Shown here: piece by piece, positions 1-55,925 of the stretch
How the letters are laid out: every line of letters starts with the position of its first letter
How positions within the stretch are numbered: position 1 is the first letter of the stretch
Assembly: GCA_002633005.1 (NCBI GenBank)
Contig: NMRA01000048.1
Location: forward strand, 1,046,483-1,102,407
Source: Phoronis australis
Lineage: Eukaryota; Animalia; Phoronida
DNA length: 55,925 nucleotides
Direction: 5' to 3'
Notes under the pieces: generated by a model
The model's database searches: none
Told to the model about the DNA's origin: nothing
What the model saw: only the letters and a program-made list of their open reading frames with translations
Made by a program: the position numbers and the translations under genes

Positions 1-1365
1 CAAAAAAACTAGTTGGTTGACAGTACTTTTGGACCACATTTTCTGAATCGGTAGGAAATTTGCTTTCAGACTCTAAGTTTGGTTTTAGTCGTGCATCGGC
101 AGGGAAGTGGTGTTTTTCGGGTGAAAAGTGCCGATTTTGCATTTTTTTGCCCTTATTTTTCTTAGTCTAGCTTGGTTGTCAGTGGGAATGAAATGGTCAA
201 AAATACAAGAAAGAATAAAGTTTCTGTGCTCATCTGCTGGGCTTTTTATGTGAAATAATTGAAAACATGCCATTCTTTGCATCCTGTTTTTGACAGAGTG
301 AAGAAAAGGTTACAAATCAAGTGATGTGTGTTTTGCTAGGCAAAACCCAGTGAGAACTGTTCTGTGCCTCCTTATGAACAAGATTTGAGATTATATAGGA
401 CCTTATGAACAAGTTTGTGTATTAAGCCAAATATTGATAAAACTCAGTAAAATTATGTATTTTCTGAAAGTGTAAAGACTGGAGAAGTTTATTTTTGACT
501 TTTTGACAGCTCTCCATCAATTGGCCACATAACCATCATATCTTTTTGTTAAAACTTCGCAGAAAAGAAAGGTACATACATATCAAAACAATGTTATCAA
601 TGACATGGCTAAATTTTATTTGAAATCTCAAAAGTGCAGTCACAGTTTTCGCAATAATCATTTCAATTTTATTTATGCAACTGAAGGTTTCTTTCCTGAA
701 AATCACAAAGTCCTATTTCTTCTTCCTCATGCAAAAGTAAAGCATTTTAAAAATCAATTCCTAAATAACATATAGTAGAACAATGCATTAAGCGCTGTAT
801 CAGGAAAGTTTCATATAAATACCATCAGCCCTTTCTGAGCTATGATGGTCCAAATTTGGACAATTTCTGTGGTCCTAAATAACCTTGTAATGGTTATTCA
901 TGGAAAAAAACTACCCAGTGTATTTAGAAGTAACTTTAAGTCATTGCTAATCAAGATTAACTGTAAAATATGCACTTCATAAATTTTCAAATATCTACCA
1001 CTATTGCTCACATTACAGTATGTGAACAGAACCTGTGACAGACTACAATTTATTAATTTACTTAATATATAAACAATTATATAATTTAGGAACAGCCTTA
1101 GCTACCAGCTTTAGGTAATGGCTTTCAGACGCCCACCAACAAGTTAAATGGTGATTGGTGATTGCGTATACTGAAATATGGTACACCTTCAGCTATAGCA
1201 AACACTAATATGATAATCAATTTCATCCTTCATAATTAGACTAACTGCCAAAACACCATAGTTACCACAGTTACAGCCTACTTTATGCCAGCTGTAACAA
1301 GCACAGGCAGGCAGAAGACAAACAGATATAAATGTGTAAATACAATTGGCCGAGACAGGATAAGT

Positions 1366-2680
1366 AACAAGAGCAACGTAGAGCATTGAAATGCGCCCAC
1401 GAATGCACTGCAAATGGTGTGCTTCTAGGGTGTTTATTTGTATCATAAAAATGGCCACTAGATAGTGCAAAATGTTTCGAATCCATCAAAAACCTGGAAA
1501 ATGTCATATTTTTTAACAGAAACCTATTTACCACATTTCATGAAAATCCGCCAAGAAACTTTAGCAAAACAGAAAAAGTGAAATTGCCACGAGGGGACAA
1601 AGGTTCGTCGGATCCATCTGAAAGTTGTCTTCCGTTGTCAACGTCATATAAATACACTGGCTAAATTTAATGAACATTCTGTAGAGGGCTTAGGAGATAC
1701 AGCTAAGGGTGCAAAAACTGCCACTAGGAGGCGCCACAGTAATTGAAGCCAGAAAATCATCGTCAACCATCCTCCTCACACTAACAATATATAATCCAAT
1801 TTTTACAATCATCCAAAGAGTGGTTCGGTTGACAGAGGGTAGGCGGCAAAAACAGACTAGAAAACAGTGAAAATGGCCACTAGACAGCGCCAATCACGTC
1901 AAATCCATCTGAAAACCGGAAAATGTCATCTTTCCTTTAAAAGAAAGATATTTAAGAAAATTCATGAAAATTCATGAAAATTCGTTGAGGAACTTCAGAG
2001 AAACAGAGGAAAACAGAAAAAAATGAAATTGCCACTAGGGGGGCAGTGTTAGTCGAACCTGTCTGAAAATCATCATCTTCTGTTGTTAACTTCATATCAA
2101 CACATTTGCTACATTTAATAAAGATCCTGTAGAGCGTTTAGGAGATACAGCCATGGGCACAAAAACAAACAAAACTGCCACTAAGAGGCGTCACAGTAGT
2201 TGAAGTCGTCGAAAAATCATTGTCAATCGCCCTCTTCATAGTAAGAACATACATGCCAATTTTCACGATCATCCTTAGAGTGGTTCAGTTGATGGAGGGA
2301 CGGACGCCAAAAAAACGGACTCCAAAATAGCAAAAATGACCACTAGATGGCACAAAATGCCTCGAATCCATCCGAAAACGGGAGGATAGCGTCATCTCAC
2401 TAATAGATGCCTATGTGCCAAATTTCATGAAAATCGGTAGGGCACCTTTGAAGATACAGAGGCAAACGTAAAAAACTAAAATTGCCACAAGGGGGCACAA
2501 CCGTATTCGGGTCGGTCCAAAACTCTTCACCCTTTGTCATCAACCCCATAGGAAAACACCTGCCAAATTTCAATAAGATCCTGAAAGGGGTTGAGGAGAT
2601 TCAGCCGCAGATGCCGGACGCCCAGACAGAGGTGACGGCAATTTGCACCCACATATTCCGAATATGTGGGCGCATAAAAA
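1366..2680 (+). mobile_element. Non-autonomous Helentron/DINE-1(HINE)-like element with three internal ~420-460 bp degenerate repeats
   Basis: Starts aacaagagc; ends with hairpin cccacatattc-c-gaatatgtggg then ataaaaa; recurrent aaatttcatgaaaat, ggagatacag and gccactag motifs. Confidence 0.55.
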
Positions 2681-5615
2681 TCAAAATGAAATGTGGTACA
2701 CACCCATACTAAAGCAGCATGGAAGTCATAAAGCCACTAGTTTTCAAGAATGTATGCAGCTCTTCATCAGGTGAGTAAAGAGAGAGTAACTACAACGACA
2801 TACGCAAATGGAATAAAAGGGACACGAGAACTGAAAATAAAGGGTTAGGAAGGAATGGAAATCATGTCCACTTCAGTCTTCTCTACACTTCAATCTCCCT
2901 AACCACACTATGGAGGACCTAAGGTTATGTGGACCAGTCCAAACTTGGCTAATTTTGGAACACCATGTCTCTGAAACTGACAATCAGATTCATGCAAAAC
3001 CTTCAAGTACTATGTTTCATGCATTGCTCTCCAAATCATTGTTAGCAATTATTTTCCAATTTTTCCACTTTTGCATGAGGAGCTGTCAAAATATAACTTT
3101 TATGAGATTTTCATGAAAAACTCAAGTCACAAAAAACAAAAACGAATTTCCCTATATTTTTTTTTGTTTTTGCCTCTCTTATACCTTTTGAGCATGTTAG
3201 TCTGTGGTCACCACTGTCTCTTTATTCAAGTGATGAAGACCTGTAGCCAGGCTAGAAACCTAGTGATTTTATGTGTTCTCTAATGTTGGAGAATACAGGA
3301 GCATTTTATACCCCATTTCATTTTCGACTTTAATATGTTTCATACACAAATTGACCGGCTAGTACACAAATAGTAGTACCGATGCCAATTCTGTATATTT
3401 TACCCAACCACACCTATGCGGTGATTGTACAAGAGCAAACACCTCATTCTGTTGTGCCAGAAAAACATAACCGTATATAAATATAACCGTATATTATATT
3501 TAAAAGGCGATGCTGACCAAAATCACTTCAACAAGATCATACATTTGAAAGGTAAATCAGCCGCACAAACTTTGTCAGGTACACGTTACATGCTAGTAAA
3601 TTATCACTCCAATGCAACAAAACAGCAAAAATATTCCAACTACGAATACTTATGGTTATTCTTCACAGCAACTGCTTTTTTAATGTTTCAAAGATTTTCT
3701 AAGTTTTTATGATTGCCACAACTTCCAAACACTTTGTCCATTGGTAGCTATGAAAAAGAGCTTTATAATTAAGAAAGTCTTTGGCACTGCAAACAACATT
3801 TTACCACAAAATAAAATGAAAGAAAAATTCAAATGTCCACCATGTCTGAATTGCTCAGTTTTCACAGTATTAATTGTATCATTTGCAATGGGAATGAAAA
3901 TGGGGCCAAGGACCTTGAAGATTATAAGACCCAGAGTAACATTGAAGAGGTAATGTTTATCTTTAAATGAATCATAATAACAAGATTGATCAAGCTCTAC
4001 ACGTATTTTGATGTTTACAACAAAATTGACAACCATTGCAGTAGGCAAAGAATGAACCATAAACAATATGACCCACTCCAGCTTGAAAAGAAAAACAGCA
4101 GAATTAATCCAAACATTTCTTAAAAATATTTTTCAACATACTAGTCAACAACACAACAAAATTTGTTGTCCTATTAAATAAACTATTACTCTTCAGTCAA
4201 TAGTGTTTGACAACATAAGTTTGCATCCAAAATAAAAGCGATAATTTTGACTATCTAAAGCCTATCTTCAACAGTAACAACCGTAAATTTGGTTTCTACA
4301 GTATGTTAAGAGCAACGCTCTGAGTCCACTAGTGACATAAATCGGCAAATGTAACGAACTGTTAGGCATACTGGCTTGCTTTTGTCTACGTCTCCGTGAG
4401 AATCACCTTTTAATTCAAACAGGGGCGAATAATACATGCACGCAATGGTGCTCTATTCAGACCCCTATTCAATACAACCTTTTGTTGTTTGTGCCCAGGG
4501 ATCTCGTGGTGACACAACATGGCACGAAAAGGCAGCTTCAACTATCATTTGACTGGAGTACATTTGCATGATTGAATTCTTATTTTACTAAGGCTTTGCT
4601 ACGACTATCTGGTTAGCCCAAAACATCTCAAATAACAAAATTACGATGGAGTTAGGCTTTAATGGTATTTTCCATCACCTTTTTATAGGGAGATAAACAT
4701 CGCCAGAAAAAGTGAATGCCCACATTGTAGAACCAAAATGACAACGAGATAAGAAGTGTTTATTTTTCCAAACTCTTCCATGCAACACTAGTGAACTTGA
4801 GGTAATAATTTCTGCAAATGAAGTCCTGGTAGATTTTGAGATTGTTGTAACAAAACCACTAGGGGGCACTGCAGCAGGATGATGAAACCAATAATCAGTT
4901 ATGCTTATCTTGAAAAGAAATTCATTTGCCACGATGATTCTAGAGGGAGTTTGGAAGATAGAAGAAGTGAGTAGTAAACTAATAAAGTTACCACATAAAC
5001 CTGCATTTTGTTCTGTTTAACTGACTAAAAAGCAATAAATGAATTTTTCTTGCAGAATCGACCTCACAATATTCCACACTGTGATAGAAACCTATTGTTG
5101 TTATCAACACCAACATTGAAAAAAATCAGTGACTCAAAAACACCATTGTTGTTGATAATGACAATAGAATGTTATGATGGTAAGGAATATTACAAAATTG
5201 AATTGATGAAAGTAAAAGACCTAACTTTTACCCAGCTAAACAGGGCGTAATGCTGCTTGAAAAGGAAACAGCAAAAGTCTGGACTGTCCAAAAATGGACA
5301 ACTGCGTCTCACTTTAAAATAAAACCTATCTACCAAAGTCCTTCATCAAACTTGGTAAATTACGGTAAACAAATGCCAAACACTAAAACTGACTCTAGGG
5401 GGTGTGCCAGCAGTCCAAATTTTGAAAACCGACGCCACACAAGTTTTAGTAAATAGAATCACATGCGTCAAATTTCGTTGTGAATCTTAAAACCGTTTGG
5501 CAGGATGAAAGATGCATGCCAAAAATGGAACCAAAGCACAAAGCGGTGCAAATCATGCCAGAGCATTGTGAAAATGAATGGGTACGGTTCATCTTCTTTA
5601 TTGTAACTCACACGA

Positions 5616-6287
5616 CTAAGTGCCTCCCAACTGTTCTAAGTCTAGGTGTACATAACTGTTCTTTTGTCTCTTCCATCTCCGGTATAAAACATAACCAACC
5701 ATCAGTGAAAGCAGCATAAGAAAGCAGCCAATCACAACACCAATAACTGCGGCTGTATCCAATGGCGTAGACTGGCACACTTTAGTAGGGTTAGTGGTGG
5801 TTGATTTGCTCCTTGCAACTGATGGTGACGTACCATTTGATGGTGTTGAGGATGACTGTGTACTCATGGTTGAATATGGCACTGTGTCATTCACGTCAGT
5901 CTGGTTTGCAGGGGAAGTTGAAGTTGTGACAATGGCGACAGTCTGGTTTGTAGATGAAGTTGGCGTTGTGGCAGTGACAACTGTCTGTTTTGCAGAAACA
6001 GATGGCACTGTGGCAGTCGTGGCTGACTGGTTCGCACGTGAATTTGATGTCGCGACAGTAGTAACTGTCTCATTCGTATTAGAAGTAGAAGACGGTGTTG
6101 TGGCGGTAACACTGACAGTAGAAGCTTGCAGAGCAGTCACGGATGTACTAGCACTGTTGTCATTGCTTATCATGGAATTATTCAGTGACAATGTACCAAC
6201 TGATGGTGGTGCCATCCATGTTGAAACAACACAGTTGAAAAGCAAAATGAGGACCACTTTAATCACACGCTCTTCAAGTCCAGCCAT
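5616..6287 (-). CDS. Mucin-like type I membrane glycoprotein (223 aa)
   Basis: Signal-like N-terminal hydrophobic stretch; Ser/Thr-rich ectodomain with NxS/T sequons (NNS, NET, NQS, NQT, NDT, NGT); TM AAVIGVVIGCFLMLLSLMVGYVLY; RRWKRQK stop-transfer; cytoplasmic YVHL. Confidence 0.8.
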   Translation of the reverse strand: MAGLEERVIKVVLILLFNCVVSTWMAPPSVGTLSLNNSMISNDNSASTSVTALQASTVSVTATTPSSTSNTNETVTTVATSNSRANQSATTATVPSVSAKQTVVTATTPTSSTNQTVAIVTTSTSPANQTDVNDTVPYSTMSTQSSSTPSNGTSPSVARSKSTTTNPTKVCQSTPLDTAAVIGVVIGCFLMLLSLMVGYVLYRRWKRQKNSYVHLDLEQLGGT

Positions 6288-7399
6288 TCTACCTGAAGCC
6301 TTTGAACAGCAAGGGACAGCTAAAATCCAGGTAAATTAATGTTCAAAACATGAACAATTAAAGCACAACTGTCCCCTCTTCCATCAATCCATGCAATGAA
6401 GACTGCTGGTGTCTGCTTACAAATGTGACTACAAGCAGCAATGACCCCAATTTTCTCTCCTTATGCACAAAATGATACCAGGTGACAGTTTACAATTGTT
6501 TAAAATATCAACAGGTGGTCACGGTCTAGTTGCGTCAACAACACCTGAGTATAGCCATGTATCAAAGGCAAACACAATTGTTTTGAAATATGCACACAAG
6601 GAAGTCATGAGGGGAAGTCTTAAAAAATGATAATGACCCTGACATATTACTGTGTCTACATGGTGTTTCACATCACTACTATAACTTTTCACTTATTTTG
6701 ACCCAGACATATTCCTGTGTCTACATGGTGTTTCACAACGCTACAACAACTTTTCACTTATTTTGACCCTGACATATTACTGTGTCTACATGGTATTTCA
6801 AATCGCTACTATAACTTATTTTGCACCGAGTTGCCAAATTTTTCTAATACTAAACTGACATTAGTGGCGAAAACACTTGTAGTTTTACAGACTAAAACGC
6901 TTGTGGAAACGCTAAGCATTTTAGTTACTATAGATAGACGAGCGCAAGCTGTCTACGATGGTTTAATTTTCACCAGCAGTTAGTTTCCTCACCATCTGAG
7001 TCACTTTTAAGCAAAAATATGTTACCTCTTCGCCATAAATTGATTGATGTGGCGATAAAACAAAGGCTTTGAAATAAGCAGGCTAGCGTGGGGTAAGTCA
7101 AACTTCCAACAAAAAGCCAGCAAATGTGCCCTAACAACAATTCACACCACTAGCATTTTTGCAGCAAGCGAAAATGCTCGTGTTTCAGCCAAACATGTGA
7201 ACCACAATAAATCTCCAGAACTGACAACCTAGACACAAATAATCAGAATAGTCACGTACAGGGGTTCCGCATTTTGAGAACCTGTTTTCTCCACAGAATT
7301 ACTGGGTTCAAATTGGGTTTTCAAAACGCTGACCCCTGAAAGTACCTTGCGGGAAATTCTAAGTGTTTTTTAAGACAGCAGTAGAATATAGTATGTTAC

Positions 7400-8160
7400 A
7401 GTGTACGCTAATAACCAAGTGCAAATGACTGACTCTTCTCAACAGAGCCACGAACTATGTTAGAAGACCTGAAGACCGGCAGGCTGAGATTAAACACATC
7501 AGATCAGCACTCAAAGCCATCCAGTACCAGGAGTGGGCACTCAAACCCCCCAACGTCGACCTAGGGAGGACCCCCTGGTGACCAAGAAGAGAGATCACCT
7601 CCAGTCTCTATTCCTTACATGAAGGGGCTTTCAGAACATCTACGCTGAGCATACAAGTCTTACAGCATCAATTCCTATATGAAACCCATCAACACACTCC
7701 AAAGACCCCACCCCACTTGATCGCCAATGCTGTGTGATAAATCAACTGTCATGCACTGAAGACCCGTCTCATACTTACATCGGCGAGACCAAGCGATCCC
7801 TGGGCACCAGAATCAAGGAACACAATAATCTGGACAAGCCCACTGGTGTGGGAGAACATCTCGAAATCCCCGGCCACAATGTATGTGACAAACATGCCAA
7901 GATACTGGCCAAAGAGGAAAACTGGTCTAGAAAGACCAAAGAGGCAATATACATAAAAACCCAAAAGTCTACCATGAACCGAGACCAAGGTTTGCAACCC
8001 CCGCCGATGTACGTTACTATACTACTTCTGGGTAACAGAAGGGCCGGAAACCAGGACGCCCCTCTACCAGTCGTTGAAAAAGAACTGTAAAGCACAGTTT
8101 GAAACGTTCGAACCTCCAATTTCATGGTCTACGATTAACTTGATTTTATCTACGAACATC
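7400..8160 (+). mobile_element. Decayed Penelope-like retroelement 3' part (GIY-YIG endonuclease)
   Basis: TYIGETKRSLGTRIKEH...KILAKEENW...KEAIYIK...MNRDQG; frameshifted RT C-terminus-like sequence upstream. Confidence 0.8.
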
Positions 8161-8369
8161 TACAGGAATGTTTAAAGAACATTCAAATTGGATGTTCCAG
8201 TGACCTCTATCATAATCTTGAGGCTGGAAGAAAGTGTATTTCTCCAATTAGGTCGGAGTTGTCAAACTGGCCACCGATATGCTCTATGCCCGTTCATTAT
8301 ACTGCATTTCTTGTAAAAAGTAAGAGAAAGGCCTGATAAGAGCAGACGTTAATGGAACCAAACAGAGGT

Positions 8370-8730
8370 CCCATCCCATACATACATAATAGAAACTAAG
8401 TGTTCTCTGAGGAATAGAATTAGGGAATAATACTCCACGCTGGACAAACCCACTGGAATCGGTGAACACACCCCCCAACATTGGCCAAATTGTGGACAGG
8501 GACACTACCCAAGTTTTAGCCAAAGAGAAACATTGAAAGAAGCCATCTTTATAAGGAACAGACAGCCCACCATGAACCGAGACCAAGATCTACAGCTTCC
8601 CCAGGTAAATGACCCTATTCTAGATATGGGTCAACAAAGCGCGGGTAATTCAAAAAGACCCTTAGATGAGCGTGGAAACATCCAAGTCATCAACTACAAC
8701 AAGTTCATAGTAAGTGAATCTTTACCTGCT
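8370..8730 (+). mobile_element. Second, more decayed Penelope-like GIY-YIG fragment
   Basis: KEAIFIRNRQPTMNRDQD; ctggacaaacccactgga shared with the copy at ~7830. Confidence 0.7.
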
Positions 8731-11082
8731 TAACAAAGGCTTGTTAATGGAAAGGCCACTTCAAAATATAAAGTACACTGTAAATAGTGCTGCCCATTCA
8801 CGAAGTGGTTTAATAAAGGAAGGGAACGAATATGATGTGCAGAGAACAAAGTGAAATATGTTTTGGTAGTTGTCTTGTTTACCTTTCATGTTTTTATTTT
8901 CAAAAATTTTAAAATTCTTAAATTATTAGGTCACTATTGACACACATGTATGGATTTATTTTTATATTTTTATGTATTAGCCTGGATCCTGTTGGAAATC
9001 AGTGTAATCCAGTATATTTACCATTGCTTGTGTTGCTGCAATATACAACTATATAGTATGGACAAATTAATAGACTGTCTATTATACAGTAGGCAAAGTA
9101 CATAGAATAATTATCATCCCACACTACCAAATGTGGTCAAGTGCTGTCACCACATTATTACCACTGGCCAGCAAATCACAAACAGCTCATCACAGCAGCT
9201 CATTAACGTCTCTAATAACCAGCTGATCACTTGACATCTCTAATAACCAGTTGACAACAAGTGCAGTAATAATAACATGTAAAACATGCAAAACACGCAC
9301 AGTAACATCTTATCAATATCCATACAATATTGACTTTTCATCTCCTAAGGGACTCCAACATCTTAGGGCCTCCAACATTGTTGTAAAATCTCAAGTTTTC
9401 AACATTGTCTACAGCACAAAACTTGAACATGGTAAAGCTTTATTTGATGCTATTTGGCAATACAGTGACCATCTTAAAAACAAACAATATGACAATGTTT
9501 TAGTTCCAATTGGTGGAAACTTTACCGGACATAAACATCAAGCACAAATCTAACATTTGAGGGTCAGCGGGCTCTAGCATGAATAAAACTAAGTTATTCT
9601 AACTTAATAGAATTTCTACAAATAATATTCAAAGAGTATCCTAAAATCCCCTCCGTGCAATCAATAATTGTTTGCAAACAAGCACGAGTAATGCTCTCAA
9701 AACAGGCGTACTAACAATAAACTGGCAACACTAAGCTGCCTGTTACAGACCAAGTGTTTCAATACTCATGAGAGTCATGGTAATGATAGGCATGGTAATG
9801 AGCCGTGAAACGTTAAGGCAACAGCCACAATTATCAACAAGAGNTTTCTAAAAATGTCGACAGGAGACTGCTCTTCTTGGGAACAGGGTCACCCCAATAC
9901 ATACTTTGAACGCTTTTCACATGCATGTAATTATAGATAATCCGAAGTAACCAAGCAGAATATCAACTTCTTGAAAGCAATATTACAAAACTGTTAGCTA
10001 ATTACACAGCTATGTGCACGTCTGAACCCACTCAAATGTAAATGACATCATGACAGCTACGTGCACGTCTGAAGCCACTCAAATGACAACATGACGACAG
10101 GCTAATGATGCTCTAGTCACATTTCAATGTCAGAAGGATGATTTCACTCAGTTTTGTTTCACACTACAAACAACGGAAATTCATGCAATCTCATACAAGG
10201 AACATCACCTCGAATGTCACGGAATCAACGAGTGCTTTATTTCGATTTTGAAAACACCCTGGTTATAGATAAAAGTGCATGCATCTAAGTGAACAATCTT
10301 CTGCCAAATATTTGACGGAACTATAACCCTGGCCTGGACTGAACTCTCCTCTTTTGTGAAGAAAGAAAAATGCATTGCATGACTAACCTGCTTTTCAAAA
10401 TGTCTGACGCTCCTGAGTTCATTAACAAGCAATGAACACCAGATGGCATATCCAACACTGATATTATTTTGTCTTTTTCCCAAATTCTTATTGTTAGCAT
10501 TGCAGCTTTTATAATTCAATAACACAAGTTTACCTTCATCACAACAAATTACATAATAATTATGAAACTAGCACATTTGCACGTGGAAAAGCAGGACAGG
10601 TGCTCGACACGTGTTGCATTGTGGGTAAATACTTAGGAAAGAAAGCAATGCTGTGCTACTTCAGAACGGTCACATGTCAAATTGTGAATCCAACTAAAAA
10701 CGTAACAATCACAGTTCATAAGCCATCTTTAAACAACATGTAACAAGCACTATCAGGTATAATTATGATCATCTCTAATTAATTAAAGTTTCACATTCCA
10801 TTTCAAAAATGTGCGACTATTTCAAATCACAGCTTGAACTGGAGGACTTCCATTTTTGAGATCATTAGAGAAAGCTCAGCAACTTACGAGCATGAGGAAC
10901 TGCAAGGGTGCGTGTTAATTCATAAACTACGATCTTTGAAAATCTCTACTGACGAGAAAACATTCCCACCTACACATCTGGGTTATCAAAGTAAACGTGA
11001 CAGCAAATAATCTGTGACCAACTAACACATGGTGGGATGGGGAAATGCAAGTAACACTATGGGCACAGCATCCGCAACATTC

Positions 11083-11250
11083 CTGTCACTCGTGTATATT
11101 GGTGACAGGTTACCAAGTGAAGGCCAAACAACCTCCAACTGTCACTGGTGTATATTGGTGACACGTTACCAAGTGAAGGCCAAACAACCTCCAACTGTCA
11201 CTGGTGTATATTGGTAACACGTTACCAAGGGAAGGCCAAACAACCTCCAA
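11083..11250. repeat. Minisatellite, 56 bp x3
   Basis: ctgtcactggtgtatattggtgac...acctccaa repeated. Confidence 0.9.
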
Positions 11251-11981
11251 ACCAATCATTAAAATACTACTTCCCCCTGCTCATCAGTGTCAATCTGATA
11301 TCACAAAATGTTGACATTTATTACGAGCAAGTTATTATTTCAACTGGCAATTATTTTTTCAAATGGTTTTCGATGTTGTGAGTTTCTCATTAATTCGTGA
11401 TTCAACCTCAGTCAAAGTTTACTGCAAAACTGGTTGAAACTGCAATAATAACATATTTATTTAATAAACTTCAGACAGCATAAGGGTCATCAATCACCTC
11501 TAGTAAGGGCATTTTCATCAAACTCTTTAAAACAAGAGAAATTTGTCGCATGATGAATGATGTCACAAGCAGACTAGGGAGTTGGCAGGTAGTGGGCGAC
11601 TGTAGAACTGTCGCAATGCATTCATCTAAACGCTGTGTTGACAGGATTCGAGTTCTTCATAATCTTCACATTTGCTGTCGCAATCTCTTAATTGCGGAAA
11701 TTGTGCAATCATCTGAAAGGTTCTTACTCCCACAATCTTATTCACCTTTTTGTTGGCTAGTGTCGCACAATTATGTAGAGTTCTTTTAGCAAGCCTGCTT
11801 CGTAGCAACAACACATATTAAGAAAACTTCATTTAAAAATCTAAACAAATTTCATCAATAAGCATCATCTTAATAAATGACAAATCGTGAATATTTGGCA
11901 AGACAAACTACAAAGGTTGCGTCAATAGGAAAAGGCGGAGTCTAAGGAAAATGTCACTTGTTTTTCAGACAGATGACTTAC

Positions 11982-12101
11982 CTTTCTCTGAGGCAACACC
12001 TTAAGAACTTCAGCGCGATACCAGAAGTTGTCCTCTGTGTACTTAGCGACACATATCTGTCCCACGATAGGGTTAGAGATAAATTCTTGAGCAGACGTTT
12101 T
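11982..12101 (-). CDS. TDRD7: Tdrd7 exon: Tudor C core (GQICVAKYTEDNFWYRAEV); last exon found in the window
   Basis: tattttcag acceptor, AAG|gtaagt donor; canonical Tudor core. Confidence 0.9.
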
Positions 12102-15100
12102 CTGAAAATACAGCAAAGAAATATCGTAGAACAAACCATACAAAGTTGATAATCCAATCTATACCAAACATTGATTCAGAAAGTTCAAATAAGTGCTACA
12201 GTATCGTTTCAAGTTTGAATGCTGAATAAGGAAACGTGACAGAAACGAATGACTTTGATACAGACAGGTAGTTCTTCAGATGACGGTTGAGCACAGTTCC
12301 ATCAAGTAAGTTCTTCACAGGCTGTGCTCAGTATCTTCAAGCAAGGAATATTCCCTACACTCCATGACCACTCCTTCACGAAATGTAAGAGTTGAATGAC
12401 TACCAGGGATATTCTATCATTTCATTGATGCCAGAGTTACACCAGGAACAAAGTGAATACTCCTTTACCTCTATAACTTCAACACTCATTCCACTAAATA
12501 TGTCCAAAATGCATTTTTATTCTTAATTCCTCAACATCCTGGGAAACATTAAATCCCCATCAATGTGCCACATAATTGTTTCTAGAAAAGCATTTGTCTG
12601 TCCACCTGAAAATCGACCATTTGGTTTTAGCACCCTGCTAGAACAAAAGACCCACCGGAAAATGTCACAATTTGATTTTCACTTAATAACGCATCCTATT
12701 AGAAATGTGCCATGAGATTACCACACAAATCATCAAATGTAGCATACAATATATACCTGTTCACAGAACTATCCAATGAATCCTACTCCACTTACTTTGC
12801 TATAGTGTTGAGCAATGTCCTCCATAAATTCGTCCAATCGTTGCAGTCCTGGCCCCAGCACTTGGAAGAAGACGGTACCACGGGCCGACACATAACTGAC
12901 GTAACCTTCCACTGTACTGCCCACCTGGAGAGACAGTTATGAATTACTGAACTGGACAGCTGACGTCACTTGGGGGCACCGATTCAATAACTCGATTTGC
13001 TGTATATTAGTTCGAAAGACCTGATAGTTAGTTCATGCCTTCAACACTAGCTGGAGCTGTAGCCAGTTGACAATGGAAGGATCTACAGTTAGATGGCATG
13101 TCGACACACAAAGCAACAATAAACCTGCGTTCCACTGCAATAACAAAATTTTACATTATACCGTTTACCGCAGCAAAATTGGTCTCAATCTGCTCCTTAA
13201 TCAAATGCAAAATGATTTTTATTCTTGCAAAGAACTGACAGTTTATTATTCCTTGAGATTATGCTCAGCAAATAAAAGGACATGCTGTGACAAATCAACT
13301 CGCAGAGAATTAGTCTCCACCAATAACAAAGTGACAGCTCAGCAAATAAAAGGACATGCTGTGACAAATCAACTCGCAGAGAATTAGTCTCCACCAATAA
13401 CAAAGTGACAGCTCAGCAAATAAAAGGACATGCTGTGACAAATCAACTCGCAGAGAATTAGTCTCCACCAATAACAAAGTGACCAAGCCTAGGATTAGGT
13501 ACCTGGTAAGTGAAAAAATTGATTTTATAACAGTGTTCGCTTTAAGGTAAAATGTTCCTGTTTCAAAGCTTAAAGACCCTGCGGTTAAAAATTTAGTTAA
13601 CACCTAACCTTCAGACTACAGGTTGTACAGACAGTAGGACCTTCTGGCCACAGAATCTTTGATCTGAAGATCTAGATCAGTACCCATATTGTTACCTACA
13701 GGGGGTAGTGTCGGTGCCAGTTCCTCATCTGCAATCATAGTGCCCAGGGCTTCGTTGATGTTGACGTCAGTTTCTCCACAGGTGTCAAAGAAGTTGACAG
13801 TGCACTTTTCACCCCTGAAAAGACATCAAATGATGAAGTTAACCAATATCGATTTGTTCTGCAAATACACACAGATAGAATGATTTCTGAGCTTAACTAA
13901 AATCATTGCATGTTACCTTTTTCCTACCCTAGTATATAAAATGCATCGTTTGCACAAACTCCGTCTCCCCCGCTACACTACAGACCTTCGTTGTGCCCGT
14001 TTCGGCACCACCTTGGTCCCAGGTATTGCACGGCCCCCTATTTGGATTCGAGGTGTTCCTATTTTTTTCTCGCGGGCCGTTTTTTTGCAGACGCGGAGGG
14101 AGGATGGCCAGTTTCGTACTGGCCTTGGTAACGTCAGTCGGTTGGCTCAAAGGCCTGGGTGACGTCACTTCGTCGGCTTAATTTCATTCCCTCCGGCTTC
14201 TGTCGCGTATATAATTCATTGAGCCTGTCACCGGGCCACCAAAATTAATGATGCCTCATTAAAGAATTTTTACTCTTCCTTGAGTAAACTAAATTATTTA
14301 CCCGGGCGTTGGAAAATTGGCGTTCTTCAGTTATTCTGCTGCTAAAATTGCGATGCACTCTTTGGGTGCCATCGCGTCACCTATCGGGCCAATTTTCATG
14401 TTCTTCAATCAACTGTGTAGGTTGCGGACATGTCATAAGAATCGGAAGTGGTTTCAATTCGTTACAAGTTTTTACTATTTCAATACAATAAAAAAACAAT
14501 TTAAGAAAATACTCTCGCGAGATATCGCAAAGTTTTGGGAAATCGCGCGTACATGTGCATGTCACGAGATTGCACTGTTTTCAAAACGACGGCAGGATTT
14601 TCCTTTGTTACAGAAAGCGGAGAATTACGAAAAATAACGTTTACTAGATTTTGTTTACTTCTATGAACGGCTGTAACGGGCACTGTGAATGTCGATTCAT
14701 TCCCAGATTCTGCATGCACCTCTGCAGGTTGTTAGCTCTAAGTTTCACAACCAGGTGACAAGCTGAGCACCTGGGTTGTGTGAAATTTTGGTGTCTAACG
14801 GAGCTCTACACATGGCTACCTAGCTGTATGTTGTCGACAGTCTTCATACAGCTAGCCGACTTTCTATATCAGTAGGCTATGTACACTTATGATGCAACTT
14901 TTGTAAATACATTCAGGGGTGGATCTAGGATTTTGAGTTGGGGGGGCACGGCACTAATAGAGTATTAGCCAGAATTTTGCCCTTTAGACATTCGCACCCC
15001 CCGAACTGCCAAATGGAAGCTGGGCGGATTTTATTGGGGGGGGGGGGGGGGNCTTAGTTTTCACTTTAAACTGAAGAATATCTGATTACCGTACTTTGTG

Positions 15101-18100
15101 TTACGGCAGGGTCAAATGTACTGGAAAGAAAATTGTACTGCCTAGGGGAAGAATCCCACAGCCGCAAACCTTAATTGCCTACTAAAATTTGACGGGTGAC
15201 AGAAATTCTGCTTGAAGCTTTGAACACGGTCTCTTCAAGAAGTATTCCTGTCTCTCAGTGTGATGAACACTCGATCGGTTCACTCTTAGGTGTAGCTATT
15301 TCCCCTCGGCGTTTCTCACTAGCTGCTATCCGTGCGAAAGCACGGGTAACGACTAGTAAACATTTAAAAATAATAAGTAGCATATGAAGCCTACCAAAAC
15401 ATGACCTCATCAAGATGTCCTACCTTTCCAATAAGTAGCATATGAAGCCTACCAAAACATGACCTCATCAAGATGTCCTACCTTTCCAATAAGTAGCATA
15501 TGAAGCCTACCAAAGAATGACCTCATCAAGATATCCTACCTTTCCAATAAGTAGCATATGAAGCCTACCAAAACATGACCTCATCAAGATGTCCTACCTT
15601 TCCAATAAGTAGCATATGAAGCCTACCAAAGCATGATCTCATCAAGATGTCCTACCTTTCCAGCACTTCAGCTACATAAGTCTTGCCAAGAGCCATTTCA
15701 AACAGTTTCTCAGTCACCTGATCATTGTCTTCAAACTGCTCCAGCCCAGCTAGGCAGCACGAGATCGCCTGAGGGGAAGGTGGAAAATAAATAATGTAAA
15801 GTCGGCTATGTTGAGTACAGTGTCCTAACACATGCACCTTTGGTCACCAGTAAAGGGTAAAATCTCACCAATTTAGGACACAATGAGGATGACGAGTGAA
15901 ATCTTACTTCATCATTTATTCCGTGCAACATGTGCAGTACCAAATTAAATGTATTTTCAAGTTTTGTACAACAACTACTGCCAGGCAAAGTTGAAAAGGC
16001 AATATAGAGTCACAACAGAGTTAAAGAACAATTTTGGCAAATATTTCTGAGCGAAATTGGTGACATTTTACTGTTCTCCATTGTGTAATAATGTTAAGTA
16101 CAGCCAAACCTTTCCAGAAATTTCCTAAAACATTTATCAAAACCACTATGTTGCCAATCAACCTTTAAATAGAACTGCTGACTTAGAACTAGTAGAGTGA
16201 AATGTTATAAGTGAGTGATTGTTATATACCAGCCGTACGTTGTACCTTAGTTTACAAAATAGAGTAGATTGGTTTCTTTGGATTTTCATAGTGCTTTTGC
16301 TGTCAAGATTCCACACAATCATACATATCATATTGCCTTGAATACGGATTTGTTCAAGATGCTCATTGCAAACTCCACAGTTGCTAATGAACTTATGTGT
16401 CGCTCCACTCTAGTTATAAAAACCTCGATAGAGATTCAGTTATTAAGAAACATGACAATCTTAATTGCCTCTCTACTGCCAATATAAACTTTGATGGACT
16501 AACAGTGGTGATCACACAAAAGCTACAGTACAAGACAAAAGTACGCAGACAAAACACAGTTTTCCGGTCATGACAGCTTATTCTGCTAACAGCAAAAATT
16601 ACCAGTAGTAACTATTAGGGTGGCAAAAATTTAATTATAGAAAAGCTTAGACATCTGATTAACTCTGTTAATTCCCTTTCACTCTTGGTTATGAGGGGAG
16701 ACTATCATTGTTGGTTATGAGGGGAGACTATCATAGTTGGTTATGAGGGTAGACTATCATAGTTGGTTATGAGGGGAGACTATCATTGTTGGTTATGAGG
16801 GGAGACTATCATAGTTGGTTATGAGGGGAGACTATCATAGTTGGTTATGAGGGGAGACTATCATAGTTGGTTATGAGGGGAGACTATCACTGTTGGTTAC
16901 AAGGGTATACTATTCTGACAATGAACATCTTCCATCTCGCCGTCATGATGGGGGAAATCCAGGCAATTTTGTCTGAAAGCATTAGGCTTGTACGGTACTT
17001 GAGGGTCTACCCACCTGATAAGGCAATTGGTTAAACTGAGGCTCCAGCGCCCTCAATTGACTATCTGAAAGTACCTCACTATCACCGTGGTCTAGGAACA
17101 AGCAGTCAACCTGCAATTATAGATAATGCTTGTCATTTCATAGTGTCTATTTCTACACCATGTTGCTCAAAATACAACCCAAAAACATTGACCCTGGGCA
17201 ACAGTGCATTTTGACTTCAGCAACCTTCAAACGCAAACTAGTTACTTGGAATGCCATGCTAGAAAACCTTTGCAACATATTGTCAAAAAAGAAACCAAAG
17301 AATCATTCGATGTTTGACCTCAGGACACACCAGACTTTAAATTCAAAACTGGATCAGTTTCATTAGTCATGCATTACAGGGTAAAGTCATACATGTTCAA
17401 TTACTGTAGGAACTAATTTAAAATATAAAGTGCCCAGCAAATTAAAATCTTTGAAACACTAAGGAGTTAGCATTTTGTGTTATATAAGAGTGCGACAATT
17501 AATTAAATTGAGAAGCGGAAGTGACTGATTTTTGTATCAATACGTGAAGGCCCATGTCAATTAGATTCTTAGTTCCGATTTTCACCCTTAAATGTCGTAC
17601 ACAGTTACGGCTTCTTGGTATCTTTTAAGAGCATTACTCAGATATTGAACAAATGAACACCTCAGGGTCATTCATTAGTTGGAATTTTATATTAAACAAT
17701 GTTCCACAGCAGGGACATCTTGAGTGCTCAACGGGCAAAGTTGTCACAGCAAAATGTCGACATTCTCATTTTCCATTTGACAGTTTTGAAACTTTTTTGT
17801 GCTTAAGTTGCTAAAATTGGTACAATGTTAAGTTAACTACTTGATATGTTTTGAGAAAAAGTGAATTTCACAAACAAGAATCAAATAGAAAATGATCCCC
17901 TCTAAAGAAGATAAAATCAAATTCCTAATTATCTCACCTCTAGTGTTACAGATAAGATACATGTTAGTCTCCCTACCTACCTGCTCCCCCTCCACTGCTT
18001 GTACTTGCACCCTGAACCAGCTGTCCTCACTACAGGCAGCGTAGAGTCCATTTTCTTTCACAGACAGCTGTGGGGGGTTTGGCTTCTTGGAATAGTAGTT

Positions 18101-21100
18101 GGCCATAGCCTCCTCAAGAGCTTCTAACTTGTCCTGTAACACAGTCATGAACATGTGTCTTGCATGTCAATTTCAAAAAACATGACAAAGGACTCTCCTC
18201 TAATAACGAATTGGGTGACATTATGTTGAAGCGAAAGTTTTTGAGAACAGTCTCCTGAGTAGTAATAAATTGAATTCTGTTTTCATTTTCTAGACTGAAG
18301 GCGATATCTCCAATTTTGCCTATATTTGAGTAGCAAAATACTAATTTTAACACATTTTCATTGCTAGCTAGGCTTTCTTCAAGGTTTCAGCCACAACTAG
18401 AGACTAAATACTTTGATTAATAAACTGTTAAATTAAGAAAATTACTCTGTCTTGGGTCAACAGTAGTTGCTTGACAATACATAACATCTACATCGCAAAG
18501 CAATGACAGTGATGAACACTCTGGTACAAAGCAATGACAGTGATGAACACTCTGGTACAAAGCAATGACAGTGATGAACACTCTGGTACAAAGCAATGAC
18601 AGTGATGAACACTCTGGTACAAAGCAATGACAGTGATGAACACTCTGGTACAAAGCTCATTCTTGAATGAAATAGAACAATACACTGACACTCACCGAGT
18701 ATTCACTACCAACAAGTCTAAAGACTAGATAATTTGTATTTCGTATGTACGACACGTAAACGTCCCAGAAAACCTCTTGCGGAAAGGCGAGCGTTTCTGA
18801 AAGGGCGTGGTAGGCTTAAACATGGTTCAATGACTAGAACTAAATAAACAAACAACAACAACAAAACTAACAACTACAATACTAAATCTTTATCCAGCAT
18901 CAACTTTACAGAGTATTTTATGAGTGAACAATCTAGTAGGTTACAGAGGCAATAAACCCACGCCTTCTACAAAAACAATTTGATTTAGGCTACATATGAC
19001 TGGTTATGAAATCGAGCTTATCTTGCTCCTTAGTCACATTAGTTTTCTAGGTTTAAGAAGTGACACGTCTTTATTTCTTCAGGCTATGCACATTGCCATG
19101 GTGGGCTAGTTTCAGTCTCCAAGACAATATGATATTGTAACCAATTTCAATTCAAACAAAGGATAAGAACGTCACAATGTTGCTTTGGAAGAAAAATTAT
19201 TGCAGTGAAGAAAGTTACATATAACACAAAAAGTTGTAATACACCTTATTCATACAGTCATGAAATTACAAAGAGCCTCCTTTAAGGTTAAAAACAATGC
19301 ATTCTGCAGTTAATCACAGTGCAAAGTTGATTTTTTTTCACATGATCACAGTGCAAAGCGTGATTTTTTCGCAAACCTCATTATCTTAATATTCATGTCT
19401 CAAATGCATTTCTATTTTAAAACAGAACAGAGGCCCATTTTTAAAATGGCGACTTCGTGAATAAGGTCTGTTACATTTAGTATACAGTTTAAAATATTCA
19501 ACAAAAGTCTTGATAAAATTATTGTAACTTACACAGCGACGTCACATGTGTGTTCACATACCTGGGTAGCCCTGTGTAGGTGCTAAAGAGGTGACGCCAC
19601 CCCCCTCTGCATGTCTGGCTAGGCCGCGCTTCACCAAGTAATCGTTCAGTGACAGGGTGGGCTTCTTGGAGTCGAATACAGTACAAACTAATGTTTTGGC
19701 TGAGGAAAGAAAGGCACAGGACTGTTGCGTAATTTTTGTTACAAATTTAATATTTCAACCTCTCACAAAAATGTTGCATTTAAATTTTAAAGCCTAAATG
19801 CAAGCCAAACATTGTCCTACAATGAGAAATCTGCAGTATATTAAGTTCTGAATAAATTGAGTTTAAAAATGAACTGGCACAAATCACAGGCCCCCCCACC
19901 AAGAAAAGGAAAAGATAACTTATTCATAGTGCAAGAAAAGCAGTTTGTAATTGTAATAAGCTAAAACCACTTTGTATTAGACTTAAGTCTCCAGGAAGAG
20001 CAACCCATTAACACAGAACTTCAGTAAACAGAAAATGGAAAAAATTTGCCCCAATAATAAGACACTGTCACATGTATATTTAAAGTGCTTTGTAAAGAAG
20101 TTGTCCACTCTGATACAAAACAAGTCACTGCACTGTATTCTAAAATGATCATGCCATAAAAACAACATCTCACCCAAGACGTTCTCCACACTGATTGTCA
20201 GCTCTTTGTTATTGGTGCACTTTTTGAATTGGGAAATGGCTTCAGAGCTCCAATGAGCGCCATCTACAGGCCGTACATTATGTAACTGACAGCGGAAGGC
20301 CTGGTGAGGATGACGACTAATCCGAGATGAAATCTCACACACTTCCCCTGCCGACCGGACCTCTGAGTTGCCAAAATCTACATAGTAGATCTCGACCTCG
20401 GTCTGTTGAAACAGAAATTCAACACGCACGACTGAGTCAGCTACGAAGTTTCGAGTACAATTACTTTACCAGCACTGATTAAAAAGCCCGCGTTGATGTT
20501 TATAAATCACTAAATGTGCTTATCATACACTGTTTTTCACAAATTTCTATCTGATGAGTCTGAAACGACTTGGTGAGCAGTCATTGATCAATTGGAAAAA
20601 CAGCGAGCTGCTCTAATTTATTGCAGACCAGCAGCATGTCACACAACCGACTGCTCTAATTTATTGCAGACCAGCAGCAGGCCACACAACCGACTGCTCT
20701 AATTTATTGCAGACCAACAGCATGTCACACAACCGACTGCTCTAATTTATTGCAGACCAGCAGCAGGCCACACAACCGACTGCTCTAATTTATTGCAGAC
20801 CAGCAGCAGGCCACACAACCGACTCAAGCGCCGACTCAACTACAGGCTCTCTACAATACCCTTTAAAAGTTGCTGTTGTCATGACACATCCAATGTCTTT
20901 TTTCAATTTCATCAATGTCATAGTAACAATGAAGCGTTGCTTTATTGCAAGAGCAAGAATTTAAAATACGCCTCAGCACGTGGCAATAATTTGCTTCTTA
21001 TCCTGGATTTCTGACCCAAGAGACGACGACAGTGGGGAGCGACCTACTGATTTCTAGCAGACCGTTGCTTGTCTGGGCCAAGTCGACTAGACGACCAGTC

Positions 21101-24100
21101 CCAGACTCATACCCAACCAGTCAGACATAAATCTGTGACCGGTTTTGTACAAACTGACATTGACAGCATAACATAGGGTAAAATCTTACTAATTTTTGAC
21201 AAAAAATAACCAAATAATCATTTTTCATTTTTCAAAGGCTTCTAGCATTGTAATTTTTCAAAATATTGTCTGCAGTTTGCTATGGTGCAGAATTTGCCTC
21301 TGGAAAAGCATTTATTTGCTGCTATTTCTATTGTGGAAATAAATGAAAAATATTCTATTTCACTTGTCCGCCATATTGTGTCCTAAATTGGTGAGAACTT
21401 TATGAACAAAATAACTCTGTGAACAAATTAACTCTATGAACAAAATAACTCTATGAACAAAATAACTTTATGAACATCAAAACTGTAATTATTTCAACAA
21501 AGATTTGAAGACATTCTATATTAAGAACCAAATGTTATATTGGTCTCCTGGAAACAAAGTCACAATAATTTCAAGACTAAAGAGACTAATGATACTTGCC
21601 TCTTTGACGAAATAACTAAGAAATTACAACTTGTTAGTGCCATAATTCTATTTTTACTTAATTCTCTACTAACATCCATTGTAACGCCAAAGCAGACGAG
21701 CAGACAGTGTGACCTAGTGGGTAACTTTCCGCTTACTTTAGTCCCAACAGGGCAAACTGCTACCCTTCAGTTATGTCTCTAACTCCTCAGCTCCATTTTA
21801 TTTATATTCCAATCAGGCATAAAAACGGTTCCAGGTGATCAATGCAATGGCCCACCTGGGTGGCCTGCGCATGTCTGCTACAACGTGTACCAGATTGCCT
21901 GCAGTTATTTTTCTACAAGCAGAAGACCTACTTCATCTTACCTGGCCCTGAATATTCTTACGAACACTATGTATCTGTGCCCTGTACCAACCCTTGTCTT
22001 CACTGAACTGGGCCACACAGAACATCCCAGGAATGGGTTCCTTTACAATGGAAGGACGTGACCGACCCTGTCATGATACAAGAGCTGACGTTATCAACGC
22101 AACGATAAATATGACGCAAGCAAAGTATCTGTCATATCGTAAAACACACTTGGCATGCTAGGCAAAACATAAGAACTATTCACACAGCATTTTGACAAGG
22201 TGCAGTACACTAACTTAGACATCATGTCACCCATTACTAATGTATGGCAAATTGTGCCCAACCATGTTGTTTGCGTCTGAATGTCAAGTTGTATCAAAGA
22301 GAATTAGATATTTGAATGGACTTATCAGTCAATTCGATGACTAGCTGCATAACCAACAGACTTTAGCACAAACTGAAATTCCACGTCAAAACAAACCCGC
22401 AACATTCACACACAGGTGACTTAAATTACCAGACAAGTGTTATTTTTGACATTAACTTGCTATTTTAAGAGAAATCTGCACTTTATTACATACAGAGTCC
22501 ACACTATCTATTTGTAGCTCTGTAGACAGAGGTCTTGGGAGCCAAAAATGGCATCATATCCGAAATGCAAATTAATGGGGTTCTGTGATGTACAATCAGC
22601 TTCAAATTTTGGTAAAGATCTGTAACATATTTTTTCAGTCAATTTCAGAAAACCGTTAAAACAACAAAACACTCAAACAGTTGGAGAATTTAATAAAACT
22701 AAGTGTGACCACAACCTTCATCAGGCATTGCAGGCCAAATAATGCTTGTGTAATCACACATGCACTCTGTGCTGTTTACATTGTATATTGCATAGGATTC
22801 CATTTGCTGTTTTTGAAATGCTGTGAACACATGATACAATTAAACATTTAGTGATAACGGACATCACCACTGCATAATCTTAAAGTCCTCTAACATTTTG
22901 CTGGTGTTTGATTATATTATGGAGACTGCTTACCCCATAATCCTTTTCTACTTCCTGCATAATTTCATTGATGGAAGAGTCAGCCATTTGCACATAAAAG
23001 TGCAATGGATCTATGGGATGTGAGATGAACCCTGTCAGCTTGGTGCTGCAAACAGAAACAATGACTTTCAAAATAACATTATTATTCACAATCATCAGCA
23101 TGTTCACAAAAATACATTTAAGAGAAGAGGACAAGACTTGAAGAAGACATACTTTTGCGACCACTAAAAGTCGATGCTTAAAAATGAAAGGGAAAAGTTT
23201 GAATTCTTGCATCTTAAATCAATGAGAACCAATCAAATGTAAATGATGATTACTTCAGACATGATCACAACACCGCAAGATTGGCCAAGAAAATTTAAAT
23301 TATTTATCTGCGCTGAGAAGTGATCCCAAAGTTCGTTTACAGTAAAACAACAACTATCTAGTTGAGATATTAGGCTACATATAACGGCTTGTTTACTTCA
23401 CTTTCAAGAGAACTGGGGCTATGAAAGTTTGAACATTTTGAACGCAATTTAAAGTTCTTGTAACTTGCATTATGTCCCTCAAAATCGCTTGACTTACTGA
23501 ACCTCTATGCACTAGGAATCATGTGTCAGCAAAAATAAAAATTTCTGCTTAAGAGATATGAATTTTAAGAACCTTACTAGGAGGTGGACTCGAACTGAGA
23601 ACCACACTTCCAGTGCAGGGAATTTTACTGTCTGCTACTGGCCAGCAAGTTAAGTCGTTTTTATACAAGGAACAATCAACATGGCGCCAGTTGTCACGCC
23701 ATGACTTGTTCCACTTCAGTCGCATTTACACAACAGTAGATCACAAGGCAAACAAGCACGAATCATTTACACGAAGACTGTCTGAGCAAATAATAGCGAA
23801 TATCTAAACCATGTGGAGTGCCAGCAGATCACCCGTATGTACAGTATTGAGGAAGTGCAACAGAGATGATCGCTTCTACCTGCCCAATATGTAATTAAAC
23901 GTGTAGTTGACACTGGAGTAAATGATCGAGTGCAACTTGTTTTACCTCTCAAACCGGTCTCAAAAATGGCCGTCACAGTGTCAACTCCCTCCGTGCCAAG
24001 ACTCGCCATTTAAGACCTTTAGATTTTTATTTTTACCCGTTTTGTTGAACATAATTTTGCAACGAACCTTTGTAGAATAAAGATTTGAGCACTCAAATGT

Positions 24101-27100
24101 TCAGAATGGCTTATTAGGTTCAATATTATTGATTGTTAATGTTATATTAATTGTGAAATTACTGTTTACAGCCAACTGTTAAGTCATACATCCCATGAGC
24201 GGCGTTTCGCCTTTTTCACACGGGATTTGGACAATTATATATACAATCAGCAATTCACCAGTATGTGTTAACTAGATATAGTGCTGTGGTTTGATTCCCA
24301 TTTGGGGTTCCTGATTTTTCTGCGTTTATTTGATATATTTCATTACGGGCCAACCTCAGTGTCTATTTATATTAATTGCTACCAGCCGAACTCCTTCCAC
24401 AACCATAGTCACACTTTGTGTAATTTTGCTCCCACATTCAAGTAAAGTGTTTTCCATTTGTTATTCAACGCTAGCCTCACAACATTGTACACAATGTTCG
24501 TTAATAACATACCTATGTGTCTTTCATTTCTTAGTTCACACTTAAAATTGTATGCAATCAATCCTACATGAAAACACAACAATAAAAACGAGTTAAGCGC
24601 CACGCCATTTAATGCAAAAATATTGTCAAATACACAAAGACAACACATCCCTCAGCTAACTGAATTTTAAAAACACATTAATAAACCTGCTAAAACTTAT
24701 GGCATAACAATCTTAGACTTAGTAAATTAGCTAGTACTTGCTAACAACCTTAACCTGTTTACCAACATGTCACTTACAGAAAACCCTTCAAGATAACAAA
24801 ATGTAACTAACCCACTGGCATTGCAATAATGTTGAAGGGCATTTAATTACAATGATATGCAAACTGTGTCAGTAGATAAAATAATAGCATAGATAGAACA
24901 GAACAGAATGCCTCCCAAAAGGAAGACAGTACAGTCAGTTTTGAAAACAAACTAGACATTGAAATTCGATGAAGTTCTGATGCAAAAAACAGCGACTAAA
25001 TATACATTTACTTTTTGCTACAACCAATTCTGGCTAAATCTCCACAACTTGTTTTGTAAGTCCATCCACAGACAAGTAGCAGCAAAGCGTAGTAACGTCA
25101 CATCAAACCCTATTTCACTGCGACAAAAAGTTTGACTAAACTGCTAAATAATACAGGCAAGACGTTGTCCCAGTTTGGCAATGCCTCACAGAATTCTCGC
25201 TAATTCTGCTCAATTTATTCTGTACGGACAACACAATAACGGCAAAGTCTAAATAAAGAATGACCAAAATTTACTATGAAGGACTCAAGAAGGGCAACTT
25301 GTAATGAAAATCAGACGAGATACACAAAGAGATATCTCAAAACAGCAGGGCTGTAATTCTGCTAAACCAAACAAATAAAAATGGTTGCCGTTGAACCCGA
25401 GTCTGATATTACCAAAAACATTAGGCATTGAGGTATTGACAAGTCACATGCTGCGCAAAATTTTACCAAAATTGAACAAAAATATCCGTTGCATTTTATA
25501 AACAAACCAACAGGCAACAAAACCAGGTATTAGTCAGAGAGTAATGCTCCTGATGTCAAATAACAACCATGACGACAAGCACTGAGTAGATAGCATTCAA
25601 TAGGAAGAGGGGGGAGGGGCAACAGCACATTGTTTGAGGATTGGAGGAGGGGTTTGAAATGAGTGGCAACTGAGGAGAGGACTTGTTTTGCAAAAAACAG
25701 GGATACCATTATCTTGTGTTCCCTCGTGACTGCACCAGTGGCGGCAGAGCAGTTCAGCAATGAAACCATGACCAGTAATCGCAGTACAACAGACATATCC
25801 AGCTATGACGACCATCAGCAGAGCAAGCCCAGGTCACAGAAGCCGCATACTATCGACTTTCATGAACACTTTAATCCTTCAGGTTAAAACCAACCATATG
25901 ACTCAGTCATTGCCACATTGTTTGCTAAGTGGCGTCTGTACAACCATTAGACAACAAGCCCTCTCGAATGTTCTTGTACAGCTGTTGCACTCCTTGAGCA
26001 TTCAACCTCCTCGACCCCTTGCTCACGACACCATCTTCGAAGACTGACATCTTGCTCAGCTTTACCAGTACAACGTTATCCAGTTTCACTTTAGACATCA
26101 CTTTCTCCACTAACTTGTTGAACATATAAGTGACCTGATTAAAGTTCAATATCTGGGACACAATGATGCGGCAATTGGGGGCTAAGTTGCGGATATGATC
26201 AATCACGTCAAATGTGTCGTGCACAATGTCCTCGTGATGTGCGTTGTGACGCAACAAATCTACATGACCCAGATGTAGATACGCGATGTCCGGTTGACTT
26301 TTGACAAGGCGGTGAAGGTTCTTATGGAGGGAGGCCAAACGTTTGTTGCCCAAATCAATGATTTGCACGGAATCATCAAGTGAGAAGTGTTTCATCTTTA
26401 TGGTGTGTTCAGCTATCTGATAGAAATAACCTGCTTGTCCAATAAGTAGGACTTGTTTATGACTGAAAGATAGAAAGGTCCTGTGACCAGAATGCATTTA
26501 AAGAAGTAGCAAAGAAAGAAGGTAACTGGGAATAGATTTATGAAACAGTAATATGACAAATGTAAAATAAGTTATTGAGGAAACTAAGTCACCTAGTTTA
26601 TATGCTCAACTTCTAAAGTAACGCATGCTAATTCATAATTTATTTCAAGCAAAAATAATATTGCAAAAATTGTCATGTTCCATTTTTAAAGGCTGATTAT
26701 CTTGCTGCAAATATTGGAAGCATTACCAAGTGCTGTCACATGACATGTACATAATGCAAATATTGGAAGCATTACCAAGTGCTGTCACATGACATCTACA
26801 TAATGCAAAGTAAGCTGTGAATAGACTAACATTTTCTTAATCCACAATTTTGTGGAAAAACTTGACAAAATAAAGTTTAACCTGTCTTCCATATTGTGTG
26901 CTAATTACGTGAAGAATTATCACGTGTTAAATATTTCCAGACAACAATTGAAAAACAGATTCATGACATAGGTAAGAGATAATGGAAAAAACGATGGTCT
27001 AGCATTTCCAGCATACCTCATCGACGTTCCACTAACAATAATGTAATGTGAATGACACAGTTACTCTGTGTCCTGTCATAAGTTAGGTTGCTTTACAAGC

Positions 27101-30100
27101 TCAGTCAAACACAACATGTAACAAAACTAAACTAATGCCAAATCCACAGAATTCATTGCAATGTCCTGTAGATTATACTACTGTAGGCCCTACCAGGAGC
27201 ACAATGTCCTGTAGATTATACTACTGTGGGCCCTACGAGCAGCACAATGTCCTGTAGATTATACTACTGTAGGCCCTACCAGGAGCACATCGGCTAAACT
27301 ATTTGGTTTTGGACAAGAGGAGTTAGGAATTGTTAACAATATGTTTGTGCTTTTGTCAGGTTGTTATTATAGGTGATGGTGGTGGCGGTGGTGTTGATGG
27401 TGGTGGTACATCTACACAAAGTACTACTTAGTATAATACCACTTCAGCTGCAGCCTTTTTAAAAAGTCATTTCAATTGACACCAACGGCAACACCAATGG
27501 TGGAACCAAAACATGGAATGTCATGTTCAATCATTAGTCCACGTTCTGTCTGCGAAAGGTGGACAGTTGGGTCAAAATATGGAGTCGACATGGTGAACGA
27601 CACCTGGGTTGCCGCACAGATCATGAAACAACCTTCAGTTGTGAGTGTCATGGAGTGGGCTGGTATGTCTTATTCAGTTGTGAATGTCATGGAGTGGGCT
27701 GGTATGTCTTATTCAGTTGTGAATGTCATGGAGTGGGCTGGTATGTCTTATTCAGTTGTGAATGTCATGGTGTGGGCTGGTATGTCTTATTCAGTTGTGA
27801 GTGTCATGGAGTGGGCTGGTATGTCTTATTCAGTTGTGAGTGTCATGGAGTGGGCTGGTATGTCTTATTCAGTTGTGAATGTCATGGTGTGGGCTGGTAT
27901 GTCTATCCAAGGCTCATCACCACTGATGGCAACCTAAATGCAGTGAAGTACCGAGACGACATTCTATAACCAGTGGCAATCCCTACTCTTCAAACTGTTT
28001 GGGACCTAATTCCATCTTCTAAGATGACAACGCGTGCCACCACTGAGCCAGGCTTGTGAAAGACCATCTGCGCCATGCTGAGTACAGCAAATAGAATGGC
28101 CTCATGCAGACCAGACTTGAACTCAATCGAACACCTTTGGGACCAACTCGAACGGGCTGTATGTGCACCAGTAACCAACACAAACACTGTGGCTGATTTA
28201 AGTTGCTTAGCAACTCAGGAGTGGAATGCCATCACACAAAAACACGTCACCAGGCAAGAAAACAGCATGCACAGGTGAGTCACTCTAGTGACTGCGAATG
28301 GTTCATCAAGCCCATGCTGAGAACATTATCAGTGTTGCCTATCAGTCAGGCTATCACTAGTGTCTATCAGTCAGTTGTTCAATAAATACATTGTTTAAGT
28401 GTTGACAAATTGTCATAAGTTTTTATTACCATGGAACCAGCTCTATTTTTCCTGTTGAAAAAGCTGAATGCTCAAACTTGAATACACATTTAGCTCCAAC
28501 TGAATTTGCAACATTCAATTTGAGACCACGCCCTCTTTGGCAGGAAAGTTACTAAACGCAAAAAACATTGCTTGACAGAATGTGGTATCGTTGGAAAGGA
28601 GAATGACTGGGTTTTCACTGCTGTGCAATATTTTTTAAATAAACCAAAAATAATAAAAACAAAGTGAAAGAACACAAATTTATGAATTTTTGCTCAGGTG
28701 TTTAGAATTCTGTACCAGCCCCATTGGTTGCATGAAACCAAAAAGTTCAATTGCTGCACCACATCAAAACCAATATTCAGCAGTGACATGATGGCATTGT
28801 TATCATGCAGCATATAGCTTTAAGCAATTGAGTGTCCGATCATAGTAAGAAGGTACCTAAACACTATCAGTGATCACATCCAAACCTGCCCATCATAACA
28901 ATACTAGTACCTCTCTGAGAGACAGCTTAAACAATTCCTCGTGTCACAAATTTCTACCCTGTGGTCCAAGGTGAATGATCTTATCCTGAATTTGTCCAAA
29001 AGTGAGTCCTATTAGGCCATTTTGCCAGAATTTGTAAGGACTATCAGTTGTCGCACTAGGTCCAAATTTTTCAGGGTCAAAGACGGCAACATAGCATTAT
29101 TGTCTTTAAACAGTACACACCATGGATTTTTGCACATTTCGAATTACCGGTGGCCACAGACTAAATGTATGACGTAAAATTTAGCTAAATCCATGATTAT
29201 TTTGTGTCATTAGCTCGAAATTTTGATTTCTCTTTCAATTTTGCCAATTTTCACATTTCCCGCCATGTGACATCATGGGTTGAACACAAGAGATCAGCGA
29301 CTAGCATTGAACAACGGCGGAAAGTAGGGAATTTGAAAGCGACGATTATGAGCAAGAAATGAACAAATACTATGAAGAAACGTACGAGAATGGTGGCCAG
29401 GATGACGAAATGGGGTTGCACAAAAGCGAGAATGAATTTGATATGTTTTCAGGTGCGTACTTTTCTACTTTGAGGCAAGTTACAAACTGGATCCTCCCGC
29501 GAGAGAAGTGGCCTCGGGCTCAGCAAGTCAACCCAGTCATCCAACAGACGATCCTGAATAAAGAGCCGATGTTTCTGAATAGTAAATATTGTCCTTTATT
29601 GAACCAGGCCTTCATCGTAACATCTCCTCTGATTGGAGTCGAAACACGACTCCTCAAAGTGGGCAGAACACAGAGTGGCTCCGGACAGAATCGCTTGGTC
29701 CACGCTGAGGTACCACACTCTCGTTTGGCGCACGAAGCGATGCCACTACTGCGCAACTTTGGCGTCCTTCGGAACACCGAGACGTTCTCCGTCTGACTGC
29801 TGTTGCTGCAGCCTCCGCAAACACATCTTTTCATCCCTCTATGAACCTTCTCGACGCTGAATATACTTTACTTTCACTTCACTCTATACACTTAGTTGCT
29901 GATCCGAACAGTGTGCCGAACGACTTGGGCTCAACCCATGACGTTGTACATAATTATTTTTTTCAATTTTTACGTGTTTCTTTATGAGCTGTGCACTAAA
30001 GGCACTGAAATCAAGTAATATATTATAATAAAATTTATTTTGAGGTACTAGAGTCATGTTGCGTACACTTTAAATACTGAGGTGATGAAGTCGTAGTTAA

Positions 30101-33100
30101 TAGCTGTTGGTTCAACATCACTTCAAGAATGTTAACAAACAAAACACAACACAAACATTGAAAAACAGATAATGTGAGGCTACAGGTGAAACATAACCTA
30201 CCCAACAGGTGGCAGCACCGGGTCTTCAATTTTTATATTTTCCTGGGCAGAATAAAAAAGCAGAATTGGTTAAAATCATAATCCAGCAGCAAAAACAGAC
30301 AGTCCACTAAATTTCATTTCCACGTCAAATATCATGCTGACTCTAAGTTCAGCATTTATTTGAGATTTCCAGGAAACAAATGACAGAAAAGCATATGACT
30401 GTCAAGCAAGGAATGCCTTGTAGGAAACTATAGTCCAATTACATAAAAACTTGCCAAACCATTTTGAAAACAATCAACAAACAAGGAATACCAGGTCAAA
30501 ACCTGAACATCCCACAAGGATGCTGGACATTCCAGATTACATTTATGTGCATCAAATTTTATCAACATTTGTGAAGTTATTTGAGAATTAATCAGAAGAC
30601 AACCAAAAACATGAATTGGTGGACAAACTGCCAGGCAGCTGGCCATACACCCCATGAGCATTTTTGTGGATGCATGAACAATGAGCTGGGGCAGCAAATT
30701 TAATAATATGAAACCAACAAAATGCTTTACCATGCTCTTTATAACTTGTACAGTTCTGGCATGATCTCCACCCGCACGTGACACATCGACTCGCAGTGAC
30801 TGAACTGGATATAGAATACGTCGGTCTGTGTTGGGCACTCTGAAATTAAACAAAGCCTCTAAAATCATGGCTCCAAGTTGATATGTAGACTAAGTTGGAC
30901 ACCCTGCAATTAAACAAAGCCTCTAACTTTATGTCCACAAATTGGTATGTGACTATTTTGATGTTAAAACAACACAATGAACACGTATTATACTTTGTGA
31001 CTGTGAAGACCTTCAATTTAAATATTGGCTAACTGGCGAGTACTTAAATAAGCATTAAACCTGTGAATTCCATAAAAAATCCAATTTTTTATTTAGGCCA
31101 CTTACCCTCAAGTATTGTGTTGTTCCTTACTCAGTTTAGAAGTGAACTGAGCATTGGCAACAACTGACAGTTCCTTATTTGTTCAGACAAAGCTCATGAA
31201 AATCCAGCTCACATCATGACAACATGAGACCAATATCATAATCATGGTAAACGGCCTAAATCAAAAATTCTTTTCCTACAGAAAGCATGGGTTTAATGCT
31301 ATTTTAATGTTCAGGTACTGGTTAGACCAAAACAAGCTGACCCAAGCAATGTAATGCCATCTTAATGTTCAGGTACTGGTTAGAACAAAACAAGCTGACC
31401 CAAGCACTGTAATTAGCCATCACGACTCACTTCAGCAGCTAAGTGAAACTACTCACTAAGTCTATTAATATTTATTTAAATAATTAAAAACGATCATCTG
31501 GTTATATCGTACCTGGTCCACATAAGAATTGAACAAATTTCAAATTGCACAGGCTCAAAACAGCACATGTAAATATAGAGGGTCCAGGACGTTGTAAATA
31601 TAGAGGGTCCAGGTCGTTGTAAATATAGAGGGTCCAGGACGATGTAAATATAGAGGGTCCAGGACGTTGTAAATATAGAGGGTCCAGAACGTTGTAAATA
31701 TAGAGGGTCCAGGAAGTTGTAAATATAGAGGGTCCAGGACGTTGTAAATATAGAGGGTCCAGGATATTGACCAAGGGCTACAACACCGGACAAATTCTGG
31801 GGGTGCATAACAGCAAAGTAAAACAAACCCACTACTGAAGCGTGGATATCAAGTCCTAGCCTTATTACGACCTGACCATGACACATATTAACTATTGAAC
31901 AAGTGCTAATGAAACGCTCTGTAACCATAATTTCGCAAGTTTGAATCCCAAAAGCAAGTTGAAAGAGATATTTTCCTACACTTCTATGCGGACCACTTCT
32001 GGCCATTCCTCTATAAGTCTGGCTAAATGTGACGGAGGTTTTTCGCTATATTTTTCTTCGTACTCCACGATTAGCCTCGACTCCCACAGGCCGTTGGTTC
32101 GCCGAGACAAAATCTGAAACAGAATTGACAAAAGTGCAAAAAACATAAAACTAGATTCCAAAGATTGAAAACATCACCACGATGGTCTTACCTTGGTCGA
32201 AGAATCACCTAAAGCCTAACTTCAATGCAATTTTGTTACTTAAAATAAAAGGGCTAACCAGAGTCACAGCAAAGTATTAGAGAAAAATAATCACTCAAAT
32301 GTAGGCCTGTCAACTGACAAGTGAAGTCTCCTTTTCTTGACATATGGCATCACCGCGAGATTCCAGCACCAACAACAAAAGGCCTATAACAGCTGTAGAC
32401 AAGAGCAAGCCAACAAGCCTAACATTTTGTTAATTTATGGCACCGGTGGGCTCAGAACGTACTGCAGGAACCAAATTTACAGGTGTTATCGTTCAAGGCT
32501 TTAAGAGCACAATAAACAGAAAATCATCTATGAGAGTTCTAGATCAAGTGCGCAAGTTACATTACATGACAAGATCAATATTCCTCCTTCGTGCTTTTGT
32601 TGCGTAAGATTTTTAAATTGACTTATAATTTACAGTCCTCTGACAATTTTTCACAAAATTTGAAAGTAGATTTTGCTATCATTTGTAACGTAGTTTACAT
32701 GCTTTTTTAATTCACCCCAGATGACCAATGCATTCTTCAAGAAACAACAAAGTTAACATAAATGATTGTCTCTGAAAAAGCACCATATTTATGTAAAAAG
32801 TCTCATAATGCTCGCCTGAGTAAGTAATCCTCTAATTCCAGACCTTAAAAGTGACTTCTGGCAGTTTTTCAAATCCAGCACAGGTCAACACGGATTAAAC
32901 ACAATGAAACCGCAATAAAATAAGAGTCGGTCTCGAGGACATGCGGTTATCTCCAGACAGAATGTAATCCCTTGTTTGAGATTTCAAATTGTCAACGTAC
33001 CTAACCGACACTGTTATCGGACAAGCGTTGATGGCAGGTAAGAATACTTTATTGTGATGTTGAAACAGCATTACAAACAGAAAATACAATGAATCAGTAT

Positions 33101-36100
33101 AATTATTGAGAACATGGCAATATAATCATAATAGAGCAATAGATTTTTTTGTTCATGGCACGATAAACGTGTTGGAAAAAACACCTGAATTATTGGTTTT
33201 CAAGCAAAGAGATGCACAGCTAGGTTGTGACATGACATGAGCATACGTTGATGGTAACACGACATTTATTAAGTTACATGGAAAGAGTTAGCACAGTTTA
33301 TAGTTAAGTAGTATGAAAACTTTCTGACAACTTCTAAATGTCAAGCGGCAGAATCTGTTTAAAGTAGAACCTAGCCAAAGTTTTTTTTCACAGCTTAAAA
33401 TGAATAAGTGTTCACATTTAACATTACTAATACGCCTGAAGTAATTTAACTTCAAGAACATTAGTGTACTCTACAGTAAGGTAGGGTTTCAGATTTAAAA
33501 TTCAAAAAGTTTCAACAGAACATCTAATAGTAAATGTCAATTCAATATGTCCATGTTTTGCCTTAGTTTTTGTAAATCGGACATTAAAAGACCAAGAGGA
33601 TAAACCCTCACGCAGTCAGTTTATGAAACCCCATGGGGTGACAGTAGGTAATCAACTAAAACCTACACAACACGAAAAAGATATTTGATTGGCCAACATC
33701 AGGAGACAACAAGACTGATTGTTGCAGTGACATTAAATAATTAACTTTCTTTTCTTGAATAATTTATCCTACGCGAAACTGGAAGGTGAAAAGTACTATA
33801 GCAACGGCGAGGTCGTCAACTGATCGGTAGATTTTCAAACAAACGTCTTTGCGATTAAGCTTGGAAAATTGGCAATTATGTACAAAATGGAGGTACACAG
33901 AAAACCAAAGGTAAGCCAGGTGAAGGGCATTGATTTCACAGGTGAGATAAACAGTTCAACAAGATTTGAAACAAGGTAAGAACAATAGATAGATGACATT
34001 ATTTCCTTAAACAACCAATCACCTTGTTTTGACCAAAAATTTGATAGATTCCACGGTGCTTTATTGACTATGTTAAATCACTTTAATAACAATGGATGGT
34101 TTAGGACAAAACTTGGTTACTTTAAGTAGGCACAGACTCCTACACTCCACATGGCTGTGTGATAGTCTAGATCCAAATAACATTATCTTTATACCCAGAA
34201 GCCATCACTGATCAAAAACAGCCACAAGCCAGATTTTTAAGAATGTTTTCTAAAATAGAAAATTAAATTTTAACCCATAAAATCATTACATTTTTATAAT
34301 CCTTGGTGAGCAAAGCACGTGTGTAGGAAAGCAGTGCCTGGATGTCTCAAGATACGAGACCCCGGGCCCTGATTTCTTAAAAAATTGAGTTTTCCATAAA
34401 TATTGACCCAACTTCCCACAGACGGTCATTTATTAGTTTCTACACCCTAAAAGTTGTTTGAAATCGTAGTACAGGTCACAGCACCCAACAATAATAATAC
34501 ACACTACATCAAACAGACTGACCTAAACATGACATTTCCTCTAGTTTATTCCTATGTTAACCTGAATACACCTAGGTTTATTTCCCCTCAAGACCCAAGG
34601 GTGACTGGGAAAACACAACCATCAACCAACAGAGAAAATATCTATCATTGTTAAAGGTTGGACATTAAACATTTAAAAGCCACTCCAGCCCTTAGGACTG
34701 ATAGTGATTCACATCAAAAGTCTGATGAGCCTGCCTACTTAGCAGGAGTGTTGTATCAAAAGCAGCCAGGCAGAGAACTGTAAATAAGTCTTTTTCATCA
34801 CGCACATGTGTCAGATTTTTTTCATGAGATTTTTTCATGAGATTTTTTCATGAGATTTTTTCATGAGATTTTTTCATGAGATTTTTTCATGAGATTTTTT
34901 CATGAGATTTTTTCATGAGATTTTTTCATGAGATTTTTTCATGAGGCTTTTTCATGAGGCTTTGTTAACGCCAAAAGCTGGTTCGGATCTTTCTCTGACT
35001 CATTTTAAAAATTACTTAAAAGTAAAAGAGTTCGTCAAGTTCATTTCAATATAAAATACCACCATAAATGCAACAAAACTAATTTAACAGCAAAAATATT
35101 CTGGAACATTACAAAACTGCCACTAAGAAAGAATGAGGTACATTACTCACTCTCAAGTGGCTTGTTATAGGCACCACTCTGTAATGCCACGTGATTTCAA
35201 TATTACACACACAGTCTTATCACTAGAGACTTTGAGTCTGACATTTGGGAATGGGCTGTAAAACAATTGACTTAGCAATCAGGTCTAGATAACTGGAAGG
35301 ATAACATAGTCATCGCCAGGTAGTGTACACAACACGGTGACAATACACGCAGCGTCAGTGACGACGACAAGTTAATGGTGACAAGGACTTGTCCAAATTT
35401 TGCAGGGGAGGCGTTGATGTCACAAGCTTTTGACTGTAAGTTCAAATCAGATTTATTTATGAACGAGAATTAGGAAAATAAAATCAACGTCTGTAGTTGT
35501 TGTTTTCAGGGGTGTAGCGGGTATTTAACGACATAAACAAGCGTGCTTAAAGCACGAAATTTAAGTAACTGGTTACCTTGATAACCAAGAATCAAATTAC
35601 TTAAATAAATTTTTAAGCATTAATTGCAGACCCCCCAAAGCTATGTACTTTTAAAATTCTTGATGACCTCAGAGATCACTTAATTAATGTGCACATTAAT
35701 AATGCCCAGATGTTCAGAAGCACATGACTTATTCATAAAAGTTTGTGATTTTCACAACAAAGAATTTTTGCCTGGAAGTTACAAACTTTGTATCTTCATT
35801 CTAGGCCTTTTAGCCCAGAATTCCGCTATCAAAAACGAAGACGTCAAGATTCCTTAAATAATGGAAATCTTGATTTATGACAGCTGAGATCAAGCGAAAA
35901 GGCCTCAAATGAAAATCCAAGACACACTCTTGAATAGCTAGTAGAATAAAAGAAACAGAATTTGCAAGTTTCCCATGCTGTGAAAAAATACATGAACGCG
36001 CTCAGGGGGGGGGGGGGGGGNGGGGGGGACGACACTTGGCGAAATTAACTGAAAAGGCCTCAATGGGGATGATGATAACAATGATAACATTCATATGACG

Positions 36101-39100
36101 AACAAAGATATCAGAAATCAGTAAGATATAGGCTAGTCTTGTTCAATAGAAGAGAAACCAACAACAGTGCAGCAAAATCGGTCAACAAAGGAACAGCGTT
36201 ATCAGAAAATCTCAAATAATTCAAAAAGTAGACGGCCTAGCTAAAAATGGAAAACATCTTCTGAAAGCCCGTTCGAAACTAACAATTTAGATTTACAAAA
36301 TTCCGTAAAATTTTCGAAAAAATTTCAAATTTTGCATTTTTTGAAGTTCAAAGGCAAATAACTCAAAAACAGTAAATCTGAGGAAAAAATTGTTATTTGA
36401 AAGACCATTCCTGAGAGAATCCACATGCAAAAATTTACATCATTTATTCTTCCCATTCAAAATGGCACCCCAGCACGACTGAAAATGGGTGAAAGCAACT
36501 TCCGATTAGACAGCATTTGATAACAGCTAGTAACAGAAAACTAGTATCTGAAAAAGTTCGAAGCAATTGATCCTACAATGCGCCCTCTACAGGACAAAAC
36601 ATTTTCGACTCGAAATCGAGGTGCGCATGCGCAATTGCCGTTATTTCCGCCATCTTTGACCACAAGTAAATGATCTTCAGCACATCTGTAGCATACGTCT
36701 GGTACAATAACCATACCAATATTCAGCCATGTACGTCAAAAATTGGGGTCTCTCAGACCATTTGAATCTGCAATTGAAAACAAAATGGCCACCACATCCA
36801 GCATCTTGGATCCGATCATGACGAAAAACAATAGGGTTCTAGGTCTTCAGGAAAAAGAGGTTGTGCGTGAATTTCGTGACTATCGGTTGAAAAATGTGAC
36901 ATGTAGAGTGAAAACAAAAAAACGAACTTGATGGCACAGTAACATGCAAAAATTACGGAAAATGCATAGATTAATGTGGAAAATCCAGATTTTTTACAAA
37001 AAACCCAATCATGTAATGATGAACATTTGGGCAATGCTTTCCTACACTGTATTCAAGGCACATAGTTTTGTGGATCTACTGTTAAAAGGACATGACTGGT
37101 TTTACAGCCGAAAAACACATGGGCCCAACCATGTGGCCTGTGCATGGCTGATGTACCACAAAACACATCAGATGTCACCGGCTCATCTTCTTTTTTACTA
37201 TTAATACCTCAAAATGTGGTTTAAGAAATCTGATCTTTGGTAACAAAGGGAGCCTATTACCCTAAGTAGAGTTAAGGAACATTTGCAACCCTTCATGGAT
37301 AGACCTATTTGTTTTGCCTGGTCAAACAAATGTCACATCATATATTCTAGTGCCCCAGGCATAGACAGAAATACAAGATCTGTCGCAGGCACCACATCAT
37401 GACATCAATATAAGCTCAATGAGTCTATCTATTCCCCTGGGATCAAGGTCACTTTGAGAACGAGCTTTGGAAACCTGAGCAGGTGTATTTAAGTTAGAAT
37501 ACTTTATTGACAAACATTCAGTCAGACCAACAGTCTGCTGATCAGCATTGAATAGCCAAAATGCAATGAGTTATCTTCATCACCATAGTTACCAATGCCA
37601 TAATAACTGTTATTGCAAATATTCTCAGATATAACCAAAGATGTTGAAAACGAATTTGACAAGACGAATCTACACCTGTTGAATCAAAAGATATAAGTTC
37701 ACTATGCTAAATTCATCCTTACCGACAATATCAAAACAATCTATGAACTACACATCAACATTATTTAAGTTTGGCAGATATCATTTTATTTATTTATTTA
37801 TTTAACCTTCTTTAGTAGACTGGACGATCACTTAAGTGAATACACTGATTTTCAAGTGGGCCCAGTTGGAAATAATTACATGAAGTAAATAAAGATAGCT
37901 ATGTACAATTAGGTTGGAAAGATTAATAAATAAAATAAATTAGTATAAAAATTAGTTAATATGTACAATCAAATGAACAAATAAGATAAACTAGGAGTAA
38001 AATAATTATGTGCTGAGGCCAACAGTCCCGAACCATGCACAAAATCCCAGTGCCCCGGTAATTCTGTTTGAAGACGTGAACATTGGGCGTGTTCGCGACG
38101 GCAGTCCCCAGCCTGTTGTAAGTGACAGCACCTCTGTAGGCAAAAATTCTTTTGCCACAGTTGTTTTTAGGTTTAACTGGTACCTGGCAGCCAGGAACAC
38201 TCGCTCAAGTAATGTAATTGTGAGAATCTCTGACTGCCATGAATTTAGTAGTAAGGTAATTAGGTGTGGGGCTATGTGTGGCTTTGTATACCATGAAATT
38301 AAAATGAAAGGCATGCCTGCTAAACAGGCTGCACCAACGAAGTTTATTGAGGAGGTCAGAAATTGGAAAGTCATTATTAAGGCCACTATAGTTGAGTATC
38401 AGTATCAGAGTATCATTCAAGAGTTTTGAGCCTGCCATATTCAAGGTTCCACACAAAACCCTCCCCGCGTTCACAGGCTAAAGTGCTAGCATTTTCACTT
38501 ACACTTTCGCTAGTGACAAAAACGTGCTAATTACAAGGGTCTCTTTTGCTGGCGCTTTGCTGGCAGTTTAAGTTACCCCAAAACTACTGGCATTTTCCCT
38601 AGCAGTTTTGTAGCCAGGTTGTTTACTTCAAAGGACACACCTGTAAGGCCCTTGTTAATCGTTCCATTAATTGCTGGCAATGAGTGAGTGTTTTAACAAA
38701 AATTTTAGTCTAGAAGCCACTGGTGAGGAAACGAACAAGGGTAACAATGACCCCTTATCGGACAGCTCGTCAGTCCGGCTAAAACGTTGGCGTTTTAGCT
38801 AATGAAATTGCTAGCATTTTCACCACTTGTGTGAACACAGTAAAAGCTTGCAAAACCTTCATGGCAATGTCGTACACTTTCTTATGTTAACGTGCAAAAA
38901 GGTGATGGGATGTTTACTTTGACCACCAACTTGTAAGAAAACGAGTTTCGTGATTAAGTGGAATGCGCAAGAGACAGAAAAACTGAATTATGTTACTGAC
39001 CAGCATTCTTATTCAAGCTAACACAGCAATAGTAATCAAGAGGTAAGGATTTGCAAGTTTGGAATTTAATGTTGAAAAAGATGACAGGCCAAACAAGCTT

Positions 39101-42100
39101 ATTCAAGATTTTTTGGCAAGCCTGATATACTTTACTCATCAGCACTCTGTTTCAAGCTAGGCGAGCAATTGTTATGGAGCAAGGAAATTCAAGAAAATGT
39201 CAAATAAGGTGGTGTATTACTAGGGAAAGATTGACCAAGGTTGGTCCAATTTAGCCAAGTACTATCTAGAACCACTACATTATTACTACCAGGAACTATA
39301 CGACTCTCTGTTACTCTGTTCACAATACTAAATCAGACACACTTTAACCCACAAAACACATTCTGTTCAATAAAATGATAATGTCAAGCTTTCAATATAT
39401 ATTACCGGGATAATTCAAAGTTTTAAATATTTACTTTGTCTATCTCTAACAAGCTAGTAGCAGTTTTTGTCAGGCGTGGGTGACAGGGTCCCCAATCATA
39501 AACTTGTAACTGATTAAAATGTCAAAAGGTTAATCCCCTGAATGATAAACCCGTAAAAGGATCTGCTGGCAACAACAGGTGTTTTAGACAAAATCTATAC
39601 ACCTTGCCTACAATACCCTTCAGTAATATTGCATGCATATAAACCAATACTTTCATATGGATCTGAAAAACCTGGGCAAAAAAGGACAGTAGATTTTAGC
39701 TCTTAAGCATAGACAACAGCAATTTAAAGACTAATCTGCACACCATTATGGCAGCTTTTGACCAACACGTGTTAAATAGTAGGGAGTTTTAGTCTGATGA
39801 AATATAAACCTTGCTTCCTAAAGATAATATCTTATCATCTAATCCTTATTAAGATGATTACACTTAATGTTCTATAATGTAATATGGAAATATATCTAGA
39901 TCCAAAAGAATGTGTGTAAGGTTATATTTTGACCCTGCAGACAGACTGCTTTGCTTTGTGTTGCCACATGAGTTTATACTGAACTTCCTTGCACTGTCAA
40001 ATTTCAATGGATGGCTAAACGGTGTGGAAAGATTAAACTGTGCAGAAGGATTAAATTGAAAAGCTTCCCAAAATTATTATTTTCAACACTCTATACTTGT
40101 TCCAACATGTTAAGCACAAGGCTATGTCTAGAAGATTCCACTTGAATGACTGGCTTATTTTGAAGTGACAACACCTGCCACCATTTAACAAAACTTTAGA
40201 ATAGATGCCAGATAAGAAGCAAATGGGATTTTTGTTCACTATCTTTGGCATCATGATGATAACCTGTACATAACAGTAATTAGTGCAAGGCTTGTAAGAC
40301 TTGAGGTGCTGGTTTTCCATGTGTGTTTATGCAAATCTATCCAACTTTTCTGTCCAGTTTGGAAACCTTCTGATAGTCTAATGTCTCAGGTAAGGTTATC
40401 ATAACTTGGTGTTGTACCTTATACCAGTTACTGCCTGTTCCCCAGGTTTGTGTTAGCGCAGATTTGAATACTTAGGAGCACTCCCCAGGTGTAATTCTTC
40501 ATAATATATAGTTACGGAAATGAACCCCCCCGATGTGCAGGGCATTATTCAGTATTATACAAGGAATCCACAGAACACAGTACCCTAGAAATCTATATAA
40601 ATAATACAGATTGGCAAGTCACGCAAATCCATCTTGTAACAAGCTGGATGAAGATGAAGACAGCAGACCTCAACATGGAAAACTGAAGAATTCAAAAATG
40701 AAGACAACTCAATAGTCATGTCCCGAATTCAACTATTTGCTGAGGAGCGCATTGTTTGCTTTACCACATTTTCAAAATGTCAGGCCACAAACGCACATTT
40801 CAGATGAGCCACACAAGATCACTACATCGTACTCCAGCAAGCTCATTAACATTTCTTTGGTGATCACACTGCTACTCACTTTAGGTTTTACACAAAGAAT
40901 AAAAAAAGGAATTGGAAAAGCAAACTTATGTAGGACCTTAAGACATGCATGTACATAAAGCCAAATATCTACCTAAGTATAGACTCAGCAAAGTGCATAC
41001 TTTCTGATAATTGAAATTCCATAGCAATTTATTTTGAAATTTATACCAATCTTTCACTAATTAGTTCAAGTGACCTAGCTTTTTCATAAACACTCAGGCA
41101 AAACTGGAACATTCCTGAGATACGATGTTCTGAACTTGGCCAAAATTGGATGTTCTAGGGTCCAATTTAGAAATAATACCCATGCAAAATAGCAGCAGCA
41201 GCAGCACAGAATAGTAATTAGGAAAGTGCCCTTTGGATACACAGTAATGCGAGTAAATACCGCAGAATGAAAGTGATATTGCTGTATTTTGAATGAGACT
41301 CTTCAAATGAGCACAGAAGTTTGATGGACATTCCTTAACACATAGCTTAACGAAAGGCAATAACAGGCAAATGGCAAATAAACTAGTTTGCAAGGAAACA
41401 AGGAAAGGCTAATGTGATATAAGGCCATGAATATGTTATGACAATCAATAATAATAGACTTGGAGCTAAGGTGTGTAACCATCAGAAATTTCTTGTATGA
41501 CACTAAATACTTTAATCACTTTAAGAATATCTAGAGATATTTTAGATAAGGAATGCAATTTGGAATTAGTGTTGAGTGAAATGAAATGTGAACTAATATG
41601 TGTAAACTCATATGTGTAAACTAATATGTGTAAACTAATATGTGTAAACTAATATGTGTAAACTAATATGTTAAATTAATATGTGTAAACTAATATGTGT
41701 AAACTAATATGTGTAAACTAATATGTGTAAACTAATATGTGTAAACTCACAGCAAAATGAAAATGCTTCGAGTATGAGATACAAGAATAGAATGCATACA
41801 TTTTATCAGGGATAAATGTTGGCAAACTTATCAGTAAGTTGACTATCTCACAGTGTCAATAAACATAAATCAATCATGACCTCCAGTTCAATAAGTTCTC
41901 TTACAGAGAGAAGCATTGTATCAATAATTGAATATGCTTGAAAAAAATAAATTGAAAAATAAAACAGCATCATCTAAATTTCATATTGCTGGTTGCCAAA
42001 ATGACCACTGGTCAACTCACAGTTTATTGGACAAAGACTCCACTCAAACCAGTGCATCCTATAATTACCTACTCAACTTAAATCAAGGAAGGTTGTAGGG

Positions 42101-45100
42101 TCTATTCACACACCTCCTCCAGCTGAATGGGATGAGAGCTATTGTGACTGTGCCCCATGCATCAGGTTTGAGTGGACAGGTAATACAATATTGGAAGTAC
42201 AATATAATGGGAAGATGGAGCAGGACAGCATTGTGTGTAGACAGGTAAATCAGAAGGTTGATTGTGTATAACAGCAGCACCTGCAGCCAGGTGAACACAG
42301 GTATGTATTGCTAGGGAGGGTCTGTGGGAGGGACTGTGAGTTCACAAGTCAAATGCCTGCAGTATCAACCGTGGTGTTAGAAGACGCATAAACCAGGTAA
42401 GGACAGCTGTTTGTGTAACATTCAGTAGGGGAGTAGATAGACTAACTGAGAAAGGTTTGGCTGTAGTGAGGTAGACATAGGATTGCAGAGAATGGTATTT
42501 TGCTTGGCATGCTATATATGTAATGGTTAGAACTTGTATACCGCACAAACCCAATTTACTTCAAAAGCTTTGAAATTTGAAACAGAACCAAAACCTTAAA
42601 AGCTTTTTACATGCTTTAAACAATAAATTAAAACAGTTGCAAATAAATTTGCGCTTCCTGTTTCAAAACCTACAAGCAAAATTAACAAAACCAAGGTCAT
42701 TCTGCCCTTAGTTTGCTCTAGTGAAGTTGAACACTGGAGGTGTGTAATTCATGACTAAATCCCCAGAAAAGTATACCGATGTAAAATGATAACATGAAAA
42801 AGTTTAGATAGTAAAATTTAACTAACCATAATCATTATTCTACATATATAAAAAATAAGTGCTTATAAATGGTGCAGGTTTTCAATGTGTGGTGCTACGT
42901 GATAAATGACAGCATTAGTAACAAAATACAGGAAAGCACTCCAAAGAGCGACACTCGGCAATATTGAATTTAATTAAGTCAGTTTTTGGCCACAATAAGA
43001 TTAAAAACCGGACGATCACCGCAAAAAAGTTCATGTTCAATTCAACATTTCGTCTTTTCATTAGACATCATCAGGATCATATTTACAACAATTTAGGACA
43101 ACAAATGCCAACATACAGCTCAGGTAACATCCATAGAGTGAAGTGAGAGATACATAGAATATAGTCAGAAGATGGTCATCACCATAGCTGCAGGGTCACT
43201 GTGCTCTGCATGTTATTCAGAGAATCAGTGGCATGCTGGTTCTGAATGGCCAATGACTCTTTAATGTACAGTAACTCCTTATTAGGTTCTCTGCAGATAA
43301 TACTAACAGAGTTGGCTTGGTGATTGTTGCTAACACAATGCCTATAGATGTTACTTTAATTGAATTTACAACGCAAGAGGTGAGGCTGATGTAAAAACCA
43401 AGAACATGAGCGACCACCATGACACAACATACAGGAAATGAAAACCAACAGAGAAGTCAACAAATCAGAAAATCTCGAGACCAGCAAGTCATAACGAGAA
43501 ACCAATGTCACATTCCAAATAGCACTTGAGAAGATATACTTACATACCAAATTTCAGAAGGTTCCCTTAAAGGATCACAGATCTAGAGCTCTGCAAGCGA
43601 TTACTCAAAAAATGACAATAACAGTGTCATTGCGAGTCCAAATTCACCTCAAAACAATAGCCTTTAAGCTTTTCACAAGACACACGATGCGCGAAAATTT
43701 CAGGCAAAAAACACCACATGTAACACAAGCATGACAGACCAACAAAAGAGCACCAAGGATAAAACCAGTCATCTGATCAGTACATTTCAAATCTCATCAG
43801 TACGACCTCTTGCAACTGATATCATCAGTACGTCCTCTTGCAACTGATATCATCAGTAAGTCCTCTTGCAACTGATATCATCAGCACGTCCTCTTGCAAC
43901 TGATATCATCAGTACGTCCACTTGCAACTGATATCATAAGTACGTCCCCTTGCAACTGATATCATCAGTACGTCCTCTTGCAACTGATTATAGACCCCAA
44001 GTTTTTGAGAGGAGCATGTTCTGTAAATTTCATGTCGATCCGACAAAAACGTGGCCTGCACCATGTATACAAAAAATAATTTCACGACAGAGTAACAGAC
44101 TTTGAAAAATTTTGTTTCGCAAATAATCAATACCAAAAACTGCCTTCTCCTGAGTGTATCGTTCTTTTTATCATTTTAGGTACGTCCTCCACTATTGATT
44201 CTTAATATGGGCACAGAGCTTCGCGACTTCTTTCAACGTGACGAGCTGACAGATGTCGCTCTTATCGTCGAGGGTCGCAAGCTGCACGCTCACAAACAGT
44301 ACCTTGCCGAATGGTCGCCCGTATGGAAGCGCATGTTTACTTCAGGCTTCCGTGAGAAACACGCTAAGGAGGTACCCTTACCAGGCAAGAGGCTATCCGA
44401 CGTAGTTGAAGTACTGCACTGTATCTACCCATCACAAAAGCCAATCACAGGTGATTTTTAACATTGCTACAAATCCCCAAATTTGAATGTCATCGAATGC
44501 TGTGAACTAATTCTCAAACTTACAAGAGAGTAACCACATTGCCTTGTAATGCATTCTAATTTCTATACATATATATCCTTCCTTTGACTTCTAGAATAAG
44601 ACTGCTTCATATATCCAGATCAAATTCACCTTCTGTTAATAATTGAAAGGCAATGCCTGAAGTAGATCATGTACTAGCCGTCTTGCATTATTTCAGAGAA
44701 GAACGTATCAATTCTACTAGAACTCTCTGATGAATATCAGATAGATGCGCTCAAGTCGAGATGCGAGGAATATCTCGCCACTCAGACCTCCTCCTTACAC
44801 ACGCTCATTTTGTCTCGCCGATACGGGCTGACGAAACTCGAGCACCGCTGCATAGAATACGCGAAAACGCGCACTATCGAGGACCTGGAAGCATGTGGTG
44901 AGTTCAAAGAACTTGACTCGAAGACCCAACTGGGCATTTACAGGGCAAAAATCGACATGATGCGCGACTACGCAACATATCTCCAGACGCGCGAGAAGGA
45001 GCTGACGAGGAAGGCTGATAAAGAGCAAGAGAAGAAACAGAGACTGGGGAACACATTAGACTATATCCAGCAACTGTGGGACACTCCTACCAAACGGTGC

Positions 45101-48100
45101 TACAAGCACATGGCAGTTGGGCCATTTGACTTTGGGTGCAGAGACTGTAATGAGAGGGTACAGCGAGAGGTTAAGAAACAATGCAGTATATATGAGCCAA
45201 GCTATGACAGGCTATCGAGAACCATCAGCATACTGTGAACGCACAATAAAGAACACCTTCAATGGTCAGACCAAAAAGACTGATGAATGCTCATACCAGT
45301 CTCGATTTACGAGCAGACTTAAAATTGAGCTTTTGGTCCGAGTTGGTTACGGTTCAATTCTCAACTTGGCGCTGAAGACTGATACATAAATGCAGCATAG
45401 CACTTCAATCTTTGGAAAAAGTAATCTGCTCTCATTGACAATTTCGAGGCAACACGTAGTTCACTTAAAATGCATGGCGTTATCTATGCCTTTTCATGAG
45501 CTTCTTGCAACTACGTAACACAGTCTAGCATCCTGGGAACATGTTAGTGGGTACTTCTGTGCCATTGATACACAGATGAAGTGTGTCAAGACCAGTGAAA
45601 AGACTCAGCAATCACTTCATTATGTGAACGTATCAAATTGTAATTGTTGAGAGTAATTCTTCACATGATTTAGCACACAGTATGGCCTTTGAAAAACGGA
45701 TTACAAAGAAAACAACAATTTTGGCAATTATTTTTGAGAGATATTAATGAACACTTACCGTAATCATTTTATTAACCAGGGCTAAACAAAGACATTCAGA
45801 TTTTTTGCATTAGTTTTAGTATAAACACGAATGATTGGTCCTGCTGGACTTGACTGGTCCTAACTAATAAGGCTTGCAATATTACGGCAATGGCACAATT
45901 GGTGTACTTTTGCAGCTTGCCTTCAGTTTTCATTTTCACTGTCAGAAAATATGGAACACAGTCTGGGTAGAATTCGAAAACGCTAGGACCTCGCTAAAAA
46001 GCAAGACTTTGCAAGATTACGCGAGATATTGCCGTGTATTTTAAATGAGAACAAGTGAACTTTGCTAGATATTAGCAAGGTCCTAGCGCAGGTCCTAGCG
46101 TTACTGAACTCTACCCTGGGCTACTTGTAAACATGGCTATATTAAGAAACCTGGCATCATCAACACCACCAAGAGATGTAACTGAAGGTAATGTATGACA
46201 ATGTCCACAAGTCTCTACATTTAGCCAAATATGTACAAAACCATAGAATTAAACTTGGCAAAAGTATGCATTTTCTGAAAATAAAATTCCATACAATTTG
46301 ATTTTTGACTTAAAACCAATCTGTCATAAATTAGGTCACGTGAGCATGCCTTTTTTAAAGCAAAATTTAGCAAAAAAAAGAAAGCTGCCTTCACATCAAA
46401 ACTCAAGGGTAAATTACATAAAATTACTTGTGATATCTGGGAAATGCACATCTAAAACACTTGGCAGCAAAAAATTAATAAAATCTAATTTTATGTGGGA
46501 AAAGGTGAAAGTTTGGTCTCAAGAACTTTTTCGTTATTTCAAACCACAGTCTCTCCATTGACCTTTGGGATAGACATGTAATTTCAACATCTAGTTGGAC
46601 AACAGCAACATTATACTTTGAGGTCCCCCACAATACAGGTTGCAAACATAGTTTACACAAGCCCCTGGAGGTGTAGTTAGTTTTCTGTAGCAGACCAACG
46701 GGACCCATAAAATAGCATGAAAGCCCATAAACTGAGTTACAGTAATTCTTTGCTTATTTTCCACAAACAATTGCCAATAATTGGAAATTTAACCAAATGC
46801 CATTTAAGGCAACTACACAGTACAAACTAATCCAGCTAAAGATTCACTTTTTCTTGATTCTTATTTTCGATGAGCAATTTGACAAAATAAAATTTCTATT
46901 ATACGCCATATTGAGTGGTGAATAGATGAAGACTTACAGTACTCAGGTATGCAGCATAATTGCAGACTTGCCACTGACTGTTACAAACATGATATAGAAA
47001 CTTACCTCTCTCACCCTCTCTTTTACTCCCAATTCATCAAAAGAGTGACTGCCATCTAAAGGGACAAATAAGATCCATCTGCACCATAATAATCAATAAA
47101 TAAAATAGTGTTGATGCAATCAAAAGCTTTGTTGACCCAAAAAACTATCTTACGAAAACTTTATTAACCACCAGGCTCTCACGAGCTAGGATAAACCAAA
47201 GGTTCACTCTTTGACTTGCAAAAGAACCAGGGCTGTGCTCTGTAGACGCAAGGATAATGAAAAAACACAAGATTAACGCAAGCCTTCCTCAGACACTGCC
47301 ATGCATTAAGAGAGCATGTGACCACAATAGCCGTTCTTGTCTGGCTCTACCAAATGCAGCCCAAGGTTGCTCATGCACACAGATTACATGTTCATTTTAT
47401 ACGTCTAACAAATAATGCTGACGAGATCACCCAGAACTGCACTTGTATCTTCGGTATGACCCAATAGAGGGTGCTAGGGTGGCTTAGTAATAATTACTTT
47501 GCATAACAGCCAACAGCATTTGATTCCCAATGTTTCAGATTACAATGAGGATACTGATTAAATGATTCAGCTATTATTGTCAGAGAATGCAAGCCCGAGC
47601 CCCCCCCAAGGGGTTTTTATGCAACCAGACCAAAGACCACAATTTGTTTTGATAATCCGTTTTAATTACCTTTTGGCCTCACAACTTTCAAGCAGACATA
47701 AATCTGACTTGGGCAGCACAGGGCAAACAATAAAATGGCCCACAGATGGCACTAGGGCAGCTCAGTCAGCACAGTGTAGACATGCAGAACTCCACAGCAA
47801 TTCGAACAAGTCATATATATCGCTTGATGAAGTTAGTTTACCCCAGTAACAACATTCTCAAGTTATGACCTTACTTTAGGAAGGGGATATCACTGGGAAC
47901 TGTGATCTACGACACATAAAGAAAAAGCTACAAAGTGACAATGCATTTACCAATACAAAAATTATAACCAAAGATTTACTCTGTCATGAAATAACTGTTT
48001 ATTCCATTTACAATGTTTTGTCTGGTTGTCTGCACTGCTGACTCTGCCGACAGCTAAAAGTTTCAGCAGGGTGTCACATGCTCATTCAAAAAAATATTCG

Positions 48101-51100
48101 TTAGTTTCCGTACAACGTCTTCAGGTACACAAATAAATATAAGCTTGTGCAACCGATTTCCCACGCAACACCATATTTTAGAACAAACTGAACAATTTAA
48201 GAGATCTCATCAACTTTGAGACTCAGCAGATGGCCATCGTTGTCATGGCAATCTTCTCTATCCCATCTCCCATTCATTCGAAATATAACCTCCAGAGTCT
48301 GTACATGCCAAAAATCCATGAAAGCTTAGTCCATTCTCTGCTTGGCTATAATTTCTCAGTTGCGCTGGAACTGAAATCAAACTTTTCACCAAGATTAGGT
48401 GCGAGTCAACGTAGAACTATTAGGTCACTCAACCAATCTTGAGCATATAAGTAAAGCAGAGATTTAAGATATATGCGTTTGCATGGTTTTATACTTAAGA
48501 AAAACATTTCTAGTGCCTGTAAGAAAAGACGAGTCAGATTTGGTGGGAGATTGGTTGCACAAGCTTGCATTGTTTTAAGTAGTAATGTGCACATTATGTT
48601 ATTCAAAAAAAAATAAGAACAATGTATTGAACGAGCTTGGGTGTTGTGCGCAGATTTGTACAGTTGTTTCTACTCATTTCAAGCACTGAATTGTGACCAC
48701 TGCTCACCTTCAAAATCATTATTGTTCTTTTCCATTGCACGATGCTTTCCTTTCTTTGGTTCTGAAAGTAAAACAACCAATTATGCCGTGTAAATGTGCA
48801 CCTTCAGTTACCACTGGTGTGACTGCTGGACATCAAGTTGGAGGACTTCATCCACACGTTATGGGATGTTTACCAGTTGAACCACAATGCACTAGAAAAA
48901 CGTAAAGTTTAGTGTACATAACATTTTAAAATAGGCTCATGAGTTTGACCAAACGTGAGTTTTGCACACATACGCATACACTTGAATTACAGACATGGAT
49001 AAAGCTTCACATGCAGGTATATGTGCCTCAACACGTGTCTACACAAACAATAGAACTGTTGCAACATAATTTCTTATCATCATGTGTATTCATGCAAGAC
49101 ATTATTGACATTGAGCTAGAAGTCATTTGTCCAATAAATGATGAGTGGAGTTGCCAGAGTAACTACAGTACATGCCAAAAATAATAGGACAGAAATCTGC
49201 TTCACACAACACAAAACGTGACTTCACATGATCAACTGGTGCCAAAACTTAGGCAATTGGCGCGGCAAAACGTTGCAACAGAGTACATTGAAAAAGGGCA
49301 ATAGCACAGAGCTAGAGCTAAACATTTGTACTCACCAGGTCGAATACCGAGGGACATACAAGCTGTCTGGGCGGCACTATGCTCTGCATCGGATTTGGTG
49401 TTGCAGAAATCTAGTGTAAGTAGTGCTTAGTTGTTAGTTAGTGATGTTTAACGACAGTTTGATAGTGGTTATGGGAAAACAATAAAGGGATTGGGCATCC
49501 CTTTCCCACGAACATTTTCTGAACAGAATAAAATACCAAACAGGTTAAGTACAAAGAATTTCAATAGGAAATACAGAGAATTATACACCCAACTGAATTA
49601 GTGAAAGACCACTGTTCACCACTAACTGCAATATTCAAATAATGAAATAGCACAGCACTCCTGTTCATTTTCGCAATTTTACATCAAAACCACATTGACA
49701 TTTCGTCATTCCAGTATAGTCATACTGTAACACAATGCCTTGCAATGCTGATACCAAAATGTGACAAGCCGAGTAGAGTGCAATACATTATTCTTTCCTA
49801 GTACATTTCACCACAGAACTGTATAGCCAGCTAACTATGTCAAAACTAGGCCAATCATGCAATGCATTTTCCTACCTATGCGAAAAAGGAGAGCTGTATT
49901 CAGCTCATGGCTATTAAATAGTTCTTGGATAAAGTTTCCTTGGAATTTCTTGACAAGCCAACGATTTTGAATAACATGGGAACTAATTTACACCAGTCAT
50001 TATATAAAAAAGAAATAAAAAAATGAGAAGCGCTTTTTTGACAACTCTCAACTGTATCAACTTCAAAATAGGGCAGCCTCAAAATGGCTTACCAGTAGAT
50101 CCAAAAACACGTTCTCGAGCAGTTACGATGCTAACAAAACCCTCCCTCGTCATCGTAGTCTCGTAAACCGGCTTCTCATTGAACTTTTGCAAAGCATTGT
50201 GAAGCAGGGCCTTATACGATAGAGCTGAAGTGGAACAATAGAGAAGCACGTGAACTGAGGTGGGCCCACCTGGCACGATATATACCCCCCGCCTCCACAG
50301 CAAAGCATACAGAGGGCAGTCAAGCTGAGTCTTGATAGACGAATTAACATGACGAAATTGCAATGCTGATGCTGAATTTTAAAACTGGCTAATTTAAATA
50401 TCAATTCTTGCATACATTACAATGCATTATTGGTTTGTGAACTCAGTTTTTAATAAAGCTGATTGGAAAAGAACCAACTGTTTCATCACTTTTAATGAAG
50501 AATCTATGACAGCCAATTACATATTCCTGATTAGTTTCCCATTGATAACATTATCCTTTGACTCTCGTCTGACTAACTTAACCAGTTTTAAGGCTTCCAA
50601 TGAATTACATGAAAATGAGTTATGAGGCAAATTTAAGTTGTTAGGACAGCTAATGGTATGAAACCAGCACTCACAATACAAACAAAAATTATCATAAAAT
50701 AATTGCAGTAACAGATGTGCGCAGGGTGCTCATGTGGGCCCATTGCACTGAGCACCTGGAACCACTTTTGTGCTTTATTAACATATAGTTAAAACCGAGT
50801 TGAGGAGGTAGAGACCTGACACAAGAACCTAGCAGTGTGCCCTATAGGGACTCAAACCCTTGAGTAAAGAAAGCAGCCACCTATTCCACTAGGACACTCT
50901 GCCTTCTCTTGACAACAATTATTAGAATACTGAATCCATTCAAGTTAGAAAACAACTTAGTCAAAAAAGAGGGACTGTGATAGCAGCAGTGCACAGCATA
51001 CAGTACTCTGAGAAAAAAGCTATGACTTTTAAGTTGATGCTCACTTCAGAAATCCTAGTATAGTTTCTGTAATACCATAACTCACTAAGACACTGCATTG

Positions 51101-54100
51101 TTAAATGGGTTGTCAGTTATTTTCTACAATGTTGTTTTCGGCATTGCTGAAAATGATTGAACATCTTGGGATTGACAGAGTGTTTTGTTGAATCCTGGCC
51201 AAGCTTTCACAGTGAATAATGTGACAACCACCCTCAATTTAAAAGACTGAGAGAGTATACAATAACTAGTGCAGGTTGACAATAATCCCTCCAAACAAAT
51301 CAAGGGCTGTTTATTATAACAAGAATGTTACACTTGAATAAATACAGGGAAAACAGTACTGTAATGTGCATTCCAATAGAAAATATAGATCCAAGAAAGA
51401 GTCTCGGAGTGATTTAAACAGCTGCGAGTATTTATGACTTACCGCTGGTCTCACTAGATAGGGACGTGACACCAGTCTTTACAATCCTTGATTCATCCTC
51501 TGGTGAATTATATTGCTTCTGGAAACGGGGTGGCACTTCAAAGTTGTCGCCAAACTTGGGAGATGAAGTGACCTTGTGAAATGGAGAGGTCATTAAATCT
51601 TCTGTCATGACGAACGCACGATAAGTTCATTTCGCAACACTGAGCATGAGATCAAAAAATGTCTGCCAACACGAAAACATAAACGTACGACAAAAGAGCG
51701 GTGCACCCAGCACGGTGAGGGTAGAACAAAAATGACCTGACAAGATGACCACACAGAGTAGACAGATTTTAGTTTCATTGATAGCTGCAACTAATTTAAA
51801 ATCACCTGAACAAAGTCAAGAGATTACAACTAACCTTCAAAGTAATGAAGCTAAGATAACAGTAGTCACAACGGGTAAAATCTAAAAAATCTGAGGTTGC
51901 CAATTCAAAAAGTTGAGGTTGCCAAAAAAATTTCAATCCCCAACATTTGATAGGAGTCTCATTTCAAGGCAATGTTCGAACTTTGACTTTAAATGGATTA
52001 ACAACACACTGCATTAGACACTAGTGGATGAAATCTGACTAGTCTTGAATTTTTCATTTCAAAATTGTCAACTTGATTGTCCGAAAACATAGCAAGTGGT
52101 AAAAAATTACGAAACCTGAGGTCACATTTGACAAATTAAGCTACTAAACTTTGAATCCATATTTGGTGAGTATCGTTTCCGGTTGAAGTCGCCTCTGGCT
52201 ATCAGAGGTTGCATTTTACAAGCTGACACTCACCAAATTGCAATGTATGATGTTACATAACTACAGATTAAGACATATGGCTTATACAGACGTAACGTTA
52301 CTAACAAATACAACGATTCACCGACAGATTGTGTTCAAGATGACTGCAGCAAAAATTTAACCCCAATCTAATATATCATTATTTAGTACTTTTGCAATTC
52401 TGACAAAAACATATTGTCACTGTAAACAAACTCACAAAATACCCACACTTTTTCTTACTTGTTTTATCGTCCTTTCAAACAATGGACTCCTCTTCACCTG
52501 TGCAGGCTGTCTCAAAGGAGGGCGTTTTTGCTCTGGCGAATGACTTGATGAGGCAACCTGGTTGTATGCAGGTCTCTTCTGTTGTGGCGTCCGAGGTCCA
52601 AACTTATTGAACGACGGCCTGTAGGGGGCACCACCTTTCTTAACAAAAGGCCGACGAGACATGTTGTACTACAAAAAAAAAGAAGATAAATACAGTGCAA
52701 TTAAAGCTCCTTACAGGTCATTCTCATCAAGAAAACTAATTTTAATAACTTAAAAGGATACTAAACCCTGTTTTGAAGATTTCCACCAATACTCGTTCTG
52801 TCACCTACTATAGGCATCAACCCTCCAAGTTAAAGGCAGGAATCAACTAAACATTAATACTCCCTATGTCACAGATTAGACATTGTGGTCCTTGGTGGGT
52901 GATCTTTCCCACAGTTGCTGTGTAACTCAGTAAAACCATAGTTCACACTTGCGCCCGTTTAGCAGAGTTTGAAGAGTTTCCAAATTTTCATCCCAACTTT
53001 TGAGGGTTGACGAGGTTTTGTTTTGGAGAACAGGGTGGTAAAGCTGTTTTCAATATCTGTTAACAGGCCAAAAAGCGGTTGGTATCCTTTTCAAAGCGAC
53101 ATGGTATCGAACCCACAAACTTCTAACACTCTACTGACCCAAATCCCACGTGTTTAATACCGATAAGTATTTTAAGCATACAGTGCAGACACTGGCATTG
53201 ATTTCAGTGAATATCTGGCAGACAACAACGAGAATTGTTGATTTATAATAACATTACAAAAACATAACAGATGCTGCTTTTTATAACTCTGACCAAAGAT
53301 AATAACTTCATGAAGTCTATCTCACTCAACAACAATCCAAAAAATTGTACTTTTTGGATGCAAAAATAATAATGCCCCTTTTAAGATGTGATGCATGAAG
53401 TTGGACTGGTCCAGTCAATCAATTAAACCATTTTCAACAATTGCACCTTGGTCAGATATCGTGCGATGCTTAACCAATCCCCAAATTAAGTTCCATCCCT
53501 ATACTTGGTATGATTTGGTTGATTGTTTATTGCAACAATTTCACCGATTGTTAGTTTTGAGGTTGACATTCAGCCAGCGATTCCAATAATCTCCCGACAA
53601 TCGTATGACTGACGGCATATAAGACCTGAATTCAGCTACATACTCATCAGATTGTCGTCCGAAGCTTGACGAGACTTAGGCATTAAACTCACCAAGCTTG
53701 ATTTGTCTGAGGCATTAAACTCACCAAGCTTGATTTGACCGAGGTATTAAACTCACCAAGCTTGATGTGACCAAGGCATTAAACTCACCAAGTTTGATTT
53801 GACCGAGGTATTAAATAACCAAGCTTGATATGACCGAGGCATTAAACTCACAAAGCTGGTTTGTTCTTGAAGTAAGAATTGGAGTTTACAAACAAAATAT
53901 CTCAGAGGCCCATTGCCTACAGGACTATAAAACATATTTTCCTAACTAGTACCCCGACTGGTTTGCCCCGTTTCTTTTTGCCCTTCTGGCAGGCTATCAT
54001 TCTTTGCAGGCCCTTGGTGGTCTCATCAGCTACAGCAAAATAACATGTGTCGCCCGTGTCTTTATGCCTGGAAAATGCGCAATGAGATGCAGTTCACATT

Positions 54101-54936
54101 TTGCATTTCTTTATTCTCAAAAGCACTGGTGTAATTCTAGATTCATTGCAGAAGGCACATTTGTATGAATAGTTTGAAAATCTTTTACTAAAGGGTAAAA
54201 CGATGCATTGAAGGAAATCCCTGGACGTGCAACTCTGTGATAAATAGAAACCATACTAAAAACTGTAGGGTTAGCAAAAAGGGCTGGGTTTGAGCAACAG
54301 TCCACCGAACATAACCCCTGTGGGTGAATACTGCAGTTTTCAAGCAGTACAGATTGATTACAATGACAGAGCTAGTTAAAAGACCAAAAAACAAATCTAT
54401 CAAATCTATTTATCGCATGCACAGAGCATTTGCATCTGCAGTAAACATTCTCCAGCTTGGGACAATCTCTAAATTTAGGAACAGCGAAATTTATTAAGTC
54501 AAAATTCAATTCTGTTGATTCTGGAGAATGGGACACGAGCATATTTGATGCTCACCATACATCTCCAATATTGGACTCTGCGCTAAGTATGAACAATGTC
54601 CGATAATAGACAGGATGCCATTTGTGAAACACTTTCATGCATCCCCATAATGCATAACATAAAGATAAACAGTCAGTTGTCGTGGATCCTAATTCTTGAA
54701 TTTGAGACAACCAATATTGACCAATTCTGAAAATTCGTATAACCTGATATACCTGGTATAACAAAATGACAATTTTTTCCTGTCTTAAACCGGGTAATTT
54801 TTACCATACATTTTGAGCTCAAGTTCTTACCTGCCAATCCTCACTATGTCGGGTATACTTTTCATGAAGTCGTGCAAGTTGTCAAACCCCAGGCGTCTGA
54901 ATGGGAGTGGCTCGTTTGTGATGCCTCGGTAATCAG
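11982..54936 (-). CDS. TDRD7: Tudor domain-containing protein 7-like (LOTUS-dsRBD-LOTUS-Tudor x3+), multi-exon, partial at both ends
   Basis: 21 exons with GT/AG boundaries and matching phases join into one open frame (2534 nt, ~844 codons): 54936-54831, 54067-53953, 52668-52459, 51572-51443, 50224-50093, 49410-49336, 47055-47006, 32113-31980, 30839-30731, 30242-30202, 23045-22934, 22067-21942, 20402-20174, 19699-19562, 18796-18696, 18133-17981, 17110-17015, 15768-15656, 13814-13700, 12924-12796, 12101-11982. Segments such as RLVGSEYSDKLEALEEAMANYYSK and FFDTCGETDVNINEAL resemble TDRD7 as I recall it. Confidence 0.88.
12796..12924 (-). CDS. TDRD7: Tdrd7 exon: Tudor C start (VGSTVEGYVSYVSARGTVFFQVLGPGL...)
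   Basis: tctccag acceptor, AAA|gtaagt donor, phase 0/0. Confidence 0.85.
13263..13484. repeat. Minisatellite, 74 bp x3
   Basis: gctcagcaaataaaag...caaagtgaca at 13263, 13337, 13411. Confidence 0.9.
13700..13814 (-). CDS. TDRD7: Tdrd7 exon: end of Tudor B (FFDTCGETDVNINEAL...LPP)
   Basis: ttttcag acceptor in phase 2, CCT|gtaggt donor. Confidence 0.85.
13922..15356 (+). mobile_element. Non-autonomous Helitron (3' end clear, 5' end approximate) with a nested MITE-like segment near 14914
   Basis: 3' hairpin ccgtgc-gaaa-gcacgg (15330-15345), then CTAG (15353-15356) and T; tc...agtatataaaa-type start; CpG-rich interior. Confidence 0.55.
15372..15662. repeat. Minisatellite, 58 bp x5, including the exon donor site
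   Basis: aataagtagcatatg...cctacctttcc at 15372, 15430, 15488, 15546, 15604. Confidence 0.92.
15656..15768 (-). CDS. TDRD7: Tdrd7 exon: Tudor B SN-like part (AISCCLAGLEQF...GKTYVAEVLER)
   Basis: ccctcag acceptor, AG|gtagga donor; CxLAGLE motif. Confidence 0.88.
16685..16898. repeat. Minisatellite, 26 bp x~8
   Basis: ttggttatgaggggagactatcatag units. Confidence 0.92.
17015..17110 (-). CDS. TDRD7: Tdrd7 exon: Tudor B (VDCLFLDHGDSEV...LPYQ)
   Basis: ttgcag acceptor, CAG|gtgggt donor; FLDHG and LPxQ motifs. Confidence 0.88.
17981..18133 (-). CDS. TDRD7: Tdrd7 exon: Tudor B (DKLEALEEAMANYYSK...LYAACSEDSWFRVQV)
   Basis: Phase 0/0, CAG|gtaggt donor. Confidence 0.88.
18496..18655. repeat. Minisatellite, 31 bp x5
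   Basis: caaagcaatgacagtgatgaacactctggta units. Confidence 0.92.
18696..18796 (-). CDS. TDRD7: Tdrd7 exon: Tudor B start (WDVYVSYIRNTNYLVFRLVGSEYS)
   Basis: ccctttcag acceptor, TCG|gtgagt donor, phase 1 to 0. Confidence 0.85.
19562..19699 (-). CDS. TDRD7: Tdrd7 exon: end of Tudor A SN-like fold (...SLNDYLVKRGLA...)
   Basis: ttcctcag acceptor, G|gtatgt donor; NxxLVxxGLA motif. Confidence 0.85.
20174..20402 (-). CDS. TDRD7: Tdrd7 exon: Tudor A (TEVEIYYVDFGNSEV...PHQAFRCQLHNVRP...WS)
   Basis: YVDFGN, PxQAxxCxL and WS motifs; G|gtgag donor. Confidence 0.9.
20608..20824. repeat. Minisatellite, 43 bp x5
   Basis: ctgctctaatttattgcagacc...caaccga units. Confidence 0.9.
21942..22067 (-). CDS. TDRD7: Tdrd7 exon: Tudor A core (GMFCVAQFSEDKGWYRAQI)
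   Basis: CAG|gtaag donor; canonical Tudor CxAxFxxDxxWYRAxI. Confidence 0.9.
22934..23045 (-). CDS. TDRD7: Tdrd7 exon: extended Tudor A, N-terminal strands (TKLTGFISHPIDPLHFYVQ...)
   Basis: tttctgtttgcag|C phase-2 acceptor, GGG|gtaagc donor; PxxFYVQ motif. Confidence 0.85.
25925..26462 (-). CDS. SGNH/GDSL-hydrolase-fold (OSK-like) domain, catalytically degenerate; candidate alternative terminal exon of Tdrd7 (or a stand-alone ORF from the ATG at 26497)
   Basis: Uninterrupted ORF with SGNH blocks: VLLIGQA (GDS position), PDIAYLHLGHVDL (GxND position), PNCRIIVSQIL, YMFNKLV, and RLNAQGVQQL (DxxH/N..G position). Acceptor cctttctatctttcag|T at 26463 is phase 2; TAG stop; ATTAAA at 25875-25870. 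Confidence 0.72.
27159..27289. repeat. Minisatellite, 43 bp x3
   Basis: caatgtcctgtagattatactactgtaggccctacc units. Confidence 0.85.
27440..28320 (+). pseudogene. Decayed Tc1/mariner transposase
   Basis: VMVWAGMS, GNLNAVKYRDDIL, (Q)DDNA, RPDLNSIEHLWDQL, QEWNAI and SMHR motifs with stops and frameshifts. Confidence 0.85.
27634..27905. repeat. Minisatellite, 39 bp x7, inside the Tc1 remnant
   Basis: ttcagttgtgaatgtcatggagtgggctggtatgtctta units. Confidence 0.92.
29110..30069 (-). mobile_element. Non-autonomous TTAA-flanked DNA transposon (Kolobok-like) carrying a broken THAP zinc finger
   Basis: MKRCVCGGCSN...(frameshift)...KDAKVAQ*WHRFV...LCSAHFEESCF = THAP C2CH; imperfect TIRs acagtacacaccatg / catgttgcgtacact, each next to ttaa. 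Confidence 0.6.
30202..30242 (-). CDS. TDRD7: Tdrd7 41-nt linker exon (ENIKIEDPVLPPVG); its phase-2 donor fits both the SGNH exon and the first Tudor exon
   Basis: cttttttattctgcccag acceptor, GG|gtaggt donor; bridges phase 0 to phase 2 as the model requires. Confidence 0.75.
30731..30839 (-). CDS. TDRD7: Tdrd7 exon: end of LOTUS 2 (VVPNTDRRILYP...) and linker
   Basis: tttaatttcag acceptor in phase 2, ATG|gtaaag donor; ILYP terminal strand. Confidence 0.78.
31568..31764. repeat. Minisatellite, 25 bp x8
   Basis: tgtaaatatagagggtccaggacgt units. Confidence 0.92.
31980..32113 (-). CDS. TDRD7: Tdrd7 exon: LOTUS domain 2 core (ILSRRTNGLWESRLIVEYEEKYSEKPPSHLARLIEEWPEVVRIE)
   Basis: Long pyrimidine tract plus cag; GLWxxxLxxxYxxxY...WP motif of TDRD7 internal LOTUS domains. 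Confidence 0.85.
34813..34962. repeat. Minisatellite, 13 bp x~11
   Basis: agattttttcatg units. Confidence 0.9.
35801..37204. mobile_element. Helentron/HINE-like non-autonomous repeat
   Basis: Family-typical phrases aaaatggccaccac...atcttggatccgatc...aaacaatagggttcta and caaaggcaaataactc; boundaries approximate. Confidence 0.4.
37785..38390 (-). mobile_element. 5'-truncated L2/Crack-type LINE
   Basis: DLLNKLRWCSL...VYKATHSPTPNYL...HNYIT*...KNNCGKRIFAYRGAVTYNRL C-terminal motifs; (AAAT)n tail at 37785-37803. Confidence 0.75.
38462..38840. mobile_element. MITE-like repeat (gttcac...gtgaac ends); diverged inverted relative at ~6860-7205
   Basis: Shared blocks tttgctggc...gtttaagttacccca (38545-38580) and the reverse complement of 7085-7125; gctagcattttc repeats. 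Confidence 0.45.
41590..41748. repeat. Minisatellite, 14 bp x~11
   Basis: aaactaatatgtgt units. Confidence 0.9.
42950..43400 (-). mobile_element. Penelope-like 3' remnant with a hammerhead-like core
   Basis: IICREPNKELLYIKESLAIQNQ...SLN GIY-YIG tail; CTGATGA-tgtct-aatgaaa-agac-GAAA at 43074-43048. Confidence 0.6.
43794..43988. repeat. Minisatellite, 28 bp x7
   Basis: tcatcagtacgtcctcttgcaactgata units. Confidence 0.92.
44207..45238 (+). CDS. BTB/POZ domain protein (~261 aa; exons 44207-44450 and 44697-45238), nested antisense in a Tdrd7 intron
   Basis: TDVALIVEGRKLHAHKQYLAEWSPVWKRMF...EVPLPGK...LHCIYP joins in phase 1 to ITEKNVSILLELSDEYQIDALKSRCEEYL. Coiled-coil-like tail with CxxH...CxxC. 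An acceptor at 44179 implies an upstream exon. Confidence 0.88.
45966..46115. mobile_element. 150-bp MITE (PIF/Harbinger-like) with CTG target duplication
   Basis: TIRs ggtagaattc..aacgctaggacct / aggtcctagcgtt..gaactctacc flanked by ctg on both sides. Confidence 0.65.
47006..47055 (-). CDS. TDRD7: Tdrd7 exon: first helix of LOTUS domain 2 (DGSHSFDELGVKERVRE)
   Basis: gtccctttag acceptor, GAG|gtaag donor; joins in frame to ILSRRTNGLW at 32113 across a ~14.9-kb intron. Confidence 0.75.
49336..49410 (-). CDS. TDRD7: Tdrd7 exon: dsRBD C-terminal helix (DFCNTKSDAEHSAAQTACMSLGIRP)
   Basis: Phase 1/1, G|gtgagt donor; KxxAExxAAxxAxxxL helix motif. Confidence 0.82.
50093..50224 (-). CDS. TDRD7: Tdrd7 exon: dsRBD N-half (ALSYKALLHNALQKFNEKPVYETTMTREGFVSIVTARERVFGST)
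   Basis: cacttcag acceptor, G|gtaagc donor; dsRBD pattern YKxxLxxxxQK...PxY...FxSxV. Confidence 0.82.
50820..50903 (-). mobile_element. Degenerate tRNA-derived SINE head
   Basis: A-box-like gtcctagtgg and B-box-like ggtttgagtcc; no cloverleaf. Confidence 0.3.
51443..51572 (-). CDS. TDRD7: Tdrd7 exon: linker with EVPPRFQK motif
   Basis: tttcacaag acceptor, G|gtaagt donor, phase 0 to 1, open frame. Confidence 0.75.
52459..52668 (-). CDS. TDRD7: Tdrd7 exon: basic Pro/Arg-rich linker (YNMSRRPFVKKGG...FERTIKQ)
   Basis: ttttttgtag acceptor, CAA|gtaaga donor, phase 0/0, 210 nt open. Confidence 0.75.
53679..53857. repeat. Minisatellite, 32 bp x~5.5
   Basis: ggcattaaactcaccaagcttgatttgaccga units. 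Confidence 0.88.
53953..54067 (-). CDS. TDRD7: Tdrd7 exon: LOTUS-1 C-terminal strand and extension helix (RHKDTGDTCYFAVADETTKGLQRMIACQKGKKKRGKPVG)
   Basis: ttttccag acceptor in phase 2 matches the previous exon; eLOTUS extension-like A.ETTxxLxxMIxxQK. The donor could be 6 nt further on (gttagg), same phase. Confidence 0.82.
54831..54936 (-). CDS. TDRD7: Tdrd7 exon: LOTUS domain 1 core (DYRGITNEPLPFRRLGFDNLHDFMKSIPDIVRIG)
   Basis: ttttccag acceptor, AG|gtaag donor; LOTUS/OST-HTH signature DY...P(F)xxLGFxxLxxFxxSIPDxV. Confidence 0.9.
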
Positions 54937-55031
54937 CTGGAAAATGAATGTACACAAGCGCATTTAAAGTTCAAATGATACATGATTGCCATTAATAGGA
55001 AGCATTCTATATCCTATTACAACTCTTTAGA

Positions 55032-55700
55032 CAGAGCTCAACACTAACGGTTGCCCGATTGCCCGTGTACATGTAGATTTTGCGTCGGGCAAGTGGAATT
55101 TGAAAAGTACTTGCCCGATGGGCAAGTTAAAAAGCTAGCCGCATAGGCAAGTAGATCCTAAGATTGTCTGCTCGACATTTGCTCCAAAGTAACAAACCCC
55201 GACACAAGCCTAAAAACCGTCGAAAAAGCCCCTGTGGCCGTCAATGAAACTCCAGTCTTCGAATGAGCACCGAAAGGAAAATAGAACGAGTGATGCAGCG
55301 TGCACAGATGACGCTCGCGGTCAAATCCTTTCGATTCTCTGAACGTGCCCTGCAGTTTCTGAATAAGTTATCACGTGATACTACTGATCGTCTGCACTCT
55401 GGCAAAACGTCTAAACATGGAAGCCGTAGCCTTGACGGCATTGGTTTAGTTGCTAAAAACGAGTTCAGGAAGAATCAAAGCAATGATATGAAACGAAAAG
55501 AGTGCGGGGTTCCGTCATGGGAAATTAGGTTTTCTGGCCTGCGAGACAGTGAACAAGGGATGACGTTTGATTTTTGCCGGCGTTTACCCATGTTCAGCTG
55601 GAAGCACCGCGTTCGTCAGCGGATGTAAGTCATACAGATAAGCGCAAAAGCTAAAAAGTGAATGATTGACGACATATTTTCTACACTACACATCAGTTTA
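55032..55700 (+). mobile_element. hAT-type transposon left end with decayed TTF-zinc-finger transposase N-terminus
   Basis: CAGAGCTC start; repeated ttgccc/gggcaag subterminal motifs; KRK...SW...GMTFDFCR then frameshifted AFVSGCKSYR. Confidence 0.5.
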
Positions 55701-55925
55701 AAAGGCCTGGTATTTATTCAGGGGGAATTCCAAAGGACATTCTTATGAATTCCCGGCTCCCGGTGGCGACTCCTGAAAGAAGAGGAATACGGTCTTCGGG
55801 ATTGCCGCTCTGAAGTCTGAAGGGTGACTTTTTCGCGGTCTATCTATTTTTCAAAAATGTAATTATTTATTGAAAATAAAAGTATATGTGGCATTATTAT
55901 ATGTTAAAATTTGATTTTAATTTAA

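Follow-up and report, generated by a model that had tools for sequence, protein, structure and literature searches.

In a stretch of 55,925 nucleotides of Phoronis australis (contig NMRA01000048.1; hereafter the window), a gene that we assign to TDRD7 on the matches of its LOTUS and Tudor exons harbors an open reading frame (ORF) for an SGNH pseudo-esterase, located on the same strand in the intron that separates the LOTUS exons from the first Tudor exon. The ORF is probably a regulated alternative last exon, reached by a predicted splice join from donor 30202 to acceptor 26462 or 26480, which would give a Tudor-less, Oskar-like form of TDRD7 that probably arose by convergence. The SGNH stretch is transcribed in a sample-dependent way and with a long downstream extension. 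An earlier note on this DNA missed the main point, namely that the ORF belongs to the TDRD7 gene and likely serves as its alternative last exon (Table 1).

Read from the window sequence, the ORF spans 190 codons from stop to stop on the minus strand (25925-26497), and all motifs named in the earlier note (IGQA, LHLGHVDLL, SRRLN, IVHD, YMFNK, and NAQGVQ) are present. It matched Pfam Lipase_GDSL_2 with an E-value of 0.002, which is under the curated cut-off. An AlphaFold2 model of the domain, built from an alignment of 10 sequences, displayed a pLDDT of 62 and resembled 5B5S most (Z 15.4, rmsd 2.7 Å, 164 aligned residues), with PAF-AH (Z about 14) and others next, and Foldseek with this model gave an SGNH match at an E-value of 1e-5. 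A model from the single sequence was weak (pLDDT 50), yet indicated SGNH too. The SGNH fold, on which the earlier note had made its reading depend, was recovered by structure prediction. A scan within the window revealed one copy of the domain; it has a pI of 9.2, with 22 Lys and Arg and 17 Asp and Glu residues, and the GC3 of the ORF is 0.54 vs 0.40 in the intron.

Alignment with the intact relative P0003 places GQA of block I opposite GDS, HLGHVD of block III opposite HVGTNN, and GSRR of block V opposite DGVH. The register of block V was taken from the sequence alone, because the model is of low confidence where this block lies (residues 133-151, pLDDT <50). The Ser, Gly, Asn, and Asp-x-x-His of active SGNH hydrolases are replaced by Ala, Asn (register uncertain), Val, and Gly-x-x-Arg. 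As aligned, the domain has lost its catalytic Ser, Asn, and His, and four catalytic positions are changed in all, so that the nucleophile, the oxyanion Asn, and the His claimed to be missing from a pseudo-enzyme are gone indeed. The further claim that the intact ORF reflects selection gains weak support from the open frame, the expression, and the variants listed within the ORF, 2/2 of which are synonymous (P about 0.05-0.08). Two variants listed within the Tudor exons are both synonymous as well.

The LOTUS 1 exon matched Pfam OST-HTH (E 3.5e-8), and its best PDB match was human TDRD7 (3rco, E 3.2e-5, vs 1.5 for TDRD5 and 1.2 for Oskar); the LOTUS 2 exon also had TDRD7 as its best PDB match (2ly1, E 1.4e-5). 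Downstream of the SGNH exon, four ORF pieces matched Pfam Tudor above the cut-off. Ten exons bounded by AG and GT, from 54936 to 30202, form one reading frame predicted to encode LOTUS 1 followed by a basic linker, then a dsRBD-like domain, LOTUS 2, and a short linker. Together with the SGNH exon they amount to 547 aa with 0 internal stops, ending at 25925. No exon with the start codon turned up in the window, beyond which it probably lies. Within this gene model, only the cores of both LOTUS domains and the Tudor exons are independently supported, the other upstream exons being predictions; neither half of the dsRBD-like domain matched Pfam, and the first half (50093..50224), searched alone, had no PDB match either. 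The donor of the last shared exon is in phase 2, and so are the acceptors that open the first Tudor exon (23045) and the SGNH exon (26462/26480), an agreement that has a chance expectation of 1 in 3. Another intron of the same TDRD7 gene contains a nested BTB gene, and the SGNH-bearing intron contains Tc1 and THAP remnants.

Table 1. Features of the TDRD7 locus (positions of the window)
Feature	Position	Strand	Basis
TDRD7 exon, LOTUS 1 core	54831..54936	-	Pfam OST-HTH, PDB 3rco
Predicted exon, LOTUS 1 end and likely C-terminal extension helix; donor +/- few codons	53947..54067	-	Exon model, extension by eye; alone no Pfam/PDB match
Predicted linker exon, basic, low complexity	52459..52668	-	Exon model
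Predicted linker exon	51443..51572	-	Exon model
Predicted exon, dsRBD-like first half (label by eye)	50093..50224	-	Exon model
Predicted exon, dsRBD-like second half (label by eye)	49336..49410	-	Exon model
Predicted exon, LOTUS 2 start	47006..47055	-	Exon model
TDRD7 exon, LOTUS 2 core	31980..32113	-	PDB 2ly1
Predicted exon, LOTUS 2 end and linker	30731..30839	-	Exon model
Predicted last shared exon, phase-2 donor fitting SGNH exon and first Tudor exon	30202..30242	-	Exon model
SGNH pseudo-esterase coding exon, stop-terminated, likely TDRD7 alternative last exon	25925..26462 (2nd in-frame acceptor 26480)	-	ORF, Pfam, model, exon chain, RNA cover
Likely 3' UTR of SGNH form, end approximate	24600..25924	-	Same-strand X1 and X2 cover, none in X3
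First Tudor-region exon, canonical TDRD7 form	22934..23045	-	Covered by reads and spliced in X1, X2, X3
Second Tudor exon	21942..22067	-	Pfam Tudor E 4.2e-6; joint 22066/22933 in RNA
Region of further Tudor exons	11982..20465	-	Pfam Tudor E 6.2e-7, 1.1e-6, 2.6e-6; exon candidates

Though the ORF opens with an ATG (26497, with T at -3), the coding part most likely begins at 26480 or 26462, because two in-frame AG acceptors and a pyrimidine tract overlap codons 1-12. The acceptor at 26462 lies two residues ahead of the first strand of the domain.

RNA was available as three raw-read runs (X1, X2, and X3, of each of which 18-19 in 100 were read) and a contig set (X4) under the same species label. 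The reads were mapped to 21700-27100, a stretch outside of which the upstream donor 30202 lies. A canonical joint between Tudor exons, 22066/22933, was carried by 5, 5, and 3 reads in X1, X2, and X3, and the strand of the reads could be calibrated, since these spliced exons read in one mate orientation only. Between 24596 and 26586, reads came from the TDRD7 strand only. In X1 and X2, cover on this strand includes the SGNH exon and runs about 1.3 kb past the stop to about 24600-24800; poly(A) hexamers are found at 25875, 25219, 24847, and 24613. Estimated from depth, about 34, 21, and 0 reads fall on the SGNH region in X1, X2, and X3, where about 25 were expected for X3 at the pooled rate. The depth of the Tudor exon is 3.7, 6.8, and 5.6, so X3 expresses the Tudor exons without SGNH cover. 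General intron retention is ruled out, because the intron bins 22243-22785, 23148-23690, and 26949-27100 have a cover of 0 in all runs. In the bin that holds the acceptors, cover falls from 7.0 to 1.9 (X1) and from 3.1 to 0.1 (X2). The SGNH cover is low (depth about 2-3), with a dip to 0.5-0.8 at 25863-26043, and no joint of any kind involving the SGNH exon is among those listed for reads on 21700-27100 at a threshold of 3 reads.

Expression of the SGNH stretch independently of the Tudor exons would also suit a separate intronless gene, nested on the same strand in the TDRD7 intron and encoding a domesticated esterase of 190 aa from ATG 26497, with its own promoter and never joined to LOTUS. 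We regard such a gene as unlikely, though as an alternative to be taken seriously: its ATG would start the ORF exactly, the BTB gene sets an example of nesting in TDRD7, and no LOTUS-SGNH junction appeared in the mapped reads, which do not extend to donor 30202. X1 even shows same-strand reads at 26587-26948 (depth 1.2-1.4). However, same-strand reads are present there in all three runs, including X3 with its lack of SGNH cover, and overlap a repeat matched by X4 contigs, while the depth of X2 in the ATG-holding bin is 0.09. The T at -3 and the 12 codons after the ATG, which resemble a pyrimidine tract and hold two in-frame acceptors, also speak against a start at this point.

An internal cassette exon, by which full-length TDRD7 would acquire the SGNH domain between LOTUS 2 and Tudor 1, appears highly improbable. 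Phase-2 GT dinucleotides near the exon end (25979, 25955, and 25952) and the depth dip at this place would allow for it, but these donors are weak, cover extends 1.3 kb beyond the stop, and no SGNH-to-Tudor joint is among the joints listed for 21700-27100 (threshold 3 reads). The alternative last exon remains our preferred reading of the transcripts.

As to the origin of the domain, HMMER over 1.84 billion representatives yielded 3 matches, of which the two real ones, P0002 and P0003, are unnamed stand-alone SGNH proteins with about 30% identity. The third, P0001, a protein of coiled-coil repeats, was set aside as a spurious HMMER match. P0003 matched the zebrafish LINE ORF1 esterase 4C1B with an E-value of 1e-15. 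Equivalents of H191 and S228, which have been described as transposon-specific (PMC3905857), are kept in the 177-aa domain as His62 and Ser101. They are not exclusive to retroelements, because the His is also found in 47/47 metagenome loci, mostly bacterial and chosen by a His-containing pattern; a Ser at the second site is found in 3/47. Of 21 of these 47 loci that were read, 20 look bacterial and one (L016) is animal-type-like, without element context. A profile built without P0003 ranked the fungal CE3 esterase 5B5S (E 4.8e-5) like 4C1B (E 2.3e-4). The nearest ESM Atlas clusters are mostly eukaryotic, with molluscs, cnidarians, and annelids commonest, and scans of viral and prokaryote genomes revealed no relative. 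Shared-word homologue searches found none among 2276 longer and 55 similar-length candidates for the SGNH domain, and none among 17 candidates (0/17) for the two LOTUS exons.

The earlier note had left the origin of the domain undecided between bacterial transfer and a LINE esterase, and a 16-row tree (rows other than OSK and 4C1B) did not settle it: one of 13 inner branches was supported, and a grouping with the TE-like rows was not rejected (p-AU 0.20). SGNH ORFs are also carried by Ngaro retrotransposons (PMC9210276). The earlier note's statement that no reverse transcriptase (RT) or endonuclease accompanies the ORF was borne out, as neither these nor a recombinase turned up among 35 scanned ORFs out of the 51 others with at least 45 aa in 23516-30232, a scan that short decayed pieces could escape. 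The link from P0003 to 4C1B, the residues kept, and the mostly eukaryotic Atlas clusters favor a retroelement origin of the domain over bacterial transfer, and the lack of an RT in the ORFs scanned and the single copy in the window speak against a young element.

If so, one may ask whether the ORF is just a recent or decaying fragment of a retroelement ORF1, passively transcribed or mis-spliced, and with no selected function. TE-like nearest relatives, the Tc1 and THAP remnants in the same intron, and the empty orthologue searches would be in line with this, to which we nevertheless give little credence. Active retroelement esterases keep their triad (PMC3905857), while the ORF lost four catalytic positions and, at about 30% identity to its nearest relatives, is still stop-free over 178 codons. 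Its reads are single-stranded and show few variants, unlike the repeats at 24050-24400, where RNA reads come from both strands and are variant-rich. The absence of RT, endonuclease, and recombinase from the 35/51 nearby ORFs scanned and the single window copy do not suit a fragment of this kind either.

With the ORF as an alternative last exon, the locus could work as follows. Joining of donor 30202 to acceptor 23045 would give ordinary TDRD7 with the order LOTUS-dsRBD-LOTUS-Tudor x3. Joining of the same donor to acceptor 26462 or 26480, with cleavage and polyadenylation near 24600-24850, would instead give a short form of about 580 aa, LOTUS-dsRBD-LOTUS-SGNH, without Tudor domains. The first LOTUS domain of TDRD7 binds and stimulates Vasa via its C-terminal extension (PMC5458760); exon 53947-54067 likely encodes this extension, as judged by eye, and the short form would thus retain this ability. 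It would be deprived of the Tudor domains, the readers of methylated Piwi proteins, Tudor domains being known to mediate Piwi binding (PMC12147562). In turn, it might gain the mildly basic, non-catalytic SGNH domain as a surface for binding RNA or protein, as has been proposed for OSK (PMC8662646), and may, at certain stages or in certain tissues, scaffold granules in the manner of Oskar. A preprint (10.1101/2025.05.02.651258) cautions that the domains of Oskar are less modular in vivo. Concerning its history, an SGNH ORF whose most likely source is an animal retroelement would have entered the intron, become exonized, and lost catalysis, converging independently on the architecture of Oskar.

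The domain itself was compared with OSK in several ways. Pfam OSK (PF17182, cut-off 27 bits) gave no match at E<=10, neither with the whole domain nor with 5/5 sub-regions, in searches whose HMMER filters drop weak matches. PDB chains of OSK did not match the SGNH domain or its parts, and neither OSK structures nor 4C1B were among the matches listed in four fold searches, the best 50 being other SGNH and alpha/beta folds. An ESM Atlas search without GDSL families returned no OSK cluster (best score 0.88). By the profile searches run, and among the fold matches listed, the SGNH domain did not come out as OSK. The OSK blocks of Drosophila are printed as GDD, SGL, NIGSVD, and LFWN in PMC10792757, so the GxVD given in the earlier note is right. 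Of the OSK-like substitutions that it had proposed, the Asn-to-Val change in block III is shared with these blocks; the other positions differ. At the nucleophile position, OSK has Asp and the ORF domain Ala; OSK keeps the Gly of block II, where the ORF domain apparently has Asn (register uncertain); and at the His position OSK has Phe and the ORF domain Arg.

These differences bear on shared descent, i.e., that an ancestral tdrd7 had an alternative SGNH exon and that insect oskar is a duplicated locus which kept the SGNH form only. The predicted architecture is the same as in Oskar, oskar carries a tdrd7-like LOTUS domain (PMC3084197), and the Asn-to-Val change is common to both. In addition, the TE-like relatives P0002 and P0003 match the Pfam OSK model weakly (E 0.014 and 0.006), and fungal CE3 esterases, the only eukaryotic OSK matches reported in PMC7250577, also provide the top structure here. 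The SGNH domain itself, however, has no OSK match, its remaining catalytic positions changed differently, and His, not Asn, precedes the Gly of block III. No orthologue was found among the proteins of other animals searched, and a bivalve TDRD7 study (PMC8277629) reported no transcript isoforms. We therefore hold shared descent to be very improbable, and convergence on the Oskar design to be more likely.

Textbooks cite oskar as the prime example of a gene that arose through gene transfer from bacteria. A fusion of LOTUS and SGNH has been called unique to arthropod Oskar (PMC2848206), and oskar has been proposed to be a tdrd7 paralogue fused with a hydrolase gene, TDRD7 being described as without an SGNH-type domain (PMC3084197). 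A bacterial origin of OSK, with non-Oskar eukaryotic matches reported from fungi only (PMC7250577), was later restated (PMC13389597). In the literature covered, which lies largely outside subscription journals, neither a TDRD7 gene with an SGNH exon nor a non-insect protein that joins LOTUS to SGNH was found to be described. If our reading is true, the combination of LOTUS and a dead SGNH domain evolved twice or predates insects, and the locus displays the intermediate needed by the fusion model, with both products coming from one locus. Animal retroelement esterases would then be a donor worth including in OSK trees, and the short form a candidate germ-granule scaffold in a group without a known one. 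A bolder scenario, which we consider quite improbable, goes further: the design predates insects, or recurs whenever tdrd7 captures an esterase from a retroelement and uses it as an alternative last exon; oskar is a splice form of this kind that was duplicated without the Tudor part, with OSK derived from a retrotransposon esterase and not from a bacterium; and the animal studied here builds germ granules with its own form.

Compared with known systems, the ORF domain shares the SGNH alpha/beta fold with active SGNH hydrolases but not their active-site residues. Fungal CE3 acetyl esterase (5B5S) and PAF-AH Ib, which it matches best in structure (Z 15.4 and about 14), are active stand-alone enzymes with 11-16% identity to it. 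Retroelement esterases (the ZfL2-1 ORF1 esterase 4C1B; CR1/L2, RTEX, and Penelope; the hydrolase ORF of Ngaro) have the same fold and length, are linked to it by P0003, and also possess the H191 and S228 equivalents; they display an intact active site, which is lost here, a coiled-coil ORF1 in front, and an RT, endonuclease, or recombinase beside, none of which was found with this ORF in the neighborhood scanned. The host gene, a TDRD7 (Tapas), has the layout of two LOTUS and three Tudor domains in common with bivalve TDRD7 (PMC8277629), one Tudor junction being backed by RNA here. Insect Oskar is a gene of its own, whereas the SGNH exon described here is enclosed by a TDRD7 gene, whose Tudor exons follow downstream, and likely belongs to a splice form; unlike Oskar, the predicted form has two LOTUS domains and a dsRBD-like domain. 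By the tests run it is not Oskar, but it resembles Oskar in design: like the insect protein with its LOTUS and OSK domains (OSK structure, PDB 5A4A), the predicted form would combine a TDRD7-type LOTUS domain with a C-terminal, triad-less SGNH domain and no Tudor domain.

The intron of TDRD7 that carries the SGNH exon, a minus-strand ORF with lost catalytic residues, is also occupied by remnants of a THAP domain and of a Tc1-type transposase, and phase-2 acceptors are present in the THAP ORF too. A BTB/BACK gene lies antisense to TDRD7 within the 15-kb intron between 47006 and 32113. At the longer of two stretches of short repeats, all three RNA runs revealed an opposite-strand joint (24152/24284); both stretches probably represent a hairpin-forming non-autonomous element.

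Between the two LOTUS domains of TDRD7, two exons are predicted from their sequence to resemble a double-stranded RNA binding domain (dsRBD), though neither half of this dsRBD-like domain matched the library (0/2). Downstream of TDRD7, the predicted product of an intact ORF is a Ser/Thr-rich, mucin-like, single-pass membrane protein. The 126-codon ORF near the LOTUS 1 exon matches no known family.

Features in and around TDRD7 (window positions)
Feature	Position	Strand	Remarks
Mucin-like ORF	5616-6335	-	239 codons
Minisatellites, many	15372-53857		period 13-83 bases; TDRD7 introns
Short repeats	24050-24400; 21820-21910	both	RNA reads from both strands; many variant letters
Tc1-type transposase remnant	about 27950-28280	+	E 0.078
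THAP-domain remnant	29520-29867	-	E 0.03
BTB/BACK gene	44180-45238	+	two exons; Pfam BTB, E 2.7e-15
dsRBD-like exons (putative)	49336-50224	-	two exons
126-codon ORF	55248-55628	+	closely upstream of LOTUS 1 exon, opposite strand

The Pfam OSK model was matched weakly by P0002 (E 0.014) and P0003 (E 0.006), two unnamed, stand-alone, retroelement-like SGNH proteins, and more weakly still by bacterial-type SGNH domains, only one of the six scanned giving a match (E 0.14). Retroelement-like SGNH proteins such as these two are worthwhile additions to OSK trees.
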